From Herminiimonas sp. (GTDB taxonomy: Bacteria; Pseudomonadota; Gammaproteobacteria; Burkholderiales; Burkholderiaceae_D), in contig JAQGMR010000017.1 in assembly GCA_028292265.1 (NCBI GenBank), positions 7,855 through 71,854 of the forward strand: a DNA stretch of 64,000 nt, written 5' to 3'. The notes beneath the pieces were generated by a model, which was not told the DNA's origin, did no database searches, and was given only the letters and a program-made list of their open reading frames with translations. Shown here piece by piece: positions 1 through 64,000 of the stretch (position 1 is its first letter; every line of letters begins with the position of its first letter). The position numbers and the translations under genes were made by a program.

Positions 1-1255
1 GGAAAGCGGTGTTGCGGCGTTCTTCCTCGCGCATGACGGCAGACTTGCGCTCCGGGCCCATGACGATCTTGTCCTTGGCGTCCTCGAAGTCCTGCATTTC
101 CACCAGTCGCTTGTTGCGTCGGGCCGCAAAAAGCGCCGCTTCATTGACCAGGTTGGCAAGATCCGCACCGGAAAACCCTGGGGTGCCACGGGCAAGTATG
201 TCGGCCTTGACGTCCGGCGCAATAGGCACCTTGCGCATGTGGACGTACAGGATCTGTTCGCGGCCGCGGATGTCCGGCAGACCGACAATGACCTGACGGT
301 CGAAGCGGCCCGGGCGCAGCAAGGCCTTGTCCAGCACGTCGGCGCGGTTGGTTGCAGCGATCACGATAACGCCTGCGTTCGCTTCAAAACCATCCATCTC
401 GACCAACAACTGGTTCAGCGTTTGTTCGCGTTCGTCGTTGCCGCCACCCATGCCGGCGCCACGATGGCGACCAACGGCGTCAATCTCGTCAATGAAGATG
501 ATGCAAGGCGCATGTTTCTTTGCGTTTTCAAACATGTCCCGTACGCGCGATGCACCGACGCCCACGAACATCTCAACGAAGTCCGAACCGGAAATGGTGA
601 AGAAAGGCACTTTGGCTTCACCAGCAATGGCGCGCGCCAGCAAGGTTTTACCGGTACCTGGAGGGCCGACCATCAGCACGCCACGTGGAATGCGTCCGCC
701 CAGCTTCTGGAATTTGGTCGGGTCGCGCAGGAAGTCGACCAGCTCCTGAACTTCTTCCTTCGCTTCATCGCAACCGGCGACGTCCGCGAATGTCACCGCA
801 TTGCTGTTCTCATCCAGCATGCGTGCCTTGGACTTGCCGAAGGAGAAGGCGCCACCTTTACCACCGCCCTGCATCTGGCGCATGAAGAATACCCAGACGC
901 CGATCAGCAGCAGCATCGGGAACCAGGAAATGAATACTTGAGAAAGGAAGCTTGGAGGCTCTGGCTGCTTGACGTCGAACTTCACGTCGTTGTTGACGAG
1001 ATCGCCGATCAGGCCACGGTCCAGATTGGTAACCGTTGCCTTGATCTTCTTGCCATCTGAGGTCGTGGCAACGATGGTACGGTCCTCAATCGTTGCTTCC
1101 TTGATGTGCTTGGCCTTCACCTCATCGAGGAAATCTGAATACGCTATCGGAGTGGCTCCGCCTGCGAGCCCACGGTCGTCAAATTGCTTGAACACCGTGA
1201 ACAGGACTAGAGCAATAACCACCCAAATGGCGGCTTTCGAAAACATGTTGTTCAC
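1..1255 (-). CDS. ftsH: ATP-dependent zinc metalloprotease FtsH, N-terminal ~418 codons. The gene continues past the left window edge.
   Basis: Not in the ORF track because it runs off the edge. Reverse-strand translation from GTG 1255 (or ATG 1246) reads [18 protein letters not shown]. It shows Walker [19 protein letters not shown], Walker [12 protein letters not shown] and second region of homology [20 protein letters not shown]. The window ends just before the expected HEXXH motif. Confidence 0.95.
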
Positions 1256-1365
1256 TAGAAGAACTCCTTGGGCCAGTGACGGCCTTTACCTTGTTTGCAA
1301 ATTCTACTCGCAATGAATCACGCCTGCTAGGCGGCATATCAGGCTAAGTGGCTGATAAATCAAGG

Positions 1366-2034
1366 CTAAAAACCGACGCCCTTGGGATTTTGGCCAGTTT
1401 TCTTCAATATTTTGCCCAGCACGTAGATTTCTGATGACTTGTCGCGGCTCGCTTTCGGCTTTTTTTGTGACACAGTCTTGAATTGCCGCCGAAAATTTTC
1501 GATGATCTGTGAAAAGCCCATTCCGTTGAAACATTTGACGAGGAGAGCGCCTGAAGGTTTCAGGTGCGCGTCGGCAAACTCGAGCGCGAGATCAATAATG
1601 TCCTCCATCCGGGCCGCATCGGACAGTGCAATGCCAGACAGGTTTGGCGCCATATCCGACAAAACGAGGTCGACCTTGCGCCCCTGGAGTATGGTCTCAA
1701 GCTGCTTCAAAACAGCCTCTTCCCGGAAGTCGCCGAGAATGAACTGCACGTCGGCGATCGGCTCCATGGGCAACAGGTCAAGTCCGATGATGACGCCGTG
1801 GATGCCTCCACCTTCCTGCCCGGCCAGCCGGCTGCGCGCGTACTGCGCCCAGCTTCCCGGCGTACTGCCCAGGTCGACGATGATCTGGCCGGGACGAATC
1901 AGTTTCTCGTTCTCGTCGATCTCCTTGAGTTTATAGGCGGCGCGGGCGCGATATCCTTCCTTCTGCGCCAGTTTCACATAGGGGTCGTTGATATGATCGT
2001 GCAACCAGTTCTTGTTTAATTTCTTCTTTGCCAT
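1366..2034 (-). CDS. rlmE: 23S rRNA (uridine2552-2'-O)-methyltransferase RlmE/FtsJ
   Basis: Track ORF 1366..2331 trimmed to the internal ATG at 2034. The protein starts [40 protein letters not shown] and has the SAM-binding stretch [15 protein letters not shown]. It sits in the conserved position immediately upstream of ftsH. Confidence 0.9.
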
Positions 2035-2089
2035 TCGCGTAGAATACTGCCTTTCCTCTGTTACCCAGGCGGCCGAAAGACCGACCCCC

Positions 2090-2566
2090 ATGCTAAAACT
2101 CACACCCGTCGAGCGCAGCGCCTTGCGCGCTGACGCCCACGCCTTGAATCCCGTTGTGATCATCGGAGAATCCGGCCTGACCCCCGCGGTCATGAAGGAA
2201 ATCGACGCCAGCCTGAACGCCCACGGCCTTATCAAGGTCCGCGTATTCGGCGACGACCGCGAAGCGCGTGTCGGCATGTACGAAAACATATGCACGACAC
2301 TTGGGGCCGCTCCCATCCAGCATATTGGCAAGCTGCTTGTTCTTTACCGCCCAAAGAAGGAAGCCGTAAAGGAGCGCACTGAAAAGCGCGGTGGCGCCGG
2401 AATGCGGGAAGTTACCGTCGTCAAGCCCAGTCCGAGCGGCCGCAGCAAGCCGTCGGTCACCAAAGTCCTTGTCAAGGGCAATGAGCGGGTCACCGCCGGC
2501 GGATTGATCAAGAAAGCCAAGCCACGCCAGACCAGCCAAAAGAAAACGCAGCTGGGCAAACGCTAA
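2090..2566 (+). CDS. yhbY: YhbY-like (CRM domain) RNA-binding protein with a Lys-rich C-terminal tail
   Basis: Track ORF 2012..2566 trimmed to ATG 2090. The sequence [52 protein letters not shown] matches the YhbY signature. It is divergent from rlmE, as in the E. coli greA-yhbY-rlmE-ftsH region. Confidence 0.8.
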
Positions 2567-2652
2567 GTAAATCGCGGAGCTGACTCTGGCCGCTGCATCT
2601 GCCGGACGTGTTCAGCGGCTGCAATCCCTTGCCTGGCCCATCCAGCACCGTC

Positions 2653-3102
2653 TCAGCGCAGCTTCAGGATCAGTCCGATTCCAAGCAAGCTCTGAACGAG
2701 ATAAAAGGCGCTGGCCACGCCATGCAGTATGCCGAACTCCAGACGTGCGCCCGAGGCCATGACACCAGCCGGCCCGGCGGCGTGCCGCAATGCAGCCATG
2801 AACGGCTGGGTGGCGAAGTAACCGAGCACAATGCATAACGCCATAAAGCCGATAAGTCGCAGGCAGGCCCGACGCTGATCCCGGGTGATGTTGACCCGGC
2901 CCCTGACGAGCGTCGTGGCAAGCGCCAGCGCCAGCACGATACCGAGCCACGCCTCGATATGAAAAAGGCTTCCCGCGATGGTGCCGGCCAGGACACGGTC
3001 CGACAGGCTGTAAAAAAGCGTGGGCGCCACGACATAGCCAATGGTCCACAGACTGCCAACCCAAAGCGTGCCGAGCAAAAGGCGCAATCGGTAGGCTAGC
3101 AT
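2653..3102 (-). CDS. Small polytopic membrane protein, DUF4149-like
   Basis: Track ORF 2653..3204 trimmed to ATG 3102, because the longer form would overlap greA. Four hydrophobic helices are visible, beginning MLAYRLRLLLGTLWVGSLWTIGYVVAPTLF. The family assignment is from memory only. Confidence 0.55.
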   Translation of the reverse strand: MLAYRLRLLLGTLWVGSLWTIGYVVAPTLFYSLSDRVLAGTIAGSLFHIEAWLGIVLALALATTLVRGRVNITRDQRRACLRLIGFMALCIVLGYFATQPFMAALRHAAGPAGVMASGARLEFGILHGVASAFYLVQSLLGIGLILKLR

Positions 3103-3127
3103 CAGCGCCGTCCTGGCTTCCGGACCT

Positions 3128-3604
3128 TCAAACGTACCGCACTTCGAGTACTTCGTATTCGCGAACACCAGCCGGGGCCTGCACTTCGACCACGTCACCC
3201 GCATATTTTCCGATCAGGGCGCGCGCGATCGGCGAGGTAATCGACACCTTGCTTTGCTTGAGGTCGGCCTCGTCAAGACCGACGATCTGGTAAGTCACCT
3301 TCTCGCCCGACCCGAGATCTTCGAGATGCACGGTCGACGCGAAAACGATCCGCCCATCCGCTTCCAGCAGCAAGGGGTCAATCACCTGCGCCGCACCGAG
3401 CTTTCCTTCAAGATCGGCAATACGTCCCTCGATAAAACTCTGGCGTTCCTTGGCCGCGTCATATTCCGCGTTTTCCGACAGATCGCCGTGGGACCGCGCC
3501 TCGGCAATGGCAAGAATCACCGCAGGACGTTCCTTGGTTTTAAGGCGGATCAGTTCTTCCTTGAGTAGCTCTGCGCCGTATTTGGTAATGGGTACTGAAC
3601 TCAT
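3128..3604 (-). CDS. greA: Transcription elongation factor GreA
   Basis: [66 protein letters not shown] is the GreA coiled-coil signature. The ATG at 3604 is preferred over the GTG at 3613. Confidence 0.93.
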
Positions 3605-3633
3605 GATTTGCACTTTTTAGGAGATCAAAGTCA

Positions 3634-3683
3634 CAGAGGTCACAAGGAACAATCCCTTGCGGGAAAGTTACTTGCGACCTCTG
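3634..3683 (-). other. Imperfect 13-bp inverted repeat (stem-loop) between the carB stop and the greA start
   Basis: cagaggtcacaag (3634-3646) pairs with cttgcgacctctg (3671-3683) with one mismatch. A nested tccc/ggga stem sits in the loop. No T-tract follows, so the function (attenuator, processing site or REP-like element) is unknown. Confidence 0.3.
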
Positions 3684-3707
3684 AGAACGGGTAGGGAGTT
3701 GAGCGAC

Positions 3708-6700
3708 TTAGTTTAAGGTTTTATGCAAACCTTGTAAATCATAGACATGCAACTCGTCGAGATGCGCCATGCCCTCAACTGCCGCCTCGGCGCCCGCGAT
3801 CGTCGTATAGGTCGTCACACGTGCCGCCAGTGCCGATATGCGGATGGCCCGCGAGTCGACGATGGCGCTACGTTTTTCTTCCACCGTGTTGATGACCAGG
3901 GCGATCTCATTGTTCTTGATCATGTCCACAATATGAGGACGCCCTTCCGCAACCTTGTTGACCGTCCCGACCGGAATACCCGCAGCGCTGATGGCCGCCG
4001 CGGTGCCTTTCGTGGCCGCTACAGAAAAGCCGATCTGAACCAGATCACGCGCCACCTGCACCGCACGCGGCTTGTCGCTGTTCTTCACCGAAAGGAAAAC
4101 CTTGCCCGACTTCGGCAACTTCACCCCGGCGCCAAGCTGCGACTTCACAAACGCTTCGCCGAAGGTTCGGCCCACGCCCATGACTTCACCAGTCGACTTC
4201 ATCTCCGGTCCGAGGATGGTATCGACTCCCGGGAATTTTACGAACGGGAAAACCGCTTCCTTGACGCTAAAGTAAGGCGGCACAACTTCCTTCTTCACGC
4301 CCTGGCTTTCGAGCGACTGACCGACCATGCAACGGGCCGCGATCTTGGCCAGTTGCAGGCCAGTGGCCTTGGAGACAAACGGTACGGTGCGCGAGGCGCG
4401 TGGATTCACTTCCAAAACAAAGACGATGTCCTGCATCGCGCCATCGACTTCGCGCTGCTGAATCGCGAATTGCACGTTCATCAGGCCGACAACGTTCAGG
4501 CCCTTCGCCATGGCGGAGGTCTGGCGCTTGAGTTCATCAATAGTCGGCTGCGACAGCGAATACGGTGGCAAGGAACAGGCGGAATCGCCGGAGTGCACGC
4601 CAGCCTGCTCAATGTGTTCCATCACGCCGCCAATAAAGGTGCGCTCCCCATCGGAAATGCAGTCGACATCGACCTCGATCGCATCGTTCAGGAAGCGGTC
4701 CAGCAGCACCGGCGAATCGTGCGAGACCTTCACCGCTTCGCGCATGTAGCGCTCCAGGTCGCGCTGTTCATGCACGATCTCCATTGCCCGGCCGCCAAGC
4801 ACATACGACGGACGAACGACCAGCGGATAGCCGATTTCCTGCGCCAGGCGCAAGGCGTCTTCTTCGGTACGCGCGGTACGATTTGGCGGCTGGCGCAGGC
4901 CCAGTTCATGTAGCAGCTTCTGGAACCGCTCGCGGTCTTCCGCCGCATCGATCATGTCTGGCGAGGTGCCGATGATAGGCACGCCATTGGCTTCCAGATC
5001 GAGCGCGAGTTTCAGCGGTGTCTGACCGCCATACTGCACGATGACGCCCAATGGCTTTTCGAGGTCAACGATTTCCAGGACATCTTCCAGCGTCAGCGGC
5101 TCGAAGTACAACCGGTCGGAGGTATCGTAGTCGGTTGACACGGTTTCCGGATTGCAGTTGACCATGATGGTTTCATAGCCGTCTTCGCGCATAGCCAGCG
5201 CCGCATGAACACAGCAGTAGTCAAACTCAATGCCCTGCCCGATGCGGTTTGGTCCACCGCCCAGCACCATGATTTTCTTGCGGTCAGTCGGGTTGGATTC
5301 GCACTCTTCCTCATAGGTCGAGTACATGTAGGCGGTATTGGTGGAAAACTCACCGGCACAGGTGTCGACGCGCTTGTAGACCGGACGCACATTAAGCCGA
5401 TGCCGCATCTTGCGCACGTCCGCATCCGTGGTTTTCAACAGCTTTGCCAGGCGCCGGTCCGCGAAACCTTTTTGCTTGAGGTGAAACAACATCGCCTTGT
5501 CGAGCGACTCCAGGCTGACCGTTTCGAGCCAGAGTTCAATGTCAACGATCTCCTTGATTTGCGAAAGAAACCAGGTATCTATATGCGTAAGCTGATGCAC
5601 TTCTTCGAGCGTGAAACCATGGGCAAAGGCATCGCCGACGTACCAGATGCGTTCCGGTCCTGGCTCGCCAAGTTCTTCCTCGATCACTTCGCGATCGGTC
5701 GTCTTTTCGTTCAAGCCGTCGACGCCAACTTCCAGTCCACGCAACGCTTTCTGAAACGACTCCTGGAAGGTACGGCCAATGGCCATGACCTCGCCGACCG
5801 ACTTCATCTGGGTCGTCAGGTGGCTGTCCGCCGTCGGAAACTTCTCGAAGGCGAAGCGCGGAATCTTGGTAACGACGTAATCGATGCTCGGCTCAAACGA
5901 TGCCGGTGTCGCACCGCCGGTGATCTCGTTGCGCAACTCGTCCAGTGTGTAGCCAACCGCCAGCTTGGCGGCGACCTTTGCAATCGGAAAACCGGTTGCC
6001 TTGGACGCCAGCGCGGAGGAACGTGACACGCGCGGATTCATTTCAATGACGATCATGCGGCCATCGTCTGGATTGATGGCGAACTGGACGTTCGAGCCGC
6101 CCGTGTCGACGCCGATTTCACGCAACACTGCCACCGAGGCATTGCGCATGATCTGGTATTCCTTGTCGGTCAGCGTCTGTGCCGGCGCAACCGTAATGGA
6201 ATCGCCGGTATGGACGCCCATCGGATCCAGGTTTTCAATCGAGCAGACGATGATGCAGTTGTCCTTCTTGTCGCGTACCACCTCCATCTCGAATTCTTTC
6301 CAGCCAATCAGCGATTCCTCAATCAGCAATTCGCTGGTCGGCGACGCTTCCAGCCCGCGCTTGCAGATGGCCTCGAATTCTTCCGCGTTGTAGGCGATGC
6401 CGCCGCCCGAGCCACCCATGGTGAACGAAGGACGGATGATGACCGGGAAGCCAAGACCCTTCTGCACGCCCCACGACTCTTCAAGAGTATGGGCGACACC
6501 AGAACGGGCCGAGCCAAGGCCAATCTTTGTCATCGCGTCCTTGAACTTGGAGCGGTCCTCTGCCTTGTCGATGGCTTCAGGCGATGCGCCGATCAGCTCG
6601 CAACCATGCTTGGCTAACACGCCATGGTGATGCAAATCAAGTGCGCAATTCAGCGCCGTTTGCCCGCCCATGGTTGGGAGGATTGCGTCAGGCTTTTCCT

Positions 6701-6938
6701 TCTCGATGATGCGTTCCACCACCTGCCAGGTAATCGGCTCGATGTAGGTGACATCCGCCATTTCCGGGTCGGTCATGATGGTCGCCGGATTACTGTTAAC
6801 GAGGATGACCCGAAAGCCTTCTTCGCGCAAAGCCTTGCAAGCCTGGGCGCCGGAATAATCGAACTCGCAAGCCTGACCGATGACGATCGGACCTGCTCCG
6901 ATAATGAGGATGCTCTTGATGTCGCTACGCTTTGGCAT
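3708..6938 (-). CDS. carB: Carbamoyl-phosphate synthase large subunit
   Basis: 1076 aa. The N-terminus is [30 protein letters not shown]. Duplicated ATP-grasp halves and an MGS-like C-terminus are visible. Confidence 0.97.
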
Positions 6939-8100
6939 GCTTTTGTTTCTCCGTCTTGGCGCGCTTCATCAATGCTGTAAAGCGATCGAACAATGGTGCA
7001 ATGTCAGTAGGGCCGGGTGAAGCTTCAGGGTGACCCTGGAAGCAAAAGGCCGGACAGTCGGTACGGGTAAAACCCTGCAGCGACCCGTCAAACAGCGAGA
7101 CGTGGGTCACACGGCAGTTCGAAGGAAGCGACTGCGGATCGACAGCGAATCCATGGTTCTGCGAAGTGATCATCACCTGCTTCGTATCGAGGTCCTGCAC
7201 CGGATGGTTCGCGCCGTGGTGGCCGAATTTCATTTTCAATGTTTTGGCGCCGGAGGCCAGCGCCATGATCTGGTGGCCGAGGCAAATGCCGAATACCGGA
7301 ATCCCGGTTTCGATCAGTTCTTTGGTCGCACGAATAGCGTAATCGCACGGCTCAGGATCGCCCGGACCATTTGAGAGAAAGATGCCGTCCGGTTTGAAGG
7401 CCAGCGCTTCTGCCGCGGTCGATTGCGCAGGCAGCACCGTCACCTTGCAACCGCGCTGCGCCAGCATGCGCAGGATGTTGTACTTGATGCCGTAGTCGAA
7501 TGCGACGACGTGAAATTCTGCATGTTCCTGCTTGCCGTAACCGCGTCCGAGCTTCCACTCGCTTTCGGTCCAGACGTAAGACTCTTTCACCGAAACGACC
7601 TTGGCCAGGTCCATTCCGGACAGGCCTGGAAACGATTTCGCAAGCGCGACCGCCTGCTCCGCGCTGCAACCTTCGCCCGCGACAATCGCGCCGTTCTGCG
7701 CGCCTTTTTCGCGGAGGACGCGGGTCAGTTTGCGGGTGTCGATACCGGCAATGGCGACCACACCTTCCAACTTGAGATAGTCGGACAGGCTCTGCTGGCT
7801 GCGGAAGTTTGAAGTCTGTAGCGGCAAGTCGCGGATGATGAGTCCGGCGGCATGTATTCTTGAAGCTTCGACATCTTCATGATTGATGCCGGTGTTGCCG
7901 ATATGGGGATAAGTCAGTGTGACGATCTGGCGGTTGTAACTTGGATCGGTCAGGATTTCCTGATATCCGGTCATCGCCGTGTTGAAGACGACTTCGCCGC
8001 TGGTCTGACCTGCGGCGCCGATAGAATGCCCCTGAAATACCGACCCGTCTGCAAGGCCAAGTATGGCCGGCATGTGGCGAGTAGATGAAAATGGCAGCAA
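6925..8100 (-). CDS. carA: Carbamoyl-phosphate synthase small (glutaminase) subunit
   Basis: 391 aa with the catalytic Cys motif GICLGHQ and a class-I GATase triad region. The stop overlaps the carB start by 14 nt. Confidence 0.95.
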
Positions 8101-8273
8101 GGTAACTCCTGATGATGTTACCGCCGCTGCATCGCGCCAGAATCAGCCTGCGACGCGCCTATGCCTTGAAATTCAGAGTAACCGGGGTACCTGCAAGGGC
8201 GCGTTCGAAGCTGCTTTTTGGGGCGTGATTGAGAGTTTTATGCGCTACGGCGGAGTAATGGCTAAACCGCCGA

Positions 8274-8303
8274 ATTATAGCGTGAATGGCTCCCATCAGG
8301 CAA
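8274..8303 (-). promoter_or_regulatory. Candidate sigma70 promoter for carAB
   Basis: The minus strand reads TTGCCT (8303-8298), an 18-nt spacer, then TATAAT (8279-8274). This would give a ~170-nt leader. It is a sequence match only. Confidence 0.3.
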
Positions 8304-8408
8304 CCACCACGAGGCTTGGGAACCGGCTTCGCAGCCCCGCGGCGTGAACATCGAGTCGGCCGCGTGCAAGGCCGGATACCGGCGCAGGCACACGTCGACC
8401 GTCAACCT

Positions 8409-8816
8409 TTAAAGGCCAAGTGCTGCAATACCAGCCTTGGCGATCAGCACGTCTTCCGCAGACTTGACGCCGGAAACGCCGACCGCGCCGACGCATTCGC
8501 CGTTCACAAGAATTGGAATGCCACCTTCCAGCATGCCTTCCAGGGTCGGGGCGGAGAGGAAGGAGAAGCGACCATTGTTGATCATGTCTTCATAGACTTT
8601 GGTCTCGCGCCGGCCGACCGCCGCCGTGCGGGCCTTCGCTGGAGCGATCTGCGAAGAAATCGGCGCTGCCTTGTCCAGCCTTTGCAGCCAAAGCAGATGG
8701 CCACCGTCGTCGACGATGGCGATGGTCACGGCCCAGTTGTTCTTCTTCGCTTCTGCTTCCGCGCCGGCAGCGATTTTCCTGGCGTCGTCAAGGGTCAGTA
8801 TTTGCTTCGACTGCAT
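8409..8816 (-). CDS. GlcG/HbpS-like (DUF336) heme-binding family protein
   Basis: Track ORF 8409..8957 trimmed to ATG 8816. The sequence MQSKQILTLDDARKIAAGAEAEAKKNNWAVTIAIVDDGGHLLWLQRLD...GGIPILVNGECVGAVGVSG is typical of DUF336. Confidence 0.8.
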   Translation of the reverse strand: MQSKQILTLDDARKIAAGAEAEAKKNNWAVTIAIVDDGGHLLWLQRLDKAAPISSQIAPAKARTAAVGRRETKVYEDMINNGRFSFLSAPTLEGMLEGGIPILVNGECVGAVGVSGVKSAEDVLIAKAGIAALGL

Positions 8817-8947
8817 TATTGCTCCTCTGTTGTTGAGCCGGAATTGTACTTTAGGCGCCTTGCTTCGGCGATAGCCCGGACAGACAGTTTTGACAGGGCG
8901 CCTTCGATGGCTTACATTCCTGTTGTCCAAAGGAAAAACTTCCAACA

Positions 8948-9517
8948 ATGCACCCACCCAAACCGCGCCTTAAACTGCCAATGATTGCCGTAGCGCTCGC
9001 GCTGGCGGCAAGTTTGAGCGGCGTCGCGGCTTCGGGATGGAGCGCAGAGCTTGATTCGCCATTTGCAGTGCTGGACACCCCGACTTCGACTGCGGTGTCG
9101 GCGCTGCAGGGCCTTCGCGAGCGCGCGGCCGACCTGGCGATGCGTGCCATGGGCCTGGTCGGCATTCAATACAAATATGGCGGCAACTCACCAGAAAACG
9201 GTTTGGACTGTAGCGGCCTTGTGCGTTACGTGTTCAAGGAATCGCGTGGCGCAAACCTGCCACGCACGTCTGAAGAAATAAGCCGCGTCGGCCAGAATGT
9301 CGAGTCTCACGATTTGCAACCCGGCGATCTGGTTTTTTACCAGACCCTGCGACATGCCTTCTCGCACGTTGGAATTTATCTAGGCGATAACAAGTTCATT
9401 CACTCACCCGCTTCCGGCGGCGCGATCCGCATAGAAAGCATGGACCTCGCCTACTGGAAGAAGCGTTTCAACGGTGCCCGCCGCATCAACGAGTCGGAAG
9501 ACAAGACCGTTCACTGA
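8948..9517 (+). CDS. NlpC/P60 (C40) peptidoglycan endopeptidase, secreted or lipoprotein
   Basis: A signal peptide is present, with catalytic Cys motif GLDCSGLVRYVF and His motifs SHVGIYLG and FIHSP. An alternative start lies at 8981. Confidence 0.85.
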   Translation: MHPPKPRLKLPMIAVALALAASLSGVAASGWSAELDSPFAVLDTPTSTAVSALQGLRERAADLAMRAMGLVGIQYKYGGNSPENGLDCSGLVRYVFKESRGANLPRTSEEISRVGQNVESHDLQPGDLVFYQTLRHAFSHVGIYLGDNKFIHSPASGGAIRIESMDLAYWKKRFNGARRINESEDKTVH

Positions 9518-10470
9518 GCCGATGGTTTTGCCTGTCGCGCCTTCAGTTTCTGCCGTATCTCGCTGATCGCCGCCATGCCGGCCCGTTCGCCCGCAAGGAT
9601 CGCGGCATTGCGGCCATTAAAATCGTTTCCCTTCATCGTTCCCAATGCCGGACTGATAACGACATCGGCTTCGCGCAATTCAAACTGATTGATGCTTTGG
9701 CCCATGATGGCAAAGGTCTGCAGCAGAATATCGACTGAACTCGACGCCGCCTGCGCCGCGGGCTGTGCCGAAATATTCACCGCAATGACAAAGTCGGCCC
9801 CCATTTGCCGTGCAAAACGCACCGGCACCGGTGACACCAGCCCGCCGTCCACATAGGTATGTCCCCCCAGTTTTACCGGCTGAAATACGCCAGGCACCGC
9901 CGAAGACGCACGCACCGCCGCGCCGACGCTGCCGCGCTGGAACAGGATTGCCTGCCCGCTGTTCAAGTCCGTGGCGACTGCGCCGAATGGAATCTTCAGT
10001 TTTTCCAGCGGAATGTCATGCACCGCCTTGTTGACGTAGTTCTGGATTGCCTCGCCTTTGATCACGCCGCTCGACGATGCAAAAAGAGGCACCGACCAAT
10101 CCGAAATGGCAGCCTCTTCCATGTCGAGCGCCAACTGGTTCAAGGCAAATCCATTGTTCCCGGCGGCATAGAGCGCGCCCACCAGGCTGCCAGCGCTGGT
10201 GCCGGCTATCACGTCCGGCACGATTCCTTGCGACTCAAGGGCCTTGATTACACCAATATGGGCGAAGCCGCGCGCAGCGCCGCCGCCAAGCGCAAGCCCG
10301 ACCCGCACGGGCCGCACTGCCGCTGGCGCGACGGGAGCGGCCACAACCGGTGCGACAGGCAACGGCGCAACAGGCCGGTCCGAACGGAAGCTGGCGCAGC
10401 CGCCAAGCAGGAAGGCAGTGGCGACGATTGAATTCAATACAGGGTTGGAAAAGCGCATGAGGAAGTCCAT
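9511..10470 (-). CDS. Patatin-like phospholipase, probable lipoprotein
   Basis: Oxyanion motif GGGAARG, nucleophile GTSAGS (GxSxG), Asp motif YVDGGL, and lipobox LLGGC. An alternative ATG lies at 10458. Confidence 0.88.
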   Translation of the reverse strand: MDFLMRFSNPVLNSIVATAFLLGGCASFRSDRPVAPLPVAPVVAAPVAPAAVRPVRVGLALGGGAARGFAHIGVIKALESQGIVPDVIAGTSAGSLVGALYAAGNNGFALNQLALDMEEAAISDWSVPLFASSSGVIKGEAIQNYVNKAVHDIPLEKLKIPFGAVATDLNSGQAILFQRGSVGAAVRASSAVPGVFQPVKLGGHTYVDGGLVSPVPVRFARQMGADFVIAVNISAQPAAQAASSSVDILLQTFAIMGQSINQFELREADVVISPALGTMKGNDFNGRNAAILAGERAGMAAISEIRQKLKARQAKPSAQ

Positions 10471-10606
10471 GTTTGAAAAAATATTGTGCTACCTGGCGCC
10501 ATGCCCCGGCCTGGCCACATGGGGGCGTCTAGCCCTCAGGGGGCGACCGGGAACGGGATGGGCCAGCACGGGATGGGCTGCAATCGCAATGAAACCGAAG
10601 CGGCAC

Positions 10607-11917
10607 TCAAACGGCGAGTGGCTCTTTCATGCAAACCACGCTTCGCGGAAAATTGGCAGTAAAGGTGCTGCCATGCTCCGGGAGCGACTCGATCGTTAGC
10701 GTCGCGCCATGACGGATCAGCACATGCTTGACGATCGCCAGCCCAAGGCCGGTGCCGCGCGTCTCGCGCGACCGTCCCTTGTCGACGCGATAAAAGCGCT
10801 CAGTTAGACGGGCAATATTTTCGGGCCGAATGCCGATGCCGGTATCGGTTACAACGAAGCGCGGCCCGGCAGCACTATCGCGCCACGCAAGCTGGATGCT
10901 GCCGCCGTCCGGGGTGTAGCGAACCGCATTCGATGCGAGGTTGCTGAAGGCGCTGCGCAATTCATCGGCCGCGCCCTTGATATCCGGCCCGTCCACGACA
11001 AGGCTGATCTTGTGTCGGCCCGCTGAAAGCGCTTCCGACTCGTGCAGTATCTGGTCCAGCAACGCCGCCATGTCCACCGGTTCCGGCCGCGGCGGATGGT
11101 CAACCGACTCAAGTCTGGTTAATGACAGCATGTCTTCCACCAGATTTTGCATGCGCCTGCCCTGCTCTGACATGAGTTTGAGATGCGCGGCGCGAGTTGC
11201 TGGATCGAGATCCGGCTGCGATGTCGCAATTTCTAGAAAGCCGTTGATGACTGTGAGCGGTGTACGCAATTCATGCGATGCGTTGGCGATGAAATCCCGA
11301 CGCAGGATCTCGATTTGTTCCGACGCGGTGGCATCATGCGTCACCAGAATCTGGCGCCGGTTTTCGAAAGGAATGATCTGGACAATCAACTTGCGATCGC
11401 GCAGCGCAAGCGTCAGCGGTTCGTCATAGCGGCCAAGAATGATGTAGTCGATGAAAGCGGGATTGCGGATCAGGTTGGTAACCCGCATGCCGCTGTCGCG
11501 TTCCAGAGAAAGGCCCAGATGGCGCTCGGCTGCGGGATTGCACCACTCCAGGAACAGGACATCGTCCATGATGACGACGCCGTCCGGCAGCAGATGCATC
11601 GCCTGGCGAAACCGCGTCAGCCACTCAGAAAGTTCCTTCCGATTGTTGTCGTCATCGCGGCGCAAGCGGTATAGGCGGGCGAAAATACCGGTCCACGCTC
11701 CCCAGCCATCGGGCAGCCTGGTTTTTTCAGGATCATCCAGCCAATCTGACAGAGCATGCAGATACTGAAGCTGCACGATGGCGATCGCGAGAATGCCGGC
11801 CAGTGCCAGCAACAGGCCGGGAACCAGCCCGAAGAAAGTGCCGACCACAACTGCGGCGACGACGAGCAGGAGCAGGCGCAGCGCGGCGGGAATCCAGAAC
11901 AGTAGTTTGGGATGCAT
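10607..11917 (-). CDS. phoR: Phosphate regulon sensor histidine kinase PhoR
   Basis: An N-terminal TM hairpin, a PAS-like segment, H-box [12 protein letters not shown] and G2 box GTGLGLAIVKH. It lies downstream of phoB. Confidence 0.9.
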   Translation of the reverse strand: MHPKLLFWIPAALRLLLLVVAAVVVGTFFGLVPGLLLALAGILAIAIVQLQYLHALSDWLDDPEKTRLPDGWGAWTGIFARLYRLRRDDDNNRKELSEWLTRFRQAMHLLPDGVVIMDDVLFLEWCNPAAERHLGLSLERDSGMRVTNLIRNPAFIDYIILGRYDEPLTLALRDRKLIVQIIPFENRRQILVTHDATASEQIEILRRDFIANASHELRTPLTVINGFLEIATSQPDLDPATRAAHLKLMSEQGRRMQNLVEDMLSLTRLESVDHPPRPEPVDMAALLDQILHESEALSAGRHKISLVVDGPDIKGAADELRSAFSNLASNAVRYTPDGGSIQLAWRDSAAGPRFVVTDTGIGIRPENIARLTERFYRVDKGRSRETRGTGLGLAIVKHVLIRHGATLTIESLPEHGSTFTANFPRSVVCMKEPLAV

Positions 11918-12130
11918 TGAATGTTATTGAGACCGGCCCACGCCCAAGTCCGGAAAAAGGGTAAATCGAAGGCGGCGAAAGATGATAACCGGGATTGCCA
12001 CAGAACCTTGCTTTCATTGAAGGCCAATGGCACCAGTCAGGTCGCGCACAAGCCCGTTGTCAATGCCGAGGCTGCCATCGTTCCGCCCGGACGGATCGCA
12101 CTACTTTCGCTGACGCTGCCGTGGACGGAC

Positions 12131-12838
12131 TCAAGATTTCACGGACAGCATATAGCCTACACTACGCACCGTCCGGATCAGGTGCTCCGCGTCTTTCAGC
12201 GCCTTCCGCAAACGAAGCACATGAACGTCCACCGTGCGCTCTTCAATGTCGACATGGTCGCCCCATACCCGGTCAAGCAACTGGCCGCGCGAAAAAACCC
12301 GTTCCGGATTGGCGAGCAAAAATTTAAGCAACCGATATTCCGCATGGCCCATCTCGAGCTTCTCGCCGGCCAGCGTCACGGTGCAACTTGCTGGGTTCAG
12401 GCTCAGGGCGCCGGCTATCAAAGGTGCGCCGCCGTGCTCAGGCGTCTTGCGGCGCAACAGCGCCTTGACCCGTGCCGAAAGTTCGCGTGGCGAGAACGGC
12501 TTCGTGACGTAGTCGTCCGCGCCCTGGTCAAGGCCGGCCACCTTGTCTTCTTCGGTGCTTTTCGCCGTGAGCAGCATGACGGGTATGTCGCTGAACTCGC
12601 GGTCGGACCGCATTCGCGACAAGAAGACCAGGCCGGGGTGATCTGGCAGCATCCAGTCCAGCAAGATCAGATTGGGCGGGCGCCGCAAAAGACATTCCCA
12701 CGCTTGCGCGACCGTGCCTGCCACTACCGATTCGCAGCCCGCCTGTTGCAGGGTATAGACCACCAACTCCACGATGGAAGGCTCGTCCTCCACAATCAGG
12801 ACGAACGGCTTGCCAACGGCGGAACGCACGCCACTCAA
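12131..12838 (-). CDS. phoB: Phosphate regulon response regulator PhoB (OmpR family)
   Basis: Receiver motifs VLIVEDEPSI and ILLDWMLPD, and winged-helix RTVDVHVLRLRKAL. The track start at 12838 is a TTG overlapping the phoU stop, so the exact start is uncertain. Confidence 0.9.
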   Translation of the reverse strand: MSGVRSAVGKPFVLIVEDEPSIVELVVYTLQQAGCESVVAGTVAQAWECLLRRPPNLILLDWMLPDHPGLVFLSRMRSDREFSDIPVMLLTAKSTEEDKVAGLDQGADDYVTKPFSPRELSARVKALLRRKTPEHGGAPLIAGALSLNPASCTVTLAGEKLEMGHAEYRLLKFLLANPERVFSRGQLLDRVWGDHVDIEERTVDVHVLRLRKALKDAEHLIRTVRSVGYMLSVKS

Positions 12839-13542
12839 ACCGTCTGATCCTGCGCGGTGGAGGCAGCATGATCGGTATGACGGATGTCCTTGCCTTCCAC
12901 CACATAGATCACATATTCGGCGATGTTTTTCGCATGGTCGCCAATCCGCTCGATCGCCTTGGCCACCCAGAGCGTGTCGAGCGCCGCTGAAATGGTGCGC
13001 GGGTCTTCCATCATGAAGGTGATCAGGTTGCGCATGATCGAGCGAAACTCATGATCGATAACGGCGTCCTGGCCAATTAGCTTCATCGCCTGCACGGAGT
13101 CCAGCCTGGCGAACGCGTCCAGTGCATCGTGCAGCAAGTCGCTGGCAGCGGCCGATATCACCCGCACGGTTTCATAGTGATTGATGTTCGTAATGCCGCG
13201 GGCATGGATGGCATGCGCCGCGCGGGCAATCTTGGTGGATTCGTCGCCCACGCGCTCGAGGTCGGTAATGACCTTGATTGTCGCCATCACCATGCGCAAA
13301 TCGTTGGCTGCGGGCTGTCGACGCACGATCAGGTGGCTGCACGCATCGTCAAGCATCACCTCCAGCTTGTTGACCGTTGCGTCGCCCTTCATAACCTGCT
13401 CGGCCTGGGCCACATTACCGGTTCGAAATGCGTCCATGGCATCGCGGAACTGGCTCTCCACCAGGCCTGCCATCAGCAACACTTTCGAACGGATCGTTTC
13501 AAGATCAAGGTCGTATTGCCTTGATGAATGCTCGGCGGGCAT
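12835..13542 (-). CDS. phoU: Phosphate signalling protein PhoU
   Basis: 235 aa with two PhoU repeats carrying the metal-binding motifs ERVGDESTKIAR and ERIGDHAKNIAE. Confidence 0.92.
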   Translation of the reverse strand: MPAEHSSRQYDLDLETIRSKVLLMAGLVESQFRDAMDAFRTGNVAQAEQVMKGDATVNKLEVMLDDACSHLIVRRQPAANDLRMVMATIKVITDLERVGDESTKIARAAHAIHARGITNINHYETVRVISAAASDLLHDALDAFARLDSVQAMKLIGQDAVIDHEFRSIMRNLITFMMEDPRTISAALDTLWVAKAIERIGDHAKNIAEYVIYVVEGKDIRHTDHAASTAQDQTV

Positions 13543-13626
13543 GCTGCTTCTCCTAAGTCTCTTGTGGTTCAGTTGATCACGTCGACAGGGGTGGCGCTTT
13601 GCGGGAAGGCATCGGCGCTTCCCAGA

Positions 13627-14607
13627 TTATCCGAAGCGGCCGGTGATGTAATCCTGGGTTTCTCGTTTGCCCGGATTCATGAAGATCTGGTCGGTATCGC
13701 CAAATTCGATCAGCTGCCCAAGGTACATATAGGCGGTGTAGTCTGAACAACGGGCCGCCTGCTGCATGTTATGGGTAACGATCGCAATCGTGTAGTCCTC
13801 TTTCAACTCGCTGATGAGCTCTTCAATCTTCGCGGTGGAAATCGGATCGAGTGCGGAGGTCGGCTCATCCAGCAGGAGCACATCGGGCTTTACGGCGACA
13901 CCGCGCGCGATGCACAGACGCTGCTGCTGGCCGCCGGAAAGGCTCAGGCCACTCATCTTCAGCTTGTCCTTCACCTCGCCCCACAATGCCGCCTTGTTCA
14001 AGGCCCATTCCACGCGCTCATCCATTTCTCCCTTTGGCAGATTTTCATAGAGCCGCACACCGAAGGCGATGTTTTCATAGACCGACATCGGGAACGGTGT
14101 CGGCTTCTGAAACACCATGCCGACCTTTGCCCGCAACATATTCAGGTCCTGCTGCGCCTCGAGAATATTGCGGCCGTTGTAAAGTATTTTTCCTTCGGCG
14201 CGCTGCCCGGGGTAAAGGTCATACATGCGATTGAGCGTGCGTAGCAGCGTCGACTTGCCACAACCGGAAGGACCAATGAATGCGGTGACCTTTTTTTCAT
14301 GGATCCTGAGATTAATGTCTTTCAATCCCTGGAAAGTGCCATAGAAAAAGTTCAGACCAAGGATTTCTATGGTGGCAGCGGGCGCAGACTGTTCGACCGC
14401 CCCATTGGACGACGTGCGTGATGCCTCGTCCAATGATGCGGCCGGCTTCGGCGCTGGAGCAGGCGTCGAAAACCGTGACCGCGCCGGGTCAACATCGCCG
14501 CGAGCCGGGCTCAAGGGTGCCTCGGCATTCCCCGGCGCGGCCCCGCTGCCTGTACCGGGCAGAGTCGACGCTTCCGGCAATGCATATCGTGTCGGCATGT
14601 TGTTCAT
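13627..14607 (-). CDS. pstB: Phosphate ABC transporter ATPase PstB, with a ~65-aa Pro/Ala-rich N-terminal extension
   Basis: Walker [10 protein letters not shown], signature [13 protein letters not shown] and Walker [13 protein letters not shown]. There is no internal Met before the conserved core. Confidence 0.93.
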
Positions 14608-14626
14608 GTAAGTTGAGCTGGCCTGT

Positions 14627-15526
14627 TCAGGAGTGACCCTGATTTTTCTGGTTGAAGAGAGTACGGGACACGATGTTCAGAGCCAATACGCTGCAGGTTA
14701 GCAGCAAGGCTCCGCCCCATGCCAGCGAGCGCCAGTTCTCGTACGGACTCATCGCGAACTGGTAGATCACCACCGGAAGGTTCGCCATCGGCGCGTTCAT
14801 GTCGTTACTGTAGAACTGGTTGTTCAAGGCCGTAAACAGCAGCGGCGCGGTTTCGCCAGAGATGCGCGCCACTGCCAGCAGCATGCCAGTCATGACGCCG
14901 GCCTTGACGGCGCGCAGTCGAATCATGGTTGCCACTTTCCAGCGCGGTGCACCCAGCGCAAAAGCCGCTTCGCGCAGGCTGGTCGGCACCAGGTTCAGCA
15001 TGTTGTCGGTGGTCCGCACCACCACAGGAATAGCAATGAGCGCAATGGCGAAGCTGCCGGCCCACCCCGAGAAATGCCTGGCGTGGGCCACGTAGACCGC
15101 GTACACAAAAAGCCCGGTCACGATGGACGGCGCGGACAGCATGATGTCGGTAACGAAGCGAGTGGTTTTTGCAAGCAAGCTTCGTTCGCCGTATTCGGCC
15201 AGATAAACGCCGGCAAGGATGCCGACCGGCGTGCTTACCAGCGTCGCCACGCCCACCATCAACAGGCTGCCCACAATGGCATTGATCAATCCGCCACCCT
15301 CGTTCCCCGGCGGCGGCGTGGTTTGGGTGAACAGGGCCGGCCCCAGGGCGCCAGCACCGTTGACGAGCAGCGTAAAGAGAATCCACATCAGAAAGGAAAT
15401 GCCGACTGCCATGGCCGCGACGGAAAGACTGATGCCGATCCGATGCATCAGTAGCCGGCGGCGATAGACGGGGTTCATCGCGGGCCGGGACAGTTTGTCA
15501 GCGTTCGGGCGGTCTGCCGTCTGCAT
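14627..15526 (-). CDS. pstA: Phosphate ABC transporter permease PstA
   Basis: Polytopic membrane protein with the EAA-loop [20 protein letters not shown]. It sits between pstC and pstB. Confidence 0.9.
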
Positions 15527-16530
15527 TATTTCAGGCCCTCGTTCTTCTGCATCGATCGCAGCATAAGCTTCGCCGCTGAAAGCACGACAAAGGTAATCAG
15601 GAAAAGGATAAGGCCGAGCGCGTAAAGCGACGATACATGCAGCACCGAATCGGCTTCAGCGAACTCATTGGCCAGCGTCGATGCAATGCTATTCCCCGGC
15701 GCGAAAAGTGACCATGACAGGTTCTGCGCATTGCCGATGACGAAGGTGACTGCCATGGTTTCGCCGAGCGCCCGTCCCAGCCCCAGCATTACGCCACCGA
15801 CGACGCCGATCCGGGTGTATGGCAACACAACTTTACGAACGACTTCCCACTTGGTGCAGCCGAGCGCGTAGGCACTTTCCTTCAGAACCGCGGGTACAAC
15901 CTCGAAGACATCGCGCATGACCGACGCGATGAACGGGATGATCATAATTGCAAGGATGAGCCCCGCGGTCAGCATGCCGATGCCCATGGCAGGACCACGA
16001 AACAGTGCACCAATTACGGGCAGCTTGCCGATGGTCGCTGCGAGCAGCGGCTGGATATGCGAGGCACAGAACGGTGCAAAGACAAACAACCCCCACATGC
16101 CGTAGATGATGCTCGGGACACCAGCCAGCAATTCAATCGCTGTGCCGAGCGGCCGCTTGAGCCACGCTGGACAAATCTCAGTCAGGAACAGGGCAATGCC
16201 GAAGCTCAATGGGAACGCCAGCAACAAGGCGATGATGGACGTGACCAGGGTACCGACAATTGCGATGGTGGCGCCGTACCGATCGTTGACCGGATCCCAA
16301 TCGATCGTCGTGAAAAAGGCCGGACCGAACGCGCGAAAGGCCGGCAGGGAGCCAATGATGAGCGATACGATGATGCCGCCCAAAACGACCAGCACGCTTA
16401 GTGCAAACAGCAGCGTCACCTTGTGAAAGATGAAGTCCTGCAAGCGCTGGGCGCGCATGGCGCGATGCAGTGCCTTGTCGGTTGGGACATGGGCAACGGT
16501 AGCGTCGGCGTAGCTCAGGTTTGCAGTCAT
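15526..16530 (-). CDS. pstC: Phosphate ABC transporter permease PstC
   Basis: Track ORF 15526..16581, with ATG 16530 ([12 protein letters not shown]) preferred. It has the EAA-loop [20 protein letters not shown] and a 1-nt overlap with pstA. Confidence 0.88.
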
Positions 16531-16593
16531 GGGTGGTCCGGATGCTCCAAGTGCCCGGCGAGGTTTTCCCCTTCCGGGCACAGTTGAACTTGC

Positions 16594-16619
16594 ATGAGGC
16601 CGGAACGATCCGGCCTCAT
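16594..16619 (-). promoter_or_regulatory. Perfect 11-bp stem-loop between pstS and pstC
   Basis: atgaggccgga-acga-tccggcctcat lies 30 nt downstream of the pstS stop. An intercistronic hairpin at this position is the classic means of over-expressing pstS relative to the permease genes. That functional reading is an inference. Confidence 0.5.
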
Positions 16620-16648
16620 TGATCGGGTCAAGACGGTGGCTTTCGCAG

Positions 16649-17692
16649 CTACCAGACTTGCTTGCCCGCAGCGTCTTTCAAGTTGGCTTTCCACGAATCC
16701 TCTACCAATTTGACGACCGGGGCTGGCATCGCAACGTAATCCAGTTCCGTCGCCATTGCACCGCCATTCTTGTAGGCCCAGTCGAAAAATTTCAGTACTT
16801 CCTTGCCTTTTGCGCCGTCCGCCTGACTCTTGTGCAGGAGCACGAAGGTGGCGCCAGTGACTGGCCAGCTATTCTTGCCTGGCTGGTCCGTGAGTACGAC
16901 CCCGAAACCAGGCGCGCTGTTCCAATTTGCGCCTGCAGCGGCAGCCTTGAAGCTGCTGTCGTCTGGCTGGACAAATTGGCCGTCCCTGTTTTTCAGCTGC
17001 GTATGGGGGATGGCGTTCTTATGGGCATAGGCATACTCGACATAACCGATAGCACCCTTGATGCGCTGAACGTTGGCTGCGACACCTTCATTGCCCTTGC
17101 CGCCCACGCCAACTGGCCATTTTACGGCCGTTCCGGAACCTACCGTTGTCTTGAAATCGGGGCTCGATTTTGACAGGAAGTCAGTCCATAAAAACGAGGT
17201 GCCCGAGCCGTCGGCTCGGTGGACCACTGTAATGTCATCGGCCGGCAGCTTGACGCCAGGGTTGAGCTCAGCGATTTCCGGTGCATTCCACTTGGTGACC
17301 TTGCCAAGGTAAATATTGGCAATGACAGCGCCCGTCATTTTTAGTTGTCCAGGCTTGATGCCTTCCACGTTGACGATTGGCACCACGCCACCCATGATGG
17401 CGGGGAACTGCTCCAGCCCTTCCTTTGCAAGCTCCGCCTCGGGCAGCGGCATGTCGGACGCGCCGAAGTCAACCGTCTTCGCCTTGATCTGCTTGATGCC
17501 GCCGCCGGAGCCGATCGACTGATAGTTCAGCCCGATGTTAGTCGATTTCTTGTAGGCTTCGGCCCACTTGGAAAGAATCGGATAGGCGAACGTTGAGCCG
17601 GCGCCGGTAATGTCGGCAGCCAGGGCAGGATTAAAGGAGGCAGCGACAATCGCAAAGAGTAGCCCTGTCTTGACCAGTTTCTTGAGTTGCAT
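16649..17692 (-). CDS. pstS: Periplasmic phosphate-binding protein PstS
   Basis: Track ORF trimmed to ATG 17692, which is preceded by AGGAG. The signal peptide is [25 protein letters not shown], followed by [18 protein letters not shown]. Confidence 0.93.
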
Positions 17693-17758
17693 GAATGCTC
17701 CTGTAGTGGAATTTTGTCTTGAGAACAGGCGAACTCTAGATGACGAATATGACGCGTC

Positions 17759-17777
17759 CATGACAGATCGTGACAAG
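17759..17777 (-). promoter_or_regulatory. Candidate Pho box upstream of pstS
   Basis: The minus strand reads CTTGTCACGATCTGTCATG, giving two TGTCA cores followed ~10 nt later by ATATTC (-10-like). The cores are 10 bp apart rather than the canonical 11. Confidence 0.5.
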
Positions 17778-17797
17778 CTGCCAGCGAAACTAAAGAC

Positions 17798-17815
17798 ATG
17801 TCATAAAATTGACAT
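17798..17815. promoter_or_regulatory. Pho-box-like near-palindrome in the pstS/ppk1 divergent region
   Basis: ATGTCATAAAATTGACAT contains TGTCAT and TGACAT cores 11 bp apart with an A/T spacer. It reads similarly on both strands, so it could serve pstS, ppk1 or both. Confidence 0.45.
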
Positions 17816-17871
17816 CGAAACAGCGCAAGCTCCGGAGCACTCCAAAAAACCGTGATTGAAAATCCTGCTAT

Positions 17872-19980
17872 ATGAGCAAGAAAAGCAAGCCGCCTAAACT
17901 GCCGGAGGAAGCACCAGCGCCTGAAATCTATTTGAATCGCGAGTTGTCGCAACTGGCGTTCAATCGGCGCGTTCTCGCGCAGGCCGAAGACCGATCGATA
18001 CCGCTGCTGGAACGCCTGCGCTACCTTTGCATTGTCAGCAGCAACCTAGACGAGTTTTTCGAAGTGCGTATTGCCAGTCTGCTGGCCCGCAACCGGCTCG
18101 ATATCGACGCGCCGGAACCGCCAGCTTTGAGCGCGGCCCTCGAACGTACCAGCATTGAATGCCATCAGATCGTTCACCGGCAATACGCCATCCTGAACCA
18201 TGAAATACTGCCGCGCATGGCGGAGCACAACATGCGCCTGTTGCGGCACGAGGATCGAACGGAGGCGCAACGGGCCTGGGTCAAGGCCTACTTCGAGAAA
18301 GAAGTGCGTCCGCTCTTGACGCCAATTGGGCTGGATCCGGCTCACCCGTTTCCGCAGGTCGTCAACAAGAGCCTCAACTTTATCGTCGAACTTTCGGGCA
18401 AGGACGCTTTCGGGCGCGGCTCCGCAATCGCGATCCTCAAAGCGCCGCGCGTTTTGCCACGAGTGATTCGTCTGCCGCCGGAGTTGTCGGGCGGCGGGCT
18501 CGCTTTCTGCCTTCTGTCGTCGATCATCCACGCCCATATATCGGACCTTTTTACCGACCGGGAGGTGCTCGCCTATTCGCAATTCCGCGTTACGCGCAAT
18601 AGCGACCTGTGGGTCGATGAAGAAGAAGTGAAAAATCTGCGCCAAGCTCTGCAAAGCGAACTGCAAAGCAGGCCCTTTGGCGTCGCGGTGCGGCTGGAAG
18701 TCGCGCGCAATTGCCCCGCCAATCTTGCCGACTTCCTTCTGCAGCAATTTTCCATTCCGCGCAATCGGCTCTATGCTGTCGACGGTCCGGTCAATATGGT
18801 CCGGCTGTCGGAATTGATCGAACACTCCAGCGACCCGGCACTGCGGTTCGCGCCTTTTACACCCACCTTTCCGCCGAAACTGCAGGGTGCAGATATCTTC
18901 GCCCTGCTACGCAAGCAGGACGTGTTGCTGCACCACCCATTTCAGTCGTTCCAGCCGCTGCTCGATTTCATTCGCGTCGCAGCGGAAGATCCGTGTGTCG
19001 TGGCGATCAAGCAAACGATCTACCGGACAGGCATGAACTCCGACCTGATGGATTCCCTCATCATGGCGGCGCAGCGCGGCAAGGAAGTGACGGTGATCGT
19101 GGAGCTGATGGCACGCTTCGACGAAGAGGCCAACATCAACTGGGCCGATCGATTGGAGCGGGTTGGCGCGCAGGTGGTGTATGGGGTGGTTGGCCTGAAA
19201 ACCCATGCCAAGATGGCGCTGGTCATTCGTCGGGAAGAAACTGGCCTGCGCAGCTATGCGCATCTGGGCACGGGAAATTACCATCCCAACACCACCAAGC
19301 TCTACACCGACTTTGGCCTTCTCACCGCCAATGTCGCCTTGACCAGCGACGTCAATGAAGTCTTCATTCACCTGACCAGTCTGACCAAGCCGAGCCGGCT
19401 CGTGCATTTATGGCTTGCGCCCTTTTCCTTGCATCGCGAATTGATCAAGGCCATCCGGAATGAAGCCAGCATTGCGCGGAGCGGCCGGCCGGCACGCATC
19501 ATCGCCAAGATGAATGGCTTGCTCGACGAGTCAGTAATTCGGGCGCTGTATGCCGCCTCGGCCGACGGCGTCAAGATCGATCTGTTGGTACGTGGCGCCT
19601 GTGCCCTGCGGCCGGGCGTGGCCGGGCTGTCGGAAAACATTCGGGTCTTCTCGATTGTTGGCCGTTTCCTCGAGCACACCCGCATTTTTTATTTTCGCAA
19701 CGCGCTTGCCCACGATATCTGGCTGTCCAGCGCGGACTGGATGAACCGCAATCTGTTCCGGCGGGTGGAGGTGGCGTTCCCGATACTGGACAAGGTGCTG
19801 AAGCGACGTGTCATGAAGGAAGGCCTGGAGCCGTATTTGAAGGACAACGTCAACGCGTGGGAACTGCTCCAGGATGGCCGCTACCACCTCCGTCGAAGGC
19901 GGGGCAAGAAGACGACGTTCTGCGCACAGCAGTACCTGTTGCTGGCTCTTGCCTCGCCACCGCTGCTGCCTCGGGCCTGA
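17872..19980 (+). CDS. ppk1: Polyphosphate kinase 1
   Basis: 702 aa with NRELSQLAFNRRVLAQAED, the autophosphorylation His in GLKTHAKMALV, and two PLD-like C-terminal domains. Confidence 0.95.
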   Translation: MSKKSKPPKLPEEAPAPEIYLNRELSQLAFNRRVLAQAEDRSIPLLERLRYLCIVSSNLDEFFEVRIASLLARNRLDIDAPEPPALSAALERTSIECHQIVHRQYAILNHEILPRMAEHNMRLLRHEDRTEAQRAWVKAYFEKEVRPLLTPIGLDPAHPFPQVVNKSLNFIVELSGKDAFGRGSAIAILKAPRVLPRVIRLPPELSGGGLAFCLLSSIIHAHISDLFTDREVLAYSQFRVTRNSDLWVDEEEVKNLRQALQSELQSRPFGVAVRLEVARNCPANLADFLLQQFSIPRNRLYAVDGPVNMVRLSELIEHSSDPALRFAPFTPTFPPKLQGADIFALLRKQDVLLHHPFQSFQPLLDFIRVAAEDPCVVAIKQTIYRTGMNSDLMDSLIMAAQRGKEVTVIVELMARFDEEANINWADRLERVGAQVVYGVVGLKTHAKMALVIRREETGLRSYAHLGTGNYHPNTTKLYTDFGLLTANVALTSDVNEVFIHLTSLTKPSRLVHLWLAPFSLHRELIKAIRNEASIARSGRPARIIAKMNGLLDESVIRALYAASADGVKIDLLVRGACALRPGVAGLSENIRVFSIVGRFLEHTRIFYFRNALAHDIWLSSADWMNRNLFRRVEVAFPILDKVLKRRVMKEGLEPYLKDNVNAWELLQDGRYHLRRRRGKKTTFCAQQYLLLALASPPLLPRA

Positions 19981-20289
19981 ACGCACTTCTGCCTGCTGAT
20001 GCAAGCGACCGCGACGTGCAGCATGCGGTCGCCATACGTCTGCCCTCATTGCTGAGGCGACGCCAGTTCGGCATCTCCCCCGTGGTCCCTTCTTTCGCCG
20101 CAAATGGGATTTGATTGTTCTCCCAGTAATTAGCCGGTCATAAATTCCAGTAAAAATGCGACAGCTTTTGAGCGGTCGTAACCGGAGCGACTCTTATGTC
20201 CGCTCGCAGGTTATTCACCCGCTCCCTGGCAACGCCCGGGCCGAAAACCGCGCCTCGGCTCAAGCAGAACCATCACTTAAAGGATCGCA

Positions 20290-22590
20290 ATGTCGAATCT
20301 TCGCAACGCTGCAATTTCGCAAAAAAAACTCTCTCTCACTGCAGTCGCCGCAGCGGCTTCGCTCCTGGCTGCCTGTGGGGGAAACACCGCGACTAACGCG
20401 CCGCTCGCGAGCACATCGGCGCAGACGATAAAGGGCACCCTTGTCGCAAGCGCATTCGTGTCAGGCAGCACGTCCGACCCAACTTTCGCCGCTGGCTATT
20501 ATCAAGGTGCGCTGGTATGTATCGACACCAATAGCAATGGCAAATGCGATATCGACGAAGCGCCTGTTACCACCGGCAGCAAGGGCGAATACAACCTCAC
20601 TGTCAGCTCGGCCGGACCGCTAATTGCCGATCTCGGGACTAACGCACTCAATACGGCAACTGGCGAAAAGGTAGCGACTCGAACGGTCTTCCGCGCGGCG
20701 AAGGAACAGATCACCGAGCAGGAATCGTCAGTTGTTATCAGCGCGCTTTCGACCGACGTCATGCGTCTGATGGAAGCCAATGGCAGCACCTATGCAACAG
20801 AGAAGCAAAATTTGGCGACCCGCCTCAGTGTTCCGCTGGACAAGGCTCTCGTCGACGTGAATGGTGTCACCGACCTCAAGCTCAAAACGGCGCTGCTGGG
20901 TGAATCAAACGCCTTGACCAATCGGTATGCCTACGCCATTACCAAGCTCGACCGCGGCGACCTTTATCCCGATGCCCTCGCATTCACCGGCGGCGACCCT
21001 GAAATTACGGGGCTGGCAGGTGTGACCGGCGCTACCGCTACCGCCCGCGACACACGAAAGCCCATAACCCTTCAACAGGCGCAACAGGCGGCATTCGAGA
21101 TTGAAGGTATTCCACGGTATGACCACGTATTCGTCGTCATGCTGGAAAACAAGGGAACGAAAGCAATCCTGAATTCACCTTTCGCGCCAAAAATTAATGG
21201 GTATTTAAAGGAAGGCAATCAGTTCACCAGCTACTACGCGACCGGAAATCCAAGCGAGCCGAACTATACCGCGCTCGGTGGCGCGGACGATTTCGGGATT
21301 GCCGACGACAGCCAATGGAATTGCGACGCGACCGGTGCCAACGCTGTCAAGGACTTGCCGCTGCCGGACAACACGCAACCCGGCCTGGCGAAATCGCCGT
21401 TTCAAAGCGTGTGTACCCAGGTTGCCGCCGTCAATCACAATGTGACTGCGCCGAATCTGTTCAATGCAATGACCAGTGTCGGCATGAGCTGGCGGACCTA
21501 CAGTGAATCGATGAACCCCGGCCAGGACTTCCGCACGGATAGCGTCGTCGACGCTGCGGTGAAAGCCCCTGATAACGTCTACCCAACGGGGACCCTGAAT
21601 GGCAACGCGGCCTCCATCGGCAATGCGCAATTGGTTCTGCCAATGCCGGCCGGACTTTACAAGACGAAGCACCACCCCGGCATGGCGTACCAGAACGTGC
21701 GTAGTGCGCCAGAGTTCAAGTACAGCAACCGCACTCTGGGTGGCGGTCAATGGGACAACACGCTGCTGAACAGTTCAGCCTATGCTATCCCCCAGGGCTA
21801 TAACGTCGATCAGTTCAGCACGGATCTTGCCAGCGGCAATGTTGGCAATCTCAACTTCGTGGTCCCCGATCAGTGCGACGACATGCATGGCATAACGGTC
21901 GCCGGCACGGTGACTGGCAGTGGCGCTGCAGGCACCGCCAGCGACTGCGGTGGAACGAACATCATTGCTCGCGGCGACAATTATGTAGATCTGCTGGTAA
22001 AGAAGATCAAGGCGTCTCCCCTCTGGACGAATCGTCAAAAGAAAGTTGCGATCGTTCTCATGTTCGATGAAGGCTCGGCCACTGCCGGATTTAACTCATG
22101 CTGCGGCTGGAACGTTGCGAACAGTACGGTCGCGCATCCACTCAAGCGCAATGCCGATGGCACCTGGTCTCCCGATGCGTCGATCAACAATTACACGAAG
22201 GGCAATCGCGGCCACGGCGAAAGCATTTATGGCGTGCTCACCAACCAGCCTGATGCACCGAAGGGCCAGGTCGACAGCGATGCGTACAGCCATTTTTCAT
22301 TCGTGCGAACGCTGCAAGACATGTTCCAGCTGGCCGACCCGAAGAATGATGCTTCTTACATGAACCGCTCCAAATATACGGAACGATTCATTGCCCAGAA
22401 TATCCTCAACCTGCCGGAATACGCTGGCAGCGCGGATACGCATTTTGACTCGGTGCGGCCAATGAACCACGCCCATGTGATCCCCGGAGCTTATGTGCAG
22501 AAGCAGTCGTCCGATATCGACACTACGACCAATGTCGCGCAGGTCGGCCCCGACGCTTCTCAAGTCAATCTCTGGGCGTTGAAAAAGTAA
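20290..22590 (+). CDS. Large secreted lipoprotein with a C-terminal phosphoesterase-family (AcpA/phospholipase C-like) domain and a ~275-aa N-terminal region of unknown fold
   Basis: Lipobox LLAACGG. The phosphoesterase-like core starts at YDHVFVVMLENKG, with later motifs KTKHHPGMAYQNV and VVPDQCDDMHG. An AAGGA RBS precedes the ATG. Confidence 0.72.
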   Translation: MSNLRNAAISQKKLSLTAVAAAASLLAACGGNTATNAPLASTSAQTIKGTLVASAFVSGSTSDPTFAAGYYQGALVCIDTNSNGKCDIDEAPVTTGSKGEYNLTVSSAGPLIADLGTNALNTATGEKVATRTVFRAAKEQITEQESSVVISALSTDVMRLMEANGSTYATEKQNLATRLSVPLDKALVDVNGVTDLKLKTALLGESNALTNRYAYAITKLDRGDLYPDALAFTGGDPEITGLAGVTGATATARDTRKPITLQQAQQAAFEIEGIPRYDHVFVVMLENKGTKAILNSPFAPKINGYLKEGNQFTSYYATGNPSEPNYTALGGADDFGIADDSQWNCDATGANAVKDLPLPDNTQPGLAKSPFQSVCTQVAAVNHNVTAPNLFNAMTSVGMSWRTYSESMNPGQDFRTDSVVDAAVKAPDNVYPTGTLNGNAASIGNAQLVLPMPAGLYKTKHHPGMAYQNVRSAPEFKYSNRTLGGGQWDNTLLNSSAYAIPQGYNVDQFSTDLASGNVGNLNFVVPDQCDDMHGITVAGTVTGSGAAGTASDCGGTNIIARGDNYVDLLVKKIKASPLWTNRQKKVAIVLMFDEGSATAGFNSCCGWNVANSTVAHPLKRNADGTWSPDASINNYTKGNRGHGESIYGVLTNQPDAPKGQVDSDAYSHFSFVRTLQDMFQLADPKNDASYMNRSKYTERFIAQNILNLPEYAGSADTHFDSVRPMNHAHVIPGAYVQKQSSDIDTTTNVAQVGPDASQVNLWALKK

Positions 22591-22690
22591 AGCCGCCTGC
22601 CGACTGTTGAAGGTCGGCATCCGCCGTCATGCAGCCGCCAACAGGCGCTGCATGACATGCTCTGCAAACTGGAAACCCAAGGCATCACCC

Positions 22691-24043
22691 ATGAAGAAAG
22701 TTATGCTTGCCATGGCCATGACGGCGTTGTTGCTGGCTGGCTGCGGCGACAATGCGGACAGCGGCAAAGTACAAAGCCCGTTGGCATCTTCGCCTGCCAC
22801 GCAATTTGCGACGAACCTTGGCCTGAGCGCCCGGGTGGGACAAAAAATATTTTTCGATAAGACCTTGTCCGGCTCCGGCAAGATGTCCTGCGCCTCCTGC
22901 CACGATCCACAATCTGCCTATGGCTCCCCGAACAATCTTTCGGTTCAACTTGGCGGCACCGACATGGCGACTGCGGGAACACGTGCCGTACCCGCGTTGC
23001 GTTACACGCAGGTAACGCCGGCCTATGCCGATCTGCTTGACAATCCTGACGGCATTAGCGTGCCAGGTCCGGGCGGTGGATTTACCTGGGACGGTCGCGC
23101 CAATACCCTGGCGGATCAGGCAAGAATACCGTTGTTGGCGCCAAATGAAATGGCCAACATCGACGCCGAAGCGGTCGTCACCAAGCTGCGCCAAGCGCCG
23201 TACGCGGCAATGTTCGAACAGGCTTTCGGAAAGGACGCCTTGGCGAACACCGATGCGGCCTTTGCCAACGCAATGCAAGCCCTGCAAGCGTTTCAGCTTG
23301 AAGATCCGGCTTTTCATCCCTATACAAGCAAATTCGACCTGTATGCCGGCAACAAGATCGGTGGCAATTTCACCCCCGCAGAGACGCGCGGGCTCAAAGT
23401 ATTTTCCGATCCTGCCACGGGCAACTGCGCCTCATGCCATTACCAGGGAGCTGGGTTGAATGGCAGCTCAGGATTGTTCACCGACTTCTCGTATGAAGCG
23501 ATAAGTGTGCCGCGCAATCCCGCGATTGCAGCAAACCAGGATCCCGCTTACTTCGACATGGGCTTGTGCGGTCCGACCCGGACCGACCACTCGCCCTCCC
23601 CTATCGGCTCGCCGAATAAATTTTGCGGCATGTTCAAGGCTCCGGGCTTACGCAATGTAGCAACCCGGAATACCTTCTTCCATAACGGCGTCATGCACTC
23701 CCTTGAGCAGGTCATCCGGTTCTATAACACCCGCGACACCATGCCGGAACTCTGGTACCCCACAGTGGGCGGGACAGCCAAGCCAACGCCGGACGCCGGC
23801 TTTCCGATGTACGGATTGATCACGACGCAATACACCGGCGGTACCGTGCAGAAGTACAACGATCTGCCAGCGGCGTACCGCGGCAACATCGACACACAAC
23901 TTCCCCTCGACGGCAGAACAGCAGGTAGCCCCAACCCGATGACAGAAGCGCAAATCGCGGACCTGATCTGCTTCCTTAAAACCCTGACAGACGGCTATGA
24001 CCCAGCGGCTCAGAATCCGGCCTCCGGCGCTTGCGGAAAATGA
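22691..24043 (+). CDS. Di-heme cytochrome c peroxidase / MauG-family lipoprotein
   Basis: Track ORF trimmed to ATG 22691 (MKKVMLAMAMTALLLAGCG). It has two CxxCH motifs (CASCHD, CASCHY) and a typical CCP spacing region containing PGLRNVA. Confidence 0.85.
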   Translation: MKKVMLAMAMTALLLAGCGDNADSGKVQSPLASSPATQFATNLGLSARVGQKIFFDKTLSGSGKMSCASCHDPQSAYGSPNNLSVQLGGTDMATAGTRAVPALRYTQVTPAYADLLDNPDGISVPGPGGGFTWDGRANTLADQARIPLLAPNEMANIDAEAVVTKLRQAPYAAMFEQAFGKDALANTDAAFANAMQALQAFQLEDPAFHPYTSKFDLYAGNKIGGNFTPAETRGLKVFSDPATGNCASCHYQGAGLNGSSGLFTDFSYEAISVPRNPAIAANQDPAYFDMGLCGPTRTDHSPSPIGSPNKFCGMFKAPGLRNVATRNTFFHNGVMHSLEQVIRFYNTRDTMPELWYPTVGGTAKPTPDAGFPMYGLITTQYTGGTVQKYNDLPAAYRGNIDTQLPLDGRTAGSPNPMTEAQIADLICFLKTLTDGYDPAAQNPASGACGK

Positions 24044-24101
24044 GCTGCGAAGGCATGCGAACCGCAATGCCCTTCCCCTTACCACCAACCTTATCCAATT
24101 C

Positions 24102-24749
24102 ATGAAAAACACTATCTTCTGCATCGCCGCCGGCTTGTTGCTGGTTGGTTGCAACAATCAGCACCAGCTTAGCGAGGCAAGCCAGACAAATTTTACAACA
24201 GCGATGAACGCCTACCTCGCCGCTCGCGGCGACCTTTGCCTTGCAAAAAATCAATGGCCCATCGTTGTGACCAGGGAAGAGGCAGAACTCGGCTCAAGGA
24301 ATGCCTTGCAGATGCCGGTGCTCGAAAGACTGGGTGTCGTAGCATCTGTCGCTGCAACGGTTGAAAAAGACGCAGGGCAAGGGAAATCGAGCACGTCGGG
24401 CCGCAGCTATCAACTGACCGACGCAGGCATGAAATTCTATCTGGCTCGTGAGCCGCGCAAGCAGGCGACAGGAAGCGCGGCAACGGCACAGCATGACTTA
24501 TGCGCGGCCAGACTGACCCTTGACAAGATAGTCGCGTGGGAAGCACCCACCAAGCCGAGCCAACCGGACGCCGGTGCCGAAACCATCGTGACCTACACCT
24601 ACAAAGTCGCAGCGGCCTCATGGACCGACGACGCCGAGGCTCGCAACGTATTTCCTGTAGTGGACCGCATCGTCAAGGGCGCCGGCGTATTGCAGCTCAA
24701 GGAGCCATTTCGGCTTACTGAACACGGTTGGGAAGCGAAAGACCTTTGA
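24102..24749 (+). CDS. Hypothetical lipoprotein (215 aa)
   Basis: Track ORF trimmed to ATG 24102. Signal and lipobox are MKNTIFCIAAGLLLVGCNN. I recognise no family. Confidence 0.55.
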   Translation: MKNTIFCIAAGLLLVGCNNQHQLSEASQTNFTTAMNAYLAARGDLCLAKNQWPIVVTREEAELGSRNALQMPVLERLGVVASVAATVEKDAGQGKSSTSGRSYQLTDAGMKFYLAREPRKQATGSAATAQHDLCAARLTLDKIVAWEAPTKPSQPDAGAETIVTYTYKVAAASWTDDAEARNVFPVVDRIVKGAGVLQLKEPFRLTEHGWEAKDL

Positions 24750-24804
24750 ACTTGCTTGTCACCTTCACGGATGCAGCAGGGCTCGCATCGCTTTTGGACA
24801 CCGG

Positions 24805-25710
24805 ATGAACGCACGCATACACTTTACGCCGCAACTGAAGGACTGGATTATTCACAATGTTGACCGGGGTGTCCCGCCCGCCGCGCTGGTACACCGAATG
24901 ATCGAACAGGGTTTCGACCGCTTGGTGGCGGAAGCTCTCGTACATTCCGTTTGGTCCGCAATGGCACTCGGTACCCCGATGCCAGAAGGTGCGATCGACA
25001 CTGCGCAAATTGAGGCTGCAGAGTACCGCCAGGAGCCCACTCGACTGTCGCCAGAAAATGCGGGCTCATCGGGTGGTAGCGGCGTTCGCGTCGCGTCCTG
25101 GATGACGCGACCGGTGCTTGCCGTGGTCGACAATGTGCTCAGCTTTGAGGAATGCGATCAACTGATTGCGCTTGCCACGCGTCGGCTGGCACCGTCCACG
25201 ATTGTCGATCCCGATTCTGGATTCGACATGGCAAGCGCCAGTCGCAGCAGCGTGGGCATGTTCTTCGAGCTTGAAGAAACGGCGTTCATTTCACGCATAG
25301 ACCAGCGCGTGTCCCGGCTAATGAATCTGCCGGTGGAAAACGGTGAAGGCTTGCAGGTACTGCGCTATCCGACTGGTGGGCAAAGCGCGCCGCATTTCGA
25401 CTTCCTGATGCCCACGAACGCTGCCAACATGGCTTCGGTTGAACGCAGCGGCCAGCGCGTCAGCACACTGGTAATTTATCTCAATGATGTGCTCCAGGGC
25501 GGCGAGACGGTCTTTCCAGAAACCGGAATGGCGGTGACCCCGCGCAAAGGCTGTGCGGTGTACTTTGAATATTGCAATAGTGCGGGTCAACTGGACTCCC
25601 TTTCTCTGCATGCCGCTCTGCCGGTACAAGCAGGGGAGAAATGGGTCGCCACCAAATGGATGCGCGAGCGCAGGTTTATATCAGCGGGGAGCAGTAGAAA
25701 AGAAGCATGA
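24805..25710 (+). CDS. 2-oxoglutarate/Fe(II) oxygenase, prolyl 4-hydroxylase (P4Hc)-like
   Basis: HxD in SAPHFDF, distal His in SLHAALPV, 2OG-binding Lys/Arg region EKWVATKWMRERRF, and ~100 aa of extra N-terminal sequence. Confidence 0.85.
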   Translation: MNARIHFTPQLKDWIIHNVDRGVPPAALVHRMIEQGFDRLVAEALVHSVWSAMALGTPMPEGAIDTAQIEAAEYRQEPTRLSPENAGSSGGSGVRVASWMTRPVLAVVDNVLSFEECDQLIALATRRLAPSTIVDPDSGFDMASASRSSVGMFFELEETAFISRIDQRVSRLMNLPVENGEGLQVLRYPTGGQSAPHFDFLMPTNAANMASVERSGQRVSTLVIYLNDVLQGGETVFPETGMAVTPRKGCAVYFEYCNSAGQLDSLSLHAALPVQAGEKWVATKWMRERRFISAGSSRKEA

Positions 25711-26000
25711 TGGCCCGAAATCGCCGACCGGTCGCAATCGGACCCAAAGGATCGTGTCGACGGTGGGTCGCGTCATGTGATGGAGTTCGACGAGAATGAC
25801 CGACCGACGCCATTCGGCCTGCGGTGACCGCGTCGTCGATGTGATGGAAGAACTCTACAAATTTGCGCGGCTGACGCGCGCTATCGCGCCGTTCCTGGTG
25901 GACCAATACAGCGAGCGCAAGGCCCAAGGCGAGGCAAAAAGAAACGAATGAAGGCCCGTCTATGACGCCGCCGCTCCCAACGGGCCGTGCACCCATTCTG

Positions 26001-26029
26001 AGGTCATCGGACTGCAACCAAACCGTCAT
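26001..26029 (+). promoter_or_regulatory. Possible triple Pho-box-like repeat upstream of the PlcP-like gene
   Basis: AGGTCATcggaCTGCAACcaaaCCGTCAT gives three heptamers phased at 11 bp, matching CTGTCAT at 5/7, 4/7 and 6/7. It lies ~70 bp upstream of ATG 26099. Confidence 0.35.
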
Positions 26030-26098
26030 GAGCGCGAAGTAATCCGCCGCTAGTCTTTGCATGTCGCAACCCATCGGATGGTTCACATCGAGGACGCC

Positions 26099-27010
26099 AT
26101 GAAACCAAGAGACGGCTTTTTGACTGACATGCTTCGCGAGCCTGGCCGCACGGCGAAGCGCTCGCCACTGCGGTACCGGACTATCTGGATTTCCGATGTT
26201 CATCTCGGCACGCCGGGTTGCCAGGCGAAGCGTCTGCTGGAATTTCTTCGGGCCACGGAGTCGGAGAAGCTTTACCTGGTCGGCGACATCGTCGACGGCT
26301 GGCAACTGCGACGGCGCTGGTTCTGGGACCAGGACCACAACAATATCGTGCAGCTGGTGCTCAAGAAGGCAAAGAAGGGGACTCAGGTCATCTTCGTGCC
26401 CGGCAATCACGACGAATCAGTACGTCAGTTTATCGACCTTGACTTCGGCGGCATTCAGATACGGGACGAGCTGGTACATGTCACCGCTGACAACAGACAC
26501 ATGCTGGTGCTGCATGGGGACCGGTTTGATGGCGTGATCGCCTGCGCCAAATGGCTGGCGTATGTCGGCGACAGTCTTTACACAATGATCCTAAAGTGGA
26601 ACCAGATATTCAATTACTGGCGGGCCCGTGCCGGCCTTCCGTACTGGTCGCTCTCGCAATACCTGAAGCTGAAGGTGAAAAACGCTGTTAGCTATATCTC
26701 CTCGTTCGAGGATGCGCTGGCGGCGGAGGCGCGCAAGCGCGGGCTCGATGGCGTTATCTGCGGCCACATTCACAAGCCCGAAATCCGGGAGATCGACGGC
26801 ATTCTCTATTGCAATGACGGCGATTGGGTGGAAAGCCTTTCTGCTCTGGTCGAAGACGCGGACGGCACGCTGCGACTTGTCGCCTGGGCCGAGATAATGG
26901 CACAGGCGGACAGAGCCGCCGCGGCAAGCTCTGCCGACATGGAGTACGCGTCCGGGAACGTGGGGCGCGAGCCACAGGTCGCCACCCTCGGAAAAATGCA
27001 TCATGGCTGA
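26099..27010 (+). CDS. LpxH-class metallophosphoesterase, PlcP-like (phosphate-starvation phospholipase C candidate)
   Basis: Calcineurin-like motifs IWISDVHLGT, LYLVGDIVDGW, FVPGNHDE, LVLHGDRFD and ICGHIHKP. ATG 26099 is preceded by GAGGA. The track start at 26057 is TTG. Confidence 0.8.
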   Translation: MKPRDGFLTDMLREPGRTAKRSPLRYRTIWISDVHLGTPGCQAKRLLEFLRATESEKLYLVGDIVDGWQLRRRWFWDQDHNNIVQLVLKKAKKGTQVIFVPGNHDESVRQFIDLDFGGIQIRDELVHVTADNRHMLVLHGDRFDGVIACAKWLAYVGDSLYTMILKWNQIFNYWRARAGLPYWSLSQYLKLKVKNAVSYISSFEDALAAEARKRGLDGVICGHIHKPEIREIDGILYCNDGDWVESLSALVEDADGTLRLVAWAEIMAQADRAAAASSADMEYASGNVGREPQVATLGKMHHG

Positions 27011-28325
27011 CGCCTCGCTGGCTTCGCTGCGGCGCCAGGGCATAACCGCATGGGTTAAGGGGGCGGGCGCCACTTCATGGCTGCATTGGGGACTGGCGAA
27101 GACCGTGACCCACCGCTGTGCCCAGTCTCCTCACCCGTCTGCGCCAGAAGAATTACGCAGGGCACCGGCCGCCCGCGATACGCAGCCCCCAGGAAGGGGA
27201 CCGGTGTCAATCCTGGTCCTGAGTGCCTCGGTCGGCTCGGGCCACACAAGGGCGGCGGACGCAGTGTGCGAGGCGGCGGCACCGCGCGGCGCCGCGGTTA
27301 GCGTCACGCATGTTGACGCGCTTGGCCTGATGTCGGCGTCATTTCGGCGGGCGTATGCCGGCTGGTACCTGGCCCTGGCGGGTCGTCATCCAGACGTCTG
27401 GTCATGGCTGTATCGTGCCACCAACGATCCGGCACCGGAGAGTTGGGCCGGGCGCCTGCGCAGGCGCGTCGAGCGCTTGCATGCGCGCCGTCTGTTGCGT
27501 CAGGTCGTCGCAGCGCAACCGGACCTCGTGCTGTGCACACACTTTATGCCGGCCGAGCTATTGGCGCGTGAAGTGGTCGAGGGCCGCTTGCGCTCCCCGG
27601 TGTGGGTAGCGGTAACCGATTTCGACTTGCACCGAATGTGGGTACATGAAGGAATTTCCGGCTATTTTGCAGCGAACGAGGAAGTCGCCTATCGGATGCG
27701 GGCCCGCCATATTCCTCCAGAGCGGATTCACGTTACCGGCATACCCGTAATGCAGGACTTCCAGCGGCAATTCGACCGCCGGGCGTGCGCCCGTCGCCTT
27801 GGCATCAATCCCCAGCGAACCACGCTTCTCCTGATGGGTGGCGGTGCAGGATTCGGAACCTTGGTGGAGGTGGCAGAGCGCCTGATCCGGCTGCCGGGCG
27901 ACTTCCAGTTGTTGGTCCTTGCAGGGACTAATGGCGTTGCGCTCGACGGATTGCATCGGCTGGCAGCGCTGCATCCGGGTCGCCTGTTCGCGAGTGGCTT
28001 TACTTCGCATGTCGCCAGCTGGATGGCGTGCGCCGACCTGGTTATCACCAAGCCGGGTGGGCTGACCGTGGCCGAGTCACTGGCGATGGGCCTGCCCATG
28101 ATCGTGCACGGTGCGATTCCCGGACAAGAGGAGCGCAACGCCGACTTTCTGCTGGAGCATGGGGCTGCGCTCAAGGCGACGGACGGCGTGACCCTCGAAT
28201 ACCGGGTGCGCTATCTGATGGACCATCCCGAGGCGTTGGCTTCCATGCGCCGCCGCGCTCGCGCTCTTGGCCGGAGCGATTCGGCCCGTGCAGTGCTGCG
28301 GGTGTTAATTGATACGGTCACCTGA
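27003..28325 (+). CDS. GT28 MGDG-synthase / UgtP-like diacylglycerol glycosyltransferase
   Basis: N-terminal motif ILVLSASVGSGHTRAADAV and C-terminal UDP-sugar motif VITKPGGLTVAESLAMGLPMIV...PGQEERNADFL. The start overlaps the preceding stop by 8 nt. The ~68-aa N-terminal leader is uncertain, with a possible GTG start near 27201. Confidence 0.8.
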   Translation: MADASLASLRRQGITAWVKGAGATSWLHWGLAKTVTHRCAQSPHPSAPEELRRAPAARDTQPPGRGPVSILVLSASVGSGHTRAADAVCEAAAPRGAAVSVTHVDALGLMSASFRRAYAGWYLALAGRHPDVWSWLYRATNDPAPESWAGRLRRRVERLHARRLLRQVVAAQPDLVLCTHFMPAELLAREVVEGRLRSPVWVAVTDFDLHRMWVHEGISGYFAANEEVAYRMRARHIPPERIHVTGIPVMQDFQRQFDRRACARRLGINPQRTTLLLMGGGAGFGTLVEVAERLIRLPGDFQLLVLAGTNGVALDGLHRLAALHPGRLFASGFTSHVASWMACADLVITKPGGLTVAESLAMGLPMIVHGAIPGQEERNADFLLEHGAALKATDGVTLEYRVRYLMDHPEALASMRRRARALGRSDSARAVLRVLIDTVT

Positions 28326-28885
28326 TGCGGTGCTCGTCGATCCGTTTGGTGCCCGTGGAAAGCGGTGCATGGCGCGTCGCCGTTGCACTAGCGTGGACGG
28401 TAGCGTTGGCATGGCTTTTTGCCCACGTCGAAATCGAGATTGAAGGCGGCTCGGGGTGGGCTGCCAGCCTGCCGACATGGCGCGTGGAGCAGCACTGGGC
28501 GCTCGACCTGTTTTGGGGCGGCCGGGCCATGACGGGGTACCACGCCTGGATGTTCCCCTTCATTGCCCTTGCATTCCACTACCCGTTCGCCTTTGGTCAG
28601 CGATGGGACTGGCGTGCCGAGTGCAAGGCCATGGCCTGCATCATGGTGTTCTGGATTTCCGAGGACGCATTGTGGTTCGCGATCAACCCGGCGTGGGGGA
28701 TGGACCGGTTCCACGCGGCGGCGGTGCCGTGGCACAAGCACTGGATCGCCGGTTTGCCGACCGATTATTGGGTTTTTGGCACAGCAGCAGTTGCGCTGCT
28801 TTTTGCTGCCAGCGTCAAGCCCGCCAGCGTCGTTGGTGCGGTCGATGCCAGTACGCGTGATCCATGGTCTGGCCAAACTGAGTAA
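28325..28885 (+). CDS. Trp-rich integral membrane protein of unknown function
   Basis: The ATG overlaps the glycosyltransferase stop (TGATG at 28323-28327). Several hydrophobic helices are present (WRVAVALAWTVALAWLF, YHAWMFPFIALAFHYPF, MACIMVFWISEDALWFAI). I recognise no family. Confidence 0.55.
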   Translation: MRCSSIRLVPVESGAWRVAVALAWTVALAWLFAHVEIEIEGGSGWAASLPTWRVEQHWALDLFWGGRAMTGYHAWMFPFIALAFHYPFAFGQRWDWRAECKAMACIMVFWISEDALWFAINPAWGMDRFHAAAVPWHKHWIAGLPTDYWVFGTAAVALLFAASVKPASVVGAVDASTRDPWSGQTE

Positions 28886-29269
28886 CCAAATCCTGCAGCA
28901 CCAAGGACCTTTCCGAATCGCTCACGTCACGTGCGTGATGCAGCGCCGTCTCCACCACGGTTTCCCGATCGGTGGATGACTCGAACGCTTGCAGTATAAA
29001 GTCAATTGCGGCTGCCCTGTCTGTCGCGGCGTCCGCCTCACTTCCCGAAATTTCCGTTTGCAAAGCCAATGCGCTTGGTGATTTCATTAAGCTTCCTTTC
29101 GTCAGTAAGCCGCCCTTTGTGACCGCTGAATGCGGCGCAAGGTTTCACCGTCCATCGGATTATGCAAAAACAGTTTCCAGGTTTGCCCGCTTGAGCGCCG
29201 TTCGACAAATAGGCGAATGCCGTGGTGCAGTAACGGAATTGTCGCTTTGCTAAAAGGCCCGCGCAACCC

Positions 29270-30502
29270 CTACAAGGCGAGCGAAAAAACGTGCAACAAA
29301 AGTCCCACCAGACCGCCGACGATGGTGCCGTTGATGCGGATGTACTGCAGGTCCTTGCCCACATAAAGCTCGAACTTGCGCGAAACCGTTTCGGCGTCCC
29401 ACTTCTGTATCACCCGCTTTACCAGTGCGGCGATAGCGTGCCGCCGGTTGACAATGGCATCGGTCGAGAATTCGCAAATCCATGCGTTGAGGCGATCCTG
29501 CACAGAGGCGTCCTGCATCAGAGCATGGCTGAAGCTGCCCAATGCCCAATCCAGGCGCCTGACGGTTCGCGAGCCGGGCGAAGCGACATCCTTTAGCAGA
29601 CGGTCGCGCAGGTCGCGCCAGATCTGCTGGCTGTATTCGCGAAAAAGTGGATTGCTCAGGGTCTGTCCGACGATCGCTGCGATCTTTTGCTCATACTCGG
29701 GCGAGACTCGCAGGTTCTCAATAAACTCCTCGGCGCTTTGCTGAAAGCGCTCGCGCCACGAACTGTCTTCTTGCTTCATCTCCTCCAGCATGTTTTCCGC
29801 TTCTTCGATCAGCTTGGCGAAAAGCCGGTCGTCAACGGCGCGTGGAAGCCAGCGGGGACTTTTTTCATGGATCTTCTGGCGGATGCTCAAGCGGTTGGCC
29901 TGCAAGGCGTCCGACGCAATGTTGATGAGGTGATCGAACAGCATCTGGTGGCGGCGATCCGCAATCAGCATGGCCAGCAACTCAGCCAGTATTGGACCCA
30001 TGCGGACATTTTTCAGCGCCTTGGCGCCGGCATTCTGGAGGAAGTTGGCAACCTCTTCATCCTCGATCATGCGCACCAGCGCGGGCAGGCCACTCACCAA
30101 CTGCAGCGCCACGGCGCGCCGATTGGCGCCGTTTTCAAGCCACAGCGCTGCGGAGCCGGCGAAATTGATTGGCTTCAGTTCTTCGGCCAGCACCTCGCGC
30201 GTAATGAAGTTGTGTTCGAGGAAATTGGCGACGCTCTCGCCGATCCGGTCCTTGTTGCGAGGAATGACTTCAGTGTGAGGAATCGGAAGACCGAGCGGCC
30301 GTCGAAATAAGGCCGTGACGGCGAACCAGTCTGCAAGCGCGCCCACCATGGCGGCCTCGGTGAATGCGGTAACGTAGGACAGCCATGGATGCGCCGGCTG
30401 CAGCAAACGGGCTCCAACGAAAATCACCGCCATCAGGGCCAGGAGGCCAGTGGCAATGGTTCGCATGCGTGCCAGTTGGGCTTGCTGGTCGGTTTCGGTC
30501 AT
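29270..30502 (-). CDS. DUF445 (YjiN-like) membrane-associated protein
   Basis: Track ORF trimmed to ATG 30502. It has an N-terminal TM segment followed by FAVTALFRRPLGLPIPHTEVIPRNKDRIGESVANFLEHNF, which I recognise as the DUF445 signature. Confidence 0.72.
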   Translation of the reverse strand: MTETDQQAQLARMRTIATGLLALMAVIFVGARLLQPAHPWLSYVTAFTEAAMVGALADWFAVTALFRRPLGLPIPHTEVIPRNKDRIGESVANFLEHNFITREVLAEELKPINFAGSAALWLENGANRRAVALQLVSGLPALVRMIEDEEVANFLQNAGAKALKNVRMGPILAELLAMLIADRRHQMLFDHLINIASDALQANRLSIRQKIHEKSPRWLPRAVDDRLFAKLIEEAENMLEEMKQEDSSWRERFQQSAEEFIENLRVSPEYEQKIAAIVGQTLSNPLFREYSQQIWRDLRDRLLKDVASPGSRTVRRLDWALGSFSHALMQDASVQDRLNAWICEFSTDAIVNRRHAIAALVKRVIQKWDAETVSRKFELYVGKDLQYIRINGTIVGGLVGLLLHVFSLAL

Positions 30503-30781
30503 GGGCAAGGTACGAAAGCGCAAACCATGCAGGCGTCTGCCTTGTGTGGCGCCTGCCCGCTCTGGCCGCGCAGCGGGAGGACGCGGCATAACAAGTGCGC
30601 CGCAGCCCGACCCAACCGGGCGGTCTCAATTCCAATCGTTTTCAGCAGCATGGTTCGCCATCCAGGGAAGGCGTCGCGGCGGCCTCTGTCCCAACGCTGA
30701 ATCCGGCGCACATGACCGGCGTGGTCTGCGCGACGGCGAGAAGCTGGTTGAAGACTGAACAAACGTGCCGCATGCACTGGT

Positions 30782-31498
30782 TTATTTTTCTTTCTTCGGC
30801 CTTGCAGTTTTCAGAGGATCCAGTTCCGCCAGCTTTCTCTTCAATTCAGCGGTGGAGACTTCGCAAATCATGGCGAGCCCGATCCGCAGCAACTCGCTTC
30901 TTTTGGCGCTGAACCCCTCGCGCATACAGTTCTTCTTGATTTCGCCGAGCAGCCTGTATTCGTCTTCAGGCATCGTGAAGCTGTCGCGCACCAGCTTTGG
31001 CTTGCGAGGCCGGCCCTTGTCCTCCTGATCCAGGAGGCTGGCCCCATTCCCACCGGTTCCCATCTCCGATGCAACTCTTGTGTCAAATCCGCCGTCCGCC
31101 TCCCAGGTGAGCCTGGCCTGCCGGGCGGCGCCGCCCTTGGTCGTGTCCGCTGTTTTTGAAGCGCCGTTACCGCGACCGTCCGAGGTCGCAGGCTTATGCG
31201 TTGCGTCAGCTGTCTTTTTGACTTTGGGCTTTGCCCCGGTCGCTTTGGCAGAGTCGTTCGCTTTCGGCTGGGCCGGTTTTGTTTTCCCTTTGCTTGGGGC
31301 GCTGGCTGTCGGCCTGGTTGAAGGCCTGGTTGTCGGCTTTGATGCGGGCTTGATTGACTGCTTGCTTGGCTGCTTGCTTGGCTGCTTCGTGGCTACGGCC
31401 GTTGCAGCTTTGGCTCCAGATTTCGTGGCTGACCTGGTAGCTGGCTTCGCAGGTTTCGCGGCCGTTCGTTTGACACCTTTTGCCTGAACCACATTCAT
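30782..31498 (-). CDS. Histone-H1-like Lys/Ala/Pro/Thr-rich protein with a C-terminal ribbon-helix-helix-like domain
   Basis: Track ORF trimmed to ATG 31498, which is preceded by AAGGA. Residues 1-150 are low complexity (KPAKPATRSATKSGAKAATAVATKQPSKQPSKQS...). The C-terminus LVRDSFTMPEDEYRLLGEIKKNCMREGFSAKRSELLRIGLAMI has a beta-alpha-alpha pattern. Confidence 0.68.
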   Translation of the reverse strand: MNVVQAKGVKRTAAKPAKPATRSATKSGAKAATAVATKQPSKQPSKQSIKPASKPTTRPSTRPTASAPSKGKTKPAQPKANDSAKATGAKPKVKKTADATHKPATSDGRGNGASKTADTTKGGAARQARLTWEADGGFDTRVASEMGTGGNGASLLDQEDKGRPRKPKLVRDSFTMPEDEYRLLGEIKKNCMREGFSAKRSELLRIGLAMICEVSTAELKRKLAELDPLKTARPKKEK

Positions 31499-31630
31499 CC
31501 TTAGCATTATTGGTGCGACCAATGTAATTCGTTTAGTGCCTATCCGCAAGCTGGCCACGCATTGTGCCCTTGGCTGCGGGTTTGATCTCGAACATACCGG
31601 TTGCGACTGCGTGGATGGCCACCGTCTGCA

Positions 31631-33094
31631 TTACGATTCGCCGCTCAGCCGGGACGAAAACTCGACGCCGATTTCCCGCCAGTGTTCCCGTTCCTTCTCC
31701 AGCCAATAGGACAGGGTGGGATGGTCCACGACCCATTCCCGCTGGATTTCAACGTCGATCCTGGTCTTCATTTTTACGCGCACGCCTTCAAGTTTGGCAT
31801 CGAGGCGTGAATGCATGAACAGGACCGCCAGACGCATGGCCAGGATGGCCCGGTTCAGGTCGGCGTTGGCCAGCGCGTCGCTTACCTTGCGCAGGTTGCC
31901 CTTTTGCCCGAGTACCAGCGTGCCCATCATCCGCTGTTCACGCGTCGTGAAGCCCGAGAGATCCGCATTCTCAACAAGGTAGGCGCCGTGCTTGTGATAG
32001 CCACTATGCGACACCGACATCCCGACCTCATGTAGCAGCGCGCTCCAGTACAAATGGCGCAATAGATTGTCGGAGCTCGGCTTCAATTGCAGAAACAGTG
32101 TTCGTGCCATGTCCCCGACCCGATTTGCCCTGGTTTCGTCAACGTGAAACCGCTGAAGGAATTCCCGTACTGCAATCTCGCGGCGATCCCGGCGGGTTGA
32201 GCGCAGCGTCAGGTCGGTTAACACGCCCATGCGCAAGCCGGCCTCTATGGGGGTTATCGACTGTATGCCAAGCTGTTGCATCAAGCCGATCAGGACCGCA
32301 AGGCCGCCCATGATGACGCCGGCCCGGTCCGGTTTCATGCCCGCCAGTTCTACTTTCGATGCATTTCCGAAGCCGATCAGGCGGTCGCGCAAGGCGTCGA
32401 CGCTATGTCGGGAGACTGTACCGTCGCCGATGCCATTTTTTGCGATGGCGTCCGCAATGGCCCGGACGGTGCCCGATGATCCATACGCCTGGCTCCACTT
32501 GCTCGCCGAATAGTCAGCGGCAACGTCCTCGAAGCGGCTGCACGCCGAGAGGACTGCGGCGTTAAAGGTCGATGCATCGATTCGTCCCTGCGGGAAGAAG
32601 CCGATGCTTTGGCTAACCGTGCCAATTGTGAAGGATTCGACCTTCTCAATCTCGGACCCAACCCCCAGGATCAGTTCGGTTGATCCACCGCCAATATCGA
32701 TGACCAGCCTGCGCTCCTGGGAAGCGGGCAGCGCGTCTGACACGCCGAGATAGATCAGGCGCCCTTCCTCCTCGCCGGAGATGATTTCAATCGGATAACC
32801 GATCGCCTGCTCCGCCTGCGGCAGGAACATGGCCCGGTTGTGTGCAATGCGAAGCGTGTTTGTCGCAACCACCCGGACGCTGGTTACCGGAAATTCAGCA
32901 AGGATTGTAGAGAACCGGGCGAGGCAGTCTATCGCGCTGCGCATGGCCTGCGGCGTGAGGTTGCCTTTTTCATCCAGGCCGGCGCCTAGCCTGATCGGGT
33001 CCCGTGCCGACTTCACAATGCGGATTTTTCCGCCCGCCAGTTCGGCAATGTGCAGGCGAAAACTGTTGGAGCCAAGGTCAACTGCAGCAAGCAT
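31631..33094 (-). CDS. ppx: Exopolyphosphatase Ppx/GppA
   Basis: N-terminal MLAAVDLGSNSFRLHIAE (ASKHA fold) and a C-terminal HD-like region LLHEVGMSVSHSGYHKHGAYLVENADL. Confidence 0.93.
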   Translation of the reverse strand: MLAAVDLGSNSFRLHIAELAGGKIRIVKSARDPIRLGAGLDEKGNLTPQAMRSAIDCLARFSTILAEFPVTSVRVVATNTLRIAHNRAMFLPQAEQAIGYPIEIISGEEEGRLIYLGVSDALPASQERRLVIDIGGGSTELILGVGSEIEKVESFTIGTVSQSIGFFPQGRIDASTFNAAVLSACSRFEDVAADYSASKWSQAYGSSGTVRAIADAIAKNGIGDGTVSRHSVDALRDRLIGFGNASKVELAGMKPDRAGVIMGGLAVLIGLMQQLGIQSITPIEAGLRMGVLTDLTLRSTRRDRREIAVREFLQRFHVDETRANRVGDMARTLFLQLKPSSDNLLRHLYWSALLHEVGMSVSHSGYHKHGAYLVENADLSGFTTREQRMMGTLVLGQKGNLRKVSDALANADLNRAILAMRLAVLFMHSRLDAKLEGVRVKMKTRIDVEIQREWVVDHPTLSYWLEKEREHWREIGVEFSSRLSGES

Positions 33095-33551
33095 TCATTC
33101 GTCTCAGTGATCCGCGGTAGGGCACGCAGGTATAGGCAGAGTATCGCCTGTTAAGCATGGACAGTAAATTCTCGATGACGGAAATTGCTGCACCGCCAGA
33201 AGGTGGAGAGACCTCCACCTGACAGGCGGGAGGAACTGTCGCTGTCTCGGTTCCCCATGAATCGCCCGCCACGATCAGGTGCTTTGATTTGATATTCGTC
33301 AAACATCAGGCACGTTCATTTGAACTGTTCCTGTCTTTCCGCTTGGCAGCATAGGAAAATGCTCGTCCGGATTTTCCCCTTGGAAGGACCCTGTTTGCCA
33401 AGTGCCAACATTTACGAGCCTCAACGATTCCTATATCCTCGAGCGACTATTGTCCGCACTGCCGCATGCCGTTTAAGCAAGTAAAACCAGCGGGATGCAT
33501 ACAGCGCCTGCCGTTGAAGCGAAGCCGCCTTAAGGCCCACGCACCGGGGCC

Positions 33552-36500
33552 ATGACGGCAGCTTGCCGCGGATTGAACCAATTTATTGTCGGGAGACATT
33601 TTTCGATGGAACAGCTTCTTGCGCCACCGTCCGCTTCGGCCAACAACCCGGGTAGCGCTAACCAGATGGACATGCAGGCCCTGCTTGTCGCCTTGCAGGC
33701 CTACCGCAACGGCGATTTTTCGAAGCGGATGCCGGCTGACTGGACCGGCCTGTCCGGCAAGATCGCCGATACGCTCAATGAAATCATCGATATGTCGAGC
33801 AGCACCATCACCGAATTCGAGCGTGTCGCGCGGCTAGTCGGCAAGCAGGGCAAGGTCGGCGAGCGGATCGAACTGCCGATGATGCGTGGGTCATGGGAAA
33901 AGCTGGTCGATTCCAGCAATGCGCTGGCCAATGACCTGGTCAGCCCCATGAATGAAATGATCAGCGTTATTTCCGCGGTAGCAGATGGCGATCTGAGCCC
34001 TCAGGTGCCAATGGAAATCGACGGTCTGAAGTTGAAGGGACAGTTTCTTAAATCGGCCGAGATCGTCAACACCATGGTGGCGCGACTCGGCTCCTTCGCC
34101 TCGGAGGTCACGCGCGTGGCGCGCGAGGTCGGCACCGAAGGCATTTTGGGTGGCCAGGCCGAAGTCAAGGGCGTGTCCGGTACGTGGAAAGACCTGACCG
34201 ATTCCGTGAACGGGATGGCGGCGAACCTCACCACGCAGATGCGCAACATCGCCTATGTGACGACGGCGGTGGCAAAGGGCGACCTTGGCAAGACCATTAC
34301 GGTTGAGGCCAAGGGCGAGATCCTTGAATTGAAAAACACCATCAACACGATGGTGGACCAGCTCTCTTCCTTCGCCGCCGAAGTGACGCGCGTGGCGCGC
34401 GAAGTCGGTACCGACGGCAAGCTCGGCGGCCAGGCAGAAGTGGCGGGCGTGTCCGGCACCTGGCGCGACCTGACCGAGTCGGTCAACGGCATGGCGGCCA
34501 ACCTCACCACGCAGGTCCGAAACATCGCTGATGTGACGACCGCGGTGGCAAACGGCGACCTGTCGCGCAAGATCACGGCGGAAGCCAAGGGCGAGATCCT
34601 GCAGCTGAAAGAAACCGTCAACACCATGGTGGACCAGCTCTCCACTTTCGGCGCCGAGGTAACCCGTGTGGCGCGCGAGGTTGGTACCGAAGGAAAGTTG
34701 GGCGGACAGGCCGAGGTGCGCGGCGTGTCCGGCACCTGGCGTGACCTGACGGAATCGGTGAACGGCATGGCGGCCAACTTGACCAACCAGGTGCGAAACA
34801 TCGCGCAGGTGACGACCGCTGTTGCGAATGGCGACCTCGGCAAGAAAATTACGGTCGATGCGAAGGGCGAGATTTTCGAACTCAAGAGCACCATCAACAT
34901 CATGGTGGACCAGCTTTCGTCCTTCGCCGCCGAGGTAACACGCGTCGCGCGCGAAGTTGGTACCGAAGGAAAACTGGGTGGCCAGGCGGAAGTGAAAGGC
35001 GTATCTGGCACGTGGAAGGACTTGACCGAGTCGGTCAATGGCATGGCAGCCAACCTCACGACGCAGGTGCGTAACATCGCCGACGTCACAACCGCCGTGG
35101 CAAACGGCGACCTCGGACGAAAAATTACAGCAGAAGCCAAAGGCGAAATTCTTGAGCTCAAGGACACCATCAACACCATGGTGGACCAGCTCTCTACCTT
35201 CGCCGCCGAGGTCACCCGCGTGGCGCGTGAAGTGGGTACCGAAGGAAAGCTCGGCGGGCAAGCCGAGGTGAAGGAAGTGTCGGGCACGTGGCGCGACTTG
35301 ACGGAATCCGTCAACGGCATGGCGTCCAACCTGACCAACCAGGTGCGAAACATTGCACAGGTGACGACCGCCGTGGCGCGGGGCGATCTTGGCAAGAAGA
35401 TTACCGTGGAAGCCAAGGGCGAGATTCTCGAACTCAAGAGCACCGTGAACATTATGGTGGACCAGCTCTCCTCCTTCGCCGCCGAAGTGACGCGGGTGGC
35501 ACGCGAGGTGGGTACCGACGGCAAGCTTGGTGGCCAGGCCGAAGTATCCGGCGTGTCCGGCACGTGGAAAGACTTGACCGACTCCGTGAATGGCATGGCG
35601 GCCAACCTAACCAGCCAGGTCCGCAACATTGCGGACGTGACGACCGCCGTGGCGAACGGCGACCTCTCCCGCAAGATTACCGCCGAAGCCAAGGGCGAGA
35701 TTTTACAGCTGAAGGAAACTATCAACACCATGGTGGACCAGCTCTCCACCTTCGCCGACGAGGTCACCCGGGTGGCGCGTGAGGTGGGTACCGACGGCAA
35801 GCTGGGCGGCCAAGCGAAAGTCACTGGCGTGGGCGGCACGTGGAAAGATTTGACCGACTCGGTCAACAGCATGGCGGCCAACCTTACGAACCAGGTGCGT
35901 AACATTGCCGACGTGACGACCGCGGTGGCGAAGGGCGATCTCGGCCGCAAGATTACGGTCGAAGCCAAGGGCGAGATCATGGAGTTGAAGAACACCATCA
36001 ACACGATGGTGGACCAGCTCTCGACCTTTGCCGACGAAGTCACGCGTGTGGCACGCGAGGTAGGAACGGAAGGCAAGCTGGGTGGCCAGGGCCAGGTGCC
36101 CGGCGTGGCTGGAACCTGGAAGGACTTGACCGACTCGGTCAACATGATGGCCTCCAACCTCACGTCGCAGGTGCGAAACATCGCGCAAGTGACGACGGCG
36201 GTTGCGAACGGCGACCTGACCAAGAAAATTACGGTCGATGCGCGCGGCGAGATCATGGAGCTGAAAAACACCATCAACATCATGGTGGATCAGCTCTCCA
36301 CCTTCGGCGCTGAGGTAACGCGCGTAGCGCGTGAGGTGGGTACTGAAGGAAAGCTGGGCGGCCAGGCCGAAGTGGCTGGCGTTTCCGGCACATGGAAAGA
36401 CTTGACCGACTCGGTCAACGGCATGGCGTCCAACCTCACCGCCCAGGTCCGGAACGTGGCCGAGGTGACGATTGCCGTGGCCAACGGCGACCTCTCGCGC

Positions 36501-39500
36501 AAGATCACGGTGGACGTGCGCGGTGAATTCTTGCAGTTGAAGGAAACCATCAACACGATGGTGGACCAATTGCGTTCCTTCGCTTCCGAAGTAACACGGG
36601 TGGCGCGTGAGGTCGGTACGGAAGGCAAGCTCGGCGGCCAGGCCTATGTGACAGGCGTGGCGGGAACGTGGAAGGACTTGACCGACTCGGTCAACATGAT
36701 GGCGTCGAACCTGACCGACCAGGTGCGTAACATCGCGCAGGTGACGACCGCCGTGGCAAACGGCGATCTTGGCAAGAAGGTGACGGTGGACGTGAAGGGA
36801 GAAATCCTGGAACTCAAGAGCACCGTGAACATTATGGTGGACCAGTTGAATTCCTTCGCCGCCGAGGTAACGCGGGTGGCGCGCGAAGTTGGCACCGAAG
36901 GGAAGCTGGGCGGACAGGCCGAAGTGCGTGGCGTGTCCGGAACCTGGAAAGACCTGACCGACAACGTGAACTTCATGGCGGCCAACCTGACCAACCAGGT
37001 CCGCGGTATAGCCAAGGTGGTGACCGCCGTTGCAAATGGCGACATGAAGAAGAAGTTGACGGTGGAAGCCAAAGGCGAAATCGCCGAACTGGCCGACACG
37101 ATCAATAACATGACCGACACGCTGGCCCTGTTCTCGGACCAGGTAACGTCAGTGGCCCGCGAGGTGGGCGTCGAAGGCAAGCTCGGTGGACAGGCCAATG
37201 TGCCGGGCGCCGCCGGCACCTGGAAAGACCTGACCGACAACGTTAATGGCCTCGCCGCCAACCTGACCAACCAGGTGCGCGCGATCGCCGACGTGGCAAC
37301 CGCCGTGACCAAGGGCGACCTGACTCGTAACGTGCAAGTCGATGCAAAGGGCGAAGTCGCCGAACTGAAAGACAACGTGAACGAGATGATCCGCAACCTG
37401 CGCGAAACCACGCGCCAGAATGCGGACCAGGATTGGCTCAAGACCAACCTCGCCAAATTTACGCGCCTGTTGCAGGGACAGCGTGATCTGGCGGCCGTGT
37501 CGCAGATGGTGCTGTCCGAACTGGCGCCCCTGATCAACGCGCAGCACGGCGTGTTCTACATGATGGATGAAAGCCAGATGCACAACCCGCATCTGCGTTT
37601 GCTGTCGGCCTATGCGCATGGCGCCAACGTCGCCAAGGAATGGCGCCTGCGCGAAGGACTGATCGGCCAGTGCGCCTTTGAGAAGAAGCGCATTCTGCTG
37701 TCGAACGTCCCTTCCGGTTATGTATCGATTACGTCGGGCCTCGGCGCCGCCGTGCCGCTCAACCTGATCGTGCTGCCGATCCTGTTCGAGAACAAGGTCA
37801 AGGCGGTGGTGGAGATGGCGTCGTTCACCATGTACAGCGCCATCCACCAAACCTTCCTCGACCAGCTCGGCGAATCGATTGGTATTGTGTTGAACACGAT
37901 CGAAGCCAACATGCGGACCGAGGAGCTGCTGAAGCAGTCACAGTCGCTCGCGCAAGAGCTGCAGGCGCAGCAGGAAGAGCTGCGCCAGACCAACGAGGAA
38001 CTGGAAGACAAGGCCGGCCTGCTGGAAGAGCAGAAGGCCGAGGTTGAGCGCAAGAACCGCGAGGTTGAAATCACCAAGCTGTCGCTGGAAGAAAAGGCGG
38101 AACAACTGACGCTGACGTCCAAATACAAGTCGGAATTCCTGTCCAGCATGTCGCATGAGTTGCGTACGCCATTGAACAGTTTGCTGATCCTGGCGCAGCA
38201 ATTATCAGAAAACGGCGACAAGAACCTGACAGCACGCCAGGTTGATTACGCCCGAACCATACTTGGTTCCGGACGCGACCTGCTTGGCCTGATCAATGAA
38301 ATCCTCGACCTTTCCAAAATCGAGTCTGGCACCGTCACGCTGGACTTCACCGAAGTCGGCTTTAATGGTCTGCACGATCAAATCGAACGCACGTTCCGTC
38401 CAATGGCGGATAGCCACGGGCTCGGGTTCGCGGTCGAACTTGGCGCGGGCCTGCCGGGCTCAACGTGGACTGACGAAAAACGCCTGCTGCAGGTGGTGAA
38501 GAATCTACTTTCGAACGCGTTCAAATTTACCGAGCATGGTGAAGTGCGGCTTTGCATTCAGCCTGCCCTGGCCGGTTGGAGCGTGGACCACACCGGCCTG
38601 AACAATGCCGATACCGTCATTTCCTTCGTGGTCAGCGATACCGGCATTGGCGTTTCGGCCGACAAGCAAAAGCTGATTTTTGAAGCGTTCCAGCAAGCAG
38701 ATACGGGCACATCGCGCAAGTACGGCGGGACCGGACTTGGGCTGTCGATCAGTCGCGAACTGGCCCGCCTGCTAGGCGGAGAACTGCGGCTAGTATTGTC
38801 GGAACTTAACCGCGGAAGCACCTTCGCGCTATTCGTACCGTTGCGCACGGTAGAGGCTGCGCATCCACTTCCGCTTCCGTCAAGCGATGACGTTGAACGT
38901 CGCCATTTCCAGCGCGACCTCACGCCCCAGCCGATCCAGGCGCTGGATGACCGCGACAGTGTCCATGCCGGAGACCGGGTCGTACTGATCGTCGAAAACG
39001 ACGCTCGCTTTGCCGGCATTCTGCTCGGCGTGGCCCGCAAGAACAATATGCTTGGTGTGATTTGCGCTCGGGGCAACGACGTTCCGGAAATGGTGGAACG
39101 CTTCTCCCCAATCGCCATCACGCTCGAAATGCACTTGCCTGACGTAGATGGATGGACTGTGCTGGAGCGCTTGAAGCGCAACCCCATGACCCGTCACATT
39201 CCAGTCCAGGTGATGTCGGCGGACGACGACCGCCTGCGCGGCCTGCGCTACGGTGCGCTGGAGTACCTGGTCAAACCTGTAACCGAAGTTGAGATTAATA
39301 GTGTGTTGGCCGGTATTGCGAGTTTCGCGCAGCGCAGAACCAGGGAACTGCTGCTTGTCGCCAGCGATGAATCGCAGCGTATGGCGCTTGAGGAAATGCT
39401 CGCCAGTCCGGACCTGAAGATCAAGCCGGTCGCAAGTGGAAAGGAAGCGCTGGCTGCGCTGAAAAAGCGCCGGTTCGATTGCATGGTTCTCGACCCGATG

Positions 39501-40145
39501 CTGTCTGATATGGCCGCAACCGGTCTGCTCAAGGAGATCGACGGGCAAGAATCTGCGCGGCGCATGCCCATCATTCTGTACGGACTTGGCAACGCGCCCC
39601 GGAACGAGCAGGACGCCATCCGCTCCTTCGGCAACCGCGGCCTGCTGCGTGAAGTGCAGTCGCCCGAGCGCCTGCTCGATGAAACCGCGCTGCTGCTGCA
39701 TCGCGAGGTCAGCAGTCTCCCCAAAGAGCAGCGCATGTTGATCGAGGACTTGTACGAAGGCTCGGCCAGCCTGGAAGGAAAGCGGGTGCTGGTTGTCGAC
39801 GACGACGTTCGCAATATCTTCGCGCTAACCAGCGTCCTGGAGCGCAACAAGATGGAGGTAACGTCGGCCGAGAATGGCAGGACGGCAATTGAACTGTTGC
39901 ATCAGTTTTCAGATACGGACATTGTCCTCATGGACATCATGATGCCGGAGATGGATGGCTTCGAAACCATGCGACGCATTCGCAAGTTGAAGCAGTTCGA
40001 GAACCTTCCCATGATTGCCCTGACCGCCAAGGCGATGAAGGGTGACCGCGAGAAGTGCATCGAAGCGGGCGCCTCGGACTACGTTAGCAAGCCAGTCGAT
40101 ACGGACCGTCTGCTGTCGCTGATGCGCGCATGGCTTTACAGGTGA
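33552..40145 (+). CDS. Giant soluble hybrid sensor histidine kinase: poly-HAMP array (~27 HAMPs), GAF, coiled coil, HisKA, HATPase_c and three receiver domains
   Basis: 2197 aa with no TM segment. The tandem 92-aa units read like [95 protein letters not shown]-like region follows (~aa 1300-1445). The H-box is [12 protein letters not shown] (His codon 38154-38156) and the G2 box is [17 protein letters not shown] domains sit at ~aa 1809-1925, 1931-2050 and 2077-2197. An alternative start is ATG 33606. Confidence 0.95.
34101..37412 (+). repeat. Twelve head-to-tail 276-bp (92-codon) in-frame tandem repeats, each encoding a di-HAMP unit
   Basis: Counted directly. Unit 1 starts at codon 184 ([11 protein letters not shown]) and unit 12 ends at codon 1287 (NLRETT), so 12 x 276 = 3312 bp exactly. 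A degenerate 96-aa unit and a lone HAMP precede it (aa ~44-183). Confidence 0.95.
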
Positions 40146-40149
40146 CTCC

Positions 40150-41343
40150 ATGGGACACGCCATGAAAATCGAACATCAGGAAGTGCCCGTCTTCACGAAC
40201 ACGCGCGTGCACCAGGCGCCGGTCGCGCCAGATGGCGTGCCAGCCTCTGTGCTGGTGGTCGACGACAATCCGGCCAAGCAAAAAGCCATTGTCGCCGTCG
40301 TATCGCGCCTTGGCGTCCAGGTTACCACTGCCAACTCCGGGCGCGACGCCCTGCGCCTGCTGCTCAAGCAGGACTTCGCCGTCGTTCTGCTCGACGTCAA
40401 GATGCCCAACATTGATGGCTTCGAAACCGCAACGCTGATCCACGGCCGACCGCGCTCGGCCCACACGCCTGTCATCTTCATTACGGCGGAGGCCGATTCG
40501 GACTCCGAGCGTTTTCTCGGGTACACGATGGGTGCGGTCGACTATATCTTCTCGCCTATCGTTCCCGAGGTGCTGTGCGCCAAGGTACGCGTCTTCGTCG
40601 ACCTTTGGTACATGCAGCGAAAGCTGATACTCCAAACCGACGAACTGCGTGAATCGAAGGTGCTGTTGCAGCAACTCGCGTCCCACCAGGAGATCATCAA
40701 GGAAGAGGAACGCAAGCGGATTGCCCGCGAAATCCACGACGAGCTTGGACAAAACCTGCTTGCTTTGCGGATCGACGCGTCCATGCTGCATGCCCGCACG
40801 GGCAGCATGCATCCGAAGCTGAATGAAAAGGCAGAGTACGCGCTCAAGCAGATCGACGCGACCATCAAAAGCGTGCGAGCCATCATCAACGACCTGCGCC
40901 CGCCGGTACTGGACCTCGGCTTGCAAGCGGCGATCGAATGGCAGCTCAAGGAGTTTCAGCGCCGCAGCAACATACCCTGCCAGCTACAGGTGCAGAGTGA
41001 AGACTTCGACCGCTGTCTCGATGAAAAGCGGGCGACCGCCCTGTTCCGCATTCTTCAGGAATCGCTGACCAATGTAACGCGCCATGCCAAGGCGAGCGCT
41101 GTGCGCATTGAAGTTAGCCGCGACGCGACACGCCTCTACATGAACATCAGCGACAACGGTATTGGAATGCAGCAGAACGGCACGAAGCGCGGCAACTCCT
41201 TTGGACTGCAAGGTATCAAGGAACGGGTCCGCATGCTGGATGGAGAACTGAAGCTGGAAAGCGACCCTGGCTGCGGCACGACGCTCAAGGTTTCGATACC
41301 GCTGGACCTGCTGCCGACCGGCCCGTCCGAGTCGCGGGTCTGA
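40150..41343 (+). CDS. Receiver-fused HisKA_3 (NarX/DesK-type) histidine kinase
   Basis: It starts 4 nt after the stop of the giant kinase. REC motifs are VLVVDDNPAKQ and VLLDVKMPNIDGFE. The HisKA_3 H-box is EERKRIAREIHDELGQNL and the ATPase G-box is GNSFGLQGIKERV. There is no TM segment. Confidence 0.9.
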   Translation: MGHAMKIEHQEVPVFTNTRVHQAPVAPDGVPASVLVVDDNPAKQKAIVAVVSRLGVQVTTANSGRDALRLLLKQDFAVVLLDVKMPNIDGFETATLIHGRPRSAHTPVIFITAEADSDSERFLGYTMGAVDYIFSPIVPEVLCAKVRVFVDLWYMQRKLILQTDELRESKVLLQQLASHQEIIKEEERKRIAREIHDELGQNLLALRIDASMLHARTGSMHPKLNEKAEYALKQIDATIKSVRAIINDLRPPVLDLGLQAAIEWQLKEFQRRSNIPCQLQVQSEDFDRCLDEKRATALFRILQESLTNVTRHAKASAVRIEVSRDATRLYMNISDNGIGMQQNGTKRGNSFGLQGIKERVRMLDGELKLESDPGCGTTLKVSIPLDLLPTGPSESRV

Positions 41344-41389
41344 TCGTGGAGCGGCACCCGGCGAGCCTGCCGCGGCCCGCAAGAATCCC

Positions 41390-41578
41390 TCAGGTATTGC
41401 GTCTTGGGTAGCCCTGCGCAGTAATGCGTGTCCAGACCGCGTCCTTCTCTTCTTCGGTCATCGCGACCCAGTGCGCGACTTCGAGCACAGTCCGTCCACA
41501 GCCCCTGCAGATTTCGTCGAAGGTCGTCGAACAAACCGCTACGCAGGGTGTGTCGGGCCGAAGCTTGTGTTCAGACAT
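41390..41578 (-). CDS. DUF1289 family small Cys-rich protein
   Basis: 62 aa. PCVAVCSTTFDEICRGCGRTVLEVAHW matches the remembered DUF1289 Cys pattern. Confidence 0.7.
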   Translation of the reverse strand: MSEHKLRPDTPCVAVCSTTFDEICRGCGRTVLEVAHWVAMTEEEKDAVWTRITAQGYPRRNT

Positions 41579-41592
41579 GGTAGAGGTAGAGC

Positions 41593-43314
41593 CTACTTTT
41601 TTCGGTTGAGTCGATCACGTTCTTCCTGCAGCAGGGCATCGAATTCCTCGCGTGGAAGGCCGCGGCAGCCCTCTGGAACGCCATGCATGCACAGGTCGAG
41701 ATATTCCGCGTGCGCCGCTGCGTTGTCGCCCATCGCATTGAGCGTCTCGGCACGTCCGAAACGCGACATCACGAACCCCGGACCGATTGCAAGGCCCTCA
41801 TTGAAATCACGCAATGCTTCGGGATAGCGCTTCATGAGGGACAGCGTGACGCCGCGGTCGTTCAGTACGTACACCTGGCCGGGCTTGATGGTTAGTGATT
41901 TGTTCAAGTCCGTGAGCGCCCGGTCCAGTTGACCGTCCCGCGTATAGGCGAGCCCGCGGTTGTGGTAGACCCGTTCTACGCCCGGCCGCTTGTCTTTTCC
42001 GACGGTCAGCTTGGCCGCATCGTCCCACAGCTTCAGCGCGCTCGAAAACGTCACGAGCCGATTCCAGGCGAGCGACGCAAATACAAGCCCGACGATGCCG
42101 AGAAGGGCCGCCGCATGCACCGCCTTGACCCGCCTGAAAAGATAAGGCAACGCTGCGAACAGGCATGGCATCCACAGGTAGCTTCGATACAGTACAAACG
42201 TCTCCTGGATGCGCACGGTCGACAGTTCCGTCGCAAACATCAGCCACGGGCACAGCATTGCAAAACCAAGCAACCCGGCTCGGCCACGCTTGTAAAGCAG
42301 GCGCAGCGCAACGCCTGCGTAGAGGATAAAGGCGACAAAGCCGGCCGTTTCTGGCCATGACATGAATCGGACCGCGAAACGTTCGAACATGTCGACCGCC
42401 ATCCAGTCCGGATTCGGCACGATCCACAGCAGCAGGTATTTGAAGAACAGAAAACCCTGCGTCATGATCGACAGCGGGTATGCCATGTGGGGGTCGAAGC
42501 CGGGATACTGCCGTGCCAGTTCCGCCAGCATGTCGCCGCCACGCGGTTCATAGGCCGCGCCCATGATGCCATTCGACTTCAGCTGCAAAACCACGCGGAG
42601 GGCGATTAGGGCATACAGCACGAACGGGACACTCCATTCACGCCACGATTCCCACCAGCGCCGACGCAGCAGAATGAGCAGGATGCCTGCCAATGCGGGC
42701 GCCATGATGGCGTGCTCCTTGCTGTAGACAGCAAGCACATAGGCCAGCGCCGAGATGACCAGAAGCTCACGTCGCTGGCGTACGACACCTTCAAGGAAGA
42801 GCAGCAGCATGCACAGCGTAAAAAGTCCGGCCAGCAGGCTGGTGCGCTGGATCAGATAGGCAGTTGCATACACCGATACCGGGTGCAGCGCGAACAATAG
42901 CGAGCCGAAAAAAGCCAGCCAGAGCGGCGACAGCGCGCCGCCTTGCGGTACGCGGACCGCAACAGCGCCGTTCTGCTCGCCTTCAAGCACAACTTCGAAC
43001 AACCGATGGAGGAACTGGAACAGGACAAGGCAGGTTGCGATATGGATCAACAGGTTACCGGCGCGGTACCAGATCAGTTGCAGCCCAACGAGGTGCCGGG
43101 TCCACTCAAAGGATCCATAGGCCAGCCCGCGTATGCCAAACAGGTAACCGAGAGTGAGGTTGTCTGGATGAACCGGCCCGCCAAAAAAATTATGGTCGTC
43201 AAAAACGACTGGATTCCAGAGGAACTGGCCATAGAGCGCCGCGGTGGCTACGCAGACAAGCGCAAATAGAAGCAGGCCAAGCCGCGGGGATGAAGCAGAG
43301 TGTGACAATTTCAT
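41593..43314 (-). CDS. Polytopic membrane protein with C-terminal TPR repeats (TMTC/PMT-like GT-C architecture)
   Basis: The N-terminus is LWNPVVFDDHNFF, followed by ~10 hydrophobic helices. The C-terminal ~170 aa hold TPR-like repeats (YHNRGLAYTRDGQLDRALTDLNKSLTIKPGQVYVLNDRGVTL...). Confidence 0.7.
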   Translation of the reverse strand: MKLSHSASSPRLGLLLFALVCVATAALYGQFLWNPVVFDDHNFFGGPVHPDNLTLGYLFGIRGLAYGSFEWTRHLVGLQLIWYRAGNLLIHIATCLVLFQFLHRLFEVVLEGEQNGAVAVRVPQGGALSPLWLAFFGSLLFALHPVSVYATAYLIQRTSLLAGLFTLCMLLLFLEGVVRQRRELLVISALAYVLAVYSKEHAIMAPALAGILLILLRRRWWESWREWSVPFVLYALIALRVVLQLKSNGIMGAAYEPRGGDMLAELARQYPGFDPHMAYPLSIMTQGFLFFKYLLLWIVPNPDWMAVDMFERFAVRFMSWPETAGFVAFILYAGVALRLLYKRGRAGLLGFAMLCPWLMFATELSTVRIQETFVLYRSYLWMPCLFAALPYLFRRVKAVHAAALLGIVGLVFASLAWNRLVTFSSALKLWDDAAKLTVGKDKRPGVERVYHNRGLAYTRDGQLDRALTDLNKSLTIKPGQVYVLNDRGVTLSLMKRYPEALRDFNEGLAIGPGFVMSRFGRAETLNAMGDNAAAHAEYLDLCMHGVPEGCRGLPREEFDALLQEERDRLNRKK

Positions 43315-43605
43315 TCTTGTGCTGTAAGGCTGGCGTGGCCCAAAGTCTTGCGCAAATGAGAATCTCCGGGCGGAAGCGCAAGGCTTGCAGAGTATAGCGG
43401 TTGTTATAGCGGCGGGCGTGATACCTGTCGCGCCGGCGACACGGACTTTGCCGGTGATGCGGCTGTGCGAATTAGCTGATGCAGCGGTTCAATCGGCGAC
43501 ATCGAATGTTCCTCGATCTACGTCGTCGATCGGGTATCGGGACGGATGGTCTTGGCGAAGATGCTCGCTTTCATTCCTTTGTGGCGCCAGGCGAAACACG
43601 CGATG

Positions 43606-44181
43606 TCAAAAAGCCTTGTCGCCCGACGGTGCAGGCGCCGGCAAGTGCAGCAGATCGAGAAGCGTACGGTAGGCTTGCACGGTGGCCAGCGGGTCCATGG
43701 CTTTTTCATCAGGCCGCATCAAGCCGAACGTGTCATAGCCAAAATCCTGTCGCTGCAACACGATTAGGCGGTCAACGCCAGACTCTGCAAGGGCGACGGA
43801 GCGGATGTCCACAAATGCGACACGATGCGCCGTCCGGTACATGCCATCAGCACTGCGGTTTTGCCATGAAACACTGCTGTCGGTCAGCACGAGGCGGCCA
43901 TCGCGTTGTTGCGACCTGCTGGTCGGCCCAAATCCAGAGGCCGATGGCAGCCAGACGCTGGCTGCCGAAAGGCGAACAGGCCCTCCTGGGTCGGAAACGA
44001 CGGGTATGGCACCCGCGGCCGCGGGCGGCGTTCCGGCCGGCGGCATGGCTGTTTCACCAAGAGGGACAGACGCTGGCGGAACGCTGCCGCAAGCGGCCAG
44101 CATGGCACACACCAGTATCACGGCGGCACCGGCCCGAGTCTGGCGGCCGGCCTGGTCCTGCGGTGTGGAGATCGTCGTCAT
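43606..44181 (-). CDS. Hypothetical lipoprotein
   Basis: Lipobox AMLAACGS followed by a Pro/Ala-rich linker. I recognise no family, and coding status rests on ORF length and the signal peptide only. Confidence 0.5.
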   Translation of the reverse strand: MTTISTPQDQAGRQTRAGAAVILVCAMLAACGSVPPASVPLGETAMPPAGTPPAAAGAIPVVSDPGGPVRLSAASVWLPSASGFGPTSRSQQRDGRLVLTDSSVSWQNRSADGMYRTAHRVAFVDIRSVALAESGVDRLIVLQRQDFGYDTFGLMRPDEKAMDPLATVQAYRTLLDLLHLPAPAPSGDKAF

Positions 44182-44368
44182 CGTTTCCTGATCTGCCTGC
44201 CATTGCCACCCATTGAATGACGGGTCTGAATTCGTGTCTCAGTCACGGTCCCACGGTGCTCTGGGGCGGCAGCATCTTGACGCCCGACAAAACACAAGCG
44301 TTGCCGCGGAGCGAAGATCGACGCTGCAAGCCTATGCCCATTTCCTTCGCACAAGCTCGGAGAACCCC

Positions 44369-45319
44369 ATGCCCGCACGATCCCTTGCCGACCTCTCGCT
44401 TTCCTTTGGTCTGGTGTCGATTCCGGTCAAGCTATTCTCAGCGACCCAGTCGAAGGACGGTGTTTCATTCAATCTGATCCACCGCCAATGCGGTTCCCGC
44501 ATGCGTCAACAATACGTCTGCATCCGGGAAGACGTGGTGGTGCCGCGTGAGGACATGGTCAAGGGTTACCAGTTTTCGAAAGACCAGTATGTCATTTTCG
44601 AGCCCGAAGAGCTGAAGGCACTGGAAGAAAAAGGCACGCACTCGATCGACATCGTGGCATTTGTGCCGGCCGGATCAATCGACCCGATCTATTACGACAA
44701 GGCCTACTACCTTGCGCCAGACAAGCGCGGGGACCGGCCCTATTCGCTGCTGCTGGAGGGCATGAAGCAAACCGGTCGCGTTGCACTGGCGCGCTGGGCA
44801 TGGCGAGGCAAGTCGTACACGGTCCAGGTGCGTCCTTCCCCGGAAGGCGGCCTGGTGCTGCAGCAATTGCTTTATGCCGATGAAGTGCGCTCTATGAATG
44901 AACTCGATATCCCGGATACCGAGGTCAAGAAGCCCGAGCTTGCTCTCGCCGTGCAGTTGATCGACCAGATCGCCCGCGACAGCTTCGATCCGCGCGAATA
45001 CGAAGACGAAGTCAAGAAGCGCATGGAGGTGGCGGTTGAGCAGAAAGTCGCAGGCCAGGAAATCTCGATTTCCGATGAGCCGGAGGCGGAAGGCGGCAAG
45101 GTGATTGACCTTATGGCGGCACTCAAGGCAAGCCTGGCCAAGAAATCGGGTGGCGGAACCAGCGCGGCCGGTGCCACCGCTACGGAACCGAAGGCAAAAA
45201 AATCTGCCCGGCGAGCCACACCGCGCGAGGAAACCGAGGCACCTGCTGAGCCGAAAAAGGCAACGGGAACGCACGGTGCGTCCAAGCCTGCTGCGAAAAA
45301 AACGCGCGCGAAAAAATAA
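44369..45319 (+). CDS. ku: Non-homologous end-joining protein Ku with a Lys-rich C-terminal tail
   Basis: Track ORF trimmed to ATG 44369, which is preceded by GGAGA. Motifs are LSFGLVSIPVKLFSAT and KAYYLAPDKRGDRPYSLL. The basic tail reads KKSARRATPREETEAPAEPKKATGTHGASKPAAKKTRAKK. Confidence 0.9.
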   Translation: MPARSLADLSLSFGLVSIPVKLFSATQSKDGVSFNLIHRQCGSRMRQQYVCIREDVVVPREDMVKGYQFSKDQYVIFEPEELKALEEKGTHSIDIVAFVPAGSIDPIYYDKAYYLAPDKRGDRPYSLLLEGMKQTGRVALARWAWRGKSYTVQVRPSPEGGLVLQQLLYADEVRSMNELDIPDTEVKKPELALAVQLIDQIARDSFDPREYEDEVKKRMEVAVEQKVAGQEISISDEPEAEGGKVIDLMAALKASLAKKSGGGTSAAGATATEPKAKKSARRATPREETEAPAEPKKATGTHGASKPAAKKTRAKK

Positions 45320-45342
45320 GGCTCCGCCAATTCGTCCCTGCA

Positions 45343-46224
45343 ATGCGGACCTTCACGGTCGCCGACCTTGAAAGCAGGTACGGCATTCTCCGCCGCTTGA
45401 TCACCAGCCTGGTGAAGGACGGGTTCGTCATGCCGTCACGCGGACCGCGCCGGGAATACCGCTTCTCCTTTCATGATGTTGTGATCCTGCGCATGGCACA
45501 GGACCTCGTTACAGCGGGCGTACCCGCAGCGCGGGCAGTTCGCTTCCTCGGATCGTTACGGCGCAACCTTCCGGTCGCGTCGGCGATCGGTACCCGGGTC
45601 GTCGCCGCGGGACGTGAAATGGTGGTGCGCGAAGACGGACGATTGCGCAATGAAGATGGGCAGCTTGTCATTGATTTTATGGAACGCAGCACAAGCGAAG
45701 GGGCGCGTCCGTCCCGCTTGCCGGAGCCTGCCAGGGCGTCGGGCCCCAAGCCATCGAAGCTGGACGACGCTGCCGCGCAGCGAGAGACCCCCGCTAAAAA
45801 ATCGATGCCTGTAAAGGACGCCGATTACTGGTTCAACAGCGCCGGGCGGCTGGAAGAAAGTGATCCTCTGCAGGCGATTCTGCATTACCGCAAGGCGATC
45901 GCGTTACGAGCGGGCTTTGCCGATGCCTGGATCAATCTTGGCGTCCTGTTGCTCGAAGGCCGCCAAGTCCTGGAAGCAGTGGTGGTCTATGAGGAAGCGG
46001 TAGCGCATTGCAGAACCTCTCCCCTGCTCTACTTCAATCTTGGTGTCGCGCGTGAAGAACTCAAGCAACTGGACAAGGCGCTGCGCGCTTACGCGGAGGC
46101 GATCCGGCTCGATCCCGAATTCGCCGACGCCTACTTCAACGCGGGGCGCCTGCATGAAATGCTCGGCCACAAGACCGCGGCGATACGGCACTTCAGCCAG
46201 TACCGGCGGTTGGCGCGGACTTGA
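45343..46224 (+). CDS. MerR-like HTH protein fused to C-terminal TPR repeats
   Basis: The N-terminus FTVADLESRYGILRRLITSLVKDGFVMPSRGPRREYRFSFHDVVILRMAQDL fits the MerR HTH pattern. The C-terminus has TPR motifs (AILHYRKAIALRAGFADAWINLGVLL..., ALRAYAEAIRLDPEFADAYFNAGRL). Confidence 0.7.
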   Translation: MRTFTVADLESRYGILRRLITSLVKDGFVMPSRGPRREYRFSFHDVVILRMAQDLVTAGVPAARAVRFLGSLRRNLPVASAIGTRVVAAGREMVVREDGRLRNEDGQLVIDFMERSTSEGARPSRLPEPARASGPKPSKLDDAAAQRETPAKKSMPVKDADYWFNSAGRLEESDPLQAILHYRKAIALRAGFADAWINLGVLLLEGRQVLEAVVVYEEAVAHCRTSPLLYFNLGVAREELKQLDKALRAYAEAIRLDPEFADAYFNAGRLHEMLGHKTAAIRHFSQYRRLART

Positions 46225-46309
46225 TGCCGGTGCGACGTGCGTGAGCGCGATCTGCACACAATTAGCCGCGACTTGCTACCAGTTTGGCTTCTATTTGCGT
46301 TGAAAGCTG

Positions 46310-46786
46310 TCAGCGGGACGGCGCGCCCAGCCTCCCGTCGTAAGTCCACTTGCGAATCCGTTTAGCCCTGATCGATTTGGCGTCCGGATGGAGCGGATTA
46401 ATCAGGAGGTTGCGCTCCTCCGGAACGATTGCCGACGGAACCAGCATTACGGCTGTACGGCATGCCGCCGCCCAGGCATCGCCAGCATCAAGGCTCAGCC
46501 GCCCGGTCGGTATCGCATCCCAACCGATTGCCGGCACAGCATGCGTTGCCGCGTTCCATACGTCATCGGGAATATCGACTTGAACCAGATAGCGATTCAG
46601 CGGCAGGCCGCCAGCCCTGAGGTGGACGAAGGTCTCCAGGCAAGCCAGTGCAATGTTTTCTGAGCAGTAAACCATCGCGGTCCCGGCACGATTCCAGCGG
46701 CCGCCGGTCGCCTTGGCGCCAGCGCCGCCAAGGTGACCGGCACCGTAATCTGGCGCATCGGTTGCAATGCGCCATACCCGCGTCAA
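46310..46786 (-). CDS. RES-domain toxin (MbcT/ParT-like)
   Basis: 158 aa. GGRWNRAGTAMVYCSENIALACLETFVH is the RES-family signature region. It overlaps the upstream antitoxin by 4 nt. Confidence 0.85.
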   Translation of the reverse strand: MTRVWRIATDAPDYGAGHLGGAGAKATGGRWNRAGTAMVYCSENIALACLETFVHLRAGGLPLNRYLVQVDIPDDVWNAATHAVPAIGWDAIPTGRLSLDAGDAWAAACRTAVMLVPSAIVPEERNLLINPLHPDAKSIRAKRIRKWTYDGRLGAPSR

Positions 46787-47304
46787 GCGTAGGCTCCGCT
46801 TTGCATCATGGACAGCAGACTCGATACCAGCTTCTGCCCTTCCATGGTGTCAAGCCAGGCGCCCGGCGCTTCGCCACCCAGCGCTGGCAGCGGCTGCTCC
46901 AGCCACTGCGCAACCCACTTCGCAGCGTTGAAACCTTCCACGTTGCCCGATTGCTCCACCATCGCCTGCACCTGCCCGATCAGGTTCGACATGCCGACCA
47001 CACGTTCACTGTCGCCGGTGGAAAGCGCTTCATTTCGGCTCGCCTTGCGGTTAATGGTCGCTGTCGACAGGTTGAGGGATTTGAACAGGCGGTCCTGTGG
47101 AATGTCCATGGCACGTACCAGGTCTTTGACTTCCGATGCGGGTACGCCTCGGCGGATCCATTTGACCCGCAGGTCCGGCGTGGTGAGGTACACCTTTGGA
47201 AAATCGACGAGCGAAACTTTAGCGCCTGAGGACGCAGTGGACGATTCTGCATGGGGGGTGCGGGTCCTTTTAGGCGGTGGGCGCTTCTCTGCGTGGGCGA
47301 TCAT
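46783..47304 (-). CDS. Xre-type / DUF2384 antitoxin (MbcA/ParS-like)
   Basis: Track ORF trimmed to ATG 47304. The C-terminal WVAQWLEQPLPALGGEAPGAWLDTMEGQKLVSSLLSMMQSGAYA is the DUF2384 signature, and an HTH-like segment lies upstream of it. Confidence 0.8.
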   Translation of the reverse strand: MIAHAEKRPPPKRTRTPHAESSTASSGAKVSLVDFPKVYLTTPDLRVKWIRRGVPASEVKDLVRAMDIPQDRLFKSLNLSTATINRKASRNEALSTGDSERVVGMSNLIGQVQAMVEQSGNVEGFNAAKWVAQWLEQPLPALGGEAPGAWLDTMEGQKLVSSLLSMMQSGAYA

Positions 47305-47309
47305 GTGAT

Positions 47310-47325
47310 GTGCTCCTTTGAGCAC
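47310..47325 (-). promoter_or_regulatory. Perfect 6-bp-arm palindrome enclosing the antitoxin RBS
   Basis: The minus strand reads GTGCTCAAAGGAGCAC-atcac-ATG. The arms GTGCTC and GAGCAC flank the AAGGAG Shine-Dalgarno. It could be an operator half-site or an mRNA hairpin. Confidence 0.3.
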
Positions 47326-47495
47326 CCATGTTAGCTCAGTTAAGCAGAACAGGGAAAGCGAATCTTGTTGAGTACCGCTGATAATGCACAACCGAATCCG
47401 AACTATTAGCGGTTCGACCGCTGCACTCTCCGGTCAGCGCCGATTGTCGAACGATATACTGACGTGGACGCCGGTGCGCCCCTGGAGAAAAGCAT

Positions 47496-49082
47496 ATGCG
47501 CAGCGCAATTCGTATGGTTGTGCCAGCCTCGATTTTTTGCTGCCTCGCCGTGGCTTGCGGCGGCATACCGCCTGGGAGCAACCAGGCAGACGGGACAGTC
47601 CCTTCGCCGTTCGTTCCGCCGAACGAGGTGTCGGCAGTTCCCATACCGCCGGGTCAGATTGACGAGGCGGTTGCGAGTCTGGACCGCCTGGCCTCCGACA
47701 TCATGGCGCACACGGCCATTCCCGGCATGGCTATCGCGGTGGTTCGCGGTGGCAAGACAGTTTATGCGAAGGGCTTCGGCGTTCGGCAAGCCGGCCTCGC
47801 AGCCGGGGTTGACGCCGACACGGTGTTTCCCCTCGCATCAATATCCAAGTCAATTGGAGCGACCGTCGTCGCGCAGCAGGTCAGCAAAAAAATGGTCCAG
47901 TGGAACACGCCAGTACGAAGCCGGCTGCCATGGTTTGCACTGGCAGACCCCTTCGTCACGCAGAACGTCACGATCGGCGATCTGTACTCGCACCGGTCCG
48001 GTTTGCCAGACCATGCTGGAGACAAGCTTGAGGACCTCGGCTATGGCCGGACCGAAGTCCTGCAGCGGCTCCAGCAAGTTCCCCTGTCGCCTTTTCGCTC
48101 GAGCTATGACTACACCAATTTTGGCATCACAGCAGCCGCGGAGGCGGTCGCAAGCGCGGCCGGCGTCAATTGGGAAACGCTATCGGAACAGGCGATCTAC
48201 CGTCCGCTTGGCATGCTGTCGACAAGCTCTCGCCATGCTGATTTCATGTCACGGCAAAATCGGGTTACTTCGCACTTAAGGCTGCCCGATGGGACCTGGG
48301 TTGCGGGCGCAGAACGCAACCCGGATGCGCAATCCGCCGCCGGCGGCGTGAGCGCCTCTGTCAACGACATGGCCCGATGGCTTACGCTGGTACTGGCCAA
48401 CGGCGCCTATGACGGAAGGCAGGTGGTCGAGTCCGACGCCCTGCTGCCTGTCATGTCGCCACAATCGATATCGAGTCCGCCTTCGAACAGCAACGCCAGA
48501 GCCGGCTTCTACGGCTACGGATTCGGCGTTGGCACCTCGGCGGCGGGCCGCGTGGTGCTCAGTCATTCCGGTGCATTTGCGCTGGGAGCATCGACCAACT
48601 TCACCGCCATACCATCGGCCGATATTGCGATTGTGATCCTCACCAACGCTGGCCCGATCGGCGTGCCGGAAACGGTTGCCGCGCAGTTCGCCGACCTGGT
48701 GCAATTGGGGCGCGTGCAGCAGGACTGGGAGGTGCTTTACCGCAAAGCGCTGGCACCACTGATGGCGCCGGTCGGCTCGCTTGTTGATGCGGCCCGGCCG
48801 GCAAACCCAGCTCCGCGCAAGGCACTCTCGGCTTACACCGGCACCTATCAAAGCGCTTATTACGGGCCGCTGCAGGTTGTGGACAACAGCGGTTCGATGG
48901 AATTGCGGCTGGGCCCGCAACCCATGCGTTTTCCGCTGTCGCATTGGGACGGCGACGTGTTCAGCTTCATGCTCAACAATGAAAACGCGCCACCCGGCAC
49001 GATTTCAAAGGCGAGCTTCTCTGCCGGGAAGGTGGTGCTGGAGTTCTACGACGACGGCGTTCTCGGCACTTTTACGCGTTGA
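47496..49082 (+). CDS. Serine hydrolase of the beta-lactamase / family VIII esterase fold, lipoprotein
   Basis: Lipobox LAVACGG, SxxK motif SISK, YxN motif YTN and HSG in place of KTG. It carries a C-terminal extra domain. Confidence 0.85.
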   Translation: MRSAIRMVVPASIFCCLAVACGGIPPGSNQADGTVPSPFVPPNEVSAVPIPPGQIDEAVASLDRLASDIMAHTAIPGMAIAVVRGGKTVYAKGFGVRQAGLAAGVDADTVFPLASISKSIGATVVAQQVSKKMVQWNTPVRSRLPWFALADPFVTQNVTIGDLYSHRSGLPDHAGDKLEDLGYGRTEVLQRLQQVPLSPFRSSYDYTNFGITAAAEAVASAAGVNWETLSEQAIYRPLGMLSTSSRHADFMSRQNRVTSHLRLPDGTWVAGAERNPDAQSAAGGVSASVNDMARWLTLVLANGAYDGRQVVESDALLPVMSPQSISSPPSNSNARAGFYGYGFGVGTSAAGRVVLSHSGAFALGASTNFTAIPSADIAIVILTNAGPIGVPETVAAQFADLVQLGRVQQDWEVLYRKALAPLMAPVGSLVDAARPANPAPRKALSAYTGTYQSAYYGPLQVVDNSGSMELRLGPQPMRFPLSHWDGDVFSFMLNNENAPPGTISKASFSAGKVVLEFYDDGVLGTFTR

Positions 49083-49439
49083 ATTTTAAGCGTTGAATTT
49101 CAAGACACCCCTATACCGATGCGAACCGGTCACGCAGCAACTTCGCGCTGGGATTGCCGTTGTCGATAATGTCCGCCTCGTCGGCCGATACGAGACGCCC
49201 GTCCCGCACGATCACTTTGCCGGCGATCATGCACCAGAGAAGGCATTGAAAGGAATAAAAAATAGCCGAAATAGCGCGCTCGCACTGCATGTGCACGCGT
49301 TCAGGGCGCTCTAGCGCTTGAACGCCGAACACGAACTCTTTTTGTGATGTGATTATTAGGGATAGCGCTTCGCCGCTTGACGCGGGCGACATGCATAGGG
49401 TCTACTTGCGCGAAATTTGATCAGGAGCCCGGCCCCGAA

Positions 49440-50216
49440 ATGAGTATCGACGCAGTACTGATCGCAGTAAGCGACATTGCCCATGCAGTGATTCTGCCGC
49501 CGGGCAGCCTGTTCCTTCTAATGGCCATCGGGCTGCTGGTTCGACGCCGCCTTCCTGTAGCAGGACGGGTAATGACCGGCGGCGCAATTCTGGCGCTGTA
49601 TGTCTTGTCGACCAGCTTGGGAGCGCAGCTCTTCGTCGCACCGCTGGAGCGACTGGCGTTGCCGCTACGGGCGATTGACAAGACCGGCGCACAGGCCATC
49701 GTCGTACTGGGTGCTGGAAGAATGCGCGACGCGCCAGAGTACGCCGGACGAGATATCCCGGACTATGTGGCCCTGGCCCGCCTGCGCTACGCCGCCCATT
49801 TGCAGCGCGCCACCAGGCTTCCGATATTGGTAACGGGCGGCGGCGAGCTGAAAGCCGACGTACCGTCCCTCGCCGATTCCATGGCGACCGCCCTGCGGGA
49901 GGACTTTGGCGTTCCGGTCAAATGGGTTGAAGGCCGGTCGCGAAACACGGCGGAGAACGCGTCAATGAGCGCTGCGATGCTTGCGCCTGAAAAGGTAAAG
50001 CGCATTTTGCTCGTGACCGATGCCATGCACATGCCGCGTGCTCGCACGGCCTTCCAGCAGGCCGGCTTCGATGTCGTGTCGGCGCCCACCATGTTCTTCA
50101 ACGGGGCGACGCTCAGCGCGATGTCGCTGGTGCCGAGCGCGGAAGCGTTGCGTCAATCGTGGTATGCGATTTACGAGCTGGTCGGGATTGGGTGGTATTG
50201 GGTGCGGTATCGGTAG
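49440..50216 (+). CDS. DUF218 (YdcF/ElyC family) envelope protein
   Basis: Track ORF trimmed to ATG 49440. It has N-terminal TM helices, then AIVVLGAG, ILVTGG and SRNTAENA, which are typical of DUF218. Confidence 0.8.
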   Translation: MSIDAVLIAVSDIAHAVILPPGSLFLLMAIGLLVRRRLPVAGRVMTGGAILALYVLSTSLGAQLFVAPLERLALPLRAIDKTGAQAIVVLGAGRMRDAPEYAGRDIPDYVALARLRYAAHLQRATRLPILVTGGGELKADVPSLADSMATALREDFGVPVKWVEGRSRNTAENASMSAAMLAPEKVKRILLVTDAMHMPRARTAFQQAGFDVVSAPTMFFNGATLSAMSLVPSAEALRQSWYAIYELVGIGWYWVRYR

Positions 50217-50263
50217 CTGCAGGTCTGGCCTCGGGGACGGAATTTAAAGAAAGGAACCATGAA

Positions 50264-51253
50264 ATGACACTCCTTGCTGTAGTAGCGCTTTGGATCGTAG
50301 TTGTTCCCGTGGTGATTGCGGCCGGCTTGGCCATTTTCAGCTGGTGCATCGTCAAGCGGGTGGAGGCAAGCATGCCGCCGCTGGGGCGATTCGTCGATAT
50401 TGGCGACGTCACCTTCCATGTCCATGAGCAGGGGCAAGGTCCGTCCATTCTGCTGATTCACGGCCTTGCGGGACAGTTGCAGATGTTCACCTACGGCTTG
50501 GCCGGCAAGCTAGCGCAACGTTTTCGCGTCGTGGCTATCGACCGGCCGGGTTCAGGCTACTCAATTCGTCCTCAAGGGACGTCTGCGGATCTTTCAACCC
50601 AGGCTGCGGCCATCGCAGCGCTCATTGCGAAACTTGACCTCGGGCCGACGCTGCTGGTGGGGCATTCTCTTGGTGGCGCCGTGGCGCTTACGCTCGCTAT
50701 TGAGCATGCTTCGAGTGTCGCTGGTCTCGCATTGGTGGCACCCTTAACGCACGTATCTAAAGCCAAGGTGCCGCCTGTGTTTCGTGCGTTGACGATCGAG
50801 TCACCGTTGCTGCGCAAGTTGGTCGCGTGGACGCTCGCAGTCCCGGCTTCCCTTGCCGCCCGCCGAGCGGTGTTAGAAGAAGTGTTCGGCCCGGAACCAG
50901 TACCGAACGACTTCTCGACGCGTGGCGGTGGACTGCTGGGGCTGCGTCCGAGCCATTTCATTGCAGCGTCAATGGATTTGCAGGCCATCCCGGAGCACAT
51001 GCCTGCCATCGAGGCGCGTTACGGCGAATTGACCGTTCCCGTCAATGTTCTTTTCGGCAGAGGCGACCGCATCGTGGGATGGAAGACGAACGGCGAAAAA
51101 TTTATTGCCCGAGTGCCAGGTGCCAAATTACTGCTAGTGGAAGGCGGCCACATGCTGCCGATAACGAACCCCGAATTGACGGCACGGTTTATCGAAGAAT
51201 CGGCGCGCCATTTGTGGGAAAAGAAGCCGTGCGACTCGCCGAGCATCGACTAA
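50264..51253 (+). CDS. Membrane-anchored alpha/beta-fold hydrolase
   Basis: Track ORF trimmed to ATG 50264, which is preceded by AAGGA. It has an N-terminal TM helix, HGLAG, the nucleophile elbow GHSLGG and a C-terminal His in EGGHMLP. Confidence 0.85.
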   Translation: MTLLAVVALWIVVVPVVIAAGLAIFSWCIVKRVEASMPPLGRFVDIGDVTFHVHEQGQGPSILLIHGLAGQLQMFTYGLAGKLAQRFRVVAIDRPGSGYSIRPQGTSADLSTQAAAIAALIAKLDLGPTLLVGHSLGGAVALTLAIEHASSVAGLALVAPLTHVSKAKVPPVFRALTIESPLLRKLVAWTLAVPASLAARRAVLEEVFGPEPVPNDFSTRGGGLLGLRPSHFIAASMDLQAIPEHMPAIEARYGELTVPVNVLFGRGDRIVGWKTNGEKFIARVPGAKLLLVEGGHMLPITNPELTARFIEESARHLWEKKPCDSPSID

Positions 51254-51393
51254 GGCTTATCTAGTTATAAACGGAACGTTCTTGCGACGCAGATGTATGG
51301 CGGTGAACTGTCTCGACGAGGTTGGCCTGGTTCGCAAGGACTTATCCTTCAGGGAAGAGCGGACGCCCCAAGCAACTAACCATTCCCCCAAAC

Positions 51394-51415
51394 AAAAAGC
51401 GCCCCGGAGGGCGCT
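51394..51415 (-). terminator. Rho-independent terminator downstream of tRNA-Ser
   Basis: The minus strand reads AGCGCCC-tccg-GGGCGCT followed by TTTTT. Confidence 0.7.
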
Positions 51416-51431
51416 TGATTGCTTGATTCAT

Positions 51432-51522
51432 TGGCGGAAAGGGTCGGATTCGAACCGACGGTACGGGAGACCCGTACACTGGATTTCGAGTCCAGCGCAT
51501 TCGACCACTCTGCCACCTTTCC
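51432..51522 (-). tRNA. tRNA-Ser (anticodon CGA), 91 nt including encoded CCA
   Basis: The cloverleaf was folded by hand. Acceptor GGAAAGG/CCTTTCC, D arm GCA...TGC, anticodon stem CTGGA/TCCAG with loop CTCGAAA, long variable arm GTACGGG-tct-CCCGTAC, T arm GTCGG-TTCGAAT-CCGAC, discriminator G, then CCA. Confidence 0.93.
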
Positions 51523-51702
51523 TGCTTCGGTCTTTCGCAACGCCAGGCGCTGGGAAGCGAAGGATTATAGCAGCGTCCTTCGCACGGCGGAACCCCGCTT
51601 TTGCATTTCGGTAAGTGGCTTGATTGGCGCCAAGGCTGCGCAGCCAGCCACGCCTTACCTGCTTCGGTCGCCCGCTCGTCCCCTGCCCCACCGCCCGCCA
51701 AA

Positions 51703-53235
<1,533 letters not shown>

Positions 53236-53290
53236 CTACTGCGATCAGGGCCCTGGAATGATCTCTCCGGCACGAGAAAGGAACAAAACG

Positions 53291-53722
53291 ATGACGATAG
53301 ACTGGATCCACTTCACCCCATGGCGGTCCTTGGCGGGAGGTGTCCTGATTGGACTGGCATCCGCCATGTTTGTCTTGCTGAATGGCCGTATCGCCGGCAT
53401 CAGCGGCATTCTTGGCGGCTTGTTGCGACCGCAGCGAGGCGACGTCTGGTGGCGGGTCGCGTTTCTGCTGGGGCTGGTTGGCGCACCAATCGTTTTCGCG
53501 GTGTTCGCGCCGCTTCCTGAGACTCGCACCGAAGCAGGCACCTTTGGCCTTATCGCCGCTGGCCTTCTGGTCGGAATCGGCACACGCTATGGCTCCGGAT
53601 GCACGTCAGGGCATGGTGTCTGCGGCCTTTCGCGTGGCTCGATGCGTTCGCTCGCTGCAACTGTCTCATTTATGGTCGCCGGCTTTGCGACGGTGTTTAT
53701 CGTGCGCCACGTGGTCGGCTAG
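53291..53722 (+). CDS. YeeE/YedE-family half-size sulfur-compound transport protein
   Basis: Track ORF trimmed to ATG 53291, which is preceded by AAGGA. It has four hydrophobic helices and the conserved Cys motif GSGCTSGHGVCG. Confidence 0.75.
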   Translation: MTIDWIHFTPWRSLAGGVLIGLASAMFVLLNGRIAGISGILGGLLRPQRGDVWWRVAFLLGLVGAPIVFAVFAPLPETRTEAGTFGLIAAGLLVGIGTRYGSGCTSGHGVCGLSRGSMRSLAATVSFMVAGFATVFIVRHVVG

Positions 53723-53732
53723 GGAGCATCTC

Positions 53733-54170
53733 ATGCAAATCGTGATGGCACTACTTTCTGGACTGGTGTTTGGCTTGGGCCTTGTCCTCTCGGGCATGAC
53801 CGATCCTTCCAAGGTTCTCGGCTTCCTTGATCTGGCCGGCGCGTGGGATCCGTCGCTTGCCTTCGTCATGGGCGGCGCAATCGTGGTCGGCTTTTTCGCG
53901 TTCCGCATTGCTGGCGGCCGGCCAAAGGCGCTTCTTGGTGACGCGATGCGATTGCCGACCGCAACGCAAATCGATCGCCGCCTTGTGGTGGGTGGCCTCG
54001 CCTTCGGCGTGGGTTGGGGACTCGGCGGGTTCTGTCCCGGTCCCGCGCTGGCATCGATCGGGATGGGCAATGGCAAGGCGCTGATTTTTGTTGCGGCGAT
54101 GGTCGGCGGCATGGCGATTTTTGAGTTGCTGGAGCGACGTCCTCGGCGGGCGCAAACTGCGTCGGCCTAG
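53733..54170 (+). CDS. Second YeeE/YedE-like half-size membrane protein
   Basis: ATG 53733 lies 11 nt after the previous stop. The sequence MQIVMALLSGLVFGLGLVLSGMTDPSKVLGFLD...GWGLGGFCPGPA carries the paired-partner signature. Confidence 0.75.
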   Translation: MQIVMALLSGLVFGLGLVLSGMTDPSKVLGFLDLAGAWDPSLAFVMGGAIVVGFFAFRIAGGRPKALLGDAMRLPTATQIDRRLVVGGLAFGVGWGLGGFCPGPALASIGMGNGKALIFVAAMVGGMAIFELLERRPRRAQTASA

Positions 54171-54313
54171 TATTGGCCTGCTATCGGCTTGGGATCGGCG
54201 TCGTATTGGCCTGGGGTTGGCCTGGTATTGACCCGCCATCTTCACGGTGCCGGCGTAGCGCCGGCGTGCCAGCGTCGTTGTATCGGCATGACATCGGCGT
54301 AGTATCGGTAACG
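54160..54313. repeat. Fourteen contiguous, degenerate 11-bp tandem repeats (core TYGGC), non-coding
   Basis: Aligned by hand: cgtcggcctag tattggcctgc tatcggcttgg gatcggcgtcg tattggcctgg ggttggcctgg tattgacccgc catcttcacgg tgccggcgtag cgccggcgtgc cagcgtcgttg tatcggcatga catcggcgtag tatcggtaacg. Positions 3-7 match T[CT]GGC perfectly in 8 units, with one mismatch in 4 and two mismatches in 2. Confidence 0.8.
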
Positions 54314-54456
54314 TCTGGCCTTGCAGCGGCCCGCCAAGCGTGCGTAGTACCACCGGCTCGATCAACTTATTAACCGGCGGTTGTACACCTTAAGCAGTGG
54401 GCGCGTATTCGCGCCGGGTCGCACCAAGGCCTTGCACTAACCGAAGGAAAGTGTCG

Positions 54457-55158
54457 ATGAATCTTAATCCTATCCAGCTGTTCGACGCCGAATCGTCGAC
54501 CTTCACCTACATCCTGCACGGACCCGGCAGCACTGACGCAGTCATCATCGACCCGGTCGATCGTAATTGCGAGCGCGACCTGCGCCAGATCGAGCGTCTC
54601 AACCTGCGCCTGGTCCTGGTGCTGGAAACCCATGCCCATGCCGATCACGTTACTTCCGCGGGCGCTTTGCACGCGAGAACCGGGGCTCGTACCGCGGCGC
54701 CGAGCGGCTGCGGCATCCTGCCGGCCGACGTGCAAATCATGGACGGCGACATCCTGGAGTTTGGCTTGAACGAGAAAATCGTGGCCCACCACACGCCAGG
54801 GCACACCGCCGGCAGCACCTGCTTCCTGTGGCGCGGCAACGTATTCTCTGGCGACACGCTGCTTATAGACGGCTGCGGCCGCACCGACTTCCAAAGCGGC
54901 AGTTCCGACGCGCTGTACGACAGCATTACAACAAAACTTTTCACGCTGCCCGACGACACGCTGGTATGGCCCGCGCATGACTACAAGGGCAACTCCGTGA
55001 GCACCATCGGTTGGGAAAAGGCCCACAACCAGAGACTTGCCCATCGGAACAAGCAAGACTTCATCGCGCTCATGGCAGACCTCAAACTGCCGCCGCCGAA
55101 GTTGCTGGACGTGGCGGTGGCGGCAAATCGCAATCTTGGATTGCCGCTTCACGGGTAA
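54457..55158 (+). CDS. MBL-fold persulfide dioxygenase (ETHE1/Blh-like)
   Basis: Track ORF trimmed to ATG 54457, which is preceded by GAAGGA. Motifs are THAHADHV (HxHxDH) and HTPGHTAGS. The size of 233 aa is typical of persulfide dioxygenases. Confidence 0.85.
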   Translation: MNLNPIQLFDAESSTFTYILHGPGSTDAVIIDPVDRNCERDLRQIERLNLRLVLVLETHAHADHVTSAGALHARTGARTAAPSGCGILPADVQIMDGDILEFGLNEKIVAHHTPGHTAGSTCFLWRGNVFSGDTLLIDGCGRTDFQSGSSDALYDSITTKLFTLPDDTLVWPAHDYKGNSVSTIGWEKAHNQRLAHRNKQDFIALMADLKLPPPKLLDVAVAANRNLGLPLHG

Positions 55159-55300
55159 GCCACTGTTTCGTCGCCCTGCCCCACGCTCGAAGCCGGCACA
55201 CCTTTCGCTTTTTACATGCCGAGCGAAATGACCGCTGATAGTGCAAAATGTCGGTGTGATGCTTTTTGCATGTGCAAGACAACAATCTGGAGAAGTAAGA

Positions 55301-55759
55301 ATGGATAACAAACGACGCCTGGTCTTACAGTCGCTTGGCGCGCTAGGACTGTTTGTGTCGCTCGGCTTGATTACAGAGCGCGAGGCATTTGCCGCGGCCG
55401 CCCGGCCCGGCTTCGACCAGACAACATTTGAAGGCGCGCTCAAGGCCATCGGCGCGACCAGTGCGGCCGATAGCAAGGACATCCAGTTGGTGTCCCCGGA
55501 CATCGCCGAGAATGGGGCGGTCGTCCCGATCGCGGTGACCAGTACCATTCCAAACACGGAACAGATCGTTATCCTGGTCGAGAACAATCCGAATCCGCTG
55601 TCAGCGAGTTTCACCATACCCGCGGGCACCTTGCCAAGCGTGCAGACCCGCGTGAAGATGGGTGGTACATCCAACGTTGTTGCTCTGGTCAAGGCAGACG
55701 GCAAGCTCTACAAAACGAGCCGCGAAACCAAGGTAACGCTCGGCGGTTGCGGCGGCTAG
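55301..55759 (+). CDS. soxY: Sulfur carrier protein SoxY
   Basis: Tat-like signal MDNKRRLVLQSLG and the diagnostic C-terminal GGCGG swinging-arm motif. The ATG is preceded by GGAGAA. Confidence 0.9.
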   Translation: MDNKRRLVLQSLGALGLFVSLGLITEREAFAAAARPGFDQTTFEGALKAIGATSAADSKDIQLVSPDIAENGAVVPIAVTSTIPNTEQIVILVENNPNPLSASFTIPAGTLPSVQTRVKMGGTSNVVALVKADGKLYKTSRETKVTLGGCGG

Positions 55760-55852
55760 ACCAGATGCTGAGAATGCGCCGGGCAGGCGCTCCTTGAGCC
55801 CAATGCAGCACAACCATCAGCGACACTCCCTGACACTTACAGGATTCAGATC

Positions 55853-56164
55853 ATGGCAGACCCGATGAAAATCCGTGCCAGCAATAACGGCACCGAAACC
55901 GAAGTACGCGTAATCATGTCGCACCCAATGGAAACCGGCCTGCGCAAGGATGCGGCCGGCGCCACCGTACCGGCGCACTTTATTCAGGACGTCGTTGCGA
56001 CCTGTAACGGCAAGACCGTTTTGGAATGTCAGTGGAGCCAGTCCGTCGCACAGAACCCGTACCTCGCATTCAAGTTCAAGGGCGGTGCTAAGGGCGACAA
56101 GGTCCAGATCGCCTGGACCGATAACCTCGGCGAGAAGCGTTCCGACGAAGCGACCATAGCGTAG
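55853..56164 (+). CDS. soxZ: SoxZ
   Basis: 103 aa. MKIRASNNGTETEVRVIMSHPMETGLRKD is the SoxZ signature. It lies directly downstream of soxY. Confidence 0.88.
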   Translation: MADPMKIRASNNGTETEVRVIMSHPMETGLRKDAAGATVPAHFIQDVVATCNGKTVLECQWSQSVAQNPYLAFKFKGGAKGDKVQIAWTDNLGEKRSDEATIA

Positions 56165-56214
56165 CGCGCCGCAAGGTAGCTGTGCCTTCCCGGCCAAAAC
56201 AAGACGGAGACATC

Positions 56215-57009
56215 ATGAAAAAAATATGGCTGCTGGCCCTTGCGCTGCTTTGCGCGACTGCGCACGCGCAGAGCACCAGCGACGAAATCGCGAAGTACCG
56301 CGAGATGCTGGCCGATGCCAACCCGGCAGACCTTTGGGAAGCGCGCGGCGAGGCGCTCTGGAAAGAGAAACGCGGCCCCAAAGCGGCTTCCCTCGAACGC
56401 TGCGATCTCGGGCTTGGCCCTGGTGTGGTCAAGGGCGCCTATGTCCGCCTGCCGCGCTACTTCGCGGACGTCAACAAGGTGCAAGACGTGGAACAGCGCC
56501 TGATCACGTGCATGACGACGCAGCAGGGCTTTAGCCTGGCTCAGGCCACGAAGCAGCCGTTCGGCGCGGGTGAAAAGAAGCGCTCTGACATGGAGGCGCT
56601 GGTTGCGTACATTGCGGGCGAATCGCGCGGCATGAAGATTCAGCCAGGTGTCACGCACGCCAAGGAAATCGAATCCTACGAAGTAGGCAAGAAAATCTTT
56701 TTCTTTCATGGCGGCCCCTACGACTTTTCTTGCGCGACCTGCCACTCGGCCAGCAACAAGCGGATCCGGCTGCAGGACCTGCCCAATCTAACTGAGACTG
56801 CCGAGGCACAGAAAATCTACGCGGCGTGGCCAGCCTATCGGGTCAGCCAAGGTGAAGTGCGGACAATGCAACACCGCTTGTACGACTGCTTCCGTCAGCA
56901 GCGATTCCCGGAGCCAGTCTACGGTTCAGACGCGATCACGGCATTGACGATGTACCTTGCAAAGCAGGCAGCGGGGGGCGATTTCAATGCTCCTGGCATG
57001 AAGCGATAG
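56215..57009 (+). CDS. soxA: Cytochrome c SoxA (single CxxCH form)
   Basis: Track ORF trimmed to ATG 56215 (MKKIWLLALALLCATAHA). It has heme motif CATCHS and the conserved distal Cys in RLYDCFRQQRF. Confidence 0.85.
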   Translation: MKKIWLLALALLCATAHAQSTSDEIAKYREMLADANPADLWEARGEALWKEKRGPKAASLERCDLGLGPGVVKGAYVRLPRYFADVNKVQDVEQRLITCMTTQQGFSLAQATKQPFGAGEKKRSDMEALVAYIAGESRGMKIQPGVTHAKEIESYEVGKKIFFFHGGPYDFSCATCHSASNKRIRLQDLPNLTETAEAQKIYAAWPAYRVSQGEVRTMQHRLYDCFRQQRFPEPVYGSDAITALTMYLAKQAAGGDFNAPGMKR

Positions 57010-57023
57010 ACCGGAGCCCAACC

Positions 57024-57656
57024 ATGAAAACCCCTCACCTTTATGGCGTCCTGTCCGCCGCGGCGATCGCCATCGCCTTTGCCGGATGCGCCAGCACCGG
57101 ATTCGCGTCCGCCGACTATGAAAAAGAGGCTATCGCATTAATGAAGTCCTCGTTCCAGGCGAACGGGCAGGCTGGCATGGACCGGCTGAACCAGGACGAC
57201 GTTCAGGCCTTGTGCAGCGCGGCCGAAGGCAAGCAACCGCCGAAAGAGCAAGCCGCCGCGATTGAAAAGGCGGAGCTTGCCATGGTCAAGTATCCGGCTG
57301 ACGGAAAATATATTGGCGATTTCGCCGCAGGAGAAAAGATAGCGCAAACCGGCGTTGGTCTCCAATGGAGCGACAAGCCGGACGCGCCGGCCGGCGGCAA
57401 CTGCTACGCCTGCCATCAACTGTCCAAAAAAGAACTCTCGTTCGGGAACATGGGCCCCTCGCTTTACCAGTACGGAAAATTGCGCGGCAACAGTGAGCAG
57501 GTCCTTAAATACACTTGGGCCAAGGTGTATGACGCAAAGGCCTACAACGCCTGCTCCAACATGCCGCGGTTCGGCCACAAGGGTATTCTGACTGAAGCGC
57601 AACTCAAGGACGTGATGGCGTTGCTGCTTGATCCAAAATCGCCGGTGAATCAATAG
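57024..57656 (+). CDS. soxX: Cytochrome c SoxX (long form)
   Basis: Signal with lipobox-like FAGCAS, and heme motif GGNCYACHQL followed by FGNMGPSL. Confidence 0.8.
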   Translation: MKTPHLYGVLSAAAIAIAFAGCASTGFASADYEKEAIALMKSSFQANGQAGMDRLNQDDVQALCSAAEGKQPPKEQAAAIEKAELAMVKYPADGKYIGDFAAGEKIAQTGVGLQWSDKPDAPAGGNCYACHQLSKKELSFGNMGPSLYQYGKLRGNSEQVLKYTWAKVYDAKAYNACSNMPRFGHKGILTEAQLKDVMALLLDPKSPVNQ

Positions 57657-57670
57657 GACTGGGCGAAGGG

Positions 57671-58222
57671 ATGAAGCGATTCTTGTCCATGCTGGGGATA
57701 GTGGCCATCGCAGGCCTTTTAAGCGCGCCGTCGTCTGCCCAGACTTCTGCCGACGTCAAGCCTCCGGTGCAGATCTGGGACCGTTGGACCGAGGCCGATG
57801 GCGACTTGACGGCAGCGTTAACCTGGCAAATGAAAGTGAAAGATGGCGTCACCGCGGATCAGGTGGAAGGCGCGCTCTCATCCGTGGCGATCGAAAAGAA
57901 TCTCAAGGCGGTCGGCGAACAGGCGCTGTCGAAGGAGCTTGAGGGGCGCACCGGCAAGAAGCAGCCTTTCCTCAAGATCTATTCGTATTGCAGCCCAGTC
58001 GTTGCGCGCGAGATGGTCGACTTCAATCCAGTCATGGCTGCCTTCCTGCCGTGCCGCATTGCCCTGGTTGAAAAAGCCGACGGGCTATGGCTGTACACCT
58101 TCAACATGGACGTCATTCTCAAGCTCGGCCGAAAGATGCCGCCGGAATTGTTGAAGCAGGCCATGCAAGTGCGCAATACCATTCGGGAAATGCTGGAGCG
58201 TGGGGCGAAGGGCGAGTTCTAG
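57671..58222 (+). CDS. DUF302 domain protein, secreted
   Basis: A signal peptide is present. FLKIYSYCSPVVAREMVDFNPVMAAFLPCRIALVEKADGLWLYTFN matches my recollection of DUF302. Confidence 0.72.
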   Translation: MKRFLSMLGIVAIAGLLSAPSSAQTSADVKPPVQIWDRWTEADGDLTAALTWQMKVKDGVTADQVEGALSSVAIEKNLKAVGEQALSKELEGRTGKKQPFLKIYSYCSPVVAREMVDFNPVMAAFLPCRIALVEKADGLWLYTFNMDVILKLGRKMPPELLKQAMQVRNTIREMLERGAKGEF

Positions 58223-58255
58223 CGGGTTCACCTGCCGTGCTGCGCGGGATCTGCT

Positions 58256-58711
58256 CTACGGGCGAATATACGCGTAGCCTTCCTGCTGTCGCTTCATGAT
58301 CTGGACCACTCCCGCCTTGACGAAACTGATTTTGGAAATCATGTCGTCACGCGTCAAGTGCATGTTCGTCATCGTGTTCTCGCAAGCGACCACTTCCACC
58401 CCGCTGGCCATCGCGTCCAACACGCGGTTGGCGATTTCCGCATCAGCTTTCAGCATGCCTATGCCGGGTCCATAAGCCACCAGTTCAATAACCACGTTTT
58501 GCTTGCCGAGGTCTTCCTGCACGTTGGCGGCATTGTTGAGCGCGAGGCTCCATTTTTTCGGATCGGCGTCACTGACCTGGAAGATCACCTTCTGCTTTTG
58601 CTGCGTGCCCGGCTTGGCAGCGCCTTGCGCCATGACGCCTTTCGCAAGGCCGGCGAATCCAAGCAGAGCGATCGCGGTAAAGCTTCGGCGTCCAATGCGG
58701 TTGTCTATCAT
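58256..58711 (-). CDS. DsrE/DsrF-like family protein with Tat signal
   Basis: Track ORF trimmed to ATG 58711, which is preceded by GGAGGG. It has the Tat motif IGRRSFTAIALLG and the core KVIFQVSDADPKKWSLALNNAANV...VACENTM. Confidence 0.75.
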   Translation of the reverse strand: MIDNRIGRRSFTAIALLGFAGLAKGVMAQGAAKPGTQQKQKVIFQVSDADPKKWSLALNNAANVQEDLGKQNVVIELVAYGPGIGMLKADAEIANRVLDAMASGVEVVACENTMTNMHLTRDDMISKISFVKAGVVQIMKRQQEGYAYIRP

Positions 58712-58938
58712 GAGGCCCTCCAAATTCCGGGGAAACGATTGGAAACAATGGGGGACAGACCACGGTTTCCCGGCAAGCGATGATGATAACAGCGGACTCG
58801 ATGGCTTGCCGCGTGCCGCCAACTGCGCTTGCAACGCGGGCTGAGGTAGTCTTGCGTTCCCCCCGTGGCACCCGAGAAAATGCGCCGGGAAAAAAACCAG
58901 CTTGCGGTGCGCAGAGCTCTGTAAACGCCAGAACGACC

Positions 58939-59220
58939 TTAACCGGCTGTCTTGTTGAGACTGGCGATTCGGCGAACGTGCCGGGCGACAGTCTCCTTCA
59001 CAAACCGGCCAGCGTTCAGGTCCGCCGTAGATTCCGCCAGCGCCGCTTCGAGCTCACATCTACGCAAGTATCGATATTGCTCTTCGCTCATCACCACATA
59101 CCTGACCACACCCCGAACGGTCACCGAAAGTTGGTCGTTCACCTGCAAAGCGTTGTGGATCGCACCCACGCCCCTGGTCTTAAGATCCGTAGCAGAAATC
59201 GTAGTCAAATCGCGCCCCAA
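58939..59220 (-). CDS. Phd/YefM-family antitoxin, apparently without a toxin partner
   Basis: 93 aa. ISATDLKTRGVGAIHNALQVNDQLSVTVRGVVRYVVMSEEQYRYL fits the Phd_YefM N-terminal fold pattern. Confidence 0.7.
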   Translation of the reverse strand: MGRDLTTISATDLKTRGVGAIHNALQVNDQLSVTVRGVVRYVVMSEEQYRYLRRCELEAALAESTADLNAGRFVKETVARHVRRIASLNKTAG

Positions 59221-59346
59221 GTAGCACTATCCCATTGCTTCAAAAGTACCCCAAATCTCGCATTTCTCCCAGAGCCTGGTACCGATTCGACGAAAATCGG
59301 CTCACTCAGGCCATGGTTCTTCGTCCTGTGCACATTAGCCGAAGAT

Positions 59347-60663
59347 CTATTTCTTCTCAGCGCCCCGCGCCAGACGATCAAGCGACCTGAGGTAATCCAG
59401 CTTCTCCGCTATCTTGCTTTCCAGGCCGCGCGGCACGGGCTTGTACCATCCCGGCTCGGGCATATCGTCGGGCAGATAGGTTTCGCCCGCGGCGTAGGCA
59501 TTGGGCTCGTCGTGGGCGTAGCGATATTCGTGGCCATAACCGAGCTCCTTCATCAGCCGTGTGGGCGCGTTGCGCAAGTGCACCGGCACCTCGCGTGACT
59601 TGTCCTTGCGCACAAACGCCATGGCCTGATTGAAGGCGTTGTAACCGGCATTACTCTTGGCTGCCATGGCGAGATAAATCACCGCCTGCCCCAATGCGAG
59701 CTCGCCCTCCGGAGAGCCCAGGCGTTCATAGGTTTCAGCAGCGTCATTGACGACTTGCGCGGCGCGCGGATCGGCCAGACCAATGTCTTCCCACGCCATG
59801 CGAACGATGCGGCGGGCAAGATAGCGCGGATCAGCGCCGCCGTCGATCATCCGGCAAAACCAGTACAGCGCCGCGTCCGGATGCGACCCACGCACCGACT
59901 TGTGCAGGGCCGAAATCTGATCGTAGAAATTGTCGCCGCCCTTGTCGAAGCGACGCGAGTTAAGCGTTAGCGCATTGTCGACAAAGGCGGCGTCGATATG
60001 GGTCACACCTGACGACGCTGCGGCGGTGTCGGTCTGCTCCAGCAGATTCAGAAGGCGACGCGCATCGCCATCGGCATGGCCGACCAGGGTGTTGATGGCG
60101 AGCTCGTCGAAGTCGAGATGCGGGAAGACAGCGGCGCGCGCCTTGTCGAGCAACTGCCGCAGCTCCTCATCGGCGAGCGACTTGAGCACATAGACCTGGG
60201 CCCGTGACAGCAACGCAGAATTGACTTCGAAGCTGGGATTTTCGGTTGTGGCGCCGATGAAGGTAACCAGGCCGGATTCGACAAATGGCAGCAGCGCATC
60301 CTGCTGCGATTTGTTGAAGCGATGGATCTCATCGACAAATAGCAGCGTCGATCTGCCATGCTGGTCGAGGTTCAACTGCGCCTGCTCCATGGCGGCGCGG
60401 ATGTCCTTGACGCCCGCGAAGACGGCCGAGAGGGCAATGAATTCGCTGTCGAAGGCATTGGCCATGAGCCGCGCCAGCGTGGTCTTTCCGACGCCAGGCG
60501 GCCCCCACAAGATCATGGAATGCGGCTTGCCGGCCTCGAAAGCCAGTCGCAGCGGCTTGCCTTCCCCAAGCAGATGGGATTGGCCGATGACTTCGGAAAG
60601 CGATTTTGGCCGCAAGGCTTCGGCCAGCGGTTGGCGCGGGGCAGTGTTGAACAGGTCAGCCAC
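59347..60663 (-). CDS. rarA: Replication-associated recombination protein A (AAA+ ATPase RarA/MgsA)
   Basis: Walker A GPPGVGKTTLARL, Walker B/sensor FVDEIHRFNKSQQDALLP, and a MgsA C-terminal domain. Confidence 0.93.
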   Translation of the reverse strand: MADLFNTAPRQPLAEALRPKSLSEVIGQSHLLGEGKPLRLAFEAGKPHSMILWGPPGVGKTTLARLMANAFDSEFIALSAVFAGVKDIRAAMEQAQLNLDQHGRSTLLFVDEIHRFNKSQQDALLPFVESGLVTFIGATTENPSFEVNSALLSRAQVYVLKSLADEELRQLLDKARAAVFPHLDFDELAINTLVGHADGDARRLLNLLEQTDTAAASSGVTHIDAAFVDNALTLNSRRFDKGGDNFYDQISALHKSVRGSHPDAALYWFCRMIDGGADPRYLARRIVRMAWEDIGLADPRAAQVVNDAAETYERLGSPEGELALGQAVIYLAMAAKSNAGYNAFNQAMAFVRKDKSREVPVHLRNAPTRLMKELGYGHEYRYAHDEPNAYAAGETYLPDDMPEPGWYKPVPRGLESKIAEKLDYLRSLDRLARGAEKK

Positions 60664-60678
60664 GGCGATGCCCCGGCA

Positions 60679-61470
60679 TCACTGCTCTAGAACGTCGGCG
60701 CCCTTGGGCAGCACAAATTTGAAGGCGTTGGCCGGCAGTGGCGGGTTCTTTTCAAAGCGGACGAAGGACAACAGCGACATCTGGCCGAAGGAGTCACGCA
60801 ACTCCATGGCGGCCGGCATGCCGTCTCGCATGCCGATGCCGATGCTGTCGAAGGTCGTGTCCTTTGCCTTGGGCACCGCTTGCAGCCATTCCAGTCCATC
60901 CCTGCTGCCGGCATCCTTTAGCGTGAAATTCTTTTCCAGGTCGTTGCTGCCGAACAGGATCGCCGCAGGCGAGGAACCAAGCGCGTTGCCAAGTTTCCGC
61001 GTCGTCACCTGGTTCAATTCCTTGTCGTAGATGTAGAGCTTGTCGCCGTCGGCCTGCAGCACCTGCTCGTACGGCTTCTGGTAGGTCCAGATAAATTTGC
61101 CGGGCCGCGCGAACTGGAAAGTGCCAGTTGAAGCGCTGGAGACAGCCAGCTTGCCCGCCACTTTGCCGTCAGCCGCGTTATTGGCGGCAGTGCTTCCCGC
61201 GTTGTTGCCAGTCCCGCTGCTGGTTGCGCTGCTTCCAGCATTGGGGGCGGCACCGTTCCCAGCGTTGTTTGCAGCGCCATTCGCGGCGTTGCCAGCCTTT
61301 TTATCCGCCTTCACCAGGCGCTGGGAGAATTCGCCCTTCGCCGACTGGGTGCTGGCCACAAAGTTCTTGAACTGGTCCAGCGCCGAGGCTTGGGCCAGTA
61401 TGGGCAGGCAAGCCCCAGCCACTACCAGCGCGGCGCCGCCCACATGCTTCAATACTGTAAGTCGATTCAA
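60679..61470 (-). CDS. lolA: Outer-membrane lipoprotein chaperone LolA carrying a ~59-aa low-complexity insertion
   Basis: Signal peptide, [21 protein letters not shown], then [39 protein letters not shown] and [17 protein letters not shown]. The conserved lolA-rarA neighbourhood supports the call. Confidence 0.88.
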
Positions 61471-61479
61471 GTAATGTCC

Positions 61480-63828
61480 TTATTCAGCGGTGCCTGCCGG
61501 CACGAGGATGTCGCGGTTTCCGTTCGACTGCATTGCAGATACGACACCGCTTGTCTCCATCTGTTCCAGCAAGCGGGCGGCGCGATTGTAACCAATTCTC
61601 AGGTGGCGCTGCACCAGCGAAATCGATGCGCGCCGGTTTTTCAGCACGATCGCCACTGCCTGGTCGTACATGACATCCGACTCGCCGCCGCCGGCGACCG
61701 AGCCCTCGACCGAAAGGCCACCGTCCGCGCCGTCTTCCGCTATGCCGCCTTCAAGAATGCCCTCGATGTAATTCGGCTCGCCCTGCGACTTCAGATAGTC
61801 GACTACCCGGTGCACTTCCTCGTCTGACACGAATGCGCCATGCACCCGCATCGGCAAGCCGGTTCCGGGCGGCATGTAGAGCATGTCGCCCATGCCAAGC
61901 AGGGCTTCCGCTCCCATCTGGTCGAGGATGGTGCGCGAGTCGATCTTGCTGCTGACCTGGAACGCGATGCGAGTTGGGATATTGGCCTTGATCAGGCCGG
62001 TGATGACGTCGACCGATGGACGCTGCGTGGCGAGAATCAGGTGAATGCCGGCCGCTCGCGCCTTCTGCGCAATGCGGGCGATCAGTTCTTCGATCTTCTT
62101 CCCGACAACCATCATCAGGTCGGCCAACTCGTCGATGATGACGACGATCGTGGGCAACGCGTCGAGCGGCTCCGGCGCATCCGGCGTAAGGCTGAAGGGA
62201 TTGGGAATCTTTTCTTCCTTGCGGGCCGCGTCGGCAATCTTCACGTTGTAGCCTGCCAGGTTGCGCACGCCGAGCTTGGACATCAGCTTGTAGCGCCGCT
62301 CCATTTCATTCACGGCCCAGTTCAGCGCGTGAGCGGCCTGGCGCATGTCTGTTACGACCGGCGCGAGTAAATGCGGAATGCCTTCATAGATCGACAGTTC
62401 CAGCATCTTCGGATCGATCAATATCAGGCGTACCTGGTTCGGGTCCGACTTGTAGAGCAGCGAAAGGATGGTGGCATTGATACCGACCGACTTGCCCGAA
62501 CCGGTTGTACCGGCCACCAGCAGATGCGGCATTTTTGCCAGATCGGCGACAACTGGATTGCCGCCAATATCCTTGCCGAGCGCGATGGTCAGGCTGGAGA
62601 CGCCGTCGTTGTAGACCTTGGAGCCGAGGATTTCCGTCAGGCGCACAATCTGCCGCTTGGGATTGGGCAGTTCAAGGCCCATGAAGTTTTTGCCGGGGAT
62701 CGTCTCGACGACCCGGATGGAAGTCAGCGACAGCGCACGCGCCAGGTCGCGCGCGAGACCGACGATCTGGCTGCCCTTGACCCCAACTGCCGGTTCGATT
62801 TCGTAGCGCGTAATGACCGGGCCGGGATAAGCGGCGACCACTTTCACTTCCACGCCGAAGTCGGACAGTTTTTTCTCGATCAGGCGGCTGGTGAACTCCA
62901 GGGTTTCCACGCTCACCGTTTCCTGCGCTTGCGGCGCCTCATCGAGCAGCGATAGCGGCGGCAGATTGGTATCGGGCAGATCAACAAACAATGCGACCTG
63001 CTTTTCCTTCTCGACGCGCTCCGAGCGCGGCACGGCAACCACCTGCGGTTCGATGCGGATTGGCGGTGCTTCGACGATGCGAGCACGCTCCTGGACGACG
63101 GTCGTTTCCCGCTTGACGGCGGCGACCTCGCCGACCTTGCGATCCTGGCGCGCAGCGATCAGATTGCGGATTGCATTCAATCCGGTTTCCAGCCCGCCGC
63201 CGATGCGTTCAGCCACGCTCAGCCACGAGACATGAAAATAAAGACTGAAGCCTGTACCGAAAAGCAGCAACAGGAACAGTGTGGCGCCGGTGAAGCCGAG
63301 CGCGCTGTGGGCAGCGCTGCCAATGATATCGCCGAGAACGCCGCCAGGCGCCCGCGGCAGCTGCGCTTTCATGCTTTGCATGCGCACGAACTCGATACCC
63401 ATGCTGCCGGCGAGGAGCAGCGCGAAGCCGGCGACCCGAATCCATTTTTCATGCTGGTGCGCCGGCTCTGGCTTCGACTCGCGATCTACCAGAAAACGGG
63501 CCGACAGCTCGCGATAGCCTTTCCACGTCAGGTCAAACAGCATGACGCACCACCACCATGCCGAAAATCCGAATATGAAAAGCATCAGGTCGGCCGTCCA
63601 GGCGCCGAAGCGCCCGCCGAGGTTGTGGAGGGAGGCGACCTGGCTGGCGTGGGACCACCCGGGATCGATCCTGGCGTAAGTCAGCAGGATGAGAACGAGG
63701 TAGACCGACAGGGCCAATTGCGCCATCCAGCGGGCTTCGGACAGGAGAACCACGAGCCGGCCCGGCAGGGGCGCAGCGGGCGTGGTGTTTCGGGTATAGG
63801 TTTGGGCTGTTCTGCTCATAAAAGGCAC
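61480..63828 (-). CDS. ftsK: DNA translocase FtsK
   Basis: 782 aa with N-terminal TM helices, Walker [15 protein letters not shown], Walker [13 protein letters not shown], and a gamma (KOPS-reading) domain [25 protein letters not shown]. Confidence 0.95.
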
Positions 63829-64000
63829 GGGCTTGATCGTCTATAATCTTACCCAGTTTTTGATGCAGCATGGCATTAATCAAGATTGTTGACGCGTTCT
63901 TGCCGAGTTCTTGCGTAGTTGTTGCCGGTTGTTGCTGGGTTGTTGAATTTCGGCGACTGGCCAGCATATGTGGAGCATGCGGTTCGCCGGATTTCCGGCA

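What the first reader, a model, noticed from the sequence alone, without database searches (positions are those of the whole stretch)
33552..40145. Soluble 2197-aa hybrid kinase whose sensory region is ~27 consecutive HAMP domains and nothing else
From about residue 44 to residue 1287 I find only back-to-back HAMP-like units, alternating a canonical type ([47 protein letters not shown]) with a divergent type ([42 protein letters not shown]). I see no transmembrane helix, signal peptide, PAS/Cache domain or other recognisable input upstream of the array. A single GAF-like domain, a long coiled coil, the kinase core and three receivers follow. Poly-HAMP arrays are known (the 3+2 HAMPs of Aer2, and bioinformatic surveys reporting chains of tens). 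To my knowledge no protein with such a long array has an assigned signal or mechanism. If the units stack as in Aer2, the array would form a rod well over 100 nm long. That raises the question of whether the rod itself is the sensor (temperature, crowding, mechanical or ruler function). The gene sits divergent from ppx at the edge of the Pho/polyP cluster.
Basis: partly seen in the sequence, partly recalled or inferred. Interest (0 to 1): 0.72.

Follow-up and report, generated by a model that had tools for sequence, protein, structure and literature searches.

The report
AskA/AskB-type poly-HAMP hybrid histidine kinase
The gene really does encode a soluble signalling kinase with 27 stacked HAMP domains, but it is an ordinary member of a large, already described and crystallised family (the AskA/AskB "poly-HAMP" kinases), so it is genuine but not new.

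Summary
ORF 33552-40145 (+) encodes a cytoplasmic hybrid histidine kinase. Its N-terminal ~1250 residues are 27 back-to-back HAMP domains: one head HAMP plus 13 modules of a non-canonical and a canonical HAMP. A GAF domain follows, then a ~105-residue helix, the kinase core and three receiver-like domains. The true start is probably M19 (33606), giving 2179 aa.

This is the kinase-associated poly-HAMP family described for Myxococcus xanthus AskA (21 HAMPs) and AskB (31 HAMPs). The first six units align collinearly with the AskA crystal construct 9trk (E = 1.4e-109). Family hallmarks are present: the HAMP3 proline kink and hairpin insertion, and the conserved Trp. More than 8000 homologues exist across many phyla. 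Among the best 120, arrays have 25-37 units, most often 31.

The ppx/Pho adjacency is not conserved in 86-88% identical relatives. A downstream REC-histidine-kinase partner is conserved. The array is not an assembly artefact. It would be about 63 nm long, not over 100 nm. The input signal remains unknown, as the literature already states.

Verdict: a new member of a known kind, of low to moderate interest.

The parts
33552..40145 (+). Longest ORF of the poly-HAMP hybrid histidine kinase (2197 aa). The probable true start is the ATG at 33606 (M19), giving 2179 aa.
   Evidence: P0003 is 100% identical and starts at MEQLL. Homologue N-termini start at the same point.
33669..33797 (+). HAMP1, the head HAMP ('D1' type), about residues 40-82. 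It is preceded only by a short, non-conserved, uncharged tail.
   Evidence: Collinear alignment with AskA HAMP1 in 9trk. AF2 helix-connector-helix with pLDDT 88-92. No Pfam hit when tested alone.
33798..33938 (+). HAMP2, the first non-canonical (C-type) HAMP, with the conserved Trp115.
   Evidence: C-HMM, E = 2e-06. W97 (M19 numbering) is invariant in 30 homologues.
33939..34091 (+). HAMP3, a canonical HAMP with the Pro132 kink in its input helix and a 5-residue insertion in the connector that forms a beta-hairpin.
   Evidence: P114 (M19 numbering) is invariant. AF2 DSSP shows the hairpin at residues 137-142 of the model. The feature is described for AskA-like arrays in PMC13446029.
34092..37403 (+). 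Twelve 92-aa (276-bp) di-HAMP modules, each a non-canonical plus a canonical HAMP (HAMP4 to HAMP27).
   Evidence: TRF. Unit list and HMM hits with E of 1e-26 to 1e-32 per unit. DNA identity between copies is 64-86%.
37482..37892 (+). GAF domain.
   Evidence: Pfam GAF_2, E = 9.6e-16. AF2 model pLDDT 89.6. Foldseek best matches are the PtsP GAF, fRMsr and the cAMP-binding Lcd1 GAF.
37839..38153 (+). One continuous ~105-residue helix (signalling-helix coiled coil, rich in E and Q) running from the last GAF helix to the H-box.
   Evidence: AF2 DSSP H146-250 of the 1285-1535 segment. Composition: 20 E and 11 Q in 106 residues.
38127..38846 (+). Kinase core: HisKA/DHp with H1535, plus HATPase_c.
   Evidence: Pfam HisKA E = 8.6e-17 and HATPase_c E = 8.7e-24. 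H-box SHELRTP.
38973..39317 (+). REC1, a degenerate receiver. The phospho-site is Glu (E1859) and the acidic pair is E-N. The family consensus has Asp at this site.
   Evidence: Alignment with CheY. Family consensus 'AITLDI'.
39336..39701 (+). REC2, a degenerate receiver. D1981 is kept, but the acidic pair, the Thr and the Lys are lost (A, S, G, E).
39786..40121 (+). REC3, a canonical receiver (DD, D2128, T, K).
   Evidence: Pfam best stretch 2079-2190..
40150..41343 (+). Partner kinase, REC-HisKA_3-HATPase_c (397 aa). It starts 4 nt after the stop codon of the large gene, so the two are probably co-transcribed.
   Evidence: Pfam. The same gene follows the orthologue in relatives 86-88% identical. 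Its REC belongs to a family found downstream of poly-HAMP kinases in 40 of 51 loci.

Best explanation
The gene encodes a cytoplasmic hybrid histidine kinase of the kinase-associated poly-HAMP family, whose prototypes are Myxococcus xanthus AskA and AskB.

Shown here. There is a head HAMP followed by 13 modules of non-canonical plus canonical HAMP, 27 in all. Then come a GAF domain, one long signalling helix, DHp/CA with H1535, two degenerate receivers and one canonical receiver (D2128). A REC-HisKA_3 kinase is encoded 4 nt downstream.

Inferred from the AskA crystal structures and the family literature. The protein should be a parallel homodimer in which the 27 four-helix bundles stack coaxially. 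Each output helix continues into the next input helix, giving a rod of about 63 nm. Canonical and non-canonical units prefer opposite helix-rotation states (x-da versus da-x). A change of packing anywhere in the array, or at the GAF domain, would then be relayed as alternating axial rotation to the signalling helix. That sets the DHp between kinase and phosphatase states.

The likely phosphoryl route is H1535 to D2128 of REC3. REC3 then docks or exchanges phosphate with the receiver of the downstream partner kinase, as AskA REC3 binds the AskC receiver. The partner would drive an unidentified NarL-type regulator.

The input is not known. My best guess is an intracellular physico-chemical or small-molecule cue sensed by the GAF domain, by the array itself, or by both. 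Osmolyte or stress-type cues are the model, as for M. xanthus (glycerol, ambruticin) and fungal group III kinases. The array would act mainly as a length-tunable modulator.
For: Domain calls are, and the absence of a TM segment. The self-HMM gives a strict (CD)x13 pattern.

The N-terminal residues 2-299 (M19 numbering) align without rearrangement to residues 31-327 of the AskA six-HAMP crystal construct 9trk, E = 1.4e-109. A four-unit internal segment hits 9trk at E = 3.7e-77 and Aer2 at E = 8.9e-04.

Family hallmarks from PMC13446029 are present. The head HAMP comes first. The HAMP3 proline is invariant, with a connector insertion and hairpin. Trp occurs in every non-canonical unit. Cap glycines are invariant. 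GAF, DHp, CA and REC follow.

Foldseek places the AF2 head model on the Aer2 poly-HAMP structures first.

Homologues are very numerous: more than 8000 at E <= 1e-20, at 61-69% identity across Acidobacteriota, Planctomycetota, Cyanobacteria, Gemmatimonadota, Chloroflexota and Myxococcota. Unit counts are 25-37 in the top 120, with mode 31.

The partner REC kinase is conserved in close relatives. A REC of the same family (E of 1e-35 to 1e-47) lies downstream in 40 of 51 loci, including the M. xanthus askA locus. The AskA REC3 to AskC REC interaction and the Ask phenotypes are reported in PMC7643160.
Against: Nothing contradicts family membership. The mechanistic steps are inferred, not shown.

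Dimerisation and stacking were not modelled here. Only monomer AF2 was available, and pLDDT was below 50 in the repeated part. No HPt domain or cognate regulator is visible in the window. The partner receiver lacks the conserved Lys (FSP instead of FKP).

Equivalence of the downstream gene to AskC could not be tested, because the AskC sequence was never obtained. Most homologous loci carry a CheR-type methyltransferase between the two kinases (36 of 51), and this window lacks one. Regulation may therefore differ from the majority type. No signal is known for any bacterial poly-HAMP array itself; ambruticin bound AskC, not AskA or AskB.
Confidence: 0.85

Rival explanations
1. The rod itself is the primary sensor of a physical variable such as osmolarity or water activity, temperature, crowding or mechanical strain. 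It has no ligand-binding input, and array length sets sensitivity.
For: No domain lies upstream of the array, and the N-terminal tail is short, variable and uncharged. Fungal group III kinases use their HAMP repeats in osmosensing, and M. xanthus Ask mutants respond to glycerol. The family paper proposes conformational tension in kinase arrays and tuning by array length. All 13 modules are positionally conserved in relatives 86-96% identical, so length is under constraint.
Against: A conserved GAF domain sits between the array and the kinase in every family member, which offers a conventional input. No experiment on any bacterial array shows physical sensing. Array length varies from about 9 to 37 units between orthologues, which is hard to reconcile with a fixed ruler.
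Confidence: 0.25
2. The GAF domain is the real sensor and binds a cytoplasmic small molecule. The poly-HAMP array is a modulator or oligomerisation and scaffolding rod that tunes gain or localisation.
For: The GAF fold is confidently predicted (pLDDT 89.6). Its nearest structures are small-molecule-binding GAFs: PtsP, fRMsr, cAMP-Lcd1 and PDE5/6. Many GAF columns are invariant across phyla. The family paper labels the GAF domain 'sensory'. RsbK-type kinases with a HAMP-GAF-S-helix-HK-REC core work this way and have other N-terminal sensors.
Against: Identity to any liganded GAF is only 12-19%, so no ligand can be named. Strong purifying selection on 1250 residues of array, at 61-69% identity across phyla, seems excessive for a passive spacer.
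Confidence: 0.3
3. The kinase is part of the phosphate/polyphosphate (Pho) regulon and regulates or responds to ppx and polyP metabolism, because it lies divergent from ppx.
For: ppx (31631-33094, -) is the divergent neighbour. ppk, a pstS-like gene and phosphoesterases lie 5-17 kb upstream.
Against: In the 86% identical relative (L084) and the 88% identical relative, the kinase, its partner and the TPR gene are kept, but ppx is absent from the neighbourhood. No Pho-box-like site within 3 mismatches lies in 33095-33551, whereas such sites occur next to pstS/ppk. Distant homologues have unrelated neighbours.
Confidence: 0.03
4. The long array is an assembly artefact: a collapsed or expanded repeat.
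For: Repeat arrays are hard to assemble. Twenty-five of the 83 related loci examined end inside the array.
Against: The copies are only 64-86% identical at the DNA level, and the longest exact repeat is 36 bp. Three independently assembled relatives (96, 88 and 86% identity) have the same 13 modules in one-to-one positional correspondence. The reading frame is intact over 6.6 kb.
Confidence: 0.02
5. The array is a DNA-binding or nucleoid-associated scaffold, as reported in vitro for AskB and for the FrzCD tail.
For: Weak, repeated Pfam matches to SpoIIID and HTH_6 overlap the HAMPs. These are the same matches used to argue DNA binding for AskA and AskB. AskB shifted PmrpC DNA in vitro.
Against: Those Pfam matches have no individually significant stretch. 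The array carries a net charge of -28 per chain. The N-terminal tail has no Arg/Lys cluster, unlike some homologues such as P0059 and P0101.
Confidence: 0.05

Closest known systems
Myxococcus xanthus AskA (MXAN_0712, 21 HAMPs; PDB 9trj, 9trk) and AskB (MXAN_6735, 31 HAMPs): kinase-associated poly-HAMP arrays (PMC13446029, PMC7643160)
   Same: Soluble protein. Head HAMP followed by non-canonical/canonical di-HAMP modules of 92 aa. HAMP3 proline kink and hairpin insertion, Trp at each canonical-to-non-canonical interface, then GAF, DHp/CA and several receivers. The N-terminus aligns to the crystal construct at E = 1.4e-109. A REC-containing partner kinase is encoded downstream.
   Different: 27 units rather than 21 or 31. 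The host is a betaproteobacterium (Herminiimonas MAG). No CheR gene lies between kinase and partner, whereas the askA locus has one. The partner kinase is of the HisKA_3 type. REC1 carries Glu at the phospho-site. No developmental programme or ambruticin link is known for this organism.
Fungal group III hybrid histidine kinases (Nik1/Os-1/Drk1/TcsC)
   Same: Cytoplasmic hybrid kinases whose N-terminal region is a poly-HAMP array of alternating unit types. They are implicated in osmosensing and in a fungicide-triggered switch from kinase to phosphatase. This comparison rests on the literature; no sequence comparison was run here.
   Different: Per the literature cited, the fungal arrays are shorter than the extended bacterial ones, and output goes through the HOG pathway. 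The fungal domain architecture (receiver number, presence or absence of GAF) was not checked here.
Pseudomonas aeruginosa Aer2 multi-HAMP module (PDB 3LNR, 4I3M, 4I44)
   Same: Coaxially stacked HAMPs alternating canonical and divergent conformations. These are the best structural matches of the AF2 head model, with weak sequence similarity (E = 8.9e-04).
   Different: Aer2 has 3+2 diverse HAMPs interrupted by a haem-PAS sensor, and it ends in a methyl-accepting chemoreceptor domain. Its divergent unit belongs to a different sequence group, group A.
Bacillus cereus RsbK with RsbM (CHASE3-HAMP-GAF-S-helix-HK-REC, methylated by a CheR-like enzyme; PMC4574943)
   Same: The C-terminal HAMP-GAF-signalling-helix-DHp/CA-REC core has the same order. 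Many poly-HAMP kinase loci, though not this one, carry an adjacent CheR-type gene.
   Different: RsbK has a membrane-anchored CHASE3 sensor and a single HAMP. This window has no CheR. Sequence relatedness to RsbK was not tested.

Membership tests
Kinase-associated poly-HAMP array kinases (AskA/AskB type) | Soluble protein with no sensor domain or TM segment upstream of the array, and a D1-type HAMP in first position. | tested here: met
   Hydropathy. No Pfam hit in residues 1-97. Residues 23-64 (M19 numbering) align with AskA HAMP1 in 9trk. The N-terminal tails of homologues are short and variable.
Kinase-associated poly-HAMP array kinases (AskA/AskB type) | Strictly alternating non-canonical (C) and canonical (D2) HAMPs in di-HAMP modules of constant length. 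| tested here: met
   13 C-D pairs with a 92-aa period. TRF period of 276 bp.
Kinase-associated poly-HAMP array kinases (AskA/AskB type) | The third HAMP has a proline kink in the input helix and a connector insertion that forms a beta-hairpin. | tested here: met
   P132 is invariant in 30 homologues. The connector is 18 residues, against 13-14 in other canonical units, with an E-E hairpin in the AF2 model.
Kinase-associated poly-HAMP array kinases (AskA/AskB type) | Conserved Trp at the start of the output helix of each non-canonical HAMP, and conserved cap glycines at the junctions. | tested here: met
   GTW or GSW occurs in all 13 C units. W and G columns are invariant or nearly so.
Kinase-associated poly-HAMP array kinases (AskA/AskB type) | The array is followed by GAF, DHp, CA and one or more receivers. 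| tested here: met
   Pfam GAF_2, HisKA, HATPase_c and 3 x Response_reg.
Kinase-associated poly-HAMP array kinases (AskA/AskB type) | Parallel homodimer of coaxially stacked four-helix bundles. | not testable with these tools
   Only monomer AF2 was available. The feature is inferred from 9trk homology and the Aer2 fold matches.
Ask-type multikinase module (AskB with AskC) | A second, REC-containing histidine kinase encoded immediately downstream, which interacts through its receiver. | tested here: inconclusive
   A REC-HisKA_3-HATPase_c gene lies 4 nt downstream. Its REC is homologous (E = 5e-38) to the REC protein downstream of M. xanthus askA. The AskC sequence was not obtained and no interaction can be tested.
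RsbK/RsbM-type methylatable hybrid kinases | An adjacent CheR-like methyltransferase that methylates the signalling helix. | tested here: not met
   tblastn with a locus-linked CheR finds nothing in the 64-kb window. CheR is present in 36 of 51 homologous loci.
RsbK/RsbM-type methylatable hybrid kinases | A HAMP-GAF-S-helix-HK-REC core. | tested here: met
   Domain order and the 105-residue helix. Sequence comparison with RsbK itself was not done.
Aer2-type multi-HAMP chemoreceptors | A haem-PAS domain between HAMP groups and a C-terminal methyl-accepting signalling domain. | tested here: not met
   No PAS or MCPsignal hit. The NCBIfam Aer2 model scores 352 bits against a cutoff of 1200.
Fungal group III hybrid histidine kinases | Eukaryotic kinase with a short poly-HAMP array that signals through the HOG pathway. 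| not tested
   No fungal sequence was compared. The relationship is taken from PMC13446029 and PMC7643160.

The most novel reading that the evidence does not exclude
This locus could be a naturally minimal, CheR-less two-gene version (poly-HAMP kinase plus REC-HisKA_3 kinase) of a widespread three-gene cassette. That cassette (poly-HAMP kinase, CheR methyltransferase, REC kinase) is not mentioned in the poly-HAMP structure paper. In the cassette, the kinase would be adapted by glutamate methylation like a chemoreceptor, and the stacked HAMP rod would itself sense a physical cue. The window would then show the sensor working without adaptation.
Probability: 0.12. Interest if true: 0.6.

Novelty: new member of a known kind. 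Interest (0 to 1): 0.25.

Why it matters
What poly-HAMP arrays sense is still an open question, and the 2026 structural paper says so explicitly. This instance does not make the question more tractable than the existing M. xanthus and fungal systems. It comes from an uncultured Herminiimonas MAG, has a typical array length and shows every family hallmark.

The comparative by-products are more useful. The first is a strongly conserved partner-receiver family. The second is a frequent CheR gene between the two kinases, which points to methylation-based adaptation of these kinases.

Tried and rejected
- Pho regulation. A Pho-box scan found 7 matches against 3.6 expected, none in 33095-33551. ppx is absent from the neighbourhood in close relatives. 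Rejected.
- Promoter and terminator consensus scans around the operon were uninformative: 0 promoters, and only weak terminator-like sites.
- Missed upstream exon or sensor. The ORF is bounded by an in-frame stop just upstream, the 457-bp gap to ppx holds no ORF, and homologues start at M19. Rejected.
- Assembly artefact. Rejected on copy divergence and on positional orthology in independent assemblies.
- AskC architecture. I looked in the Nat Commun supplement, but it exists only as a figure, not text. The single genome-contig scan, seeded with the AskA head, returned askA loci but not askB/askC. AskC equivalence therefore stays untested.
- Sequence search of the GAF and S-helix region against PDB hit only a generic histidine-kinase H-box region. 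Foldseek gave generic GAFs with no ligand inference.
- The monomer AF2 model of HAMP1-6 was confident only for HAMP1-3. Its Foldseek matches are weak (E about 1e-3), but they are the Aer2 poly-HAMP entries.
- Pfam matches to SpoIIID, HTH_6, ATG17, Laminin_II and others are summed weak repeat matches with no significant single stretch. I treated them as spurious.
- A first count of downstream CheR and REC genes missed genes whose ORFs overlap the kinase stop. It was corrected.


Full report
**1. What is in the sequence**

It is bounded upstream by a stop codon. The 457-bp gap to the divergent ppx gene contains no further coding potential for it.

The 100% identical database protein starts at the second ATG. 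This is P0003, 2179 aa, 'hybrid sensor histidine kinase/response regulator', MAG Herminiimonas sp.. All homologues I inspected begin at the equivalent residue. That ATG (33606) has GGGAGA 9 nt upstream. The product is therefore most probably 2179 aa.

**2. The repeat array**

Tandem Repeats Finder reports a 276-bp period, 11.8 copies, 76% matches, at 34066-37321. Laid out in register, the protein shows twelve 92-residue modules from residue 181 to 1284. Each is a 44-residue unit ([43 protein letters not shown]) followed by a 48-residue unit (NLTxQVRNIAxVTTAVAxGDLxxKITVxAKGEIxELKxTINxMVDQL).

HMMs built from these two unit types find a thirteenth, more divergent pair at residues 88-179. Nowhere does the strict C-D alternation break. 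Upstream of that pair lies one more helix-connector-helix unit (about residues 40-82). The count of 27 is therefore right.

Pfam needs care. It reports 13 HAMP_2 and 12 HAMP stretches, but both models fall on the same canonical units. The HAMP_2 model simply includes the preceding helix (sequence 6). Two non-canonical units tested alone, and the N-terminal 97 residues containing the head unit, get no Pfam hit at E <= 1.

Solved structures settle the matter. Residues 2-299 (M19 numbering) align in one collinear block, E = 1.4e-109, with residues 31-327 of PDB 9trk. That entry is the six-HAMP fragment of M. xanthus AskA fused to GCN4. An internal four-unit segment hits 9trk at E = 3.7e-77 and Aer2 at E = 8.9e-04. 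In those crystals both unit types are four-helix HAMP bundles (PMC13446029).

**3. The rest of the protein**

There is no TM segment. The highest 19-residue hydropathy in the first 120 residues is 0.47, and the only peak above 1.6 lies in the GAF beta-sheet core.

Pfam finds GAF_2 (1311-1447), HisKA (1526-1593), HATPase_c (1640-1765) and three Response_reg stretches. An AF2 model of residues 1285-1535, built with 28 homologues, has pLDDT 89.6. It shows a GAF fold whose last helix runs on for 105 residues to the H-box. The nearest solved folds are generic small-molecule GAFs at 12-19% identity: PtsP, fRMsr, cAMP-bound Lcd1 and PDE5/6. No ligand can be named.

Aligned with CheY, only REC3 has the full pocket (DD, D2128, T, K). 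REC1 has E-N and Glu1859 at the phospho-site, whereas the family consensus has Asp there. REC2 keeps D1981 but has lost the acidic pair, the Thr and the Lys.

**4. Artefact?**

The twelve modules are only 64-86% identical at the DNA level. The longest exact repeat in the array is 36 bp. Synonymous codon differences (1942) outnumber non-synonymous ones (1320), so these are old copies under purifying selection.

Three independently assembled relatives (96, 88 and 86% identical) have the same 13 modules. Every module finds its best match at the same position. An assembly artefact is very unlikely.

Modules 2, 4 and 6 (92-95% identical) and modules 3 and 5 (91%) resemble each other more than their neighbours (82-87%). 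Part of the array therefore grew by duplication of a four-HAMP, 552-bp block.

**5. Context**

ppx is indeed the divergent neighbour. ppk, a pstS-like gene, phosphoesterases and a metallophosphoesterase/glycosyltransferase pair lie further upstream.

The link is not conserved. In the 86% relative (L084) and the 88% relative, the kinase, the downstream kinase and the TPR gene are retained, but ppx is absent from the neighbourhood. No Pho-box-like site within three mismatches lies upstream of the kinase, although such sites occur at pstS/ppk.

What is conserved is the gene 4 nt downstream, 40150-41343, a REC-HisKA_3-HATPase_c kinase. I examined 51 homologous loci with a complete kinase and at least 2.5 kb of downstream sequence. 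A receiver of the same family (E of 1e-35 to 1e-47 against the window's, far stronger than generic REC-REC matches) lies downstream in 40. A CheR-type methyltransferase is present in 36. The order kinase-CheR-REC protein occurs in 31, including the M. xanthus askA locus and Microcoleus. The window belongs to the minority (7 of 51) with the partner but no CheR. No CheR is detectable anywhere in the 64 kb.

**6. What it is**

The family has been described. Coles et al. (Protein Sci 2026; PMC13446029) define 'kinase-associated poly-HAMP arrays'. These have a D1 head HAMP followed by non-canonical C and canonical D2 units, upstream of GAF, DHp/CA and one or more receivers. They occur in many bacterial phyla, fungi and Amoebozoa. 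AskA has 21 HAMPs and AskB has 31.

The diagnostic details they list are all present here:
- a proline kink and a hairpin-forming insertion in HAMP3. P132 is invariant in 30 homologues, and the hairpin appears in the AF2 model;
- a Trp at each canonical-to-non-canonical interface;
- invariant cap glycines.

Marcos-Torres et al. (Nat Commun 2020; PMC7643160) showed four things. AskA or AskB is required for fruiting-body development. AskC, encoded directly downstream of askB, confers sensitivity to ambruticin and glycerol and binds ambruticin. AskA REC3 binds the AskC receiver. AskB binds PmrpC DNA in vitro.

The family is very large. The species-representative genome collection yields 448 relatives with AskA-head patterns alone. 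The 162-residue head finds 2207 50%-identity representatives at E <= 1e-10.

Among the top 120 homologues the arrays have 25-37 units, with mode 31. In the genome loci, complete genes carry about 9-37. Twenty-seven units is unremarkable.

**7. How it most likely works**

Shown here: the domain order, the phospho-sites, the conserved partner and homology to a solved stacked-HAMP structure.

Inferred: the protein is a parallel dimer whose 27 bundles stack coaxially. AF2 secondary structure gives continuous helices of 30-33 residues, each shared between neighbouring HAMPs. That implies about 15.5 residues, or about 2.3 nm, per HAMP. The array would be roughly 63 nm long, and the whole molecule roughly 80-85 nm once the 105-residue helix is added. 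This is long, but not 'well over 100 nm'.

Following the published model, canonical and non-canonical units favour opposite rotation states, so a perturbation propagates as alternating axial rotation. It would then pass through the GAF domain and signalling helix to set the kinase/phosphatase balance at H1535. Phosphate would go to D2128, and REC3 would communicate with the partner's receiver.

The input is unknown. The array has no Cys or His and carries a net charge of -28. The tail has no basic cluster. These points argue against thiol modification of the array and against non-specific DNA binding in this protein. I rank 'GAF ligand plus modulating array' and 'array as physical sensor' as comparably plausible, and the Pho and artefact ideas as essentially excluded.

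**8. Novelty and verdict**

The object, however, is a typical member of a known, structurally characterised and very widespread family.

Novelty: a new member of a known kind. Interest: about 0.25.

The most interesting by-product is the frequent CheR gene between poly-HAMP kinases and their REC partners. It parallels RsbK/RsbM of B. cereus (PMC4574943) and is not mentioned in the poly-HAMP structure paper. It lies outside this window.

Noticed in passing
L005 15736-16704 (M. xanthus askA locus); L056 15862-16782 (Microcoleus); L003 14269-15096: A CheR-type methyltransferase gene lies directly downstream of the poly-HAMP kinase in 36 of 51 homologous loci, usually followed by the REC-partner gene (order kinase-CheR-REC in 31). 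This suggests RsbK/RsbM-like methylation of these kinases. The 2026 poly-HAMP paper does not mention it. The window itself has no CheR.
   Followed up: partly
window 40150-41343: The receiver of the downstream REC-HisKA_3 kinase belongs to a tightly conserved partner-REC family (LLVDD..ALEA..SG.EAL..LL..FA.ILLDV.MP.MDGFETA..IR...TP..F.T...Y..GAVD..KP). In the window protein the conserved Lys is Ser (FSP instead of FKP).
   Followed up: partly
window 38973-39317 (REC1): REC1 has Glu at the phospho-acceptor position (E1859), where the family consensus has Asp (AITLDI). This may be a phosphomimetic or locked pseudo-receiver specific to this clade.
   Followed up: no
window 34368-35747 (modules 2-6): Alternate di-HAMP modules are more alike (modules 2, 4 and 6 at 92-95% aa; modules 3 and 5 at 91%) than adjacent ones (82-87%). 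This indicates past duplication of a four-HAMP, 552-bp block.
   Followed up: partly
window 33813-37403 compared with P0120 and P0033: In distant homologues (31 HAMPs) only the first and the last two modules are positional orthologues of the window's. Internal modules match several positions, so the ends of the array are conserved while the middle turns over.
   Followed up: partly
window 33552-40145 compared with P0001-P0120: Identity is unusually high (61-69% over about 2200 aa) between Betaproteobacteria, Acidobacteriota, Planctomycetota, Ignavibacteria and Actinomycetota homologues. This suggests very strong constraint, horizontal spread, or both.
   Followed up: no
window 16649-28325: A phosphate-starvation style cluster: pstS-like binding protein, ppk, a phosphoesterase-family protein, a metallophosphoesterase and an MGDG-synthase-like glycosyltransferase (possible lipid remodelling). 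Pho-box-like sites lie at 17749-17815 and 20124-20141.
   Followed up: partly
L007, L010, L017, L019-L021, L024-L026 and others (25 of the 83 related loci examined): Many MAG contigs end inside the poly-HAMP array, so short-read assemblies often break there. Copy numbers from such contigs are unreliable.
   Followed up: no
window 33552-37403 (Pfam): Repeated weak matches sum to apparently significant whole-protein Pfam hits (SpoIIID 2e-14, ATG17_like 3e-13, Laminin_II, HTH_6), yet none has a significant single stretch. The SpoIIID and HTH_6 matches are the same ones used in the literature to argue DNA binding by AskA and AskB.
   Followed up: partly
window 44213-45319: A Ku-domain protein (PF02735, E = 8e-52) is encoded about 4 kb downstream, which may indicate a bacterial NHEJ locus.
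   Followed up: no
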